Shown here: in pieces, positions 1 to 43,096 of the stretch
How positions within the stretch are numbered: the first letter of the stretch is position 1
Layout of the letters: the number at the start of each line of letters is the position of its first letter
Virus record (IMG/VR): IMGVR_UViG_3300045988_016231
Span: 1-43,096 of that record
Strand: one strand, 5' to 3'
Source of the DNA: a virus
DNA length: 43,096 nt
Notes under the pieces: generated by a model
Told to the model about the DNA's origin: nothing
The model's input: only the letters and a program-made list of their open reading frames with translations
Databases searched by the model: none
Program-made: the position numbers and the translations under genes

Positions 1-141
1 GCCGAACAGATAAGAGGCGAATTTCGTTCCGTCAGGCATCATTAGGTTAAAAACAAAGTTCCCACCCGATACTCCGTTGCTCTGTACTGCGGCTGAAATA
101 CCGTTCACCATACCTGCCGATGCTAGGCCGAGCCCGGAAGA
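1..141. repeat. Terminal overlap, identical to 42956..43096
   Basis: Base-for-base identity over 141 nt read directly. It lies inside the tape-measure ORF, so it is most simply an assembly closure of a circular or circularly permuted genome. Confidence 0.95.
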
Positions 142-1830
142 AGCAAAGTCCACTTGGGCCGTGCCGAAATCCATGCCGCCCTCAATATCCCGGCGGATAC
201 GGTCATACTCATTGTCCCAGCCCTGTCCAAGACCGAGGGCCATGTTTTTACCCATGTCGGCAAATACTGTAGACGGAGAATGAATACCTAAAAAATCTTT
301 TACTCCGCCTACAATATCTCCAAAAAATCCTGTTACTTTGCCGACTAGCCAGTCAGCCGCACCAGCGATACCCTCCCAGATTCCTTCCACGATAGCCTTA
401 CCGACATCCACAACACCGTCCATGAGGTTTTCAATTCCGGTAATAATGGCGTTGATAATCAGCGGAAGGGATGCCACCAGATCTGGAATTGCACCTATAA
501 TGCCGGTAATCAAGTTCTTTAAAATGTCAATTCCTGCTCTTGTGATTTTCGGCCAACTATCAGATAGATATTTTGTGAAGGATGTAATAACCTGCGGGAG
601 TGCTGCAACCATTTCTGGAATAGCTCCTATAATGCCATTCACGAGATTGTTCAGCAAATCCACTCCCTTGTCAAGAATTGTCGGGAGTTGCTCTGTGATG
701 TAATTTAGGAACTGCGTAATGATTTCCGGGATACGGGAAACCATATCGGGCAAACCCGTTTCAATTCCGCTGGTAAATTGGTCGAGAAGCTGCACACCCA
801 TATCCAGCACTTGCGGAAGCAGTTCGGTTAATGCCGCCCCAATTTCGGCTATAATTTGCGGAACCGCTGCAACCAGTGTCGGGATGCTCTGCACTATGCC
901 GCTGGCAAGGGAGGACAAAATCTGAACGCCCATGTTTAGAAATGCGGGTAGTTGCTCAACCACTTTCTGGACAAGGCCCTGAACAGAGGTCGCAAACGCC
1001 TCGTCTGCCCCCTCTGTGCCAGACAACATCCCAGAAAACGCCGTTGCCACTTTGGAGATAGCTGGAAGAAATTCTGATAAAAGCTGATTCTTTACATTGG
1101 ATACCGTCTGTCCAAGGGTAGCAAGAGTAGCGTCCAACTGTGCCTGATTGTTCCGGGCTTCCACAAGAGCCTCGTTGTTGCGGTAAAATGCCTCACTCGC
1201 CTCGTCATAAGTCCCCGCAAGGGTGTCCATGATGAGTTGGTTCCGCTCGCTCTCGCTACCGCAGGCTTCCAGCTTGGCATTAAATTCATCCTCGCTGATG
1301 CTGGCCCAATTTAGCGCATCGGCCAGTGTACCAGTGACCTGCCCCACTCTAGCTGTTTCATTTGCGGATTCAATTAAGCCCTCGATGGGCAGGGCATCGC
1401 CAAATGTGCCAGCAACACCAGCAGCAATATTAGTCCATGTGGAAACGTCCTCGGCGCTGTCTGCCAGTTTTGCAAGGAGCTGGGACGCTTCGGTGGCGGT
1501 ATCCGTATCACCTAGGATGCCGTAAAAAGCGTTGTATGCCTGCTGGGCCGTCTCCGCACCATATCCAGCCGCCTCAAAAGCGGTATTGAGTTTACCCATT
1601 GCAACCCGGTATTCCTCGGTGGAGGACTCCAGGGCCAGCAGACCACCAACCGCTGCGCCTGCTGCTGTGGTAATTGCACCAATACCAGCCGCCGCCACTT
1701 TCCCAGCAGATGCAAGGCTGCTTTTTAATTTGGAGGCGAGGCTACTCCCGCTCTTAGATACGTCCTTTACGCCACTATCATACTCACTGGTATCCAAACT
1801 GATTTTCGCAAATAGATCAAACAGGTTAAT
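1..1830 (-). CDS. Tail tape measure protein (N-terminal ~610 codons; the ORF continues across the junction to the stop at 42902)
   Basis: Open minus-strand frame translating INLFDLFAKISLDTSEYDSGVKDV...AAGIGAITTAAGAAVGGLLALESSTEEYRVAMGKLNTAFEAAG..., followed by repeated helical G(I/L)xxxIP motifs. It sits directly after the chaperone pair. The frame is continuous with 42955..42902. The start codon is uncertain (ATT 1830, CTG 1824 or TTG 1797). Confidence 0.85.
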   Translation of the reverse strand, partial: MNLFDLFAKISLDTSEYDSGVKDVSKSGSSLASKLKSSLASAGKVAAAGIGAITTAAGAAVGGLLALESSTEEYRVAMGKLNTAFEAAGYGAETAQQAYNAFYGILGDTDTATEASQLLAKLADSAEDVSTWTNIAAGVAGTFGDALPIEGLIESANETARVGQVTGTLADALNWASISEDEFNAKLEACGSESERNQLIMDTLAGTYDEASEAFYRNNEALVEARNNQAQLDATLATLGQTVSNVKNQLLSEFLPAISKVATAFSGMLSGTEGADEAFATSVQGLVQKVVEQLPAFLNMGVQILSSLASGIVQSIPTLVAAVPQIIAEIGAALTELLPQVLDMGVQLLDQFTSGIETGLPDMVSRIPEIITQFLNYITEQLPTILDKGVDLLNNLVNGIIGAIPEMVAALPQVITSFTKYLSDSWPKITRAGIDILKNLITGIIGAIPDLVASLPLIINAIITGIENLMDGVVDVGKAIVEGIWEGIAGAADWLVGKVTGFFGDIVGGVKDFLGIHSPSTVFADMGKNMALGLGQGWDNEYDRIRRDIEGGMDFGTAQVDFASSGLGLASAGMVNGISAAVQSNGVSGGNFVFNLMMPDGTKFASYLFG

Positions 1831-1878
1831 AGGTGCCGCCTCCTTTCACGGCACCACTTAGCCCTTCCCTGCCACCAC

Positions 1879-2184
1879 TTAGACAGAGGCGATTTTATTT
1901 TTCATGTAGGCGATGATTTCTTCTGGTGTTCGGTTTTCTTCTGGCCTCGGATGCTCAATGTCCAGGTATCTTGCCCTCATATAAGTCCCACCAGCATATT
2001 TCGCCGTGTTTTCTCCGATAATTTTCAGAGCGTCCGTTAAATATATGCGATACGCCTGTTCTTTTGCCGCTTGATTGATGAGGGCTGGGAGTGCCGCCAA
2101 AATTGCCCGTACCCCCATTCCCCGCACGGACAGGAGGCAGAGAATTACTCGCTCTTTTCCTCCTGCCCAAACGATTTGAAAAAA
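1879..2184 (-). CDS. Tail assembly chaperone T-extension (-1 frame, expressed as a G-T fusion)
   Basis: The frame is open from the slippery site to the stop at 1879. It is in the -1 frame relative to the G ORF. It has the standard position between the major tail and tape-measure genes. Confidence 0.7.
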   Translation of the reverse strand, partial: FFQIVWAGGKERVILCLLSVRGMGVRAILAALPALINQAAKEQAYRIYLTDALKIIGENTAKYAGGTYMRARYLDIEHPRPEENRTPEEIIAYMKNKIASV

Positions 2185-2513
2185 TCAAGCAGTTCTTTAT
2201 CCTTGAAAACAGAACGAATTTGCAGAATCGTTGTCAATACATTCTGCTTTTCCACCGCCTCTGCCGTGGTATCATTCAGAACAGACAAAATCCCAAACAC
2301 ATCCGCCCGGTGGTCTTTCAGCAGAACCGAAACCAACATGGCGCATTTTTGTGCCCCATAGGTGTACAGCTCTGCCACGCTTTTCCCCTTGCTGTCAAAC
2401 TTCTTCCCAAGCTCATCCAAGAGAGCCTTATCCCCGGTGATATTGGCGATATAAGGCGTCAGTTCGCACAGTACATCTACCGCCTGCTCGGTAGTCAGTT
2501 CAGATAGTTTCAT
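2145..2513 (-). CDS. Tail assembly chaperone (gpG-like)
   Basis: 122 aa, MKLSELTTEQAVDVL... The ATG at 2513 follows a GGAGGA. Acidic C-terminus. Located between the major tail protein and the tape measure. Confidence 0.75.
   Translation of the reverse strand: MKLSELTTEQAVDVLCELTPYIANITGDKALLDELGKKFDSKGKSVAELYTYGAQKCAMLVSVLLKDHRADVFGILSVLNDTTAEAVEKQNVLTTILQIRSVFKDKELLDFFKSFGQEEKSE
2178..2184 (-). promoter_or_regulatory. -1 programmed frameshift slippery heptamer T_TTT_TTC
   Basis: On the minus strand GAT TTT TTC is in the G frame, giving the X_XXY_YYZ arrangement. The -1 frame stays open to 1879. Confidence 0.7.
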
Positions 2514-2517
2514 GGTG

Positions 2518-3090
2518 TCAATCCTCCGAAGGTGCGGCGCTATAGAACTCCATTGGCATGGTGTCCTGTGCGTCGATGGACACATGGCCGGTCAGTTCCA
2601 CGGATACCTGGCCTTTGCCGTTCTTGGTCGTCTGAAGGGTAAAGCCTCCAGTAGACAGGGCATTTTTTAGGCAAACGGCTACCATGCCGCCATCCGCCCG
2701 GTCTCCTACCCACCATAGATCGGCAAAATCAGTCTGCTTCAGATCACGTCTAGGGGTAATTTTTGTGGTGTCCGGGCTTCCAATATCCGCTACACCCAGG
2801 GCCAGCTTGATACTAGCCGGGGATGTACCCAGGGAGGTGAACGACATTTTGCACTCCCAGCCATCCAGATGCTTCAATTCTTTTGTGTTGTTGGGGCAAT
2901 TATCCACATCCTCCCCCAAATCAGAATAGGTAGGAACACATGAAATATTGATGCCGCCGGTGGTGGGGCAGATAATATCCTCGTCCGCCGGAGCTGTCGG
3001 CGTCGCTGGGGTAAACTTCTTCAAAATCACGCCCGCGTCAAGCTGCATCTCCTCGAACGTGCTCTGCGGAATGACAGTAAATTTGCCCAT
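2518..3090 (-). CDS. Major tail protein
   Basis: 190 aa, MGKFTVIPQSTFEEMQLDAGVILKKF... Position immediately upstream of the chaperone pair. Beta-rich composition. Confidence 0.75.
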   Translation of the reverse strand: MGKFTVIPQSTFEEMQLDAGVILKKFTPATPTAPADEDIICPTTGGINISCVPTYSDLGEDVDNCPNNTKELKHLDGWECKMSFTSLGTSPASIKLALGVADIGSPDTTKITPRRDLKQTDFADLWWVGDRADGGMVAVCLKNALSTGGFTLQTTKNGKGQVSVELTGHVSIDAQDTMPMEFYSAAPSED

Positions 3091-3103
3091 GTGGGCCTCC
3101 TTC

Positions 3104-3472
3104 CTAGCTGAATGTCAGATATTCAGCAGTAATATTTATGTATCTTCGTTTAATTGCGGGATCTTCTTCGTATGTAAGGCTTTGGCACCAGGGGGAGCCG
3201 CGTTTGAGCCATATATACCCCTCATCGCAGGTGAGATACACTCCGCCGTATCCAATGCGCTTGGATAGCTCCTGTGACTTTTCGTCCGGTATGGCCTCGC
3301 TCTCCGTGCGGAACCATAGGTTGACGGTCAGGCCCACTTCCCCGGCGTCAAAGGTGCTTTCGATGTATTCATAGGTGCCGTAGGGAAACACCACGTCGTC
3401 AGGCACAGAGCTAGCCCGGTAGAAGGGCATGAACTCGTTAAACCAAGAAAACAGGGCTTTGTTTTTGGTCAT
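3104..3472 (-). CDS. Tail terminator / tail completion-like protein
   Basis: 122 aa from MTKNKALFSWF... ATGA overlap with the upstream gene. The assignment rests on position just before the major tail gene. Confidence 0.5.
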   Translation of the reverse strand: MTKNKALFSWFNEFMPFYRASSVPDDVVFPYGTYEYIESTFDAGEVGLTVNLWFRTESEAIPDEKSQELSKRIGYGGVYLTCDEGYIWLKRGSPWCQSLTYEEDPAIKRRYINITAEYLTFS

Positions 3473-3825
3473 AACGCCCCGGCCTCCCGCCATGCCTTAT
3501 AGATTTTCGGACCCTGTACTGCTATCCAATCCACCATTTCCTCATTAGTGGCCCACGGCCCATCAACAGAAAATGTGTTGCTTCCAAGCCCACTTTCATC
3601 AAAGAACGCATGGACTATTTCATGGCGGAGCGTTTTTTTCTCAGAGGCGGAAATAGTTTCTTTTGCCTCATGCTCCCATCCTTTGTACGTGGACATATCG
3701 CAAACCACAATTTTCTTTGTTAGCCAATCACAATACCCGTCAATGCTGCGCCGCTCAAATGCTTCATCTTCGGCGTACTTCTTGATTTCGATGGTGTATT
3801 CTGTTCCGAGAACATTCACTATCAT
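3469..3825 (-). CDS. Small HExxH (zinc metallopeptidase-motif) protein inside the head-tail connector block
   Basis: 118 aa from MIVNVLGTEYTIEIKKY... It contains LRHEIVHAF. ATGA overlaps with both neighbours. Confidence 0.55.
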   Translation of the reverse strand: MIVNVLGTEYTIEIKKYAEDEAFERRSIDGYCDWLTKKIVVCDMSTYKGWEHEAKETISASEKKTLRHEIVHAFFDESGLGSNTFSVDGPWATNEEMVDWIAVQGPKIYKAWREAGAL

Positions 3826-4172
3826 GTGGTCAGCGCCCACCTCTCCGCAGTGAAGTATTTCAGCGGCAGCGTGGAGGAGCGAGGGGCCTGTTTGTCCTCC
3901 GGGTTGGAGGTCACGCGGTAGGTTTCTCCCGTACCCTTGTCCTTGAATACGTCGTTGTACTCAATGGGTACGGCCTTGTCCACCAGAGCGGAATACAGGC
4001 TGGTCACGCCCTCCTTTTCCGCCCGTCGGGCCTCCATGGAGGTGTCCATAGCCTGATAATTGGTAAACTCTGCGCCCTCTGTCCATTCCACGATATAGCC
4101 GCCAGCGCCGTCGGAAACACGCTTCTTTTCCATCAGTACGCAAGTCCGAGCAAAATCGTCTAATAGGCTCAT
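3822..4172 (-). CDS. Head closure / stopper-like protein
   Basis: 116 aa from MSLLDDFARTCVLMEKKRVSDGAGGY... ATGA overlap. Position after the adaptor gene. Confidence 0.55.
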   Translation of the reverse strand: MSLLDDFARTCVLMEKKRVSDGAGGYIVEWTEGAEFTNYQAMDTSMEARRAEKEGVTSLYSALVDKAVPIEYNDVFKDKGTGETYRVTSNPEDKQAPRSSTLPLKYFTAERWALTT

Positions 4173-4594
4173 ATAATACCTCCAATTCTCCGCCATGCGT
4201 TTAGCTGGCTCTTAAATACATCTTGCCAGCCCACAGCTACGCCGCTGGAATTGGTAGCTTTGCTATACGAATAACCACCAAAACTCTCACTGGTGTACGG
4301 CCCCGGATTACCATTTTTCTTGTTCCAGACAGTAATCTCGTCCGCTAGGGAAACCAACGCTTTGGGCACCGCCAGCGCCCAAACAGCGCCATCAAATGTT
4401 TCCTCAACCATGTCCTGTGCTGGGTATTGATGAAGCCCGTCATTAAAGACAGACCCCACCACCCGGAAATACTGCCCTGTTTGCAGGAAGGGCAGCGTAA
4501 TGCCGCCGTCCTGCACTGTGAACTTTCCGGTGTGGATGCCATCAGGCACCAAAAACCAGTTGTTCAGGTGTTGCAAAACTTGTTCCAGCATCAC
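4169..4594 (-). CDS. Head-tail adaptor/connector protein
   Basis: 141 aa MMLEQVLQHLNNWF... Strong AAAGGAGGG Shine-Dalgarno. It is the first gene after the capsid gene. Confidence 0.55.
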   Translation of the reverse strand: MMLEQVLQHLNNWFLVPDGIHTGKFTVQDGGITLPFLQTGQYFRVVGSVFNDGLHQYPAQDMVEETFDGAVWALAVPKALVSLADEITVWNKKNGNPGPYTSESFGGYSYSKATNSSGVAVGWQDVFKSQLNAWRRIGGII

Positions 4595-4669
4595 GCCGCC
4601 CTCCTTTAGTTCGATGTGCGTTTCCTTGTGCTTTTCACGGCCACGGTGGCGGCGGTCGCCGCCTCATGT

Positions 4670-4716
4670 GCCCCCGTGTCTGTCTGGCCTGTATCAGCCG
4701 GGGGCGTTAACCCCCC
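4670..4716 (-). other. G_GGG_GGT heptamer at the capsid stop plus a 7-bp GC hairpin (possible -1 frameshift signal)
   Basis: Minus strand reads CCG GGG GGT TAA. The GCCCCCG (4705-4699) / CGGGGGC (4676-4670) stem starts 4 nt after the heptamer. The -1 frame is open for 34 codons to the TAA at 4608-4606. Confidence 0.3.
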
Positions 4717-5636
4717 GGCGACACAGTAATTTTGGCAATGCCATCCAAATACTCAGCCCACAGCTTCATACCCATAATGGCGTAGCTCTCGCCCACAGCG
4801 GTGGAGTAATTACCCTGTGCGTGGAAGCCGATGAGGTTGGTTTCACCCTGCACAGTGTAATTCAGGCCCAGCCGTGCAAACTCGCTGTCGCCGGGATCGG
4901 CGTAGTACAGGTCGATATTCTCCACGGGGGTGGCAATCACCGTGTTCCGCGCAATGGCGGTGTTGCCGGAAACAGTGGCAGGCAACAGGAACAGGGTGGA
5001 ATATCCCATAAAGTCCTTGACGTAGTTGATGCCGAACTGGGTCTGGACGGTAATGTCAGCCGTGCCCAAGTAGTCGTAGGCATCAAGAATATTCGCAAAG
5101 CCCACAACAGAGGTAACGTCCTTCGCCATAACCGCGAACTTGTTGAGCACCTCGCCCTGCGCTTTAGCAAGTGCGGCCTGCCAGGTGGTGGCGGTTCCCG
5201 TCAGAGAGCCGGTGTTCAGGAAGGTGTAGAAATCGCCCAGCACCACATTCTGGAGCTTGGTTAGAAAAGCGTCGTCGCTCTTTTCCACCGCAATTTCCGC
5301 GCCATACTTGTCCACGTCCTCGATAGGGACAGCCTTGGCATACTTCTTGATAGTCAAGTCAGCTTTTGTCGCCTGAGTAATGGTGGCCTTGCTGTACGGG
5401 ATCACATTGCCGGGATCAACATCGCCATCCTCCAACGTAACGTCAGCCGTATAAGAGATTAGCTGAGTGCCAGGGGTCTTTCGGATGGGCCGCATGATGC
5501 CCAGAATGGTGCGAAGCGCATACCAGTTATCGTTAAACCGGGTAACGAAGTCCACCTCACGGGCGGTAATGCTGGTATAGGTATTGGGGAGGGAATCCCT
5601 TGGATTGGTCAGGCTTTCAACTTTTGTAGCAGCCAT
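4707..5636 (-). CDS. Major capsid protein
   Basis: 309 aa MAATKVESLTNPRDSLPNTYTSITAREVDFVTRFNDNW... It follows the scaffold gene. Confidence 0.85.
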   Translation of the reverse strand: MAATKVESLTNPRDSLPNTYTSITAREVDFVTRFNDNWYALRTILGIMRPIRKTPGTQLISYTADVTLEDGDVDPGNVIPYSKATITQATKADLTIKKYAKAVPIEDVDKYGAEIAVEKSDDAFLTKLQNVVLGDFYTFLNTGSLTGTATTWQAALAKAQGEVLNKFAVMAKDVTSVVGFANILDAYDYLGTADITVQTQFGINYVKDFMGYSTLFLLPATVSGNTAIARNTVIATPVENIDLYYADPGDSEFARLGLNYTVQGETNLIGFHAQGNYSTAVGESYAIMGMKLWAEYLDGIAKITVSPGG

Positions 5637-5650
5637 TTAATTCAGTCCTT

Positions 5651-6277
5651 TCATGTAATTTGGTTTTCCATAAGCGCTTTCTGGCGCTCTGCGGCAGACA
5701 TTACATACCGGCCATGGTCGTCCTTCTTGTAGATGTCTGCCTTCGTCATAGAGCCACCGCCGATGTTGCCGGGAGGCGTCGCGGTGTCCGCGCCTTTTAC
5801 GGTAGTCGTGCTCACCAAGCCAGAGAAAGTTCCATTGACCAACTCATCCAAGGCGGAGACATCTTTGATTTTGTTGCCGTCCATCTCCAAGGAATTGATC
5901 TCCTCCGAACTGCCCCGGATAGCGATATCAAGGCTCTTGCCGGTAATGCCCTTGCTCTCGTAATAGGCCCTCACGGCCTTTTCCTTGGCTGCTTTGGTCT
6001 CTTTGCTGGCCTGTTCGCTCTTATAGTTGTCGAACTCACCTTTCAGCGCATCATACTTGTCTTTCCACTTTCCGGCGGTTGTTGCACTGTCCTCGGCGGT
6101 CTGCTTTTCGGTTTTCAGGGTTTCGATCTCTTCGAGCTTTTCCGTGTATCGCTCTTTTGCAACGAACTCCCTTCCAACGGAAGAGTTGACGGCCTGCGCC
6201 AGCTTGGCAACGGCATCAGAAGGGATAGATCCATCCTCGCTGATGTACTTTCTGATAATTGCGTCAATGTCGAACAT
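5651..6277 (-). CDS. Scaffolding protein (phage GP20-like)
   Basis: 208 aa. Coiled-coil, K/E-rich: MFDIDAIIRKYISEDGSIP...KERYTEKLEEIETLK. It lies immediately upstream of the capsid gene. Confidence 0.8.
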   Translation of the reverse strand: MFDIDAIIRKYISEDGSIPSDAVAKLAQAVNSSVGREFVAKERYTEKLEEIETLKTEKQTAEDSATTAGKWKDKYDALKGEFDNYKSEQASKETKAAKEKAVRAYYESKGITGKSLDIAIRGSSEEINSLEMDGNKIKDVSALDELVNGTFSGLVSTTTVKGADTATPPGNIGGGSMTKADIYKKDDHGRYVMSAAERQKALMENQIT

Positions 6278-6350
6278 GTTTACATTCCTTTCTCGCTGTT
6301 ACGGGTGCTACCCTAAGAATGTTTGTATAAAATCCGCAAATGCGGGTCTT

Positions 6351-6405
6351 ACCAAAAGAAAAAGCGTGAGCAGATACCGAGATTTACTCGATATCTACCC
6401 ACGCT
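6351..6405 (-). terminator. Strong minus-strand intrinsic terminator inside the head module
   Basis: 14-bp stem (6363-6376 / 6392-6405) that needs two G-U pairs available only in the minus-strand RNA. It is followed by UUUUUCUUUUGG (plus strand 6351-6362). Confidence 0.65.
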
Positions 6406-6449
6406 CGGGCCTTCCGCCTCAACGCTTAGAGGCGGGAGCAATATTTATT

Positions 6450-6632
6450 TCAGAAAAATGATTTTAACCCATTTAAAACCGATGAAATTATATAATCCCA
6501 AATATCTGCAAGCCCTATGTCTGCAAATCGTTCTAACAAGGCATTAAGCGCGCAAAAAATCGCAACCATTATAAGTGCAGAACAGAACAGAGCGAAAGAA
6601 AGCATCGTGACTGCAAATAACAAATTAAGCAT
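6450..6632 (-). CDS. Small hydrophobic (membrane) protein
   Basis: 60 aa MLNLLFAVTMLSFALFCSALIMVAIFCAL... The start overlaps the stop of the upstream small ORF. Confidence 0.4.
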   Translation of the reverse strand: MLNLLFAVTMLSFALFCSALIMVAIFCALNALLERFADIGLADIWDYIISSVLNGLKSFF

Positions 6633-6759
6633 CCCTGTGCTTAACCTCCTCCCGCTTAATATGTATAATTTTAACACCATTTTTCACGGGAATCAACTCT
6701 ATTCTGTCCCCTTTTGCGAGAACTGCCTCAATGGCCCTGATTTGGTTTTCATCCATCAT
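6625..6759 (-). CDS. Small hypothetical protein (44 aa, below the ORF-track cutoff)
   Basis: MMDENQIRAIEAVLAKGDRIELIPVKNGVKIIHIKREEVKHRDA. ATGA overlap with the gp10-like stop. It fills an otherwise empty gap. Confidence 0.4.
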   Translation of the reverse strand: MMDENQIRAIEAVLAKGDRIELIPVKNGVKIIHIKREEVKHRDA

Positions 6760-7193
6760 GCGTTCTCCAAACTATCTTCAAGGATGTCTCTATATTCCTG
6801 TGTATGGTCTTTCGCCGCCGGTGCAATAAACGGCCTTGCCGGGTTTCCTGCTGTCCAATGCCAATTTCCCTCGTCATCCTGATACACCCACGGCGTGGGG
6901 CGACCTCCATCGGCGTATTTGCCGGTTCCTAATTCCACATAGGGGGCGTACTCGACTCCTTGCACACCAACATACACTTCCTCGCCGTCTACAAGATAGG
7001 AAACATGGCTCGCAAGGTTTCCCGTGTCCCACGCCTTTTGGTCTCTCAATGACTTTACAGCGTAATTCACCGCTTTTTGCCCGATAGATTCCAGTCCCCG
7101 CTCTAAAGCGTTTTGAAACGCAGCCAAAATCTCTCCGCTGTTGTCCTCGAACGTATATTCAAAACCATGCGTTGAAAACGTCTGCCTTGCCAT
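6756..7193 (-). CDS. HK97 gp10-family protein
   Basis: 145 aa with the DTGNL...YAPYVELGTG...ARPFIAPA pattern typical of the gp10 family. Confidence 0.7.
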   Translation of the reverse strand: MARQTFSTHGFEYTFEDNSGEILAAFQNALERGLESIGQKAVNYAVKSLRDQKAWDTGNLASHVSYLVDGEEVYVGVQGVEYAPYVELGTGKYADGGRPTPWVYQDDEGNWHWTAGNPARPFIAPAAKDHTQEYRDILEDSLENA

Positions 7194-8170
7194 TATTTCA
7201 CCCTCTTTATTTTGGCTCGTTTCTTTTGTTCATCAGTCAGAATCGACTTAAACCCAACCGTTTCACGCACACAACTGCAACGGCAGTTATAAATATTCCA
7301 TCCGCTTGCGCCCATACTCTTGTCTCTTGGGAACATCATTTTTTCCCCTCCGACAATAAACGGCTCATCTTCCTTTTTCTTCTGCCCATCTGCTCTCATG
7401 TGTGCCAGTCGTGTCCGTGCGTCATGCCCTGCTACCCATTCTTTTTCTATGATTGCCCCTTTGCTTTTCAGATCGTCCGCCGCATCTTGCCTACCAGCCT
7501 CCATAGCGGTCAAGGTTGCCGTTCTTGCTGTCCGCAGTGCGCTTGCTCGGTTCATTTCCGGGATGCGGGCCTGTAAATCAGTTGCTATCTTTCCAATGCT
7601 CGTACCTGTTAAAAGCCCACGGGTCACCGTCTTTGTAATTTGTTTTTTTCCCCATGCAAGATCAATCCCTCTACGGAGCGCCTTTTTTGCGGGATAATAT
7701 GGCATCAAGTCCGGCTTTTCCAAAATAAGGCGACGGACAAGTTTTTCATTCCATTGCAAAAAATTTACGTTCGTAAGATTGCCTCGAATTGGTTTTGCAA
7801 GTTGCTCCTGCATCCATTGTCGGTTCATTGCGTAAATTTTTGCAATATCGTCGTTCACATAGGCGATAGCCACCTCGTTTGCCTTGGTCATCCGCTCGGC
7901 GATGCGCTCCCGGAGCGCCTGATACCGCTCGCCCCTGCCAATCTGATTAAGCCGCCATTGCTTATAATCCTGCTCCTTCCAAACTTTGCCATTGATTTCC
8001 GTGCCGATCAGGGCTTTCATTTCCTCATCCCGCTCACGGAACCGCTCAAAGTAGGCTTTCACAGTTTCGTCCAGGTCGTTCCGGGCCTCGCGGTACACCT
8101 TTGCAATGCGCTTTTCCAACGCGGCTAATTCCTTGTCTGTCAGTCGGTGGGCTTCATCAGGCTTTGGCAT
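7193..8170 (-). CDS. Head morphogenesis protein (SPP1 gp7 / Mu F family)
   Basis: 325 aa. It follows the portal gene. C-terminal ...HMRADGQKK...WNIYNCRCS motif. Confidence 0.8.
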   Translation of the reverse strand: MPKPDEAHRLTDKELAALEKRIAKVYREARNDLDETVKAYFERFRERDEEMKALIGTEINGKVWKEQDYKQWRLNQIGRGERYQALRERIAERMTKANEVAIAYVNDDIAKIYAMNRQWMQEQLAKPIRGNLTNVNFLQWNEKLVRRLILEKPDLMPYYPAKKALRRGIDLAWGKKQITKTVTRGLLTGTSIGKIATDLQARIPEMNRASALRTARTATLTAMEAGRQDAADDLKSKGAIIEKEWVAGHDARTRLAHMRADGQKKKEDEPFIVGGEKMMFPRDKSMGASGWNIYNCRCSCVRETVGFKSILTDEQKKRAKIKRVK

Positions 8171-8324
8171 CCTCCACCACCTCGGTTTCCGCCTTCATCT
8201 CTCTGCCAAGACACGCAAAAATATATTTTTCCGCCTGATTGCAGTCGGAAACGCTTTCAGAATTGAACTCTACATCCACCGACATCGAATAACTTCCAAA
8301 ACTATTCCGTGCGTTGACTGTCAT
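8157..8324 (-). CDS. Small hypothetical protein (55 aa, below the ORF-track cutoff)
   Basis: MTVNARNSFGSYSMSVDVEFNSESVSDCNQAEKYIFACLGREMKAETEVVEDAKA. It overlaps the portal stop and the MuF start and fills the 130-nt gap. Confidence 0.35.
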   Translation of the reverse strand: MTVNARNSFGSYSMSVDVEFNSESVSDCNQAEKYIFACLGREMKAETEVVEDAKA

Positions 8325-9708
8325 TTTCTGTTACCTCCACTTCCTCTTGCGGCTGGAAGTCTGTTTCTTCCTCCACCCGCTCGGTTTCCTCCGCCGCCTT
8401 TCGTTCCATCAGCGCGTCAAACTGGTCGGCGTCGCCGTTGATGGTCAGCAACTTCTTTGTGATGTACTCGTCATCGTAATACTCCGCGCCCATGAGGATG
8501 GTCTGTGTTTCCTCGGCCCGGTTGATGATACGGCTGCGTGTGTAGGACGGTTCATCGTCTATCCCAGCTACCACAAGGAGGCCGAGAATAAACTCTGTGA
8601 CGCTGGCTTCGAAATCATCCGCCTTCAAATCGAGCGGCGTATAACTGGCCTCGATGGCCGTAGCCGTCTGATTGCCAGCCGAAACCGCAGAACTGTCAAA
8701 TGCCTGGAAATCCTCATACAGCTTGCGCTTGAGCATATTGATTGTGGCGTCCGTTCCCTGAAACGGCGCCTCGATGGTGTGCGGCTCCGCCGTGGCCCCC
8801 TCGTCCTCCACACTTCCGGCGTGGACGATGTGCATGGTACGCACTTTGTCAAGGAATTTCTGATCGTCTAGATCATTCATGCCCCCGGCATTTTGCAGCA
8901 CCCAGTAAATCAGGTTGCCCTCGTCCACGTTGTTGACCATGTTGGAGGTGCAGAGATCAAGCGCGTCCAGCGTGTTTCTCTTGCCCACCAGCTCGGAGAG
9001 CGCGTCCTCTCCATTGCGCAGGGGCACGATGGGGAATGACGGATAGTTCTGCCCGGCGTAAATCTCTGTGCCGTCCGCCGGGGATGTCCGTACCCGCTGA
9101 ATGTATGGCCGCTTCTCTTTCAGCACGGTCATGTCCTCGCCCTTGCGCTGAATGTAGTCGGTATATCCGTCCACCTCATATAGCGTGGCCCGCATAGGCT
9201 TGTCCTCTGCTACCTGCCAGAACCGCACACCGGCCATCAGCGCCCCGTTTTCCTCATCGTAGAGGGGCGCAAACTCGGTCAGCTTAAACACGTCCACATG
9301 GTCCAGGTTGAACAAGCCGAAGGAGATTCCCGCGATCAGGGCATACCGGGCGGCCTTGACCATCATCAAGTCGAATTTCTTTCCCAGCTTCTCTTTTGTC
9401 GTCTCCTCCTGGAACGTAACGCCGTTGCCCAAAAGATAGGACACTTCCTGCCGCACATCAAAGCCAAAAAAGCTGGAGGCGATTTTGTGGTTGGCAGTGT
9501 ACATATCCCTATGAGCACGGCCTTGCATGTCGTATATGATTTTCTCATAGCGGTTAATGGTCGGGTTCTCGCCTTTAAAATACAGTTCAGCGTCTACCGC
9601 CATTTTATATGCCTTGCTGCTCTTATGCTGGTTAATTGCCTGCCGGATAAAATCCATTCTGACCTTTTCATCCTCGCCCGCAGCAAGCAAGTCCTGATAT
9701 GTAAGCAA
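8302..9708 (-). CDS. Portal protein (SPP1 gp6-like)
   Basis: 468 aa. Directly downstream of TerL. Acidic C-terminus. Confidence 0.85.
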   Translation of the reverse strand: MLTYQDLLAAGEDEKVRMDFIRQAINQHKSSKAYKMAVDAELYFKGENPTINRYEKIIYDMQGRAHRDMYTANHKIASSFFGFDVRQEVSYLLGNGVTFQEETTKEKLGKKFDLMMVKAARYALIAGISFGLFNLDHVDVFKLTEFAPLYDEENGALMAGVRFWQVAEDKPMRATLYEVDGYTDYIQRKGEDMTVLKEKRPYIQRVRTSPADGTEIYAGQNYPSFPIVPLRNGEDALSELVGKRNTLDALDLCTSNMVNNVDEGNLIYWVLQNAGGMNDLDDQKFLDKVRTMHIVHAGSVEDEGATAEPHTIEAPFQGTDATINMLKRKLYEDFQAFDSSAVSAGNQTATAIEASYTPLDLKADDFEASVTEFILGLLVVAGIDDEPSYTRSRIINRAEETQTILMGAEYYDDEYITKKLLTINGDADQFDALMERKAAEETERVEEETDFQPQEEVEVTENDSQRTE

Positions 9709-9712
9709 AAAA

Positions 9713-10909
9713 TCACCTCTCCCACAGTGGAATATATTGCGGCTGCCCCGCCTTACGCATCTTGTGGCGGAGAACTGTCATCACAAAGTATCGGATATCG
9801 TCCATTGCGTGGTCGTTTTCCTTGATTGGCTTGTCCTCCGTGGCTTTTTCATCCCATCGGTATAAACCAAACTCCCGGATAGCATCCTTGCAGGAGCGGT
9901 GAACTTTGATTGTCCCGTTCTCAATGTAGCGGCTGGTGGTGACGATTCCGGGAACCACATCATTGACCGCCTTATGCACCCGGAACCGCCGGTGCCGCCT
10001 GATGACCTCGATAAAGGACGCCGCAGACGGGTCAACCACCACGGAGCGCACTTGCAGATCTCCCGCCAGTTTCTCCAGCTCCGTGTAATATTCCTCGTCG
10101 GTCTTGCTGGCCTGCTCTGCCCGTCCAGAGTAGTAATACTCCCGTATCCGGGTCGCTGTCTTTCCGTCCCAGCACCACAGGCCAGCGGAGAAAGGGTTGA
10201 GCGTACCGTAGTCGCAGGAGATATAATACTCACCGCTCTCCGGCACATCATCAACAATGTTTTCCTTTCCGAACTTGTAGATCAGACCATCTGCCTGACA
10301 CCAAAGCCCCAAGATATAACGGTCATAATAAACCGTCCCGGTGTATTCCTTTTTCAGTTCCTCCACCACACGGGAAGGAAGCACACCGTCGTCAATTACA
10401 TAGGACTGTTGGTAGATGTCCGCATCACTGTCCAAAAATTTCTTGAACCAGTGTTCCGGGTTGTCCGGGTTGCACGTCCCGTCAAAATGGGAGTGCTCGC
10501 AGCGCAGACGGCTTTTGAGCATCTGGAACACGTCCTCGCTCCAAGTTGTCACCTCGTCACCGTACACATACTCGAAGGTCGCACCCTGAATGCGGGAGAC
10601 GTGCTTCTTGTTGTCTGCTCCAAGGGCATAAACCTTTTTCCCGAACAGTTCCACGGTGTTGTCGCTGCGGATAATCCCAATCTGCCCAGGCCACCACTGC
10701 CGCATGGGTTCCAGAATGTTCCTTTCGAGTGTCCCTCTGGTATTTCCAAGCAGAACCAAAAGTCCCTCGCCTCTTGCTGCTACAATTCGTTTTGGAATGG
10801 TAACTGTGAAATCCAGAAACGATTTTCCACTGCCCGTGGCTCCAGTCTTTACGTTCCACCTGTGACTACAGTTCTGGAGGTATTCCACCTGCTTTTCAGT
10901 CAATGGCAC
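9713..10909 (-). CDS. terL: Terminase large subunit (PBSX-type)
   Basis: 398 aa. Walker A motif KTGATGSGKS. Nuclease half with ...DHAMDDIRY. Confidence 0.9.
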   Translation of the reverse strand: MPLTEKQVEYLQNCSHRWNVKTGATGSGKSFLDFTVTIPKRIVAARGEGLLVLLGNTRGTLERNILEPMRQWWPGQIGIIRSDNTVELFGKKVYALGADNKKHVSRIQGATFEYVYGDEVTTWSEDVFQMLKSRLRCEHSHFDGTCNPDNPEHWFKKFLDSDADIYQQSYVIDDGVLPSRVVEELKKEYTGTVYYDRYILGLWCQADGLIYKFGKENIVDDVPESGEYYISCDYGTLNPFSAGLWCWDGKTATRIREYYYSGRAEQASKTDEEYYTELEKLAGDLQVRSVVVDPSAASFIEVIRRHRRFRVHKAVNDVVPGIVTTSRYIENGTIKVHRSCKDAIREFGLYRWDEKATEDKPIKENDHAMDDIRYFVMTVLRHKMRKAGQPQYIPLWER

Positions 10910-11345
10910 TCGGTATTCCCTCCAGCAGTTCCTTCGCCCGTTTCAGCCCATCAGAGTCACCCGGCATTTCGGGCTTGTCCCTCCACCTGTCCGGTCTTCG
11001 GTTCTTCAGCCAGAAGATTTGCGCCGTGGTATCCGGAATCACTGTCTTAACGGTCTGGATGACCTTTCGCCCGTCCTTTTCGCTGATCTCTACCCGCTCC
11101 TCCATGTACTCGTAGCCCAGGGCCCGTTTCAGAAGAGCGTTTTCCACCTGGATATCCACGATTTCTTTGCCCTTTTTTATGGCCTCCGAAAACTCAGGGA
11201 ACTTGTTTTTCCAATCGTATAGCGTGGTTGCGGATATACCAATCTTTTCCGCAAGCTGTTCATCTGTCAGCCCATCCCGTGCCCATCCTTCAAGTAGCAA
11301 GAGCCCATCCGGCTCCAGCCACCGTTGATATTTGCCTTTCGCCAC
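10896..11345 (-). CDS. terS: Terminase small subunit
   Basis: 149 aa, GTG start. HTH segment LTDEQLAEKIGISATTLYDWKNKF and QIFWLKNRRPDRWRDK. It overlaps the TerL start. Confidence 0.8.
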   Translation of the reverse strand: MAKGKYQRWLEPDGLLLLEGWARDGLTDEQLAEKIGISATTLYDWKNKFPEFSEAIKKGKEIVDIQVENALLKRALGYEYMEERVEISEKDGRKVIQTVKTVIPDTTAQIFWLKNRRPDRWRDKPEMPGDSDGLKRAKELLEGIPSAID

Positions 11346-11424
11346 AATGGGCTCACCACCTCAATCAAAATTTCCCGTACCCTCCCCCCTCCCATCATTT
11401 CAGCGAGACGGGCACGCCCTTGTA

Positions 11425-12063
11425 TCAAAGCTCCATATTGGGGTAAACATTTTCCCACACTTTCATATGGTAAATATTTACCTCGCCATAGTTAGCGTCG
11501 AAGATCTTTCTAACTCCATAGCCCATCCGCTCACTGACATTTTTCAGTTTTCTCCAGTCAAAGTCTTTATGAGATCGTCCGTTCATGTGTGCGACTCTCT
11601 TGATGGAATACCATTCCCTGCTTCTGTCCAGTTCTGCCTCCAGCGCTTTTCTTTTGTCCTGCTCTCCTTTTAAGGCTGTACACAACTGGATCATCACATC
11701 TGGATTCAAGATTGCCGCCTCAAGAGTTTCTGGGGTCATGTAAGCTCCATGCTTACGGACAGATGGAATCACTTCGCTTGTTACCCACCGCTTGAATTTT
11801 TTTGCTGTGGGAAGTTTGCTGGAGAGCACCAGAGAATACAGGCCACTCTCGTTGATGATGGTCATGTTTCTGGACTGGCTGCCGTCGTGAATCCCGACGT
11901 TAGCTTTATCCTCGTCATCCACGTGCCGATCGAGCGCATCACGTGGGTTGCTGTACCCCAGGGCCTGGGCAACATCCTTGCCTACCAGCCACGGTTCGCC
12001 CTTTACTTCAACAGTGCGGATGACTCCAAACTCTGGGCTTTCAAAGAGCTTCATTTTGTTCAT
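11425..12063 (-). CDS. Bro-N domain antirepressor-like protein
   Basis: 212 aa. N-terminal FESPEFGVIRTVEVKGEPWLVGKDVAQALGYSNPRDAL (Bro-N pattern). Confidence 0.75.
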   Translation of the reverse strand: MNKMKLFESPEFGVIRTVEVKGEPWLVGKDVAQALGYSNPRDALDRHVDDEDKANVGIHDGSQSRNMTIINESGLYSLVLSSKLPTAKKFKRWVTSEVIPSVRKHGAYMTPETLEAAILNPDVMIQLCTALKGEQDKRKALEAELDRSREWYSIKRVAHMNGRSHKDFDWRKLKNVSERMGYGVRKIFDANYGEVNIYHMKVWENVYPNMEL

Positions 12064-12824
12064 GTGAGAGGTCTCCTTTCGTATATGTTAGGAGAGGTGG
12101 CGGGGGCATATCCCGCCATGCGTTACCCCTCAATTTAAGCTTTCCGCCCCCGTCTCCCGCAACGAGGTGCGGCATATATACCCCTTCCGGGGTATGCTGC
12201 GGGTTTTGTCAGGCTTTCCGCGGGCCTGTATGTAATCCGCTGTGCGGTATCACATCAAAAGTCCATTTTCCTCTCGTCTGCGCTTGACGATACAAACGGC
12301 ATTTTGGCTTTAATGGTAAGTTCCTGTCTGGTGCCACCGCCCGCCTCATGTGGCGAGGAGCGGCGTATGTGGCCATCCCGCTTAATTGTCACACCACGTC
12401 GGGCAGTTTTCAGCGGGATAGCGCGTTTTTGACTCTCAAAGGCTGCCATTCTACCCGGAGTCGGCCAGCTATGGCTTACTGGCAGGCCGCTGGTGATTTC
12501 ACTGGCAAGATACGCGGCCCCGATTCGCCAGTATAGTGTCTTTCCACAGTCAGCTCCTTGGCCTTTGGAGCGCATTGTCTAATGCCCGTAAAGGGCGATG
12601 TTGCCGCATGGAGGGCGATGCCCTCCGGCCCGGATTCTTGGGCTGGTTCTGCCGTGCGGCGTATGTACCCCGGCAAGCACCGGGGTTGAGGAGGAAATAG
12701 AAGAAGCGAATGGGAGCGCAGGGGCATACGCTCCCACACTCCCATTGTCGCATACATATTTCTGCTCACTCATAAAACTTTATGAATTCGCAATATTTTC
12801 TATGAGATTATGAAAGTTTAGGGC
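12064..12824. ncRNA. Candidate large structured non-coding RNA region (class unknown, strand unresolved)
   Basis: 761 nt with no credible ORF. At least 8 perfect GC-rich stems, for example 12099-12117, 12178-12195, 12375-12419, 12485-12519, 12610-12626, 12667-12686 and 12711-12736. Repeated 11-mer GCGGCGTATGT at 12360 and 12656. Confidence 0.5.
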
Positions 12825-13037
12825 TTACTCTTCCTCCATTTTACAGAGTTCATCGAGGCTAATGTGATAATATGCCGCAATCAGCTTTAGGGCTGTCATT
12901 TTTGGCTCCACTTCCCCTCTCTCATATTTTCGTAATGCATCAGGGCTTAACCCCATTAGCTGTGATGTAACCGTCATGCTCCTGACCGGTCTCATAGACT
13001 CCCTTAACCTTCTTAGCCGCTCTGGAAACTCGTCCAT
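12825..13037 (-). CDS. XRE-family HTH protein
   Basis: 70 aa from MDEFPERLRRLRESMRPVRSMTVTSQLMGLSPDALRKYERGE... Confidence 0.65.
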   Translation of the reverse strand: MDEFPERLRRLRESMRPVRSMTVTSQLMGLSPDALRKYERGEVEPKMTALKLIAAYYHISLDELCKMEEE

Positions 13038-13050
13038 CCTATCACCATCC

Positions 13051-13251
13051 TTATAATCCCTGCTGTTCCAGAGGGCAGTCAAAGGATACTCTTTTTTTCC
13101 GCTTTCCTATTTCCTTGGATTCACAGTGGTCCACGTCTCCCACTCTACGGCATCCGGTATCTAATAGATGGTTGCAAAAGGGCGCATCCTTGGAATTATT
13201 GATACCTCGCCAGTAGACGCAGGTTTTCCCCTTGTCACAGATTTCGACCAT
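13051..13251 (-). CDS. Small Cys-rich protein
   Basis: 66 aa MVEICDKGKTCVYWRGINNSKDAPFCNHLLDTGCRRVGDVDHC... Its ATG overlaps the end of the -1-frame segment upstream. Confidence 0.45.
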   Translation of the reverse strand: MVEICDKGKTCVYWRGINNSKDAPFCNHLLDTGCRRVGDVDHCESKEIGKRKKRVSFDCPLEQQGL

Positions 13252-13548
13252 ATCTCTCCTCCCAGGGTTTAAACAGGTCATCTCCAACAATGGCCCTGAT
13301 CTGCTCGTCAATCTTTGCTTTGGCATAGACGAACTCACCATCGTCCTGCTGATCCTCACAGACCATATGTATGCGGTGCAGAAAGCCTCAGACCTACCGG
13401 GGCCAAGCTGGAGGACCTCGTGAGCGGCAATCATGGCAGCATCTTGTCCCATCTGCATCAGCATGTCCATTTTCAGATGGAAAAGAGCGTTATATTTGGC
13501 CTCCGCTTCTGCCTTGATACGGGCGAGGGTTGCGCTTGGTTTAGGCAT
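13235..13548 (-). pseudogene. Hypothetical early gene whose reading frame changes by -1 near 13365-13375
   Basis: Frame A reads MPKPSATLARIKAEAEAKYNALFHLKMDMLMQMGQDAAMIAAHEVLQLGPGRSEAFCTAY and then turns junk-like. The -1 frame gives protein-like MVCEDQQDDGEFVYAKAKIDEQIRAIVGDDLFKPWEERYGRNL (13366-13235). Confidence 0.45.
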
Positions 13549-13550
13549 CG

Positions 13551-13799
13551 TTATCTCTCCTTCGGCGGGTCTGGGAGGGGCATCCAGTGGGTGACTCTTT
13601 GTGCTCCAATCCTGCTCCACTCCCATCCAACAAAAGAACCGTCATAATATGGAATCCACTGTCTCTGCCTTTTCTGAATCGTAGCCTTTCCTTTGGGATA
13701 ACAGGACTTTAATGCTACTAAACAAGAGATTGTCTTTCTTCCTTTATTTTCGGGAAGTTCCTCCGGCAGCCTCTCCCTGACGCTAATCCACTCGCTCAT
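13551..13799 (-). CDS. DUF551-like protein
   Basis: 82 aa MSEWISVRERLPEE...VTHWMPLPDPP (characteristic DUF551 ends). Confidence 0.65.
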   Translation of the reverse strand: MSEWISVRERLPEELPENKGRKTISCLVALKSCYPKGKATIQKRQRQWIPYYDGSFVGWEWSRIGAQRVTHWMPLPDPPKER

Positions 13800-14211
13800 G
13801 CTGTCCGCCCTCCCCGTCGTGGATGGAGCCGATGACCGTCCAATTCCCACCGTGGATGCAATAGCCGCTTGTGTATGGTTCTCCAAAAGAATCATTTTCT
13901 ATATCATCTTCCCATACAACTGGTTCGGCATAAACGTTACGCTTTCCGTAGTAAAAGGTTTCCCGTCTTACAATATCCCCCTCAAAAATCTTCTTCCCGT
14001 TCTTGTCGGTCAGTCCGGTGTACTGGCAGACCGTGGAGGGGAGGACATTTACAGCATCATGCTGTAGTTTTCCTGTCGGCAGTATAAAGTTGGTTTTGCT
14101 GATAAGCATATAATATCCTTCCACCCATCTCCCCTTAACCTTCTCCCCATCCACCACAATGGTGTCCGGGCCGTCGCAGGGGTGGAAGCCTCGGAATAGA
14201 ATTTCACGCAT
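13783..14211 (-). CDS. YopX-family protein
   Basis: 142 aa MREILFRGF...CQYTGLTDKNGKKIFEGDIV...VIGSIHD. Confidence 0.75.
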   Translation of the reverse strand: MREILFRGFHPCDGPDTIVVDGEKVKGRWVEGYYMLISKTNFILPTGKLQHDAVNVLPSTVCQYTGLTDKNGKKIFEGDIVRRETFYYGKRNVYAEPVVWEDDIENDSFGEPYTSGYCIHGGNWTVIGSIHDGEGGQHERVD

Positions 14212-14225
14212 AAACAATTCCCCCT

Positions 14226-14387
14226 TCAGCAAATATCCTCTGCATGATAGAACACAAGTACCTGGTGGCACGGATTTTCTTTCCCGTCCTGCGCTGAGAA
14301 GATAACTCCGACAAAGTCGTTGTCTTTATAATCTCCCAGCATATCGACCAGTTCAGCCTTTGTCACTCGTTCTGTGCTACTTGCCAT
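14226..14387 (-). CDS. Small hypothetical protein (53 aa)
   Basis: [58 protein letters not shown] overlap with the upstream stop. Confidence 0.4.
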   Translation of the reverse strand: MASSTERVTKAELVDMLGDYKDNDFVGVIFSAQDGKENPCHQVLVFYHAEDIC

Positions 14388-14725
14388 TATTTCTTTTCCT
14401 CCTCCATCTCCAGCGCAAACAGCACCCTGGTAGCCGCATGGGCCAGGTGGTCGTTAGATGTATCTTCTGCAAGATAGGCTAACAAGTGTGTGATTGCCCG
14501 CCCGACGTGCTCCTTTGCAGGAATCAGCTTGTAGTTATACTCCGAATATTCGTGCAACATCTCGCTCTCCCAGCGCACATGTGAGACAGCCAGAAGTGCA
14601 CGTGGCGGCAGCCATTCGCTTTTATAAGGCCGTGCGTGCTGCTGTCCGCCTTGGACATTTGTGGTGACAGCCCCGCTGTTTGAGAGGCCCGCGTCTGCTT
14701 TGGCTTGCTGGTCATTGTTGCTCAT
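14387..14725 (-). CDS. DUF5664-like (dATP/dGTP pyrophosphohydrolase N-terminal domain-like) protein
   Basis: 112 aa. Pattern [12 protein letters not shown]...YNYK...[30 protein letters not shown]. Confidence 0.45.
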
Positions 14726-15381
14726 TCGGTACCTCCGATGATCTCGTCCAGCTTGACGGATTCGCCGGGACGGAGGGCCGGGAACAAGTCTTTATCAATG
14801 TCCGTTATCCATCCACATGTATTGTTACTCAATCCGATTACTCCGCTATCCTTAATCCTTTCTACATACTCCGCTTTAGGGTAAAGCACTTGAATTGCCC
14901 TAAAAAGTTCCACCTCCTGCTGGGTGAAGCGGGGCTTGCGGATGATGCGGTCTGGGTGGTTGATGAAATCAATAAGGCAAGGCATGCCGGCAGGAAGCCA
15001 TTGTCCGTATCCACTCCCATTGTATTTCGGCATAGCATACTCTAAGGCGACACCACCGCTTACTCTGTAAATCGCTATGTCATTTCCAGAAACAGTCCAC
15101 TCTTCATCTACCTCAACCCCCAGCACCTCGCAAATTCTCGGCTTGTCCATGTTGGCCTCCTCCTTCGTATATGGCACCCAGCAAGTGCCGTCCTCTTTCT
15201 TGTGTTGGCAATCCTCATTTTCGCTCCAGTCGCAACAGGGGCCGCCGTGAGCACAGTCGCAGCACATACCTTCTACTGCGTTGGTTTCCTTATGTTTTGC
15301 CGTCTCCGGCATATCATCCTCCAGCGCATCTCTGAGTGCTTTGGCCGGGTTTAATACCTCCAGTGATTGCGAATAAAACAT
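14722..15381 (-). CDS. Hypothetical protein with an N-terminal Cys cluster
   Basis: 219 aa ...[23 protein letters not shown]... ATGA-type overlap downstream. Confidence 0.5.
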
Positions 15382-15503
15382 ACTGTCCTCCGTTTCATTC
15401 TCTCCCCCGTCTCAGGGTTCCGAAACTTCATTTGATTTTCCTTCCTATCCACGGCAGCAGCCAGCCGAAGGTCAGCGCACCGGCCATATAGCCAAGCCAT
15501 AGT

Positions 15504-15650
15504 TCACTGCTCATGGGCGGCCTCCTTCCTTTCCCACTCCCTGCACCGCTGATCCGGCTCCGTGAAGTCGGCGCAGTACGGCGAATCCCCGTTGAAGCAC
15601 ACGCCCTGGAAGTCCTCGTACCAGGCGCAGGTGGCGCAGCACTTAGTCAT
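15504..15650 (-). CDS. Small Cys-rich protein (48 aa)
   Basis: MTKCCATCAWYEDFQGVCFNGDSPYCADFTEPDQRCREWERKEAAHEQ, preceded by GGGGGAGGAAAACCCCC. Confidence 0.45.
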   Translation of the reverse strand: MTKCCATCAWYEDFQGVCFNGDSPYCADFTEPDQRCREWERKEAAHEQ

Positions 15651-15948
15651 GGGGGTTTTCCTCCCCCATGTAGCAATATCCATCTGGCGGGACCGTATCC
15701 TTGATGTATGGGCAGAATATCCCGCCGGGGAAGGTTTTGAATGCTTCTCCGTGCCTGCATCGGGCGCACCTGACCACAGGCACGGCGTCGATGGTGGGAG
15801 TGTTCTCAATGCAATCCTCAATCATATCCGCCACTTCATAGGACATGAGCGTGTCGCCCATGTAGTTGCTCTTGTGCGTATCCTCATTGACACAGGGATA
15901 ATAGTTTAACAGCAATCTCCTTGCGGCTTCTAAATCACCCAGCCTCAT
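15643..15948 (-). CDS. Hypothetical Cys-rich protein (IDAVPVVRC family, copy 2)
   Basis: 101 aa ...ENTPTIDAVPVVRCARCRHGE...YCYMGEE. Confidence 0.5.
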   Translation of the reverse strand: MRLGDLEAARRLLLNYYPCVNEDTHKSNYMGDTLMSYEVADMIEDCIENTPTIDAVPVVRCARCRHGEAFKTFPGGIFCPYIKDTVPPDGYCYMGEENPHD

Positions 15949-16384
15949 GCTCGGCCTCCTCAAAATAGATGTTCCCACAATTGTCATACTTCATCTGCTT
16001 GTGCTGTACGCCTCTCAAGATGATGTACGCCCGCCTAAGCTGGCCGATGTCGAAGTAGCCGAAATGGCAGCCCTCAACTGGTATCTCCATCTCGTGGGCT
16101 AGCCAGCAGTAAAGGTCGTGCCGCTTCTTTCCGGCTTTTGGTTTCCCTTTCCAAAAGCTATCAAAGATAGCATGGCACATCTTCTTTCCTGTCCGCATCG
16201 GCTCGTCTGCCAACAGTCCAAGGGCTTCCCGTGGACGGGGCTTATGCGTCCCCACATAGGCCCCACACCGCTCACAGAGATAACAATAGCCGCTTCCGTA
16301 CTCCCGGCCATAGACACGGGCATTAGAGCCATAAGTGACAGGCCCGCCGCAGATATTACACCGGGTCGGATGGGTATTTATCAT
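15935..16384 (-). CDS. Zinc-ribbon protein (DUF3268-like)
   Basis: 149 aa MINTHPTRCNICGGPVTYGSN...CYLCERCGAYVGTH... Shine-Dalgarno AAAGGAGG. Confidence 0.5.
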   Translation of the reverse strand: MINTHPTRCNICGGPVTYGSNARVYGREYGSGYCYLCERCGAYVGTHKPRPREALGLLADEPMRTGKKMCHAIFDSFWKGKPKAGKKRHDLYCWLAHEMEIPVEGCHFGYFDIGQLRRAYIILRGVQHKQMKYDNCGNIYFEEAEHEAG

Positions 16385-16673
16385 GGCCGTCCTCCTTTCT
16401 CTGGCCGTAGGAGCAGAAATCATTTTCGTTTACGTTCCGCCTGTTGCATGGCCCAAAATGGCAGGAAAGGGTTCCGGGCTCTCCGTATCTCTGAGTGAAC
16501 CCAGACGGCAAAGAGCTGTACTTGCACTCCCGGCACCTTACCACAGGAACGGCATCAATAGCGGGAGATTTATCAATCACAGCGATAAAATCCCGTCTTG
16601 TTTGTGTCCTATATTCTGGTTTCCAAAATTCTTCTACAATAAGTTCTGCGTCAACCAACCTCATTCTTATCAC
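16356..16673 (-). CDS. Hypothetical Cys-rich protein (IDAVPVVRC family, copy 1)
   Basis: 105 aa ...KSPAIDAVPVVRCRECKYSS...FCSYGQRKE. Confidence 0.5.
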   Translation of the reverse strand: MIRMRLVDAELIVEEFWKPEYRTQTRRDFIAVIDKSPAIDAVPVVRCRECKYSSLPSGFTQRYGEPGTLSCHFGPCNRRNVNENDFCSYGQRKEDGHDKYPSDPV

Positions 16674-16893
16674 CTTTTAATTTGAAAATATTATCTGCTC
16701 CGCAAAGAAATTCATCACCGATTCGATAAGAGTAACAACAGTCCACGCATTTAACTCGGACGTTCTTTTTTGTAAAACCAATGATTTCAGCCTCGTACTG
16801 CACAAGCCTAGTAGTGCTACTGCCAGTTCTCATCGTGCTATAACAAACACATCTATCACCAATGTTTAACACATTTCCAAGTCTGTCTGTCAT
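16651..16893 (-). CDS. Hypothetical protein
   Basis: 80 aa MTDRLGNVLNIGDRCVCYSTMRTG... TAATG overlap with the upstream gene. Confidence 0.4.
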   Translation of the reverse strand: MTDRLGNVLNIGDRCVCYSTMRTGSSTTRLVQYEAEIIGFTKKNVRVKCVDCCYSYRIGDEFLCGADNIFKLKGDKNEVG

Positions 16894-17234
16894 TATTTGT
16901 CGTCCTCCTTGTCCATCAAAGAACCACAGTTTGGGCAGTAGCTTGATTTGCAAATACCCCGGTTGTCAATCATCAAGCCCCATTCACCACATCTGGAACA
17001 GGCCCAGCCATTCGGATACTTGAAAAACCACCGCCCATGCCGCACCTCCGCAACGTCGGCCTTCTTGAGTTCCCGGAGGCGGTCAAGATCGTACTCGTCG
17101 CCCAGGATGTCCTCGATGGCGGCGAGGCGGTCAATCACTTTCGGTATCTTGAGCACCTTCTGTTTCGGCGTTGCATTTTCGTTGTTGGCAATAGCCGCCC
17201 TTCCATCTGCTCTATATGTTGTCAGCCGCTTCAT
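16893..17234 (-). CDS. Hypothetical protein with a C-terminal zinc ribbon
   Basis: 113 aa ...VRHGRWFFKYPNGWACSRCGEW...YCPNCGSLM. Confidence 0.5.
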   Translation of the reverse strand: MKRLTTYRADGRAAIANNENATPKQKVLKIPKVIDRLAAIEDILGDEYDLDRLRELKKADVAEVRHGRWFFKYPNGWACSRCGEWGLMIDNRGICKSSYCPNCGSLMDKEDDK

Positions 17235-17281
17235 GGTCAGTCCTCCCCTTCAAATATTTCAAAAACCATAACGGCATATGC

Positions 17282-17869
17282 TCACCCCTCCTTTGGGCCA
17301 CGCAGCTTCAAATCTGCATCCATAAGCCCTTTAAATACGATGAATGCAACCTCTTCCATGGTTTTGTGTGACATGGATGAATCATATTCCAGCTCATAGA
17401 TCACACTCATCCGATTCGGCCTGTCTGTCCGCTTGAGCTGCATCATGGCAGCACACAGCTTTTTATTATCAGCCTCTGCCGACTCTGCTCTTGCACTGAG
17501 CTCTCCAACACTTTGCTCCATCATCATGCGGTCGTGGACTGCCTCGTCCCTCTCCCGCTTCACCTGCTCCAGCTCGGCCAAAACCTCTTGTGCAGACCTC
17601 TGGTGAGGGCACGGGCCAAACACACAGACATTGGCCGGGTCCTCCTCTCCGCATCTGCATAGCCCTCCCTGCTTGTAGTAGACACATACGGCCATCTGCT
17701 CCAGCTCGACCCGCTCGGCCCGCAGCTTCTCGTTTTCGGCCTGGAGCGTGGAGAGGGCGTCGGCGGCGTCATCCAACAGGCCAAATACGCCGCATTCAAA
17801 CGGGGTACAATCATAATCCCTTTCAAAATCTTTTGCTTTCAGGCGCTCAATCAGCTTTTCGTAGTCCAT
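17282..17869 (-). CDS. Hypothetical coiled-coil protein
   Basis: 195-aa ORF. Heptad-like LQAENEKLRAERVELEQ. Contiguous with its neighbours. Confidence 0.45.
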   Translation of the reverse strand: MDYEKLIERLKAKDFERDYDCTPFECGVFGLLDDAADALSTLQAENEKLRAERVELEQMAVCVYYKQGGLCRCGEEDPANVCVFGPCPHQRSAQEVLAELEQVKRERDEAVHDRMMMEQSVGELSARAESAEADNKKLCAAMMQLKRTDRPNRMSVIYELEYDSSMSHKTMEEVAFIVFKGLMDADLKLRGPKEG

Positions 17870-18252
17870 CAGGTGTCCTCCTCTCCCTCCGGCGGGCGGC
17901 GGTAGACCTTGTAGTTTCCAGTTGGATTATTCAGAGTTTCGCCCATGATGTATTCCTCCAGGTCAAGACCCGCCCCCTCAAGGGAACTGGTGTTGTATAG
18001 TTTCCCCAGGACCACCAGAGCCGTCTCTCCGCTCCCGTCTGGGCACTCCAACCAAACTTCGTTGAGATACATCTTGTTAAGGTCCGCTTGCGTCAGCGGC
18101 TCGTTCGGCGGGGTGAGGGTGGGAATATGCCGGATGTCGTATAGCACTTGTTCCAGCAAATTGAGTGCAACTTTATCTTGACGGATAATATCTGTGTCAA
18201 GTAGCTTTTCAATCCTGTACAGTTCGTTACCGTCAATCGGTCGTACTGCCAT
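17869..18252 (-). CDS. Hypothetical protein
   Basis: 127-aa ORF. Start and stop abut the neighbouring genes. Confidence 0.45.
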   Translation of the reverse strand: MAVRPIDGNELYRIEKLLDTDIIRQDKVALNLLEQVLYDIRHIPTLTPPNEPLTQADLNKMYLNEVWLECPDGSGETALVVLGKLYNTSSLEGAGLDLEEYIMGETLNNPTGNYKVYRRPPEGEEDT

Positions 18253-18904
18253 CTTTCAGCGCCTCCAGCATCTCCATCTCACATATATCAACAATGTGGT
18301 CGCAAAGTGCTTCTGGTATCACTGCACGCTCCCGGCCCCCTTTTAGACCCTGTGTCCCAGTTTTTGCACCTCGTGGTGCACTTATATGGCAAGGGTCTCC
18401 ATTGTGGCATGGAGGCTTAAATTGGGGGTCTGGATGGTTGCTCCAGATATCGGTAGGTTTCATTCGAGTATCTCCATATTGGCAGTAAGTGACAGTGTAT
18501 CTCGGCAGACCCTGCATCCACTCCATCTTTCGCATCCCGCCCCTTGGGTTTTCTATAAACCAAAGACGAGGCGAGAGTGTCATGATAAGCCCATGAACGT
18601 GAAGGTTTACTCGATCGCAGAACTTTGCGTAATCGCTGACCGCAGCAAGGTTTCCGTTTTCTTCTTTCCTTCGGTGATGGGAGATCGCTGCGATACTGTA
18701 TGTACTGCAATCTGGACTCGCCCATATCACATCTGGTCGCCCAAAGTCTCGCAGGATCTGGTCTGCCGTCACAGTCAGTACATCTGCATAAAGGCTGATA
18801 TCCGGGAATGACTTGTCCCACTCTATGCTATACGTCTGATGGCCTCTCTTTTCAAACGCCTTACTTACAGAGCGTGTTCCTGCAAATAATTCAAGTAGCT
18901 TCAT
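18233..18904 (-). CDS. DNA C5-cytosine methyltransferase-like protein (small type)
   Basis: 223 aa. Motif I-like LELFAGTRS, a PC-type motif ASPDCSTYS, and FIENP. Confidence 0.6.
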   Translation of the reverse strand: MKLLELFAGTRSVSKAFEKRGHQTYSIEWDKSFPDISLYADVLTVTADQILRDFGRPDVIWASPDCSTYSIAAISHHRRKEENGNLAAVSDYAKFCDRVNLHVHGLIMTLSPRLWFIENPRGGMRKMEWMQGLPRYTVTYCQYGDTRMKPTDIWSNHPDPQFKPPCHNGDPCHISAPRGAKTGTQGLKGGRERAVIPEALCDHIVDICEMEMLEALKDGSTTD

Positions 18905-19187
18905 CCAGCATCTCCATCTCCTCCGCGCTCAAAATCGGCGCGCGGGTGTTCCAGGCGAGGCGGGTTTTGTAATAGTCATAGCTTCCAATGGAAAAGACAA
19001 TCCCGCACTCGCACTCAATACTTACAGGGTCACCTCCACTATCAGGGTCATAGAAGGTCGGCTTCCAGTTCTCTGGGCCGTGTTCCTTTGGTGTTCTACC
19101 GCACATACACGGCACCAGCACCCCCGCCTCCGTCAGCCGTCTGGCCGCCTCTTTTGAGCCGAGCATCGCTAATTTAACGTCATCCAT
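18891..19187 (-). CDS. Lar-family restriction-alleviation-like protein
   Basis: 98 aa. Cys pairs PCMCG...CECG and the LAWNTRAP ending pattern. Confidence 0.55.
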   Translation of the reverse strand: MDDVKLAMLGSKEAARRLTEAGVLVPCMCGRTPKEHGPENWKPTFYDPDSGGDPVSIECECGIVFSIGSYDYYKTRLAWNTRAPILSAEEMEMLDEAT

Positions 19188-20088
19188 GTATAATCCCCCT
19201 CTCTATGTCCGCTATGGCCTGAAACACCGGATAAAACTGCTGGGGAACTACGGCGTTTCCGAGGCATTTAAGTCTGTCCACCCGAGAGGGAATCCCATAA
19301 GCCACTCTACCCACGTTGGGTTCAGCTGGCCACCAGCCACCACGTCCAGGCTCGGCCCTCCGTCTCCGTGCCTCTCTCCGTTCCCTCTGCTGTTCTTCGC
19401 TTTCGGCGTAGGCCACATCTTCACCATCCCGCTCAAATTTGGCTCGCCCCTGCTGTTGTGATAAAACTTCCGGTTCGCCGAATCTGACGCAATCGGAGTT
19501 TTCCAAAGAATAGGTTCTCCGTCCTCTCCCGTTATGTTTTCTTTCCAGCGCTCTACACCCGATAATCGCGCATCTGTCCCTCCTGTGCGGGGCGTCGACG
19601 GAACAAGCCGGAATAATAAACGCTTGGACGGAGTAACCTTCGTTTTCCAGGTCAGCGTACACCTGGTCGAGCGCCATATTGACGATTCCAGCAACATTCT
19701 CGCCAACGACCCAAGCGGGCCGGAGTTCCGATATAACTCTAAGCATTTCAGGCCAGAGGTAACGGTCATCGTCACTGCCTCTTCGCTTCCCGGCAACGGA
19801 GAAGGGCTGGCACGGAAATCCTCCTGAAACAATGCCAGCTGTTCGCAGTCCTGTTTTTTCATAAAAGCTCTCCTTTGTCAGCGTCCTGATGTCCCTCCAG
19901 CGTGGCACATCTGGCCAGTGTTTTTCCAGCACCTTTGTCGGATAGTCCGCCCACTCACATTGTCCAACGGTTTTAAATCCAGCCATTTCCGCCGCAAGAT
20001 CCAAGCCTCCAATGCCGGAAAACAGGGAGAGATGGGTTAGCTTCGCCGCCTCTTTGTCGCCCAACAGGGCGGCCTTCTCATCCGTCAC
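19180..20088 (-). CDS. DNA (cytosine-5)-methyltransferase
   Basis: 302 aa. Motifs LFSGIGG, GGFPCQPFS, ENV, PHRRDR, WWPAEPNVGRVA...RLKCLGNAVVPQ. Confidence 0.85.
   Translation of the reverse strand: MTDEKAALLGDKEAAKLTHLSLFSGIGGLDLAAEMAGFKTVGQCEWADYPTKVLEKHWPDVPRWRDIRTLTKESFYEKTGLRTAGIVSGGFPCQPFSVAGKRRGSDDDRYLWPEMLRVISELRPAWVVGENVAGIVNMALDQVYADLENEGYSVQAFIIPACSVDAPHRRDRCAIIGCRALERKHNGRGRRTYSLENSDCVRFGEPEVLSQQQGRAKFERDGEDVAYAESEEQQRERREARRRRAEPGRGGWWPAEPNVGRVAYGIPSRVDRLKCLGNAVVPQQFYPVFQAIADIERGIIHG
19248..19862 (-). CDS. Embedded out-of-frame ORF (204 codons) within the methyltransferase gene
   Basis: The ATG at 19862 is preceded by AAGGAGAG plus a 5-nt spacer. The translation has WKTPIASD, MWPTPKAKNSRG and QLNPTWVEWLMGFPLGWTDL. 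Confidence 0.4.
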   Translation of the reverse strand: MKKQDCEQLALFQEDFRASPSPLPGSEEAVTMTVTSGLKCLELYRNSGPLGSLARMLLESSIWRSTRCTLTWKTKVTPSKRLLFRLVPSTPRTGGTDARLSGVERWKENITGEDGEPILWKTPIASDSANRKFYHNSRGEPNLSGMVKMWPTPKAKNSRGNGERHGDGGPSLDVVAGGQLNPTWVEWLMGFPLGWTDLNASETP

Positions 20089-20099
20089 GATATCTCCTC

Positions 20100-20474
20100 C
20101 TATGGTTTTTCTCCTGGTTCCTCGATCTCGATCTCTATCCTTGGCTTTCCCTTGTCCACAGCGAAGCTGTCAGAAAAGCCTTCGATATTCTCCCAGCCGT
20201 CATTCCTCAGAACACCCATCTTCACTAAGGCGTCCTGGATAACCTTCCGGCCAAAGCTGGAGATGTTGTCCTTGTCCCGCCTCCGGTTTTTTTCCACCCA
20301 GAGGTATCGCATGAACACAGGCTCCCGCAAAGGCGTTCTGATCTGACGTCTAAGAGCTAAGATTACCGATGTCTGGCAATCCCGTTTCAGTTTTGCCCCC
20401 TTCTGCCGGTGGCCCCGTTCCGCTTCTATGTACTCGTTGAGACCAGGCAGAGAAAACGGGATGATCAGCCGCAT
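20100..20474 (-). CDS. rusA: RusA-family Holliday junction resolvase
   Basis: 124 aa ...RRDKDNISSFGRKVIQDALVKMGVLRNDGW... Confidence 0.7.
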   Translation of the reverse strand: MRLIIPFSLPGLNEYIEAERGHRQKGAKLKRDCQTSVILALRRQIRTPLREPVFMRYLWVEKNRRRDKDNISSFGRKVIQDALVKMGVLRNDGWENIEGFSDSFAVDKGKPRIEIEIEEPGEKP

Positions 20475-21244
20475 GGTCCATCCTCCCGGTTCATGTCTTC
20501 AAGCATTCTACGCATCCGCTCCATGTTCGCCTGTGTCCGCTCCGCAGCCGAAGTCTCCGCCTGCCGGTCCGAATCCGTTACCTTGCGCCGCTTACCATTG
20601 ACCCACTTGTATTCCGGCTCCTCCCCAGTCTTCCGCTTCTCTTCCTCAAGCCGGTCCACGCACCAGGACAGGATGGCCCTGTAATCGCTGGTGTAGGTCT
20701 TACCTGTGCTGCCCTTGTAGTTATCCAGGATCTCGATCAGCCTGGCGGTGTCGGCAGATCCATGAGTGTCAAGCAGCCTCTGGTGCTCGGCATTGGTCAT
20801 GGTCACAAATTCTGCCCATTGGACCTTCGGCTCGATATCGCTCCCGTCCTTCTTCTTGCGCGCCTTACTACCCCCGTCAGGGGATACAGATTCAGATACA
20901 GATACAGACTCAGATACAGATACAGCTTTTTTTGCTTTTTCTTCAAAACCTGAAAAAGCATTTGGTTTTTTTGCTTTCTCTGATAAACCATTTGCTTTCT
21001 TTGGCCTTCCGCCCTTTTTCCCAGCCTCCTGCCTCGCCTGAACCGTTGCGGCCCAGCGGCTTGCACACTCTTCAAAATATGACCGGTTGAAGGAGAAAGC
21101 CATCATTACCACTGGATCATGGACATCAACAGACTCATCCATGTGATACCTGAACCACGCTTTTAAAAGCTGGCCAGCCTGCTCATCTGTGAGAAGGTCG
21201 ATCTGCTCCGCCCACTCTGTCCTTACGACAAAGCTTTCCTTCAA
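20465..21244 (-). CDS. Replisome organizer / DnaD-like replication protein
   Basis: 259 aa. N-terminal LTDEQAGQLLKAWFRY, a basic linker, and C-terminal ...YRAILSWCVDRLEE. Internal DNA repeats are present. Confidence 0.55.
   Translation of the reverse strand: MKESFVVRTEWAEQIDLLTDEQAGQLLKAWFRYHMDESVDVHDPVVMMAFSFNRSYFEECASRWAATVQARQEAGKKGGRPKKANGLSEKAKKPNAFSGFEEKAKKAVSVSESVSVSESVSPDGGSKARKKKDGSDIEPKVQWAEFVTMTNAEHQRLLDTHGSADTARLIEILDNYKGSTGKTYTSDYRAILSWCVDRLEEEKRKTGEEPEYKWVNGKRRKVTDSDRQAETSAAERTQANMERMRRMLEDMNREDGPCG
20883..20925. repeat. Tandem 18-bp repeat (2.4 copies), candidate origin iterons
   Basis: GATACAGATTCAGATACA / GATACAGACTCAGATACA / GATACAG. It is followed by three TTTGCTTTC/T boxes (20931, 20970, 20991) in an A/T-rich stretch. 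Confidence 0.6.
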
Positions 21245-21259
21245 GAGCCTCTCCTCCCA

Positions 21260-21679
21260 TCAAAACGGGAGCTTTCCATCATCGTCTGGTAACTCCTGAA
21301 AGTCATCATTATTTGGATAGCTCATGCCCCCAAAGGTCGTTGGCGCGTCATCTTTTTTCCCAGCGTCGCCAAAATAGACCTGGTCGGCCACCACCTCGGC
21401 GGAGCGGCGCTTATTGCCGTCCTTGTCCGTCCAGTCACGCATCTGGAGCCGACCCTCCACAACAGCCATACGTCCCTTAGTAAAATAGCGGCTGACAAAC
21501 TCCGCCGTGTTCCGCCAGGACACCACATCGATAAAGTCAGTGGTCCGCTCGCCGGTGGCCTTGTCCTTGAAATCCCGGTCTACGGCCAGGGAAAAGGAGG
21601 CCACGGGTGTGCCTGTATGGGTACGCCTGAGTTCTGGATCGCGGGTCAGACGTCCCATGATGAATACTTTATTGAGCAT
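21260..21679 (-). CDS. ssb: Single-stranded DNA-binding protein
   Basis: 139 aa MLNKVFIMGRLTRDPELR... OB-fold pattern. Acidic tail ending DDDGKLPF. Confidence 0.9.
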   Translation of the reverse strand: MLNKVFIMGRLTRDPELRRTHTGTPVASFSLAVDRDFKDKATGERTTDFIDVVSWRNTAEFVSRYFTKGRMAVVEGRLQMRDWTDKDGNKRRSAEVVADQVYFGDAGKKDDAPTTFGGMSYPNNDDFQELPDDDGKLPF

Positions 21680-21893
21680 TGTTATCCTCCAATCTGTACT
21701 CGGCGTAGCTCACCGCCTTGCCGTATCGGTTTTTTGCGCTGACAGTTGTTTTCCTGATTGAATACCCATGCTTGTGCCTGAGGTCATATATCCTCGCTCC
21801 CAGTCGGTAGCAACCCAGATCCAAAAATGCCTGTGCCGGGTTGATAGAACCAAAATCCTTTATGTACTGGAGGACTCGCTCACACTGTCCCAT
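21669..21893 (-). CDS. Winged-helix DNA-binding protein
   Basis: 74 aa ...VLQYIKDFGSINPAQAFLDLGCYRLGARIYDLRHKHGYSI... Confidence 0.5.
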   Translation of the reverse strand: MGQCERVLQYIKDFGSINPAQAFLDLGCYRLGARIYDLRHKHGYSIRKTTVSAKNRYGKAVSYAEYRLEDNNAQ

Positions 21894-22228
21894 TTGTGAT
21901 ACCTCACTTTCTCCTCGGTCCAGTCAGGATAAAAGCCTCTGAGATAGTTGACAATGTATGCCCTGATGTCCGCCTGAGAATGGAATCCCAGAGGCCGCAG
22001 CCGATCCATAAACAGCCCCTCGTCAAAAGCGTAGTGGCAGGGGCCGCACAGGGTAACGATGTTCTCCACCACCCCCATGCCGCCCTGGGAGCGGCGTACC
22101 ACATGACAGTGGGGGCCTCCCGGAGCTCCGCAGAGGATACAGGTTGCGGGGCCGTGGGTGCAGTCCCGCGCGGCCACAGCGGCCTTGACACTGGCTGATA
22201 TGGCTGTTTGCTTGGTCTGTTTATGCAC
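21860..22228 (-). CDS. HNH endonuclease
   Basis: 122 aa. CILCG...HCHVVRRSQGG...NIVTLCGPCH. Confidence 0.8.
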   Translation of the reverse strand: MHKQTKQTAISASVKAAVAARDCTHGPATCILCGAPGGPHCHVVRRSQGGMGVVENIVTLCGPCHYAFDEGLFMDRLRPLGFHSQADIRAYIVNYLRGFYPDWTEEKVRYHKWDSVSESSST

Positions 22229-22751
22229 GGCCCCACTCCTCCTTCATGGCCGCCAGCTTCTCAGGCGGCAATGTCTCAATGCCAAGGTCCTTGCAGTCTT
22301 GCACGATGCTGTCAATGAGCCGGGACATTTGCTTTGTGTTATATTGGCTGGAGCCGTAGTACGCCCGGACTACCTGACGATCCCCGGACCTGGAATAATC
22401 CACGATCTCCGTGGGCCATCCCGTCCCCTGCCTTTCCCACACCGTGCGGAAAGTCTTGACCGCCGCCGCCTCCAGAATGAAGTCCCGGAAAATCCCGATT
22501 TCCCGCACTTTCTGGAGATAGATTTCCTCCTTCGTAGAGCGGATAGCGTCCGCCAGCTTGTCTAAAAGGACCCAGCAGTAGGCATTGGCGTCTAGACTCC
22601 GCTTTTCCCGGTGCTCCTTGATTTCGCAGTCATAGATGCGGTTTTGCTTGTCCAGAATGAAAGTTCTGGCTGGAGCGGGCTCATTGACCTTTAGGCACAG
22701 CCAAACCCCGCTGTCCATCTGGATACGGGCCTCTGTAAACGTGAGGGTCAT
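22221..22751 (-). CDS. NinB/Orf-like recombination mediator
   Basis: 176 aa ...KRSLDANAYCWVLLDKLA... and ...SSQYNTKQMSRLIDSIVQDCKDLGIE. Confidence 0.5.
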   Translation of the reverse strand: MTLTFTEARIQMDSGVWLCLKVNEPAPARTFILDKQNRIYDCEIKEHREKRSLDANAYCWVLLDKLADAIRSTKEEIYLQKVREIGIFRDFILEAAAVKTFRTVWERQGTGWPTEIVDYSRSGDRQVVRAYYGSSQYNTKQMSRLIDSIVQDCKDLGIETLPPEKLAAMKEEWGRA

Positions 22752-23356
22752 TGTCCCGCCGCCTTTTCAGCCGCAAACGCTTTTTTCTGGCATACCGGGC
22801 AGAGCTGCCGCCCAAACCGCCCAGTGGAATAGGCTATGATGTCCGCCACTGGCCAAGGGGTTCCATCTCGCTTCACCCCGTCTACCAGTTGCGTCCGGCA
22901 ATCAGAGCAGTATAGAGGTGTCTCACGCTTTCTGCTATGATCCCTAGTCCGCTCCGTGTACTCGTTTGTATCCGGGTCTTTTGTATCATCAATGCAGAAT
23001 AGGCCGTTTAGGGCGTACTTCCGGGCGTAGGAAGAGGCTGTGCCAGTGACTTGGGCCTCGTCCATCCCCTTCTTTTCTGACGCCTCTCTGGCATAGGCAC
23101 TGTTGGTCATAAAGTCATCCCCATCCATATCCCTCAGGGTGGCGGTGGCACAAACGTAGTAGCGGTCCCCGCAGTTCATCAGCTCGTCTCCCACCGTCAG
23201 TACCAATCGGTGCTTCTGGAGCAGGGGCTTCACCGCCTCCAAAATGTCCTCACAGGAGCGGTATTTGTATCCGCCAAACTTGTTGGTCTGCCCCTTTGGT
23301 GCCTTAAGCTCCGCTTGGAGCTGGCCTACACGTTCTAAAAACTTGTTTTCCATCAA
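22748..23356 (-). CDS. ERF-family single-strand annealing protein
   Basis: 202 aa ...KGQTNKFGGYKYRSCEDILEAVKPLLQKHRLVL...SYARKYALNGLF. Confidence 0.75.
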   Translation of the reverse strand: MMENKFLERVGQLQAELKAPKGQTNKFGGYKYRSCEDILEAVKPLLQKHRLVLTVGDELMNCGDRYYVCATATLRDMDGDDFMTNSAYAREASEKKGMDEAQVTGTASSYARKYALNGLFCIDDTKDPDTNEYTERTRDHSRKRETPLYCSDCRTQLVDGVKRDGTPWPVADIIAYSTGRFGRQLCPVCQKKAFAAEKAAGQ

Positions 23357-23580
23357 ATCGCCTCCTCATATCTCATACCAAGACAGTCAGCCACGATTGC
23401 GGGGCTGACCCGGAGCAGTTCTTTTACCCGATCCTGGAAACAGTTGGCGCACATCCTCCGTCCATCCTCCAGGATAATGGGGTCTGTCTCGTACTGCTCT
23501 GCCCCACATTTGGAGCAGTACCATGCAGGAGATGCATCCTGCGGATCTCTCACAGCGCCCACCCCACCAGCAGAGAGCAC
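23353..23580 (-). CDS. Small zinc-ribbon protein
   Basis: 75 aa. CSKCG...CANC. The start codon is uncertain. Confidence 0.4.
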   Translation of the reverse strand: MLSAGGVGAVRDPQDASPAWYCSKCGAEQYETDPIILEDGRRMCANCFQDRVKELLRVSPAIVADCLGMRYEEAI

Positions 23581-23792
23581 ATAAAGATCATGCTAGACAC
23601 CACCAGGCACCGCCTCACAATGCGGTTCATGCGTGCCTCACGCTCCCGGCGGCACTGATAGCAATATTCTCTAGCGTCGTGGTTTCGCTCCACCAGAGAG
23701 CGTCCGTCCTCAATGTACTTCACTTCTTCCGCCTCTTTTCCATAAATTCCGCCACAGCGAGGGCGGTACAAATCACGATGCATACCATGCAC
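23550..23792 (-). CDS. Hypothetical protein with a C-terminal TM segment
   Basis: 80-aa ORF ending LVVSSMIFMCSLLVGWAL. The start codon is uncertain. Confidence 0.35.
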   Translation of the reverse strand: MHGMHRDLYRPRCGGIYGKEAEEVKYIEDGRSLVERNHDAREYCYQCRREREARMNRIVRRCLVVSSMIFMCSLLVGWAL

Positions 23793-23807
23793 ACCACGGA
23801 TAAAAAC

Positions 23808-24005
23808 TCAAACAATTTTGATTCCTCCCAGTGTCATCAAATAGAACCACTGCTCTTGAGTAAGGCGTACCTCCTGCTCGTCCAGTAGCTTTGCAATAGA
23901 GCCATCGCCGCATCCGATCTCATGGGCAAGGCCCCTTTGCGACAGCCGGTGCCGCTCCATAGCCCGCTGGGTGATACGGCGGACTATCTCATTTGGAGTT
24001 TTCAT
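23808..24005 (-). CDS. Small HTH protein
   Basis: 65 aa ...RHRLSQRGLAHEIGCGDGSIAKLL... Confidence 0.45.
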   Translation of the reverse strand: MKTPNEIVRRITQRAMERHRLSQRGLAHEIGCGDGSIAKLLDEQEVRLTQEQWFYLMTLGGIKIV

Positions 24006-24186
24006 TTCTGTCCTCCCGGTCTAGGATTCTCGCCACGACCTCAGCTAAATTCCGAACCGTTTTAAGCAGCTCCGGCACATCAACTCCATAATGATCCCGT
24101 TCCAGATTGTTCATGTGCATCCTAGAATTCCGGCTCTGCGTCCCAAGGTCCTTAATGCTGTCGTTCTCGTCAAGTGTTTTTTTCAT
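23989..24186 (-). CDS. Hypothetical protein
   Basis: 65-aa ORF with a GGAAAGGAAAA Shine-Dalgarno-like sequence upstream. Confidence 0.4.
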   Translation of the reverse strand: MKKTLDENDSIKDLGTQSRNSRMHMNNLERDHYGVDVPELLKTVRNLAEVVARILDREDRNENSK

Positions 24187-24204
24187 AAAATTTTCCTTTC
24201 CGGC

Positions 24205-24233
24205 TTGACAGAGAACGGATGTTCTAGTATGAT
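24205..24233 (+). promoter_or_regulatory. Near-consensus sigma-A type promoter facing against the early operon
   Basis: TTGACA (24205-24210), 17-nt spacer, TATGAT (24228-24233), inside a 126-nt intergenic gap. Confidence 0.55.
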
Positions 24234-24239
24234 GTATCT

Positions 24240-24315
24240 ATCAAGCCTAATTGCCTACTCAGTTAGGTTTGCCAGCCTCGTCAGATGGTCCTAACACCTG
24301 GCGGGGCGTTTTTTA
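24240..24315 (+). ncRNA. Candidate ~75-nt antisense small RNA
   Basis: It begins downstream of the promoter above. It ends in a 9-bp stem (24276-24284 / 24298-24306, with G-U pairs valid on the plus strand) followed by a T6 run (24309-24314). Confidence 0.4.
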
Positions 24316-24480
24316 TACTTGCTCTGGATACGCCCGGTCCACCAATTCCCGCAGCTCTATGAAATCAATGCTGTGGTCATGGGCCGCTCGCTCCAGGATC
24401 AGCTCCTTCAGTTTTGGCCCAGCGCCTTCTAAGGCCCGCTGGTAGTCCTTAAACTGGTAGCCATTTGTAATCATTTTCAT
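24313..24480 (-). CDS. Small hypothetical protein (55 aa, below the ORF-track cutoff)
   Basis: MKMITNGYQFKDYQRALEGAGPKLKELILERAAHDHSIDFIELRELVDRAYPEQV, with Shine-Dalgarno AAGGAGGAACAGC. Confidence 0.45.
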   Translation of the reverse strand: MKMITNGYQFKDYQRALEGAGPKLKELILERAAHDHSIDFIELRELVDRAYPEQV

Positions 24481-24584
24481 GCTGTTCCTCCTTGTATTCC
24501 GTCCCGCACCGTGCTAAAATACAAGGTACAAGGACTTGTCCTGTTCTTCCGCCCTCATCCGTGCGCTACCACGGGTGGGGGCAA

Positions 24585-24932
24585 TTATTTTGTTGCTGAC
24601 AAAGCCGCACTCAAAATAGTCTGTAAGCCGGATAGTCTTTCGTTTACGATTCGCTCAATCCCATCCACCGCCAGCTCCTCAACCTCCCGAAGCTTGTAAG
24701 TAGGCAGGTCACCCCGTTTGTACTTCACCAGAAGCCCCGGCGAGATGTTATAGGCCCAGCTTCCAGTTTCCTGATTCTGTACCCCGAATCCGAATGGTGC
24801 CCTCTGCTCCTGGAGTGCTCGGTACAGGGTAGGCGTGGACCACCCGATGAACTGGGCCGCCAAATAGGCCGGAACATTGGCGTGTGATAAAATCTCTTCT
24901 TCGCTGATTGGTGAGGTTTCTCGTTTCTTCAT
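24585..24932 (-). CDS. Putative DNA-binding (HTH) early protein
   Basis: 115 aa MKKRETSPISEEEILSHANVPAYLAAQFIGWSTPTLYRALQEQ... Strong AGGAGGAAACC Shine-Dalgarno. Confidence 0.5.
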   Translation of the reverse strand: MKKRETSPISEEEILSHANVPAYLAAQFIGWSTPTLYRALQEQRAPFGFGVQNQETGSWAYNISPGLLVKYKRGDLPTYKLREVEELAVDGIERIVNERLSGLQTILSAALSATK

Positions 24933-24974
24933 GGTTTCCTCCTTTCTGATCGTTTTATTGCCGCTTCCTTCATA

Positions 24975-25003
24975 TTTACCTCCGTTTCCTGTCGTGGTAT
25001 ACT
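24975..25003 (+). promoter_or_regulatory. Extended -10 promoter for the 25026 gene
   Basis: TTTACC, 17-nt spacer, then TGgTATACT. Confidence 0.45.
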
Positions 25004-25025
25004 GGTGGAGAAGGGAGGTGATTTT

Positions 25026-25490
25026 ATGGATAGATGCGCCCATATCTGCACAAACGGGCATGTACTTATCACAAGGGCTCCGATAGATGGAAAAGAATTT
25101 TGTGAAAAATGCGGAGCGGAAATGATTGATAAATGCCCATCATGCGGAGAGTTTATAAGAACGTGGTCATACGGTGGCGCTGTACTTGGAAATCCAAAAT
25201 ATGAAAGAGCCGCATTTTGTAAAAATTGCGGGTCCCCTTATCCGTGGACAAAATCCGCCATGGATGCCGTTGCTGAATTACTTGAGGAAGAAGAGCAACT
25301 TGACGATCTACAACGTAGCAAACTGACTGCTTCACTTTCAGACATTGTTTCAGAAACTCCAAAAACACAAGTCGCAGTAGTTCGTTTCAAAAAAGCCTTG
25401 CTCTCCGTCGGGCAATTCACAGCAGAAGGTCTGCGCCAATTCGCTATTGATTTCGGATGTGAGCTTGCAAAAAGTCAATTAGGTCTTTGA
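25026..25490 (+). CDS. DUF2321-like zinc-ribbon protein (lysogen-expressed cargo candidate)
   Basis: 154 aa MDRCAHICTNGHVL...CEKCGAEMIDKCPSCGEFI...CKNCGSPYPW. Shine-Dalgarno GGGAGGTG. Plus strand. Confidence 0.6.
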   Translation: MDRCAHICTNGHVLITRAPIDGKEFCEKCGAEMIDKCPSCGEFIRTWSYGGAVLGNPKYERAAFCKNCGSPYPWTKSAMDAVAELLEEEEQLDDLQRSKLTASLSDIVSETPKTQVAVVRFKKALLSVGQFTAEGLRQFAIDFGCELAKSQLGL

Positions 25491-25661
25491 CTTCTCCACC
25501 ACAAAGAGCCTGTAACCGGGGCACTTCTCCTGCCCGCAGTTATATGGCTCTTTTTTTATCCAGCAGTCGCACACTTCTTTTAGCTTTGTACCGCAGGACT
25601 TGCAGAAGTTCGCACGATCCGGATTTTTGGCCCGACATGATGGGCATTCCATCCCTCTCAC
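25479..25661 (-). CDS. Small double zinc-ribbon protein
   Basis: 60 aa MRGMECPSCRAKNPDRANFCKSCGTKL... Confidence 0.5.
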   Translation of the reverse strand: MRGMECPSCRAKNPDRANFCKSCGTKLKEVCDCWIKKEPYNCGQEKCPGYRLFVVEKSKT

Positions 25662-25687
25662 CCCCTCCCCCTATTCACTGTCCCGTT

Positions 25688-25903
25688 TTATTGGACAGAT
25701 TCTTTGCTACCATCTTCTGCAAGAAGGTCGTCTACGGTGACGCCAAAATAGTCGGCGACCTTTTTTATGTGTTCAATTTTTGGGCTGTTCCCGTCTTTCC
25801 AATTTGTAATCGTAGAAATATGAACCCCAACTTCTTTTGCTAATTTGTACGAACTGATGCCACGCTTTTGCATCAAATCACACAAATTTGTTGCGTAGCT
25901 CAT
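25688..25903 (-). CDS. Cro-like XRE HTH regulator (first gene of the early operon)
   Basis: 71 aa ...MQKRGISSYKLAKEVGVHISTITNWKDG... Divergent from the repressor gene. Confidence 0.75.
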   Translation of the reverse strand: MSYATNLCDLMQKRGISSYKLAKEVGVHISTITNWKDGNSPKIEHIKKVADYFGVTVDDLLAEDGSKESVQ

Positions 25904-25921
25904 TTTTTCACCTCCAAATCC

Positions 25922-26072
25922 TTTACATTTTTAGTCTAATGTGCTAGACTGTATTTAGTTCTCCCCAGAACAATTATTCTATCTATCGCATTAGACTTTA
26001 TGTGCTTATTATAAGCCTTATCTGTCTAATGCGCAAGACCTTTGTGTTCAAAATATCTAACAAATTAGACAG
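25922..26072. promoter_or_regulatory. Divergent promoter/operator region of the lysis-lysogeny switch
   Basis: Operator-like sites share GTCTAATG(C/T)G / TTAGAC: 25933-25950 (palindrome AGTCTAATGTGCTAGACT), 25987-25997, 26024-26039 and 26064-26072. The minus-strand promoter is TTGCGC (26036-26031), 17-nt spacer, TATAAT (26013-26008). The plus-strand promoter is TTTACA (25922-25927), 17-nt spacer, TAGACT (25945-25950). Confidence 0.6.
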
Positions 26073-26081
26073 GTGAAAATT

Positions 26082-26441
26082 ATGAATATCGCACAACAAT
26101 TAAAACATCTGATGAAAGAGCGAGGACTAAGTAGCTCTAAACTTGCAAGAGAAATTCATGTTCATACAAGCACAGTATCCAATTGGTTAGATGGTAAAGA
26201 CGTTAAAACTGAAAACCTTGCTGCTCTGTGCGAATATTTTGGATGCTCACTAGACTATCTAGCTGATTCGACAGCAGAAACAAAAAAAACGCCCATCCCG
26301 GAGGGTGAGCGTGAGATAGGATTTGACGATTTCACTTATGCATTTTATGAAGAGTCCAAAGATCTCCCGGAAGAGAAAAAGAAAATGCTTCTTGATATGG
26401 CCCGATTTATGAAAGCGGATTTAGAAAAAGAGAAAGGGTAA
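26082..26441 (+). CDS. cI-like XRE-family repressor
   Basis: 119 aa MNIAQQLKHLMKERGLSSSKLAREIHVHTSTVSNWLDG... It is followed by an ImmA-like gene. Confidence 0.75.
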   Translation: MNIAQQLKHLMKERGLSSSKLAREIHVHTSTVSNWLDGKDVKTENLAALCEYFGCSLDYLADSTAETKKTPIPEGEREIGFDDFTYAFYEESKDLPEEKKKMLLDMARFMKADLEKEKG

Positions 26442-26447
26442 TGGCCT

Positions 26448-26876
26448 ATGGACAGGCTCTTGGCGCTTTATCAGAAACTTAGCAAAGCTGGGACTAGATT
26501 CTATATATGGGATTTGGAAAAAGATAAAGCCGTCACTTTAGAAGTAGACGGAACTTACGGAATATTTATGGACTTCGATAATATCACTTCTTCCTCCGAA
26601 GAAGCTGTTGTCGTTGCTCATGAAGGAGGTCACGCATCCACAGGAGCCACACACAAGGTATGCAGTCCATTTGACTTAGTAGAGAAACATGAGCACAAGG
26701 CATGGAAGTGGGCCATCAAAAACTATATATCCGAAAATGATTTAGACGATGCTGTCGCAAGCGGATATACAGATATTTATTCTCTGGCAGAACATTTTTG
26801 TGTGACCGAAGATTTTATGAAAAAAACTGTTTGTTGGTACACCCACGGGAATTTAGCAACCGAGCTTTATTTTTAG
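26448..26876 (+). CDS. ImmA/IrrE-family metallopeptidase-like protein
   Basis: 142 aa. The motif VVAHEGGHAST is an HExxH variant. Downstream pattern EHKAWKWAI...LAEHFCVTEDFM. Gene order is repressor then protease. Confidence 0.6.
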   Translation: MDRLLALYQKLSKAGTRFYIWDLEKDKAVTLEVDGTYGIFMDFDNITSSSEEAVVVAHEGGHASTGATHKVCSPFDLVEKHEHKAWKWAIKNYISENDLDDAVASGYTDIYSLAEHFCVTEDFMKKTVCWYTHGNLATELYF

Positions 26877-26923
26877 TGACCATACCGTCGGAGGGCGGAA
26901 TAGATAAAAAGGGGATTGAAGAA

Positions 26924-28138
26924 ATGAACAAGCGAAAACATCTTATTGCTATCGTAATGTCCGTGGTCCTATGTTTAGGTCTATCTACACAAACTCTGGC
27001 TGATAGCCCTTCTTTTGCAGATGTGCCCACTAACCATTGGGCATATACTTTTGTGGATAACGCCGCAAAGCAAGGATGGATTGCCGGTTACGATGACGGG
27101 ACTTTTGGTGTGAACGACCAAGTGACATACGCTCAACTGTCAACTATGCTGGTCCGTGCTTTCTATAACGATGAGTATGAAAGCTATGACGGCCCAAATG
27201 ATACTTGGTATGCGGCTTTCTGTGGTGTGGCAGATGCCGCCGGCCTCCTTGATGGGACCAATGCAGAGGGAAAACTTCAAGATGGGTCTATCCTTAATCA
27301 GCCCGTAAATCGTTATGATATGGCCCAGATGATGTATAACATCTTGGTTACTGAAAATGTCAAGCAGGAATACAACGAGGCTTCTGTTCAGAGCGGGATT
27401 GCTGATTGGAATAGTATTCCCGAAAAATATGGACAGGCTGTAATGGGGGCTGTTTCTGCTGGGATTATTTCTGGTGTCGACGATCAAGGGACGTTTGATG
27501 GAAATAGTCTCATGACTCGTGGACAGGCCGCAGTTGTGATGACCCAAGTAAACGGAATCGTTTCTGGTTCTACGCAAGCTGACACACAACTTTATGAGGT
27601 AACTCGTGTAATCGACGGAGATACAATCGAAGTAAATTATAATGGAACACTCGAAAAAGTCCGTCTGATTGGCGTTGATACTCCAGAAAGCGTCCATCCA
27701 GATAGTTCGAAAAACACCGAAGCCGGTATCCTTGCTTCTGACTATACAAAAGAAAAATTAGAGGGCAAGTGGGTTAAACTAGAGTTTGATGTGCAGCAGC
27801 GTGACCAGTATGGACGTCTGTTGGCCTATGTTTGGGTCGATGGAAAGATGTACAATAAAACTCTCCTTGAAGATGGAGTTGCAAATCTTGCTACATATCC
27901 TCCCAATGTAAAATATGTTGATGACTTTAAGGCTATCGTAGAATCTAGGAATCAATCGGAAGAGGATAGCCCTAACAAAACCAGCGGTGTTTATGTTGGC
28001 AGCTTAGAATCTGACAAATATCATTATCCTGATTGTAGACATGCACAAAGCATCGATCCTGAAAACGAAATCTGGTTTGATACCGAAGAAGAAGCTATTT
28101 CTGCTGGATATTCTCCTTGTGGAGTTTGTAAGCCATAA
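26924..28138 (+). CDS. Secreted SLH-domain-anchored staphylococcal-type nuclease with a C-terminal Cys-rich metal-binding module
   Basis: 404 aa. Signal peptide MNKRKHLIAIVMSVVLCLGLSTQTLA. Three SLH-like repeats (FADVPTNHWAY...). SNase motifs RLIGVDTPE and DQYGRLLAYV. C-terminal YHYPDCRH...CGVC. Confidence 0.8.
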   Translation: MNKRKHLIAIVMSVVLCLGLSTQTLADSPSFADVPTNHWAYTFVDNAAKQGWIAGYDDGTFGVNDQVTYAQLSTMLVRAFYNDEYESYDGPNDTWYAAFCGVADAAGLLDGTNAEGKLQDGSILNQPVNRYDMAQMMYNILVTENVKQEYNEASVQSGIADWNSIPEKYGQAVMGAVSAGIISGVDDQGTFDGNSLMTRGQAAVVMTQVNGIVSGSTQADTQLYEVTRVIDGDTIEVNYNGTLEKVRLIGVDTPESVHPDSSKNTEAGILASDYTKEKLEGKWVKLEFDVQQRDQYGRLLAYVWVDGKMYNKTLLEDGVANLATYPPNVKYVDDFKAIVESRNQSEEDSPNKTSGVYVGSLESDKYHYPDCRHAQSIDPENEIWFDTEEEAISAGYSPCGVCKP

Positions 28139-28212
28139 CAAAACTTACTTTCCCTATATTATATGTTTCGGCCCTGCCGCTGTGGGATATTATATTTTTG
28201 AGGGATACCGCC

Positions 28213-28419
28213 ATGGCATATAAATCACCTGAAACAATCGTAATATGTGGTCGTTGCCTCTCTGACTGCCCGCCTATTGGGTATGATAGTCGGTTTAATG
28301 TATTCAAATATGATTATTCCCAGCCCTGCCAGAAATGCGGTGCCAAAGAATGGTGTGCCCATGATGTCAGGCGGGACCGGAAAACAGGTTGGCTCTTAGC
28401 GGAGAGCGAAAGAGCCTAG
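28213..28419 (+). CDS. Small zinc-ribbon protein
   Basis: 68 aa MAYKSPETIVICGRCLSDC...CQKCGAKEW... Shine-Dalgarno GAGGGA. Confidence 0.45.
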   Translation: MAYKSPETIVICGRCLSDCPPIGYDSRFNVFKYDYSQPCQKCGAKEWCAHDVRRDRKTGWLLAESERA

Positions 28420-28454
28420 CGGCCAAATCCGCCGACGTATTCGGATTTGACATG

Positions 28455-28488
28455 AAAAAACCGCCCCGGACTCCTACCTCCGGGACGG
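28455..28488 (-). terminator. Minus-strand intrinsic terminator with no minus-strand gene upstream (insulator-like)
   Basis: 10-bp stem 28461-28470 / 28479-28488, with a G-U pair possible only on the minus strand. The U6 run corresponds to the plus-strand A6 at 28455-28460. Confidence 0.4.
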
Positions 28489-28591
28489 CAACGTGCAAAC
28501 GAACCCTAAACCACTAAATCCAAGGCACCTTTGCGCCCTTTTATTGTATCATACTGGGGCCACGGGTGCAACCATAAAAAGGAGGAGCACC

Positions 28592-29641
28592 ATGAAGCGA
28601 GCAAATGGGACCGGAACTGTGGTCAAACTATCCGGTAACCGGAGCCGTCCATACTGTGTCAGGATATCCCAGCGAGATAAGCGTGGATATGTGATCCAAA
28701 CAGCCGTCAGTTACCACGCAAAGGCCGCCGAGGCACAGGCCGCCCTGGATGAATTAGTCAAGAAAATCCAAGCTGGGAATCATATCAGCGCCGATACAAT
28801 CAATACGACATGGGGGCAGGCTTATGAGATATGGTCCGCTCGAAAGTACAGGATAGCTGGACCTGCCTCCGTGGCATCCTATAAAGCCTCTTGGAGCCGT
28901 GTAGGGGCCCTAGCTGGCCGGAAGGCCAGGAGTATTACTATTGATGATCTCCAGGCTATCATTGACCAGGATGCGGCGGATGGTATGTCCAGCTCGTCCA
29001 TTAATAACGACTGCATCCTTATCAAAGCTCTGTTTAAATTTTTAATGGAACGTGACATTGTTGCGAAGGACTACTCCGCTTTTATTCAAATCCCAAAGGT
29101 CGGCCCTAAGCACACGAAAGGAGCCTTTGACGACCTTCAGATGGCAAGACTGGAGAAGTTGGCTAAAGATGGCTTTCCATGGGCTGATACGGTGCTTATG
29201 CTCTGCTATACCGGCCTCCGTATCAACGAGTTTTTGTCCCTCACTCCATTCAACTTTGATCCAGACACAGGATGCTTAACTGGCGGCAGCAAAACTGAAG
29301 CTGGGAAGGGTAGGACCGTTCCTGTTCATCCAAAAATCCGTCCATACTTTGACCGTTGGATGGCAGATCAGGCAGATACTATTATCCATCAGGACGGAAA
29401 TCCCGTATCAGACAGATGGTATCGGGCCTCCGCATTCAAAGGTGTCATGGACGCTCTGGGGGTGCCTGATGCCACACCACACTGGTGCCGCCACACATTC
29501 GTAACCAGAGCTAAAATAGCTGGGGTGGATGAGATGGCCCTAAAGTTCATTGTCGGACACTCCCAGCGGGGAAATATCACCGCGCAATACACTCACCCGG
29601 ACCCCGCCTGGCTTGCCGCCGAGATGGCAAAAATTGCGTAA
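28592..29641 (+). CDS. int: Tyrosine recombinase / phage integrase
   Basis: 349 aa from MKRANGTGTVVKLSGNRSRPYCVRIS... Catalytic-region patterns LCYTGLRINEF, HWCRHTF, VGHS...YTH. Shine-Dalgarno AAAGGAGGAG. Confidence 0.9.
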   Translation: MKRANGTGTVVKLSGNRSRPYCVRISQRDKRGYVIQTAVSYHAKAAEAQAALDELVKKIQAGNHISADTINTTWGQAYEIWSARKYRIAGPASVASYKASWSRVGALAGRKARSITIDDLQAIIDQDAADGMSSSSINNDCILIKALFKFLMERDIVAKDYSAFIQIPKVGPKHTKGAFDDLQMARLEKLAKDGFPWADTVLMLCYTGLRINEFLSLTPFNFDPDTGCLTGGSKTEAGKGRTVPVHPKIRPYFDRWMADQADTIIHQDGNPVSDRWYRASAFKGVMDALGVPDATPHWCRHTFVTRAKIAGVDEMALKFIVGHSQRGNITAQYTHPDPAWLAAEMAKIA

Positions 29642-29664
29642 AAAATAATCACCAGAAACCAGGC

Positions 29665-29696
29665 GTTAGTAACGGGTTAGTAACACGGTTAGTAAC
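29665..29696 (+). repeat. Three direct GTTAGTAAC repeats (a fourth copy lies at 29868-29876), candidate integrase arm-type sites
   Basis: Copies at 29665-29673, 29676-29684 and 29688-29696, with 11-12 bp phasing, immediately after the int stop. Confidence 0.6.
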
Positions 29697-29707
29697 AAAA
29701 GTCGGGA

Positions 29708-29738
29708 AAGTGCTGATATACCGGCACTTTTCTTTTTT
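29708..29738 (+). terminator. Integrase terminator
   Basis: AAGTGCTG / CGGCACTT stem (one G-U pair) followed by TTCTTTTTT. Confidence 0.7.
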
Positions 29739-29739
29739 G

Positions 29740-29764
29740 AAAATTTAAGAAGTTCTTAAATTTT
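29740..29764. promoter_or_regulatory. 25-bp A/T-rich perfect palindrome (12-bp arms), candidate attP core element
   Basis: AAAATTTAAGAA-G-TTCTTAAATTTT, read directly, in the AT-rich spacer between the arm-type repeats. Confidence 0.4.
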
Positions 29765-29879
29765 TAATCGATTATCTTCATATATCGAGAGCAAAAGTTA
29801 TCTTCCAGTTTATAAATTCTCATTTTAGTCAACTTTTTTTGCCACATCATATCACACAAAATCTTGCGTTAGTAACAAA

Positions 29880-29904
29880 TCCGCCCTCCTTTTGGGAAGG
29901 CGGA
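29880..29904 (-). terminator. Terminator of the minus-strand accessory operon
   Basis: 10-bp stem, with a G-U pair only on the minus strand. It is followed by UUUGUU, just downstream of the stop at 29910. Confidence 0.6.
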
Positions 29905-29909
29905 CTAGT

Positions 29910-30257
29910 TTAGAGGGCCCGAATTTTCCGCATAACACCTTCGTAGACACGTGGGTTTACTGTGTGGAGCGTGTCCATCAGGTCATCCATGATGGACCAC
30001 GCCGCTCTCTGATCTCTGCCATACACGCTACGCAAAAAATCGCTGTCCCCGTAGTCATCAACTACCGAGTATTCCTCAGAAACTGCCGGTGCGGCGGAGT
30101 AAGATGTCTCATAGGTCGCCGGACGTTCCTGCCGGTCCATGCGGTCCCTAATCGTGTATAGGTTTGCTAACTTTTGGTATGCTGGGTAGCTGGATTCTCC
30201 GTATTCCAGACGGGCAATCTCAATGTCTATCTCCTTGCGGTCAAGCATGGGGGACAC
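29910..30257 (-). CDS. Hypothetical protein
   Basis: 115 aa MSPMLDRKEIDIEIARLEYGESSY...AWSIMDDLMDTLHTVNPRVYEGVMRKI. Last gene of the operon. Confidence 0.5.
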   Translation of the reverse strand: MSPMLDRKEIDIEIARLEYGESSYPAYQKLANLYTIRDRMDRQERPATYETSYSAAPAVSEEYSVVDDYGDSDFLRSVYGRDQRAAWSIMDDLMDTLHTVNPRVYEGVMRKIRAL

Positions 30258-30263
30258 CCCCTA

Positions 30264-30686
30264 TCAGTCTCGGCCCAGCTCGCTCATAAAACGGCGGATT
30301 GCTTCACGCTCTCGGTCAGTGGTGGCATTTTCCATCATCTCACGAGCCTGTTCCATCATAGCCTCTTTAGCATCATGGCGGCTATACCCTCCATCTCTGC
30401 TATAGTCACCACGGTTGTTATAACCGTCTCGGCTATAGTGGCCTCGAACATAGTGCTTACCACGATTAGCATAACTGGAGCCACGATTATAGGAGCCGCG
30501 TCCCTCCCAGTCGCCCGCCTCAGAGTAGCCACCGTCCTCCTCCAGAGCGCAGATTTTATCGATGTTCTTGATGGTATCAGTCAGTTTGTGGACGGTCTCC
30601 AGATCACCAGCAGACATTTCAGGCTTGCGGGCAATCTCGTCCAGTTCGTCCTGGAGCTTATCCTTCAGCTCGTATAGTGCTTTCAT
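30264..30686 (-). CDS. Hypothetical protein with helical ends and a central R/G/Y/S-rich repeat region
   Basis: 140 aa ...HKLTDTIKNIDKI...GSSYANRGKHYVRGHYSRDGYNNRGDYSRDGGYSRHD... Confidence 0.5.
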   Translation of the reverse strand: MKALYELKDKLQDELDEIARKPEMSAGDLETVHKLTDTIKNIDKICALEEDGGYSEAGDWEGRGSYNRGSSYANRGKHYVRGHYSRDGYNNRGDYSRDGGYSRHDAKEAMMEQAREMMENATTDREREAIRRFMSELGRD

Positions 30687-30700
30687 AGTATCCTCTCCTT

Positions 30701-31132
30701 TCAGGCTACACGCTCAACAATGAAGTTACTGTTGGCTACTAAAATAGGCTGTGTACTGGTGTTTTTTGCGGCAACAGTGACACAGCAGCCACGGGGGACA
30801 TCTACCACAGCGGAGACATAGATATTAAAGAAATTCTCCACAGCGGCAGGGGTAACAGTGGCGGTGGATGCGGTCAGCGCCTCACCATTGATGGAGATTG
30901 CCGCAGTGATGGCCTCCACGGTCCCGCCGTCAGGGATGGCGATATTCGCGCCAAAGGAGACTTTGAATTTCGCCCGACACTGGTTCGTAAGCCCACGAAG
31001 AGTCACCAGTCCAGCACCCTCCCGGTGTACGATGCAGGGCTTGCTCGTGTTGGCCTCTTCGGTAAAGGGCACGTTCTGACCAGCGGCAACGGTTACGATT
31101 GCGCTATTTGTGTACTCGGCCAAAAAAATCAT
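30701..31132 (-). CDS. Beta-rich small protein with a Cys-Cys pair (possibly BclA-C-terminal/C1q-like fold)
   Basis: ~143 aa ...AIVTVAAGQNVPFTEE...ISINGEALTAS...VPRGCCVTVAAKNTSTQPILVANSNFIVERVA. Start uncertain (ATG 31132, TTG 31141 or TTG 31123). Confidence 0.5.
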   Translation of the reverse strand: MIFLAEYTNSAIVTVAAGQNVPFTEEANTSKPCIVHREGAGLVTLRGLTNQCRAKFKVSFGANIAIPDGGTVEAITAAISINGEALTASTATVTPAAVENFFNIYVSAVVDVPRGCCVTVAAKNTSTQPILVANSNFIVERVA

Positions 31133-31140
31133 TCCTTTCA

Positions 31141-31173
31141 AAAAGATTAGCGGCGAGGCTATTGCCCCGCCGC
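31141..31173 (-). terminator. Internal intrinsic terminator/attenuator
   Basis: 10-bp stem GCGGCGGGGC/GCCUCGCCGC (31150-31173) with an AAUA loop, then UAAUCUUUUU. Confidence 0.55.
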
Positions 31174-31236
31174 ATGGTTCAAAATCGGCACGGGGCCGAA
31201 CAGTCCGAATTTATCGGACAGTTGATGTATTGGGTT

Positions 31237-31995
31237 TTAGCAGCAGCCGCCGCAGGGATTACACCCACATCCAGCATAAGGATTGGGCACCTGATAGGCA
31301 GGAACAGGCATGGGATTGATGCGGCGAATCAGTTCAGCAGTCTGGGCCTCCTGATTGGCGGTGAAGAAAGCGTTCTGCGCCGCCTGGGAAGCCTGGAACT
31401 TCAGGCTCTGGTTTTCAGCCGTCAGAGTAGCAATCTTGTCCTGAGTCAAAAAGTCAAGGATCGCACGGCTGTTGGCGTTCTGGTTGTCGATGATGTCCCG
31501 AGTGCTATTCTGGATGGTATTCCGGGTATCGCAAGCCTGGGTAGCCATGTCGTAACGAACGCCCTGGATTGCCGCCTGGGTAGCAGCGCCCTGGGTGGAC
31601 AGGTTATAATTCACGCCGTCCACTGCCCGCTGGGTCTGGCAGCAGCAGTCCTGAAGCTGATAGCCCAGATTGCAGATAGCATTATCCACACCATGGAAGC
31701 CGTTGGTTACGGCGGAGAGGATACCGCTCTGGCCGGTCTGGAGACCGTTCAGCGCAAAGCCCTCGTTGATGTCGGCTCTAGTAGCCCAGCCCTGACCGGA
31801 GGGAGAGCCCAGGCCATTGCCGGAGTTACCACCCCAGCCGCCGCCATAGCCGCCCCAACCGAACATACCGAAGATCAAGAACAGAATAATCCAGGAGGCC
31901 CAATCGCCTCCCCAGCCGCCGAAACCGCCATTCCCGCCCTGATAGGCAGGCTGCACGGGCATGGTCATTACAGCGCCGTCAGAAGAAAGACTCAT
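31237..31995 (-). CDS. Gly/Trp-rich membrane-anchored protein with a Q/N-rich helical region and Cys clusters
   Basis: 252 aa. GGNGGFGGWGGDWASWIILFLIFGMFGWGGYGGGWGG, then DCCCQ, then C-terminal GCGCNPCGGCC. Confidence 0.55.
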   Translation of the reverse strand: MSLSSDGAVMTMPVQPAYQGGNGGFGGWGGDWASWIILFLIFGMFGWGGYGGGWGGNSGNGLGSPSGQGWATRADINEGFALNGLQTGQSGILSAVTNGFHGVDNAICNLGYQLQDCCCQTQRAVDGVNYNLSTQGAATQAAIQGVRYDMATQACDTRNTIQNSTRDIIDNQNANSRAILDFLTQDKIATLTAENQSLKFQASQAAQNAFFTANQEAQTAELIRRINPMPVPAYQVPNPYAGCGCNPCGGCC

Positions 31996-32053
31996 TGTGT
32001 TATCTCCTTTTTTGATTTATTTTCAAAACCGTGGCCACGGATTTTGATTGAAG

Positions 32054-32272
32054 TTATTTACCAAACATTCCCCTCATTCCCTCAAACATACCCTGCATCT
32101 GCTGGGCCTGCTTTTGGACCTGGTTAAGTTGATCTTGGGAAATGCGTCCAGAGGATACCATCTCTTGTATCATGGCGTTGGGGTCTTTTCCCTTCATCTG
32201 GTTCATAAACTGCTGGAACTGCTGCATCATGTTGGGGCGGCCTCCGCCCATCACACCAAAAAATGGATTCAT
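32054..32272 (-). CDS. Small Q/M-rich protein
   Basis: 72 aa MNPFFGVMGGGRPNMMQQFQQFMNQMKGKDPNAMIQEM... ATGA overlap with the upstream gene. Confidence 0.45.
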   Translation of the reverse strand: MNPFFGVMGGGRPNMMQQFQQFMNQMKGKDPNAMIQEMVSSGRISQDQLNQVQKQAQQMQGMFEGMRGMFGK

Positions 32273-32742
32273 TCAGCATCCTCCTTCACAGATTTCTTTT
32301 TTACCGGGGCCGTCTCTTTGGCGCTCAGAGCGTCCACACGGGCCGCAAGAGCGTCCAGGTCATCCTGGGTGGCATAGCGGATAGAAGGCTCCTGCGTGGC
32401 TGCTGGGGCAGTCCTTGTGGCATTGCTGCGTTCTACCAGATCATAAATTTTGATGCTGGGTTTTCCAGAGGCATCCGCCTGCTTGAGATAAATAGTGGGG
32501 CTGTTGCTGTCCCATAAAGCAACGGCACTGTTTGGGGCCACCAGATATCCCATGGCCTCCTGCTCTCCATTCACCCAAACCATGGACTGCCCATTTTGCT
32601 GGGACTGTACGGGCGGCATTTGCGGTCCTTGCATGGGAGGTTGGAACTGCTGCCCACGGAGCTGGGCCAGTTGGTCCGGCATGGGCGGCTGGTAGTACAT
32701 GGGCTGATAGCCCGGATAGTAAGGTGTAGGTGTATAGGCCAT
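32269..32742 (-). CDS. Protein with a P/Q/Y-rich N-terminus and a small beta domain
   Basis: 157 aa MAYTPTPYYPGYQPMYYQPPMPDQ...MVWVNGEQEAMGYLVAPNSAVALWDSNSPTIYLK... Confidence 0.5.
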   Translation of the reverse strand: MAYTPTPYYPGYQPMYYQPPMPDQLAQLRGQQFQPPMQGPQMPPVQSQQNGQSMVWVNGEQEAMGYLVAPNSAVALWDSNSPTIYLKQADASGKPSIKIYDLVERSNATRTAPAATQEPSIRYATQDDLDALAARVDALSAKETAPVKKKSVKEDAE

Positions 32743-32748
32743 ATCACG

Positions 32749-33141
32749 TCATCCTTTCCAGTAGTACAAAACTTCCTTTTCCCCAGAATCCCATGTATCG
32801 AGAATCGTCCCGTCGATAATACAGACCACATGGGAATTCAGGCCGAGAAGGTACACACCGCTTCTATGGGTCCTGGCAAACTCGTTCACCGTTGTGTGCG
32901 GCGGAGCCGGTCTGCGTTCCATACCGTATTTGCCGAGATAGCTCCTCCATACCTCGTTGGAGCTTGGCATATCTTTCAGGAGATACCCTTCCAGGCACAG
33001 GCCTATGTAGGTGGTGTCCCAGGCCTGGTCCAAAGCGGTGGAAATGGCTCTAACCGTGCAGTCTCCCACATTCCTGTTGTAAGGGTTTTCGTTGTGCCAG
33101 GAATACCTCTCCGTTGTTCGCATGGCGGCTTTCCACCTCAT
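32749..33141 (-). CDS. Putative papain-like / NlpC-P60-superfamily cysteine hydrolase
   Basis: 130 aa. NVGDCTVRAISTAL (Cys28), then NSHVVCIIDGTILDTWD (His104, Asp115). The start may instead be 33123. Confidence 0.45.
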   Translation of the reverse strand: MRWKAAMRTTERYSWHNENPYNRNVGDCTVRAISTALDQAWDTTYIGLCLEGYLLKDMPSSNEVWRSYLGKYGMERRPAPPHTTVNEFARTHRSGVYLLGLNSHVVCIIDGTILDTWDSGEKEVLYYWKG

Positions 33142-33253
33142 TTAGATACTTTTCCAAACCATAATCATCCCCCTGTGCCCGAAACCACATAATGGTTTCC
33201 CTGGCGCAATCCGGCCGGATACCGGCGGCAATCAATCTCTCTACCGGGGTCAT
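33050..33253 (-). CDS. Small hypothetical protein (3' end uncertain, overlaps the next gene)
   Basis: 67-aa ORF MTPVERLIAAGIRPDCARETIMWFRAQGDDYGLEKYLNEVE... First gene of the operon. Confidence 0.35.
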   Translation of the reverse strand: MTPVERLIAAGIRPDCARETIMWFRAQGDDYGLEKYLNEVESRHANNGEVFLAQRKPLQQECGRLHG

Positions 33254-33452
33254 ATATCACACGTCCTTTGTATAAAAATAAGGAGTCCGTGAGGAGGACT
33301 GCGACGTGTACAGCCCTTGTTCCCCACGTCCTCCATGTCTATATTGTCGCATAAAAATTCCCCGCATGGGTGGCATTCATGCGGGAGTTGTGCGGTAGTT
33401 ATGTGGCATTTGTGTGAAATTTGTAACGACATAACTTCGTTACTCTGCATAA

Positions 33453-33480
33453 TTGACTTTCCGGGATAAATGGGTATACT
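33453..33480 (+). promoter_or_regulatory. Promoter of the Panacea/toxin cassette
   Basis: TTGACT, 16-nt spacer, TATACT, located 55 nt upstream of the ATG at 33535. Confidence 0.55.
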
Positions 33481-33534
33481 AAAGATGTATAAATCTAATT
33501 TTGGAAAAAGATGAGGCAGAAAGGAGGAGGTAAT

Positions 33535-34032
33535 ATGTTTCATGCGCAGGATATTGCAAACTACTTTTTGCGGAAGGACAAAGACGGAAGGATGTTCAAC
33601 AAGAAACTGGTTCACAGGAATAGCCGGGATTTCTATGAAGGGAATGCAAGGCTAAACAAATACCTCCACTTGGCACAGAATCTCTTTCTTGCAAAGACCG
33701 GAGATCTGCTTTTTGAGGAAGATCTATATGCGTATGACAACGGGGCTGTTGTTCCAGAAGTACAGGAGAGATACAGTGTTTTGCTCTCCAAAAAATCGGA
33801 ACCAAACTTGCCGGAATATGTTTGTACCTTTCTTGATCATATCTATGCAGCTTTTGAAAACGCTACCCTGGATGAGTTGATCGAACTATCGCACGAAGAT
33901 AATGAATGGATTGATAAAAACAGATTTTACTACAAGTCAGATCAGCGGATGAACTCTCGCGCCCGCGCATCAGAATACAAAGAACAATACAGGGATTTTC
34001 TTCGTGTGCTGGATAGGATGGGCAACAAATGA
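33535..34032 (+). CDS. Panacea (DUF4065 / SocA-like) domain protein, putative antitoxin
   Basis: 165 aa MFHAQDIANYFL...ARLNKYLHLAQNLFLAKTGDLLFEEDLYAYDNGAVVPEV... Shine-Dalgarno AAAGGAGGAGG. ATGA overlap with the downstream ORF. Confidence 0.65.
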   Translation: MFHAQDIANYFLRKDKDGRMFNKKLVHRNSRDFYEGNARLNKYLHLAQNLFLAKTGDLLFEEDLYAYDNGAVVPEVQERYSVLLSKKSEPNLPEYVCTFLDHIYAAFENATLDELIELSHEDNEWIDKNRFYYKSDQRMNSRARASEYKEQYRDFLRVLDRMGNK

Positions 34033-34478
34033 GTATTGAGGTTGGTCAGGTACTTGCCTTAAAAATTAGATTCAACAACAAAGGGGATGCCGCTTCAAGT
34101 CCGCATCCCTATCTTGTTGTCGCTGTTCATGATATGCTTGGTATTATCGAGATCGCACAGATGGATTCTCTTGCTGGTAAAGAACACAAAGCGGCATTTA
34201 AAAGCAACAAAGTTATTTTCTGTAACGATCCGATAGAAACTGTTATTGACCGAGATAGTTATGTTCAACTGGATAACACAATTCAGTTAGAAAATTTTTC
34301 TGGTATTGAGGGATTTCGTCGGCAGACTGATAAATTAAGCAAAGAAAAATTAGAAGATGTTTTGAACGCTTATCGGAACTATCATGAAGTACATGAGATT
34401 GATGAAATGAAAAACGTCTACATGGACAAAAATGAGATTTTGAGTTTAAATAAACGATACAGAAAGGAGCCGGATTAA
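34029..34478 (+). CDS. Putative toxin (MazF/PemK-like SH3-barrel pattern, otherwise unassigned)
   Basis: 149 aa. GQVLALKIRF...PHPYLVVAV...IIEIAQMDS...DSYVQLDNTIQL. Translationally coupled to the Panacea gene. Confidence 0.45.
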   Translation: MSIEVGQVLALKIRFNNKGDAASSPHPYLVVAVHDMLGIIEIAQMDSLAGKEHKAAFKSNKVIFCNDPIETVIDRDSYVQLDNTIQLENFSGIEGFRRQTDKLSKEKLEDVLNAYRNYHEVHEIDEMKNVYMDKNEILSLNKRYRKEPD

Positions 34479-34735
34479 CCCCCGACTCCTTTTAATTTTG
34501 TTATTCTACTTGCCGCCCGTTCCACTTCATCCAGTATGTACGTGATATGTCTGGATACTGTGGACCTTTCCCAGCCCAACTCAGCAGCAATATCAATCTG
34601 TGGTTTCTTCTCCACAATATACCGTCGGGCTATCAGGTCATCATCCCGGTCAAGTGCTGCTTCATATATTGCCTTCTCTAACTCTGAGCGCAAGAGCTTG
34701 TCCAGCTGGTCAGGTAGCTTTACTCTTGCGCTCAT
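34475..34735 (-). CDS. Sigma-70 region-4-like (DUF1492/ArpU-like) transcription regulator
   Basis: 86 aa ...LIARRYIVEKKPQIDIAAELGWERSTVSRHITYILDEV... Confidence 0.55.
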   Translation of the reverse strand: MSARVKLPDQLDKLLRSELEKAIYEAALDRDDDLIARRYIVEKKPQIDIAAELGWERSTVSRHITYILDEVERAASRITKLKGVGG

Positions 34736-34747
34736 TTGCTCACGTCC

Positions 34748-35560
34748 TTATCTTTTGATTGCCGCCGCTACGGTGGCCAGCTCCTGCCTCGTAACAAATC
34801 CTTGGGGCCTTTCAATGGTCCCTCCAACATCGGTCATTACTCCTGCGTCAATAGCCTCCTGGATATACGGCTTTGCCCAATCAGAGGCCGGTTGATTGTT
34901 CCGTCTAGCCAGCCAGTTTTCCATCATGGTATCAAACTGTTCCTGTGTCATCTCATCCTCTCCTTCCATCCATCGGGCCACATCCGCCCGGAAATCATCC
35001 ATGGTTTTGCCGAATTTAGGGAACCAGTGAAGGACATCCCCGTGGTTACTGGCGATCCCTCTGCGGTAGCCCTCCTGATGGCAGATTACCACTCCGTCAG
35101 CCAACGGGTCCAGGTTATACTCCTTGCAGAGATAGGCTGTCAGCTCCACGGCCTCCTGGTACACCGCCTCAAAATAGCTGACATCCTCCAGGCCGTCCTC
35201 GCAGATTTCAAAAGAAATGTGGGTATCATTTGCACTGCCGTTCTTTCCTCGGCCACAGTGCCAGCCACGGCGATTCCATGGAAGGGTCTGCACCGTACCC
35301 ACCGATTCGTCTGCAAAGAGGCCCACAAAGGCATGGGCGCACTTATTCAGCTTCTTATCAAATTTTGCCTTGTATTCTGTATTAGTCTGGTCCCAGTGGT
35401 TGCCATAGGTGTTTCGGCCTATCTCCTCATCTCCGGGCACATAGCGGGCCACAGAGGGGTTATTGGCTCCGGTCGAGTGTACCATTACCCCCTGTGGCCG
35501 GATGGTCCTCCCGGCCCTGTAACAGTCGTTCTTGGTCAAATACTGTTTTCGTAATCTCAT
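34748..35560 (-). CDS. Endolysin: N-acetylmuramoyl-L-alanine amidase (Amidase_2/PGRP type) with a C-terminal SLH-like module
   Basis: 270 aa ...GVMVHSTGANNP...WNRRGWHCG... The C-terminus ASDWAKPYIQEAIDAGVMTD...GFVTRQELATVAAAI resembles one SLH repeat. Confidence 0.8.
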   Translation of the reverse strand: MRLRKQYLTKNDCYRAGRTIRPQGVMVHSTGANNPSVARYVPGDEEIGRNTYGNHWDQTNTEYKAKFDKKLNKCAHAFVGLFADESVGTVQTLPWNRRGWHCGRGKNGSANDTHISFEICEDGLEDVSYFEAVYQEAVELTAYLCKEYNLDPLADGVVICHQEGYRRGIASNHGDVLHWFPKFGKTMDDFRADVARWMEGEDEMTQEQFDTMMENWLARRNNQPASDWAKPYIQEAIDAGVMTDVGGTIERPQGFVTRQELATVAAAIKR

Positions 35561-35572
35561 GGTCTTCCTCCA

Positions 35573-35601
35573 TTGACATATCAGGGCGTGTGCTGTAATA
35601 T
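35573..35601 (+). promoter_or_regulatory. Near-consensus promoter for the 35622 gene
   Basis: TTGACA, 17-nt spacer, TAATAT. Confidence 0.6.
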
Positions 35602-35621
35602 GCGGATAAGGGAGTGATAAA

Positions 35622-35891
35622 ATGCATGATTACAAATTGCTTTGCCACTTTTTGAGGCAGGCAGAAACTGCTTTCAGCCTATCAGTGGACACAAACCAGG
35701 AATTTTCTGCACTAGCAGACAAGTTCGAGTCCGGCAACGCCACAAACGAAGACCGGGAAATGGCCCTCAGAATCCTGACAAATGCCAGGGAGAACTTTTC
35801 CTCCATGCCGGACAGTGAGGAGAAAATGACTGGGATGTTAGAGACCGCCCTGATTATTCAACAGCTAAATATGGAGCTAAAGGCACCCTGA
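35622..35891 (+). CDS. Hypothetical helical protein (opposite-strand moron inside the lysis region)
   Basis: 89-aa ORF with its own promoter and terminator. Confidence 0.55.
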   Translation: MHDYKLLCHFLRQAETAFSLSVDTNQEFSALADKFESGNATNEDREMALRILTNARENFSSMPDSEEKMTGMLETALIIQQLNMELKAP

Positions 35892-35908
35892 TTGGGTGCT
35901 TTTTTATT
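35883..35908 (+). terminator. Intrinsic terminator
   Basis: GCACCC-TGATT-GGGTGC followed by TTTTTTATT. Confidence 0.75.
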
Positions 35909-36167
35909 ATTCTCTTTCCGCTTCCTCTTTGGCGGCCTCATCCTCCACCACGCCAGCAGCCACGGCGGCGGCAAATGCCTCCTTGTCAGGGAAGGCGGCG
36001 GCCAGCTCCTGACCGTGACGGCCAGTAAACTCACGCATCTCCCTGGCCTCCTCGTGGGTAATCTCAGGGTGCTTCTTCAGGAGCATGGGCATGCCTACGG
36101 TCGCCAAATCGGGGGCGTCGTTCTTCTCATTGATTTCGTACAGTTCATAGAGCATTTCGGTGTTCAT
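35907..36167 (-). CDS. Hypothetical acidic protein
   Basis: 86-aa ORF downstream of the holin gene. Confidence 0.45.
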   Translation of the reverse strand: MNTEMLYELYEINEKNDAPDLATVGMPMLLKKHPEITHEEAREMREFTGRHGQELAAAFPDKEAFAAAVAAGVVEDEAAKEEAERE

Positions 36168-36195
36168 AGTTCAATCTCCTTTTTTAAATTTGTTG

Positions 36196-36456
36196 TTATT
36201 CCTTCATCTGCCTGATAGCCTGGTTGACGCCAGTTGCCGCCAGACCGCTTACGATGCCCACGGCAACGGCGGTCAGGGGGTCCGTCGCCGGGAAGTCCTT
36301 GAGGCCGGTATACAGCGCCGCCACGCCCAGAACGCCGCCGCACAGGCCCACGATAGCCGGGATGTACTTGTTATCCAGACCGGACGATTTGACAATCAGT
36401 CCCACCAGATAACAGATGACGGTAATAGCCGCCACGGATGCGATTCCAAAGTCCAT
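36196..36456 (-). CDS. Holin
   Basis: 86 aa MDFGIASVAAITVICYLVGLIVK...IVGLCGGVLGVAAL...VAVGIVSGLAATGVNQAIRQMKE. Multiple TM segments. Shine-Dalgarno GGGAGGTG. Confidence 0.75.
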   Translation of the reverse strand: MDFGIASVAAITVICYLVGLIVKSSGLDNKYIPAIVGLCGGVLGVAALYTGLKDFPATDPLTAVAVGIVSGLAATGVNQAIRQMKE

Positions 36457-36581
36457 AAAATCACCTCCCATCCTGTTGACTTTTGTCGAAAGAGTGATAT
36501 AGTGGATATGTCCTTCGGGACCCGTTGCCCTGGTTCCACACTCTCCTCTTTTTCCCAGGGTAGCGGTTTCGCCCCCCCTCC

Positions 36582-36608
36582 ATCCTCCCAAATCGGGAGG
36601 ATTTTTTT
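36582..36608 (+). terminator. Plus-strand intrinsic terminator between the XhlA-like and holin genes
   Basis: ATCCTCCC-AAATC-GGGAGGAT followed by T7. Confidence 0.5.
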
Positions 36609-36942
36609 ATAGTCCGATTCTCGCAAGCAGGAACGCAATCACAGCCGCCAGCACTGCCCAAATGGCCTTGTCCACAATGGCGTCCCAGCGCTTGGCCGGT
36701 TTCAACTCACAGGATTCCTGTTTGGCCAGCACCTTCTTAATGTTGGCATCCATCCCATTTAACTTTTCGTCCAGCCTTGCGTCCCTCGCAATCTGTTGTC
36801 TCTGCCAATCATAAAACTTGGCGTGGAAGTCTTTGGAATCCTCCCGCCATTCTTCCAGGGCTTTGATTCTTCCCTCCAGCTTGGCGGCCTCTGCCTTCCC
36901 TATGCAATCCCGCTGTGGGTCTAAGATGCACTTATCATCCAT
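36607..36942 (-). CDS. xhlA: XhlA-like (hemolysin XhlA family) lysis-associated membrane protein
   Basis: 111 aa. N-terminal coiled coil and a C-terminal TM segment, AIWAVLAAVIAFLLARI. Confidence 0.6.
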   Translation of the reverse strand: MDDKCILDPQRDCIGKAEAAKLEGRIKALEEWREDSKDFHAKFYDWQRQQIARDARLDEKLNGMDANIKKVLAKQESCELKPAKRWDAIVDKAIWAVLAAVIAFLLARIGL

Positions 36943-37366
36943 CGCACACCTCCCACGCCCGGGCGTAATCCTTCGGTGAGAAGTTAGTATCCTGCATACA
37001 CTTGTATGTTTTGCCGTCGGTATAGATCATGTACTCCCCTACCCTATACATATCATGGGCACCCTGAACAGGCACAAAGGGGCGGGCCGTCTCAGGGCTT
37101 GTCCCATGAAGGGGCCGCCAGAAGGTGAACCAGGCGGAGTTATCCGGCTTGATGTCAGGGTGGGTCGCATTGTCGTGCGCCTGAAAGCACTCCCAAGTCT
37201 GGCCACCGTTATTTCTGATGTCGTCTACCTGATATTTGCCCTCCGTCCAGTCCTCATACAGACCGGAGGCCCGGATACGCTTGTCGTCGGTGTCAACGGT
37301 CGCCCCGGCCAAGGTCTGCCGGGACACATAGATAGCGGATGCCAGTGCGTCGTACAAATTGCTCAC
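36935..37366 (-). CDS. Protein with two carbohydrate-binding (CBM5/12-like) repeats
   Basis: 143 aa. YQVDDIRNNGGQTWECFQAH...AWFTFW and YRVGEYMIYTDGKTYKCMQDTNF...AWEV. Confidence 0.45.
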   Translation of the reverse strand: MSNLYDALASAIYVSRQTLAGATVDTDDKRIRASGLYEDWTEGKYQVDDIRNNGGQTWECFQAHDNATHPDIKPDNSAWFTFWRPLHGTSPETARPFVPVQGAHDMYRVGEYMIYTDGKTYKCMQDTNFSPKDYARAWEVCDG

Positions 37367-37638
37367 AGTGTAAGCCCCCTCTCAATGGCGGTCTCAATGC
37401 TGGATACCCTGTCCTCAAGGGTGGGCTCCGGCTCCGGTTCAGGCTCCGGCTCAGGGACGATTCCGGCAGTCATGGCGATAACAGTCTGGCCATCCACCTC
37501 GATATCCACAAAGGGGAAGGTATCAGGCACTGAGATGCCAGGAGGGACCTCCGCCCACCCTTTCGGGATGGTATTCAAATTACAGGTTTGGTTGCGGTGC
37601 GCCCCATTTTCCAGGGGCTGGATTTCGATGATTAGCAT
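37363..37638 (-). CDS. Hypothetical tail-associated protein with a (PE)5 linker
   Basis: 91 aa ...GIVPEPEPEPEPEPTLEDRVSSIETAIERG. Confidence 0.45.
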   Translation of the reverse strand: MLIIEIQPLENGAHRNQTCNLNTIPKGWAEVPPGISVPDTFPFVDIEVDGQTVIAMTAGIVPEPEPEPEPEPTLEDRVSSIETAIERGLTL

Positions 37639-37650
37639 GGAAACCTCCTT

Positions 37651-38766
37651 TTAGCCGATGGCATAATAGTAATAGGTAGTTCCTGTACCATTTAACTGGT
37701 CGCTTCCACTTCCGGTAAAATTTATATACCAAGAAATAGTGGACCCCTCTCTCTTCATCAGGGTATATTGAGTTGCAGTTGTTCCTCCATATTTCCAGCT
37801 TATTTTTTCGTATGTATCGCCTAAAAATATAGGCAATGCAAAATATAAATAGTTTCCTTTTGTCCCTTTACACCCATCTGTATCGCCGACTATAAATAGT
37901 TTAGGCTCAAAAGGGAGTGTCAAACTGCATGGGTTATTGATCCCGTAGGTGCCGGTCCCCACATAACTGCCAGTCTCTACTCTCAGTGGTAATACGGAGT
38001 TTTCAAACGGTATCCCCAAAAACTGATACTCATACCCATCATGGATGCCGCTGTCGGGGTAGGCGTTGCGGTTGGAGGAGCGGACGTATTCCCAAGGACC
38101 ATCATGTAATTCCTTTTTTCCTGTAACGGTTTTAGCAGGTATAGCCTCTGCTACATAGGTATAGTCCTCGCTATCCGCACTGTTCTGTTTGCCAGTTGGA
38201 GCTCCCGATGCATAATAGATAACATTCGCTGGGGTAGTCTTATAATCTATATTGCCCCAGTTGCCATGCGCTACACTGTTTACTTGTTTCGTTAGATAAA
38301 AGTATTTTCCTTGTAGCACTTGAAGATTTGAGCCTATTCCGTTTGGAGTAAAAGTCAAAACTTGTGGATTATTTAAAGTAACACTTAAATCCTCATGTAC
38401 AGTTACTGTTGGAGAATACCTAATATGGTTTGTTGGCGTATATGAACCAGAATTAGGTCTACCCTGCCACTCAACACACTGTATTTGCTCGGCACCAAGA
38501 TTCGGTACAAGAGCAAAACCAGAAGTTCTTCTCTTCCACCAATACTGATTATATTTCCCTAAAAAGACCAGCACATCATCTGGGACATTATCTACGCCCA
38601 GCCCAAACAAAGCCGCTGTGGTGTCCTTTAAAAGAGCGAACTTGTTGATAAAGGTGCCTTCTGTGTACACCTTTCCAGGGGCCGGGATTATCTCGTAAAT
38701 ATCGTCTGTCCCATCTACTTTTGTAAGCTGAAAGCGATTTGGGTATTGTACGTTTCTGTCGTCCAT
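37651..38766 (-). CDS. Tail fibre / receptor-binding protein
   Basis: 371 aa. The C-terminal domain is paralogous to that of the 38779 gene and ends YYYYAIG. Confidence 0.6.
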   Translation of the reverse strand: MDDRNVQYPNRFQLTKVDGTDDIYEIIPAPGKVYTEGTFINKFALLKDTTAALFGLGVDNVPDDVLVFLGKYNQYWWKRRTSGFALVPNLGAEQIQCVEWQGRPNSGSYTPTNHIRYSPTVTVHEDLSVTLNNPQVLTFTPNGIGSNLQVLQGKYFYLTKQVNSVAHGNWGNIDYKTTPANVIYYASGAPTGKQNSADSEDYTYVAEAIPAKTVTGKKELHDGPWEYVRSSNRNAYPDSGIHDGYEYQFLGIPFENSVLPLRVETGSYVGTGTYGINNPCSLTLPFEPKLFIVGDTDGCKGTKGNYLYFALPIFLGDTYEKISWKYGGTTATQYTLMKREGSTISWYINFTGSGSDQLNGTGTTYYYYAIG

Positions 38767-38778
38767 TTGGTCCTCCTT

Positions 38779-39222
38779 TCAGCCGATGGCAAAGTAGTGA
38801 TATGTGGTACCATTTGCGTTTAGTTGATGTTCACCGCTACTTGATGAATACCATGACACAGAATTTCCGTTGATTGTAACAAACTGTGTGGTCGTGCTAT
38901 CTGATCTAGTATACATACTAACATTCATATTTTTATAATCATTATCCCATAGTATTATATTAGGCAAAGAGAGATCTACACCACCCGTAGAAACCATCCT
39001 AAAAACTCCCCAAATTATTGGAGTAAACGGAAATGTTAACGTATTTGGGGATGAACTCAAAAACGTCCCCGTTCCAATGTAGCTGCCCGTCATAATCTTC
39101 GGCGATCCTGCAATTCCACCTGCAATTCCACCTGCAATCGCATCCGATATTGCATCCTGAAACTTCTCGTTAAACTTCGCCATCGTTGGTTGGTCCGTTT
39201 CAACAAACGGTGTAAAAGCCAT
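38779..39222 (-). CDS. Short tail fibre-like protein (paralogous C-terminal domain)
   Basis: 147 aa ...TGSYIGTGT...SWY...QLNANGTTYHYFAIG. Confidence 0.55.
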   Translation of the reverse strand: MAFTPFVETDQPTMAKFNEKFQDAISDAIAGGIAGGIAGSPKIMTGSYIGTGTFLSSSPNTLTFPFTPIIWGVFRMVSTGGVDLSLPNIILWDNDYKNMNVSMYTRSDSTTTQFVTINGNSVSWYSSSSGEHQLNANGTTYHYFAIG

Positions 39223-40385
39223 CAGCTAATCACTCCTTCCGCTTTCATATTTCCATATAGTAGCAGATACCATGTGGCTACCTGCCAATTCTTCCATTCA
39301 GTATTCATGGCATCCAGTTCCGCCCAGTTTCTTCCTAGATTACTACCCGCACTTGGCAAGGGGTTATATCCACTCCAAAAGGTGTACGCATTGGACCGCT
39401 TGAAGGCACGAACCACCTGCTCGATGGTCAACCGAATATCTATTAGTATCTGCTCAATATTGTTGGCCTCGATATACGTCAACAGTTCCATGCTCTCCGG
39501 TGCCTCTGGCGTAGTGGCCAACAGTTCAATGGTAGAGCGCAGCGCGGAAACATTCGCAAGATATCTCTCCATCAGATCAACGGTTGGAATATCATCTTCA
39601 TACCAGGTGTACGGATCTTTTTCCTCGCCGGGTTCGGGTTCTAGTTGTGGACCTGCAACAAATGAGCCTGTCCCGGAATTTCGATAGAATGTCTTACTGA
39701 CTTCATCCCGTAAGCAGGCTATTCCGTCTCCATCCAGTGCTGGCCGAAAATCATGGATTAGGGTGTCGTTATCATAGACCTGACAACGATAAAGCTTGGC
39801 GGACAGTTTTCTCTCATCTACCTCCCCCCCCGAATTGAGCGCCAAAAGGCAGAGGTTATACGAACAGTTAAATGATGCCGCTCCACTGGTAATAGTCGTA
39901 TCTCCAAATTTGCAGACGTTTTTGTTTTTGTCTATAACAACGTGGGACAAAACTTTTGATACCGTAGTTTCTGTTCCAGTCGTATTAAAATCAGACCGAA
40001 TCGAACTAGCAGACATCTCCCACAACACAAAGCTACCTACTCCATTTGCTGTACGCGCGCCAAAGAAGGGGTAAACGCCGCCTTTTAATGCCTCAACCTC
40101 CATAACGACCCGGCTGTTATTCGTTGGTTTATGCCCGGTGTCGATATACTGAGTCCCGCTGCTTTCAATGTACTCTAAGTAGGTGACACCCTGATTCCCA
40201 CCATGGGGTATCTCTATCCTCTGATAGCCCGTGCTGTAACCGTACTGACGGAACTGTTGGTCCAATTCCTCCATCGCCGCCGTTACTCGATTCAGGTCTG
40301 TGGCGTTGTAGGTGCCCTTGCTGTTTCTGGCGTCCACATCATTTTGATTTCTATTCGTTACAAGGGTCAAAAAATCAAAACTCAT
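39222..40385 (-). CDS. Tail fibre / baseplate-associated protein
   Basis: 387 aa MSFDFLTLVTNRNQNDVDARNSKGTYNATDLNRVTAAMEEL... ATGA overlap with the upstream gene. Confidence 0.55.
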   Translation of the reverse strand: MSFDFLTLVTNRNQNDVDARNSKGTYNATDLNRVTAAMEELDQQFRQYGYSTGYQRIEIPHGGNQGVTYLEYIESSGTQYIDTGHKPTNNSRVVMEVEALKGGVYPFFGARTANGVGSFVLWEMSASSIRSDFNTTGTETTVSKVLSHVVIDKNKNVCKFGDTTITSGAASFNCSYNLCLLALNSGGEVDERKLSAKLYRCQVYDNDTLIHDFRPALDGDGIACLRDEVSKTFYRNSGTGSFVAGPQLEPEPGEEKDPYTWYEDDIPTVDLMERYLANVSALRSTIELLATTPEAPESMELLTYIEANNIEQILIDIRLTIEQVVRAFKRSNAYTFWSGYNPLPSAGSNLGRNWAELDAMNTEWKNWQVATWYLLLYGNMKAEGVIS

Positions 40386-42493
40386 GTTTCCTCCTTGTCC
40401 CAATAGATCACTACACAGCCTGTCGCTCCAGCCTTTCCCGGCATACCTTCTCCTGGATAATTGTCAATCACCATTTTTGACGACGTAGAACCATCAGAAT
40501 TGGTGGTGGTTTTTCGGTGTTTATTCCCTTTAATACCTCCAGCGCCTCCGGCTCCCCCATCGCCCGAACCAGTTACAGGATTTTGCACTCCAGTTCTCGC
40601 AAAGCTGTCACCACTTGCAATATCAGTATAGCCATACTCAAATCTTGACCCATCAGCACTGCTATACTGCCCAAAAATGGTATCTTCATCAATTTGAATG
40701 TTGAATTGCTGTTGAGGGTTAATAGACACAGTCCCCGCCCAAACAAGGGCGCCAAGGCCGTCCTGTCCATCCTGGCCCGCTTCATCCCAATTACCATCTG
40801 TTCCGGCAGTTCCATTTCCGCCCTTTCCTACCAGAATCAATCGGAGTTTCGTAGCTCCTTCTGGTACAGTCCAAGATCCACTTTGTGTGATCACCGCCCG
40901 GTTCTGGAACAGGAAAGAACCATCAGCCTGGAGCAGAATACTTGTGCAATCCTTCAATACTCCATCTTTGAGAGATAGATCTTGCTGTATGCGGCGGGCC
41001 GTAGTGGCGCTGCTCTCATTCAGCCATACAGTGTCTACATCTCCAATTTCAGAAGTCATATCGCCACGACCGACGATTTCAAGCCTATTCCCACCATAGC
41101 ATGATAAAATCAACTTAGCGGCTGTCAGCGCATCACCTTTTGTTTTAATGAACGGATTTTGGACAGACTTTGTTTCGCTAGATGCTGTAGAGTTACCGGA
41201 CACAATATATTGTGTGTTGTTTCCATCGTTCAATGTAAAAATGATTGCCGCTATGTCGTTGTTGGCCTTCATTACCGGATAACTCTGTAAGTTGTCCAAC
41301 GTCAACTTGTTCCCTTGGCTCCAAAGCGGCTCTGCTGCCAGATAGCCAGTCTCCGCGTCCGCTCGTGGCCATGTTCCCGTCGCCATACAGACGTACCGCA
41401 GAAGGTCACCGCACTTCATTCCAACAACATCAGATGAAGACCGAACCACGACCGGCTTGTCCGCATAGTTCGGATCTACAGTATAAAGAGTTTCAAAATT
41501 TGTCCCTAGCTGGGCCACAAGAGCTGCTATCCACCCTTTCAACGTGGTTGGGAGGGCTTCCGGTGGTATAAATTCTCTGGATTGCAGCAGTCCAATAATG
41601 TCCACCAAGTCCCATTGCATAGTAAGTCCATTATCCCCTGTTTTCCATCCGCCGGAATACTGATAGAATATTCCTAACCGCTTATATTCATCTGTCCCAT
41701 CCTCCAGCCTGACGGCCATGGAAACATCAATACCCTGCCGTTCTTCAATAGATTGAAATACGCCCTCTTTGCTTCTGGGCTCAAACCTTCGATCCAGGTT
41801 ATCCATGCGTATCGTACAAGTCCCATAAGGCAGCGCCATACAGGACACATCTCCCTGATGTTTAAGAGAAAACGACGCAATAATATTTCCGTCCCATTCC
41901 TCATAAACTCCAGGAAGTATTTCCGCAAATCTCGCCCTTCTTCCTGGCTTGCTCCACTTACTTACTGTAACCCTAATAGCATCGGGATTGTACACTGTAA
42001 ATCCTGTTAGGGATACGCTCCTCTCCATATTGCCTTTGAAGCTCTTTGAGTGATAGGTTGTGCCCCCCTGCTTGATCTCCACTGTAAAATCTTCCGCTAC
42101 ACCATCCCAATCATCTGACGGGAAATAGATGGAGCATGCCTGAAGAATGGACACATTGGAAAAGGTCTCTTCCGCCCAAACAGCCGGGGTGAATGTACCA
42201 TCTTCTGCCGATAGTGGATCTAATACAAGTCCAATCTCTCCATTTACGCCCTGTTCAGGAATCAGTTTAAATTGACCATCCAGTACCCAGCGATTTTGTT
42301 CCAGTGTTGCGTATGGTTCAAGGACAAATATCTTGTTGTAAGCCTGTTCTCTCTTTGAAAATTGCATCTCCCCACTGCTACTGATTGTGCCATATATAAT
42401 GTCCGGGTCGATAATGTCAATGATTGCTTTAATGAAAATCTGGCGTGCGTCCGCCACAATCGCCTTTTTGTAGCCCTCCGTGCTCTCAATCAC
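40382..42493 (-). CDS. Tail tip (Tal-like) protein with a C-terminal glycine-rich domain
   Basis: 703 aa. Second gene after the tape measure. C-terminal GKGGNGTAGTDGNWDEAGQDGQDG...GSGDGGAGGAGGIKG...GEGMPGKAGATG. Confidence 0.6.
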   Translation of the reverse strand: MIESTEGYKKAIVADARQIFIKAIIDIIDPDIIYGTISSSGEMQFSKREQAYNKIFVLEPYATLEQNRWVLDGQFKLIPEQGVNGEIGLVLDPLSAEDGTFTPAVWAEETFSNVSILQACSIYFPSDDWDGVAEDFTVEIKQGGTTYHSKSFKGNMERSVSLTGFTVYNPDAIRVTVSKWSKPGRRARFAEILPGVYEEWDGNIIASFSLKHQGDVSCMALPYGTCTIRMDNLDRRFEPRSKEGVFQSIEERQGIDVSMAVRLEDGTDEYKRLGIFYQYSGGWKTGDNGLTMQWDLVDIIGLLQSREFIPPEALPTTLKGWIAALVAQLGTNFETLYTVDPNYADKPVVVRSSSDVVGMKCGDLLRYVCMATGTWPRADAETGYLAAEPLWSQGNKLTLDNLQSYPVMKANNDIAAIIFTLNDGNNTQYIVSGNSTASSETKSVQNPFIKTKGDALTAAKLILSCYGGNRLEIVGRGDMTSEIGDVDTVWLNESSATTARRIQQDLSLKDGVLKDCTSILLQADGSFLFQNRAVITQSGSWTVPEGATKLRLILVGKGGNGTAGTDGNWDEAGQDGQDGLGALVWAGTVSINPQQQFNIQIDEDTIFGQYSSADGSRFEYGYTDIASGDSFARTGVQNPVTGSGDGGAGGAGGIKGNKHRKTTTNSDGSTSSKMVIDNYPGEGMPGKAGATGCVVIYWDKEET

Positions 42494-42893
42494 TGGGTTT
42501 CACCTCTCGCAGCTCCACAGAAAAGTCGGCCCACATCGGCATAGGTGTAGCCCCATCTTCTCCATCAACCAGTCGGCTCCACATGAATTTTGGATATTGA
42601 AAGTCGATGACAAAGAATTGAGAATAAGTCAGTGCGCCGCTGGAACTTGGTGGAAGAAAGCCGCATGTGATGACCTGTTTTCTACCCTTTTCACACGCTG
42701 CAATTACCTTATTCTTCAGCTCGTCACTGAAATAGCCATACTGATATGTAACTTCCCAAACGCTTCCTTGCAGTTCACGAACAATTCTCCCTGTGACCAT
42801 CTTGACGTCGATGGATAGTGGGTCTTTCCACGCTCTATATCCGCCTTTCAGTGTCTCTGGAAGTTCAATTCCATCAATAATCAGTTGTGTCAT
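42486..42893 (-). CDS. Distal tail protein (Dit)-like
   Basis: 135 aa. First gene after the tape-measure stop. Shine-Dalgarno GAGGTGA. Confidence 0.5.
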   Translation of the reverse strand: MTQLIIDGIELPETLKGGYRAWKDPLSIDVKMVTGRIVRELQGSVWEVTYQYGYFSDELKNKVIAACEKGRKQVITCGFLPPSSSGALTYSQFFVIDFQYPKFMWSRLVDGEDGATPMPMWADFSVELREVKPSD

Positions 42894-42901
42894 GGTTCAC
42901 C

Positions 42902-43096
42902 TCACGACGGACTTAAAATAGGCGTACCGTTGGCCTTTGCATAGTCTGCCAACGGGCCGAACAGATAAGAGGCGAATTTCGTTCCGTCAGGCATCATTAG
43001 GTTAAAAACAAAGTTCCCACCCGATACTCCGTTGCTCTGTACTGCGGCTGAAATACCGTTCACCATACCTGCCGATGCTAGGCCGAGCCCGGAAGA
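42902..43096 (-). CDS. Tape measure protein, C-terminal end (continuation of 1..1830 across the circular junction)
   Basis: Same frame. Ends ...ANGTPILSPS with a TGA at 42904-42902. Confidence 0.85.
   Translation of the reverse strand, partial: SSGLGLASAGMVNGISAAVQSNGVSGGNFVFNLMMPDGTKFASYLFGPLADYAKANGTPILSPS
42956..43096. repeat. Terminal overlap, identical to 1..141
   Basis: Direct comparison of the two ends shows 141/141 identity. Confidence 0.95.

Follow-up and report, generated by a model that had tools for sequence, protein, structure and literature searches.

Eight co-directional minus-strand open reading frames (P1 to P8) in the window, the whole 43,096-nucleotide stretch of viral DNA that was analysed (IMG/VR record IMGVR_UViG_3300045988_016231), constitute a real and very widespread conserved accessory module carried by temperate tailed phages of gut Clostridia. 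The ORF list contains all eight at the coordinates given in the preliminary description, with small changes of start suggested by homologues: ATG codons at 33123 and 30248 are the probable starts of P2 and P8, respectively; for P6, the TTG at 31141 given by the ORF finder and an ATG at 31132 are equally possible. The module extends past the interval 29910–33253, up to a RAGATH-31 leader, a promoter-like element, a terminator and a SIG-like gene at 34735–34475. Its core is P3-P4-P5-P6-P7, preceded by an optional front end (SIG-like HTH gene, T1, extended −10-like element, RAGATH-31 leader, P1 and P2) and followed by P8 as an optional last gene; the fixed order of the full module is SIG-like HTH, P1, P2, P3, P4, P5, P6, P7, P8. 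Tentatively (probability about 0.35), the module may be autonomously transcribed and build a membrane-anchored multiprotein complex that alters host membrane or envelope physiology, being part of neither the virion nor a spore layer. The features are as follows.

34475–34735, minus strand: SIG, 86-amino acid sigma-70 region-4/KorA-like HTH protein, usually found upstream of the module as its partner
33353–33384, minus strand: T1, hairpin cccgcatg/catgcggg with a T-run, terminator-like
33343–33351, minus strand: extended −10-like element TGCGACAAT, conserved, putative promoter
33282–33334, minus strand: RAGATH-31 RNA (RF03101), 5′-leader hairpin followed by a U-run
33050–33253, minus strand: P1, small helical protein whose conserved core spans ~50 amino acids; optional gene after the RAGATH-31 leader
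32749–33141, minus strand: P2, small protein with a predicted papain-like fold and invariant Cys28, His104 and Asp115
32269–32742, minus strand: P3, core gene; P/Q/Y-rich N-terminus, conserved region of ~45 amino acids, C-terminal segment
32054–32272, minus strand: P4, core gene; small Met/Gln-rich protein of 72 amino acids
31237–31995, minus strand: P5, predicted single-pass membrane protein, the "anchor" of the module
31150–31173, minus strand: T2, GC-rich 10-bp hairpin with a T-run between P5 and P6, called by the scan
30701–31141, minus strand: P6, predicted standalone TNF/C1q-like jelly-roll protein
30264–30686, minus strand: P7, conserved N- and C-terminal segments around an R/G/Y/S/D-rich low-complexity stretch
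29910–30257, minus strand: P8, 115-amino acid protein, optional last gene
29880–29904, minus strand: T3, 9-bp hairpin ccgccttcc/ggagggcgg with a weak T-tail, directly 3′ of the P8 stop codon

Seven of the eight proteins match PHROG families, all of unknown function and six of them strongly (E 1e-9 to 1e-79), unlike P8, which has no PHROG match. None of P1 to P8 matches anything characterised, and none has a match with E < ~0.04 to structural PHROG or Pfam families. The preliminary description could assign no known system, and profile and defence-system searches likewise gave none. It had called the products very atypical for phage genes, which is wrong in one sense, because their families rank with the most common ones in catalogues of gut phages; the P5, P6 and P2 families each have at least 8000 candidates in the protein search. 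The low-complexity compositions that it reported hold for P3, P4, P5 and P7, but the term "Cys-containing" is only partly right, since composition analysis finds no Cys in P3, P4 or P8. The GC content of the module is that of the structural genes, and neither a signal peptide nor a lipobox was seen by eye in its sequences.

Distribution and genomic position

Hundreds of uncultivated gut phages carry the module genes together, as do prophages of Oscillospiraceae, Lachnospiraceae and related Clostridia. As had been proposed, they form one unit: protein conservation and fixed gene order are kept in 83 IMG/VR loci (P2 in 66, P3 in 71, P4 in 66, P6 in 62, P7 in 61, P8 in 42, and SIG, upstream of the module, in 62) and in 66 species-level genome loci (P3 in 49, P2 in 42, P4 in 40, P6 in 40, P7 in 39, P8 in 20), and divergent loci share the slot architecture, as does A. 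colihominis DSM 17241. It is very unlikely that the genes make up no single system, being instead a syntenic block of unrelated small accessory genes (e.g., for anti-defence or exclusion) joined only by linkage in a recombination-poor stretch. Such a block would be consistent with the optional status of P1, P2, P8 and SIG, the unrelated alternatives held by the P6 and P7 slots, the occurrence of the P2 fold alone in many unrelated phages, and the apparent splitting of the block by T2 into two transcription units. However, the order P3-P4-P5-P6-P7 is kept down to ~30–40% P5 identity, across bacterial families and at two genomic positions, despite evident gene-by-gene mosaicism within the module (e.g., P5 100% identical beside P3 at 66%), so that linkage alone should not suffice; the module also has no match to known defence systems.

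In most loci the module lies 3′ of the holin and endolysin genes, which belong to many different families, and before the integrase gene. In at least five species-level loci it occupies the head operon, between a MuF-like minor capsid gene and a scaffold gene, and in Dulem virus 35 it is flanked by the gene for a MuF-like minor capsid protein on one side and by those for the scaffold and major capsid proteins on the other. The slot distal to lysis and adjoining attP, singled out in the preliminary description, is thus one of two recurrent positions, the other being inside the head operon. In all loci the context is a phage late region and the orientation is that of the late genes; among the loci examined, the module was found neither outside phage DNA nor in a sporulation locus.

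The head-operon position raises the prospect of virion-associated accessories: capsid decoration proteins, or internal or ejection proteins, that are synthesised late and then packaged into particles or bound to them. P6 would be a trimeric decoration or knob, and P5 a hydrophobic protein ejected into the target membrane. The TNF-like knobs of phage fibres (phi812, A-1(L) and A4, all Foldseek matches of P6) and the restriction of the module to phage DNA also favour such a role, and late-gene orientation, structural-gene GC content and the occasional head-operon site fit a late or a virion role equally well. A virion role nevertheless appears unlikely: in most loci the module follows the lysis genes and is preceded by a terminator and promoter-like element of its own; it is optional, and the contents of its slots vary between loci; its proteins lack structural-family matches at the above threshold; and virion parts do not usually include a set of low-complexity proteins rich in Q/M and R/G/Y.

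Upstream control region and hairpins

SIG matches Pfam Sigma70_r4 (E 4e-4) and KORA (E 7e-4), both below the curated cut-offs, and NCBIfam sigma70-ECF (E 5e-5). An insertion parts it from the module in this window. Of the 79 distinct loci that have the leader motif, 78 also encode SIG, which occurs in 84 loci altogether. T1, being terminator-like, would end the upstream transcript just before the promoter-like element of the module; its stem covaries (CCCGCATG/CATGCGGG, CCCGACTGG/CCAGCCGGG, CCCCGCTTGG/CCAGGCGGGG) and its T-run is invariant (alignment A12). The pattern TTTT.TGCGA(C/A)AAT.T is invariant in 19 diverse loci, and across all loci the promoter-like pattern occurs 93 times on the module strand versus 3 times on the opposite strand. 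Dulem virus 35 has a comparable hairpin and T-run, then a promoter-like element, before P3, and locus L002 has the same extended −10-like element upstream of P3. Judging from its sequence, the element is apparently of sigma-A type, not of sporulation-sigma type, and transcription would start near 33336.

The leader matches RAGATH-31 over the full model and above the gathering score (cmscan 75.2 bits versus 71.8, E 6e-14), and its predicted folding energy is −36.2 kcal/mol (z −3.4). Its invariant loop ACACGUC (33309–33303) is complementary to GACGUGU (33265–33259) in the P1 ribosome-binding region; in the alignment of loci the stems covary, and both the loop and the ribosome-binding box are invariant. 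All 112 matches to the motif lie on the module strand (0 opposite), and the next gene is P1 in 75 of 79 loci. RAGATH-31 is an orphan Rfam motif that came from comparative genomics near genes accompanying self-cleaving ribozymes, and nothing published on its role was found in the literature. It now gains a defined context: it precedes P1 and the module as a 5′ leader, is coupled to a SIG-like gene, and has a loop complementary to part of the P1 ribosome-binding region.

Terminator-like hairpins bracket and subdivide the module. A T2-like hairpin recurs in 94 of 122 distinct loci, against 9 of 120 random windows, and its stem shows compensatory changes; T2 is a putative internal terminator or attenuator. 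Of the hairpins reported earlier, this one (31173–31150) proved strong and conserved, whereas T3 (29904–29880) was read by eye from the sequence and 32045–32025 is a short palindrome, neither being called by the consensus hairpin scan.

The module proteins

P1 has homologues of 22–65% identity (alignment A10) but no Pfam or PDB relative. P2 (phrog_3754, E 1e-27) is the protein previously put forward as a papain-like hydrolase candidate, and its features agree with this: the AF2 model (pLDDT 92.5) places the invariant Cys at a helix N-terminus and the His and Asp on adjacent strands, a predicted geometry equivalent to that of papain-like (clan CA) cysteine peptidases, the clan that supplies its only annotated fold neighbours. 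P2 differs from these enzymes in being a minimal domain of ~125 amino acids whose Foldseek matches in the PDB are weak and non-significant (Josephin, staphopain, UfSP and C39 domains; best E 0.14, TM ≤0.53); in BFVD it matches many uncharacterised phage proteins (E 1e-12 to 1e-4), followed by C39 and Josephin domains at 5e-3, and it has no Pfam or NCBIfam match. Protease, deconjugase and transglutaminase-like activities are candidates for its reaction. Unrelated phages of Gram-negative hosts commonly encode a member of the P2 fold family as a lone gene, and P2 may therefore have an independent role.

P3 (phrog_21718, E 1e-36) is enriched in Q (3.0×) and P (2.8×) and contains the conserved region WV.GE..A..YLVAPNS...L.DS....Y.K..DASG.P (alignment A7), which is apparently beta-rich; its C-terminal segment resembles a coiled coil and bears a Lys-rich tail. 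P3 has no PDB relative. P4 (phrog_22984, E 3e-35) is enriched in M (6.1×) and Q (5.4×), and divergent loci have a protein of like composition in its slot. P7 (phrog_28802, E 6e-11; homologues aligned) has terminal segments that seem helical; in other loci its slot holds longer proteins ending in DUF7841 (PF25223, E 4e-33 in L069 and L079). P8, likewise probably helical, has homologues (alignment A11) but no PDB relative.

P5 (phrog_16490, E 4e-79; at least 597 IMG/VR matches) is rich in G, Q and N, has 10 Cys, and consists of an acidic N-terminal tail of ~30 amino acids, one Gly/Trp-rich transmembrane helix, and a Q/N-rich, seemingly helical domain of ~200 amino acids with an invariant CCC; the motif P.PVPAY.VPNPY is conserved too, and the C-terminus is rich in Cys (GCGCNPCGGCC). 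A single hydrophobic segment is present in 142 of 142 P5 sequences, and its flanks (mean K+R 0.28 on the N side versus 1.77 on the C side, a weak positive-inside signal) suggest that P5 is probably N-out/C-in. The hydrophobic segment, the long Q/N-rich domain and weak, non-significant profile matches to the fusion-peptide region of influenza HA2 (E 0.2–1.2) would suit a membrane-active P5 in an accessory of lysis or release, aiding holin and endolysin in disruption of the envelope (S-layer or membrane) or in lysis timing. The position directly 3′ of diverse holin and endolysin genes in most loci points the same way, as does the SLH domain of the endolysin of this phage, which suggests an S-layer host. 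This role is quite improbable, however: holin and endolysin genes of standard type are already present in the phage, T1 lies between the module and the lysis transcript, the lysis genes are distant from the head-operon position, and no module sequence has a visible lipobox or signal peptide; the monoderm Clostridia that serve as hosts are not known to have a spanin-like step.

P6 (phrog_20016, E 2e-56; AF2 model with pLDDT 90.5 and pTM 0.83) is presumably a trimer, and its relatives form 878 clusters at 50% identity, of which the best 150 are all standalone. The preliminary description had recognised in it a beta domain like the BclA C-terminus, and indeed the best Foldseek matches in the PDB are BclA-CTD, F-BclA and ExsFA/BxpB (7r1m, 8d02, 9h3d, 1wck and 9h38; E ~2e-6, TM 0.70–0.76), with which P6 is predicted to share its fold; like ExsF, P6 stands alone as a protein of ~140 amino acids. 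These matches to proteins of the Bacillus cereus-group exosporium, the Cys-rich P5, the Arg/Gly/Tyr/Ser-rich P7 reminiscent of coat proteins, the many clostridial hosts and the moron-like layout adjoining the integrase gene are what could speak for lysogenic conversion supplying spore-coat, exosporium or cell-surface fibre components, as first suggested. That reading is highly improbable. TNF ligands and phage fibre knobs match P6 almost as well; its identity to BclA and ExsF is only 10–18%, with no profile-level match to either family; and collagen repeats are absent from it and from the other module proteins, as are, by eye, an exosporium leader and a signal peptide. The supposed YjcZ-like segment has no model match to YjcZ families, and coat families are not matched either. 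The module is encoded in phage late regions and never adjoins sporulation genes, the sole CotJB neighbour being a host gene on the opposite strand beyond a prophage edge. Moreover, the module, including P6, is found on contigs or proteins labelled Faecalibacterium, Gemmiger and Subdoligranulum, which are known as non-spore-formers; the promoter-like element appears not to be of a sporulation-sigma type; and in other loci a Cys-rich protein ("type B") with no homology to P6 often takes the P6 slot.

Possible mode of action and comparison with phage morons

If the module does build a membrane-anchored complex, it would be transcribed from its own host-sigma-A-type promoter, starting 1–3 nt before the RAGATH-31 hairpin, which might stabilise or attenuate the transcript and, through pairing of its invariant loop with the P1 ribosome-binding region, set translation; T2 would cause P1-P5 to be made in excess over P6-P8. 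P5 would sit in the cytoplasmic membrane with its short acidic N-terminal tail outside and its ~200-amino acid Q/N/Cys-rich domain inside, where the latter could recruit the low-complexity partners P3, P4 and P7, each without an evident signal peptide. ExsF forms trimers on which partner proteins dock through short leader peptides (PMC12357932), which offers by analogy a plausible model for a P6 trimer as a docking adaptor. P2, with its Cys-His-Asp triad, might cleave or cross-link at least one of the Gln-rich components. The resulting assembly, neither virion part nor spore layer, would change host membrane or envelope physiology to the benefit of the phage, be it in the lysogen, at a late stage of infection or in both. 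The acceptance of unrelated proteins in the P6 and P7 slots counts against one rigid complex.

Phage morons, defined for HK97 and lambda, are autonomous promoter-gene-terminator units in the late regions of temperate phages. The module has this layout, even at the head-operon position, and the preliminary description was right to see a moron-type unit: like morons, it is variably present between conserved phage modules, co-oriented with late genes, bracketed by an upstream terminator and promoter-like element and by downstream terminators, and adjacent to the integrase gene in most loci. Whereas classic morons consist of one or two genes, the module is larger: it has five to eight genes whose internal order is conserved, an HTH gene of its own and a leader of structured RNA, and its GC content, equal to that of the structural genes, does not look foreign.

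Gene content and surroundings of the module

All eight minus-strand open reading frames of the preliminary description (29910-33253) are present and are not chance ORFs; their products are designated P1 to P8 in gene order from 33253 down to 29910. Seven of the eight (all except P8) match PHROG families, strongly so (E 1e-9 to 1e-79) for P2 (phrog_3754), P3 (21718), P4 (22984), P5 (16490), P6 (20016) and P7 (28802), and every one of these families is labelled 'unknown function'. Scans of all eight proteins against Pfam, NCBIfam and PADLOC gave nothing above threshold. P3 had a single isolated weak match to a PADLOC cyclase model (E 8e-5, 20 bits) with no system found, and a known anti-phage defence system was rejected because no PADLOC system matched. 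P5, P6 and P2 each have at least 8000 candidate relatives in a large protein search, 'hypothetical' where named by the source.

The window has the appearance of a complete temperate phage (~43 kb), and near-identical IMG/VR contigs of ~43 kb exist (P5 100% and integrase 99% identical). Its minus strand encodes, in order, terminase, an SPP1-type portal, other late genes, holin, endolysin, the small helix-turn-helix protein SIG, and the module.

Genes adjoining the module in the window
36591-36196, minus: Hol44 holin
35560-34748, minus: endolysin, Amidase_2 + SLH
34735-34475, minus: SIG, 86 aa, sigma-70-region-4/KorA-like HTH
33511-34032, plus: Panacea-domain (PanA-type) antitoxin gene
34029-34478, plus: partner ORF, 149 aa, overlapping the antitoxin gene, no family match
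28493-29641, plus: tyrosine integrase, convergent to the module

The antitoxin pair (33511-34478, GC ~44%) lies between the SIG gene and T1, the hairpin before P1, and is an insertion, because SIG directly precedes the module in most relatives. Other loci carrying the module (given L-numbers here) have different inserts at this junction (L017, L019, L036, L068), which suggests a hot spot for insertions. The interval from the integrase gene to P8 contains four or five copies of direct repeats with GTTAGTAAC (29648-29699 and 29851-29879), on either side of an AT-rich 15-nt inverted repeat (29737-29767); these copies are plausible integrase arm-type sites around an attP core. The gene at 26798-28138 (plus) has as neighbours those of a CI-like repressor (26073-26441) and of a DUF2321 zinc-ribbon protein (25005-25490). 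Its 446-aa product combines two SLH domains with a staphylococcal-nuclease domain and an Ada-type zinc domain, and looks like a cell-wall-anchored nuclease carried as cargo in the lysogeny region. The Amidase_2 + SLH combination of the window endolysin also occurs in that of Dulem virus 33, and points to a host that has an S-layer or a cell-wall polymer bound by SLH domains.

Co-occurrence, hosts and genomic positions

Neighbourhood comparison bore out the grouping of these genes, which travel together in fixed order in both IMG/VR and species-representative loci. Among 83 P5-anchored IMG/VR loci (tblastn), P3 was found in 71, P2 and P4 in 66 each, P6 in 62, SIG in 62, P7 in 61, P8 in 42 and P1 in 33, and the order is always SIG-(P1)-P2-P3-P4-P5-P6-P7-(P8). 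Family HMMs applied to 66 species-representative genome loci detected P3 in 49, P2 in 42, P4 in 40, P6 in 40, P7 in 39 and P8 in 20; order is kept even where P5 identity is only 30-40%, with P2 shifted to after P6/P7 in five loci. Where the HMMs found P5 alone, the flanking ORFs match the lengths and compositions expected of the module, in the order HTH, small helical, P/Q/Y-rich, small M/Q-rich, P5, small Cys-containing beta-rich and R/G/Y/D-rich proteins. Identity levels form a mosaic from one gene to the next (P5 100% beside P3 66%, for example), and therefore the block recombines internally yet keeps its gene order. That the genes are linked but independent of one another is an improbable account of this arrangement.

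The occupants of two slots vary. In the P6 slot, some loci encode P6 and others an unrelated type B protein (MxCKxVCxLC...), and hhalign found no relationship between these (probability 0.1%); in the P7 slot, the product is either a short P7 or a longer one with DUF7841 (PF25223) at its end. The minimal core is P3-P4-P5-P6-P7, as in Anaerotruncus colihominis DSM 17241. Many IMG/VR loci (e.g. L038, L058-L063) have ~0.7-1 kb of extra DNA between P4 and P5, and in Dulem virus 33 (L001) an opposite-strand endonuclease gene and an int-alpA RNA match are inserted there (6280-6918).

By the labels of contigs and proteins, the hosts are gut Clostridia: Oscillospiraceae (Subdoligranulum, Faecalibacterium, Gemmiger, Anaerotruncus, Agathobaculum, Lawsonibacter, Butyricicoccus), Lachnospiraceae (Enterocloster, Dorea, Blautia), Acutalibacteraceae, Christensenellales and a few Bacilli/Erysipelotrichaceae MAGs. 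P5 relatives occur in 66 species-representative genomes, mostly of Oscillospiraceae (Faecalibacterium, Subdoligranulum, Anaerotruncus), Lachnospiraceae (Blautia, Dorea, Enterocloster) and relatives, and the carriers in an annotated phage collection are exclusively uncultivated gut phages (human, lemur and rodent faeces). Copies on MAG contigs labelled Prevotella or Alloprevotella (L193, L202, L203) are probably binning errors, because the host range is otherwise strictly Clostridia.

The genes flanking ~70 diverse loci were tallied by Pfam. Upstream are sigma-region-4 HTH proteins, five holin families, endolysins of many families (Amidase_2, CHAP, NlpC/P60, M23, M15) and, in four loci, Phage_min_cap2; downstream are tyrosine integrases (12), serine recombinases (4), phage scaffold proteins (5), DUF7841 (5) and host genes. 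The module therefore has two recurrent positions, one at the prophage end after the lysis genes and the other in the head operon, between a MuF-like minor capsid protein and the scaffold, and these occur in phages that differ in lysins, integrases and head modules. The slot next to attP in the preliminary description thus corresponds to the first position, but it is not the only one: Dulem virus 35 is temperate, yet carries the module in its head operon ~15 kb from its own integrase. The head-operon position speaks for a set of virion accessory proteins, a reading that is on the whole unlikely; adjacency to lysis genes speaks for a lysis accessory, which is rather more unlikely.

The cultured type strain A. 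colihominis DSM 17241 (L165, NZ_CP102255.1 ~1.677 Mb) has a five-gene core (6657-11917) of P3', P4', P5, type-B P6 and a P7-slot protein that is DUF7841-type in appearance by sequence. It directly follows XhlA-like, holin and lysozyme-like (GH25-looking) endolysin genes, named by eye, and adjoins host ruvC and ruvA. Other culturable carriers are Agathobaculum desmolans ATCC 43058, Enterocloster hominis CLA-SR-H021 and Muriventricola aceti H5_61.

Leader RNA and other conserved non-coding elements

The region before P1 contains a full-length match (75.2 bits, gathering score 71.8) to the orphan RNA motif RAGATH-31 (RF03101), with 28 nt separating it from the start codon of P1. The anatomy of this region was defined by aligning 19 diverse leaders.

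Elements of the module leader (T1 and promoter-like element from the 19-leader alignment)
33384-33353, minus: T1, covarying hairpin + invariant T-run; reads as a terminator of the upstream transcript
33351-33343, minus: TTTT.TGCGA(C/A)AAT.T, invariant; reads as an extended −10 promoter (TGCGACAAT)
33334-33282, minus: RAGATH-31

The RAGATH-31 hairpin begins 9 nt after the last T of the promoter-like element, approximately at the expected transcript start. The hairpin has covarying stems (GUGAGG/CCUCAC to GUAAGG/CCUUGC) and an invariant 7-nt loop, ACACGUC, and is followed by a U-run. An invariant box, AAGGACGTGT, spans the P1 Shine-Dalgarno region; the GACGUGU within it is a perfect complement of the loop. 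The predicted fold of the leader has an energy of −36.2 kcal/mol (z −3.4). From these sequence features, the −10-like element may be active as a promoter, and the RAGATH-31 loop may pair with the ribosome-binding region of P1.

The leader motif pattern is present in 79 of 160 distinct loci, 78 of which are among the 84 that have SIG. Every one of the 112 matches lies on the module strand; the gene that follows is P1 in 75 of the 79 loci, and the promoter-like element favours the module strand by 93 to 3. Dulem virus 35, which has neither P1 nor RAGATH-31, possesses a hairpin + T-run and TTTTTGTGCGAAAATAT directly before P3, with RAGATH-21 and a GP20-b leader following the module. In the head-operon loci scanned, the orphan motif RAGATH-21 comes directly after the module (L002 8927-9003; L167 12275-12431; L169 13303-13389 and 13883-13947), with a GP20-b leader between module and scaffold gene in L167 and L169. 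Therefore, two different RAGATH-class RNAs flank the module in its two positions, RAGATH-31 before and RAGATH-21 after.

The internal and terminal hairpins noted previously are of unequal quality. The one between P5 and P6 (31173-31150) is strong, and a hairpin + T-run follows P5 in 94 of 122 distinct loci versus 9 of 120 random windows. The hairpin after P8 (29904-29880), recognised by eye alone, has a 9-bp stem and a weak T-tail, and that at 32045-32025 is a short palindrome. The conserved elements therefore give the layout terminator, putative promoter, leader, P1-P5, attenuator, P6-P8, terminator.

Predicted properties of the products

P2 had been considered a papain-like hydrolase candidate, and so it remains. 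Its C28, H104 and D115 do not vary across sets of 13 and of 53 sequences, and in its AF2 model (pLDDT 92.5) a helix starts at the invariant Cys while the His and Asp lie on adjacent strands, so that P2 is predicted to share with clan CA cysteine peptidases a Cys at a helix N-terminus packed on a His-bearing beta-sheet. The best PDB matches are weak and all of the papain clan (Josephin, E 0.14, TM 0.47; UfSP, TM 0.53; ComA C39, TM 0.46; staphopain). Among viral models in BFVD the fold is common in uncharacterised proteins of very different phages, with annotated C39 and Josephin domains next (E 5e-3). No Pfam family matched P2. One idea is that P2 might be a deconjugase or transglutaminase acting on Gln-rich partners. 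A bacteriocin with a C39 leader peptidase was set aside, as no small module peptide has a typical double-glycine leader.

P6, described at first as having a beta domain like the C terminus of BclA, does share that fold. Its all-beta AF2 model (51-sequence alignment, pLDDT 90.5, pTM 0.83) has as best Foldseek PDB matches BclA-CTD, F-BclA-CTD and ExsFA/BxpB (E ~2e-6, TM 0.70-0.76), with the TNF ligands EDA and 4-1BBL close behind and then phage fibre knobs. The predicted C1q/TNF-like jelly roll is the sole feature that P6 has in common with BclA/ExsF: identity in the structural alignments is 10-18%, and no significant match to BclA/ExsF was found with Pfam, NCBIfam or PDB sequence profiles. A leader, collagen repeats and a C1q-like head are the defining features of BclA-type proteins, and ExsF trimers dock the leader peptides of collagen-like partners (PMC12357932). 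P6 (140-146 aa), in contrast, has neither collagen-like GXY repeats nor an evident exosporium leader of the BclA/F-Anchor type. The P6 family forms 878 clusters at 50% identity, and its best 150 representatives are all standalone proteins of ~90-196 aa.

P5 has a single hydrophobic segment starting near residue 32 in 142 of 142 distinct sequences, followed by ~206 residues. Invariant positions comprise the CCC, further Cys and the prolines of a P.PVPAY.VPNPY motif. The flank N-terminal to the segment is acidic (K/R 0.28, versus 1.77 in the C flank), which by the positive-inside rule of membrane topology weakly favours an N-out/C-in orientation; the large domain would then be cytoplasmic. No signal peptide was seen in the other module products, so they would be cytoplasmic too. 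A YjcZ-like character of P5 was not upheld, there being no Pfam or NCBIfam match at E up to 1 except a spurious HAP1_N. An analogy to gasdermin with its protease was set aside: P5 is membrane-anchored, with a Q/N-rich domain inferred to be helical, and not a soluble beta-rich pore former.

Residue enrichments agree with the compositions first reported for P3 (Gln 3.0x, Pro 2.8x), P4 (Met 6.1x, Gln 5.4x), P5 (Gly/Gln/Asn-rich, 10 Cys) and P7 (an Arg/Gly/Tyr/Ser stretch); Cys, attributed to the whole set, occurs in P1, P2, P5, P6 and P7 but not in the remaining three. Profile searches against PDB sequences (P1, P2, P3, P5, P6, P8 and type-B P6) gave no significant match, the hits being de novo helical designs, an S-layer coiled coil, the HA2 fusion-peptide region and NTNHA, all compositional and at E of at least ~0.008. 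Structural or family relatives were sought for P1, P3, P4, P7 and P8, and none was found; a UBA-like domain in P1 is an idea.

Proposed function and comparison with known systems

The analysis establishes a conserved multi-gene, phage-borne module with its own conserved non-coding elements, comprising one membrane protein, one protein of TNF fold, one of papain-like geometry and several of low complexity. The preferred reading, with a probability of roughly one in three, is a complex at the cytoplasmic face of the membrane: the module would be transcribed autonomously, P5 would anchor the complex, P6 would act as an adaptor, and P2 would act as a processing or cross-linking enzyme. A more speculative and unlikely extension is a phage-built cellular structure, in which Q/N-, M/Q-, P/Q/Y- and R/G/Y-rich low-complexity proteins and a TNF-fold trimer would form a membrane-anchored, self-assembling layer or condensate, processed or cross-linked by the dedicated papain-fold enzyme under RAGATH-31 control, that reprograms the host for phages across the major human-gut Clostridia families.

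The resemblance to spore-coat, exosporium or cell-surface fibre components on which the preliminary description had drawn makes a spore or exosporium function conceivable but very improbable, given the genomic context, the hosts and the family comparisons. The neighbours of the module are lysis, head, integrase and recombinase genes, and in the flanks of ~70 diverse loci no module lies among sporulation genes. The sole CotJB neighbour (L201) belongs to the host: its gene lies on the opposite strand, beside dcd and spoVT and beyond a truncated prophage, and a sporulation link was accordingly rejected. Faecalibacterium, Gemmiger and Subdoligranulum are among the labels of the carrier contigs and proteins, which was counted against spore-forming hosts.

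Few uncharacterised gene sets of human-gut phages are as widespread as this module, and its function would inform generally how temperate phages manipulate dominant gut commensals. Experiments are feasible because it occurs in culturable strains, of which A. colihominis DSM 17241 offers a convenient experimental system. RAGATH-31, for whose role the literature searched gave no account, can be placed in a precise genetic context, and pairing of its loop with the ribosome-binding region of P1 offers a candidate mechanism that can be tested.

The literature searched on phage-encoded exosporium or coat proteins, BclA/TNF-like prophage proteins, DUF7841 and gut-phage morons does not describe the module, and its protein families are catalogued solely as PHROGs or DUFs of unknown function. 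It is rated outside the known kinds of system, with a putative function only, because no component qualifies as a member of a characterised system. Spanin-type lysis accessories have a lipoprotein signal or an outer-membrane partner and a diderm host, whereas the module products have no lipobox or signal peptide by eye and the hosts are Clostridia, which are monoderm. Like the phage moron, this module is a variably present insertion between conserved phage modules. Morons have their own promoter and terminator, and the module has a conserved, strand-specific extended −10-like element and conserved hairpin terminators; with terminator, promoter-like element, leader, genes and terminators in line, these predicted elements follow a moron-type layout.

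Follow-up and report, generated by a model that had tools for sequence, protein, structure and literature searches.

A two-gene cassette in the prophage described here is probably a type II PanAT toxin–antitoxin module with a MazF-like, RNA-cutting toxin, carried by a temperate phage as a moron (accessory genes with transcription of their own) and expressed in the lysogen. The window (the whole stretch of 43,096 nucleotides, IMG/VR record IMGVR_UViG_3300045988_016231) contains two overlapping plus-strand ORFs, at 33535–34032 and 34029–34478, inside an AT-rich island, hereafter labelled panA and panT. The first encodes a predicted antitoxin of 165 aa with a Panacea domain (DUF4065/SocA-like, PF13274), and the second encodes a predicted toxin of 149 aa which, from an AlphaFold (AF2) model and a Foldseek search, is a divergent member of the MazF/PemK fold, with His26 at the position of the MazF catalytic Arg. 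The cassette is oriented antisense, between the lysis genes on one side and the accessory and integrase genes of the prophage on the other.

A promoter, two translationally coupled genes and a predicted terminator all belong to the cassette itself and run antisense to the phage late genes. The ORFs overlap by an ATGA at 34029–34032, with the lengths and positions given by a first-pass annotation of the same DNA, and the peptide strings quoted there are present in both translations. That annotation also described a strong promoter. The candidate, a sigma-70-type TTGACT-16-TATACT at 33453–33480 on the plus strand found by consensus scan, is indeed present, matches 10 of 12 positions and recurs in L138, a diverged copy of the cassette, but on its own it is not above chance, as the scan yielded 2 promoter-like sites where shuffles lead one to expect 3.4. 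In L138, whose toxin is 84% identical, TTGACT-16-TATAAT stands at the same place, with the −35 box and the spacing retained. The promoter lies inside the segment that differs between cassettes and so seems to have arrived with the cassette. A ribosome-binding site, AAAGGAGGAGG, was read from the sequence at 33520–33530 on the plus strand, 5 nt before the start of panA; the panA of L138 has an identical ribosome-binding site and an identical MFHAQ start. A longer PanA of 173 aa, starting at the ATG at 33511, was rejected in favour of 33535 on the basis of this site and of the start used by the homologue in L138.

As first proposed, the cassette is visibly AT-richer than its surroundings, with a GC content of 0.37–0.42 as opposed to 0.52–0.57 on either side. 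Homology to related phages ends at approximately 33371–33418 on the left and approximately 34440–34629 on the right, and these ends, together with the GC content, delimit the cassette-specific DNA missing in those phages at 33419–34440 (plus strand). At the 3′ end, the TTAA at 34475–34478 provides, as the annotation had noticed, the stop codons of both panT and the converging gene, which encodes an 86-aa helix-turn-helix (HTH) protein. RNA folding predicts a bidirectional hairpin across both stops, followed by a T-run on the plus strand (34462–34505), which would serve as terminator and also as the 3′ recombination joint. For its stem-loop, 34462–34493, the predicted folding energy is −14.7 kcal/mol (z −4.9) when read on the plus strand; on the minus strand, whose side a terminator scan also picked up, it is −18.7 kcal/mol (z −4.7). 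On the left flank, a second hairpin with a T-run lies at 33360–33386 on the minus strand (−14.8 kcal/mol, z −3.1); in cassette-free relatives this hairpin falls within the short gap after the HTH gene, and the matching left-flank DNA begins approximately 50 nt after that gene. A 10-nt sequence found at both ends of the coding block, CAGAAAGGAG (D2), was considered as a target-site duplication and rejected, because it reads as ribosome-binding-site-like or terminator-stem sequence and because the promoter segment falls outside it.

The PanA protein is a stand-alone Panacea-domain protein, as the first-pass annotation had proposed. The profile search suggested there gives PF13274 (SocA_Panacea) at 41.1 bits, above the gathering score of 25.7 (E 3.9e-10), over residues 40–125 and with positions 1–112 of the 113 profile positions covered; PanA also matches phrog_1281 (E 2e-15). 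Conservation extends beyond the Pfam domain, as 50 distinct partner PanA sequences are conserved over the full length, including the C-terminal residues 126–160. PanAT systems, in which PanA neutralises its toxins, were defined by Kurata et al. (2022, PNAS; PMC8832971), and direct neutralisation of toxins has been shown for Panacea domains that stand alone (Ernits et al. 2023; PMC10440598). Given that PanA shares its domain family (PF13274) with SocA, it could instead act in a SocAB-like, type VI fashion, as a protease adaptor delivering the toxin to ClpXP rather than sequestering it. We regard this as extremely improbable: PanA scores 15.3 bits against the NCBIfam SocA equivalog NF047745, with a cut-off of 190, and so is not a SocA orthologue, the toxin is not SocB-like, and stable PanA–toxin complexes were obtained for five pairs, all the PanAT pairs so checked (PMC8832971).

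The family of PanT is less conspicuous in sequence databases. PanT has no match in Pfam, NCBIfam or PADLOC, with none to PF02452 (PemK_toxin) at E up to 1, and its sole family-database match is phrog_13386, of unknown function (E 6.5e-12). Weak matches of its C-terminal part to YbeY and to a glycosyltransferase fall far under the cut-offs and were treated as chance. A word-index search returned 115 homologues at 47–99% identity, and an exhaustive profile search of 1.84 billion representatives delimited a small family of 213 clusters at 50% identity, with members mostly from animal-gut Firmicutes. Sequence-only searches of the PDB with PanT, the family profile, the relative P0102 and PanA gave chance-level matches only, and no MazF.

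The predicted structure places PanT in the MazF/PemK fold, a SH3-like barrel with a C-terminal helix, in agreement with the MazF/PemK/CcdB barrel layout that had been proposed by eye. The AF2 model, built from a 51-sequence alignment, has a pLDDT of 91 and a pTM of 0.86. Against the PDB, the best 12 Foldseek matches are all MazF, EndoA or MoxT structures, with E values of 1e-4 to 8e-4, a probability of 1.00 and a target-normalised TM of 0.63–0.71; they comprise Staphylococcus aureus MazF, Bacillus anthracis MoxT, Mycobacterium tuberculosis MazF (5hk0, titled MazF-mt3), Bacillus subtilis YdcE/EndoA and Escherichia coli MazF. Kid and CcdB rank below the MazF structures, and in a structure search of viral proteins the best matches are PemK-like phage proteins. 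The PemK profile check, proposed with the original reading, fails for the window PanT and succeeds for some of its kin: PF02452 is matched by 6 of 51 close and 2 of 27 distant relatives (best E 2.2e-5), P0102 has a precomputed match, and one family member is named ‘PemK-like, MazF-like toxin’ in UniRef. These matches provide a bridge in sequence from the PanT family to PemK. The helical C-terminal extension of approximately 45 aa in the first-pass annotation was overstated, as helix 105–121 aligns by hhalign with the ordinary C-terminal helix of MazF; in the model, the addition to the MazF core is approximately 28 aa, namely a strand (129–132), a helix (134–140) and a disordered tail.

The same SH3-like barrel is also used by gyrase poisons of the CcdB type, and PanT could be one of these, or another non-nuclease. 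CcdB structures do match the model, at E 0.035 and weaker with a target-normalised TM of 0.61–0.68, and the window PanT does not have the MazF catalytic Arg. We nevertheless consider this very improbable, as MazF-type structures match approximately 100 times better, a sister clade keeps the MazF ‘RP’ at the same column, relatives match PemK_toxin, and two other MazF-fold toxins paired with PanA block translation (PMC8832971); no match to the CcdB family was found for PanT in Pfam or in the profile searches of its relatives. A MazF-like RNase remains our favoured identity for PanT.

The alignment to MazF suggests where the active site of such an RNase would lie. Distant relatives carry ‘RPFLVI ... 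LNVSSxxGKE’, as opposed to ‘HPYLVV ... IAQxDSLxGKE’ in the window clade, and the catalytic Arg of the G-x-R-P motif (EndoA R25, E. coli MazF R29) is absent from the window PanT. With the B. subtilis EndoA sequence verified against PDB 4me7, hhalign of a broader alignment (A3) against EndoA (E 0.0064) puts H26 on R25; the close-family profile against the single EndoA sequence was not significant. The His26 column holds H in 158 and R in 17 of 176 full-length family sequences, that is, H or R in 175 of the 176. Ser47, which is S in 162 of the 176, ends the matching strand in the model, and hhalign places EndoA T48 two residues later, so that the proposed equivalence of Ser47 and Thr48 follows the strand ends of the model. 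The catalytic residues of MazF are Arg25 and Thr48, and natural Lys and Ser variants are still active (PMC7354611). By these alignments, the PanT family is a branch of the MazF superfamily with His in place of the catalytic Arg; this His is invariant in the window clade and is a modest novelty. His26 may do the job of that Arg, standing in together with Ser47 for the Arg/Thr pair of MazF.

Both genes are inherited together across many genomes. Of 60 loci with a PanT homologue (50 from species-representative genomes, 2 viral and 8 from metagenome contigs), 57 have a co-directional PanA homologue directly upstream that overlaps the toxin gene slightly or is separated from it by a short gap; of the other three, one lies at a contig end and two are orphan toxin genes truncated at the N terminus. 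Every intact PanT homologue with upstream DNA present therefore has a PanA homologue before it, and the similarity scores of PanA and PanT rise and fall together (rho 0.72, n = 40). As expected of a harmful gene, the toxin gene is split (L047, L051, L056 and L057) or truncated at several loci. The neighbours vary from locus to locus, with genes for amino-acid and sugar metabolism, a methyltransferase with an AAA_15 ATPase, or an extra HTH gene, and the hosts range over Lachnospiraceae, Oscillospiraceae, Bacilli MAGs, Negativicutes, Treponema, Bacteroidales and a Sutterellaceae member, with most family members chromosomal and outside prophages. Unrelated genomic contexts, constant pairing and decayed toxins are the pattern typical of mobile toxin–antitoxin modules.

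These data also bear on whether the pair is active at all. The change of Arg to His might have inactivated the toxin and left a conserved pair with another, non-toxic role; the canonical Arg is indeed lost, and ten of the systems assayed by Ernits et al. were not toxic in E. coli (PMC10440598). This is improbable in our judgement, because His26 in 158 of the 176 sequences, alongside approximately 30 further near-invariant polar residues in the family, points to purifying selection on an active site, and because the decayed toxin copies and the lack of any intact toxin gene that has upstream DNA and no PanA are hard to fit with a harmless protein.

The first-pass annotation had suggested that the toxin partner might be undescribed. 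This part is weaker, since as a kind the partner is already described, given that the pairing of PanA with MazF-fold toxins has been validated for two PanT, from Pseudomonas moraviensis (T6) and Bifidobacterium ruminantium (T25), that a homologue exists in cluster T23 and that UniRef already holds the MazF-like name (PMC8832971 for the validated pairs). Each of these two PanT is toxic, inhibits translation and is neutralised by its own PanA, and, among MazF-fold pairs, a stable complex was shown for that of P. moraviensis (PMC8832971). As in the window, the Panacea antitoxin comes first and the MazF-fold toxin second, with overlaps of 1, 4 or 8 nt, and the P. moraviensis and B. ruminantium toxins, similar to the window PanT, have no conserved-domain match and are recognised by profile or fold only. 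Unlike them, the window toxin belongs to another sequence cluster, has His for Arg and carries the approximately 28 extra C-terminal residues. More broadly, MazF/PemK is among the commonest toxin folds in the Panacea network (Ernits et al. 2023; PMC10440598).

Further MazF-fold clusters are listed in Dataset S1 of Kurata et al. as T5, T9 and T23, the last labelled ‘notest’ (PMC8832971), and the window family appears, from sequence comparison, to belong to T23. That cluster (pT24) includes a pair from Clostridium phage phiCTC2B and a pair from Lachnospiraceae bacterium 3-2, the latter with a 3-nt gap (PMC8832971). The phiCTC2B genes are named ‘SocA family protein’ (YP_009277403.1) and ‘xkdS-like protein’ (YP_009277404.1); the toxin aligns to the PanT family with an hhalign probability of 94.9% (E 4.2e-8), and the PanA is 31% identical to that of the window (BLASTP, E 6e-16). 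As in the window, the phiCTC2B pair comes right after XhlA-like, holin and endolysin genes and before the attR/integrase end; unlike the window, where the toxin is of the His type and antisense, the phiCTC2B toxin keeps the Arg (‘RT...SS’) and is encoded in the orientation of the lysis genes. The geometry of locus L011, with a toxin 63% identical to that of the window, matches that of the Lachnospiraceae bacterium 3-2 pair.

Compared with the classical MazEF, PemIK and Kid–Kis systems, the cassette shares the toxin fold, the conserved basic/His position (and possibly that of the Ser), the C-terminal helix and an antitoxin-first bicistron, but it differs in that the antitoxin is a Panacea protein rather than a MazE or PemI of the AbrB or RHH type, in the failure of PF02452 and in the His for Arg25. 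A type III, ToxIN/CptIN reading was also considered and rejected, because the repeats lie outside the transcribed operon and the cassette has a gene for a protein antitoxin. The sole tandem array (11 nt × 5) is upstream of the promoter, the CptN/ToxN fold matches are weak, and no antitoxin RNA was found with Rfam. The cassette is not a new kind of system.

The surroundings of the cassette are those of a prophage end. On the minus strand, the flanking genes encode a XhlA/hemolysin-like protein, a holin, an endolysin, the 86-aa HTH protein and then several proteins of unknown function. The endolysin, an amidase at 34748–35560 (minus strand), matches phrog_15001 (E 2.9e-54), with Amidase_2 matches in relatives. 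The HTH gene, at 34475–34735 on the minus strand and convergent with panT, resembles sigma-70 region 4 (PF04545, E 3.9e-4; TIGR02937, E 4.9e-5; both below cut-off) and is kept beside the endolysin gene in relatives, with a variable 3′ half. The integrase gene lies approximately 4.4 kb to the left of the cassette. The identical toxin occurs on many gut-metagenome contigs, at the same site every time, and one such contig is bacterial and 175 kb long, which indicates that the phage integrates. As a clue to the host, a 703-aa protein (40382–42493, minus strand) shares 66% identity with a protein from Flavonifractor phage Chenonceau; searches of GenBank phage records found no close DNA relative and, at the protein level, links to Flavonifractor phages only. 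The host is probably a gut member of the Clostridia related to Flavonifractor.

Comparison with related phages shows what stands at this site when the cassette does not. In ten close IMG/VR relatives, the endolysin and HTH genes are followed by 67-aa and 130-aa genes, and approximately 170 bp with the same flanks replace the 1.2 kb of the window, which bears out the earlier view of a self-contained, recently acquired antisense insertion between lysis and accessory genes. Between window-like flanks, L071 has HicA, HicB and a 131-aa ORF, also antisense, and its terminator hairpin and final codons (...KEPD stop) are those of the window. L070 has a different PanA with a 112-aa hydrophobic protein in the same region, and L072 an integrase and a dCTP-deaminase-like gene after the endolysin. 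Empty, PanAT, HicAB or other contents at one location point to an exchange site for small cassettes. Judging by the sequence common to L071 and the window, the last eight residues of the window toxin appear to come from resident phage sequence at the joint, and the swap joint of the cassette would be the shared, predicted bidirectional terminator, a feature of modest novelty.

Prophages have hot spots for defence genes and morons, such as those of P2 and P4, and lambdoid morons lie beside lysis genes. The site described here is similar in being fixed within a phage lineage, in being empty in some phages and in holding differing small, self-transcribed cassettes in others. As opposed to those hot spots, its swap joint is a shared bidirectional terminator, as predicted, and its contents are mainly toxin–antitoxin pairs.

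We propose the following mechanism. PanA would bind PanT directly and hold it inert; on loss or displacement of PanA, PanT would cut RNA, so that translation and growth would stop. The cassette is transcribed independently of the lytic genes and is therefore probably expressed in the lysogen, where it would most likely protect the host and the prophage by aborting infection by other phages, with prophage retention as an alternative benefit. The same neutralisation of a MazF-like RNase by PanA could have been selected for that second benefit, as prophage addiction, in which cells that lose the prophage are killed; we regard this as possible, though on the unlikely side. Type II modules on mobile elements classically act through addiction, the cassette is near the prophage end that carries the integrase gene, approximately 4.4 kb away, and no PADLOC defence model matches PanA or PanT, so that an anti-phage role for the cassette is suggested here by its context. 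Against addiction, the site also holds other small cassettes, including the one with the dCTP-deaminase-like gene (L072), and thereby resembles prophage defence hot spots, and most members of the family are chromosomal rather than prophage-borne, which leaves little for addiction to act on. A role in abortive infection or exclusion is thus somewhat more likely than addiction.

A bolder proposal would tie these features together. The His-type clade (HP...DS as opposed to RP...SS/T), with its conserved extra C-terminal strand and helix, might be a functionally distinct offshoot of MazF, with His-based catalysis or with another target, for instance one defined position in a tRNA or rRNA, or something other than RNA; PanA might sense the infecting phage; and prophages of gut Clostridia might use the site behind the lysis genes, with its terminator boundary, specifically for exchanging defence cassettes. 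Taken as a single claim, this is quite unlikely.

The module leaves the current understanding of PanAT or MazF systems unchanged. What it adds is an annotation for a small family unnamed in Pfam, NCBIfam and PADLOC, as a divergent MazF branch paired with PanA, and, in the conserved change of Arg to His at the catalytic position of MazF, a simple and testable question of enzymology. The site itself provides a clean natural example of cassette swapping, of use for learning how gut prophages trade toxin–antitoxin and defence genes.

In related phages, other cassettes are found behind the endolysin gene. Contig L071 carries, at 6042–7188, HicA, HicB and a 131-aa ORF between the same flanks as those of the window cassette, which comprises the Panacea-domain antitoxin gene panA and the MazF/PemK-fold toxin gene panT. 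In that region, contig L070 has a different PanA and a 112-aa hydrophobic protein (both within 6671–7457), and contig L072 an integrase and a dCTP-deaminase-like protein (both within 6331–8424).

At the right-hand joint, the same terminator sequence (window 34440–34478; L071 6042–6073) encodes the ends of both panT and the L071 131-aa ORF. The window toxin ends there in ...KEPD, and the L071 product is otherwise unrelated to it. Because the end codons of two unrelated genes are thus supplied by one shared terminator sequence, the C-terminal tail of the window toxin is a by-product of the recombination joint. After the endolysin gene lies a minus-strand gene for an 86-aa HTH protein (34475–34735), sigma-70 region 4-like with a score under every curated cut-off; its 3′ half is mosaic across relatives, with 56–65% identity in most and 95% in L071. 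The interval separating the endolysin gene from the holin gene contains a second small antisense ORF, of 89 aa (35622–35891, plus strand), and its gene call is present in all five related contigs.

To the left, the flank shared by the window and related phages contains a RAGATH-31 RNA motif (Rfam RF03101; 33282–33334, minus strand), which scores 75.2 bits (E = 2.6e-15) against a gathering score of 71.8 bits and is located directly upstream of the 67-aa gene, approximately 40 nt from the left border of the cassette. A full-text literature search returned no paper on RAGATH-31. Directly upstream of the cassette promoter, an 11-nt unit with consensus GTGGCATTTGT is repeated five times (33370–33424), overlapping a minus-strand hairpin (33360–33386). 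The repeat spacing corresponds to one unit per helical turn, and the repeats could form a regulator-binding array.

Among other loci with panT homologues, two hold orphan toxin genes that lack PanA and are truncated at the N terminus (L046, 3965–4357; L049, 3989–4387), and in four more (L047, L051, L056 and L057) the toxin gene is broken into two ORFs; these truncated and split genes are decayed copies of the module. In the L044 genome, the first pair is followed 2 kb downstream by a second, far more divergent PanA/PanT-like pair (6140–7029). In one chromosomal lineage (L001–L004), a gene for a 102-aa HTH_3/MqsA-like protein directly follows the toxin gene (for example, L001 4446–4754), forming a three-gene unit with the PanA/PanT pair.
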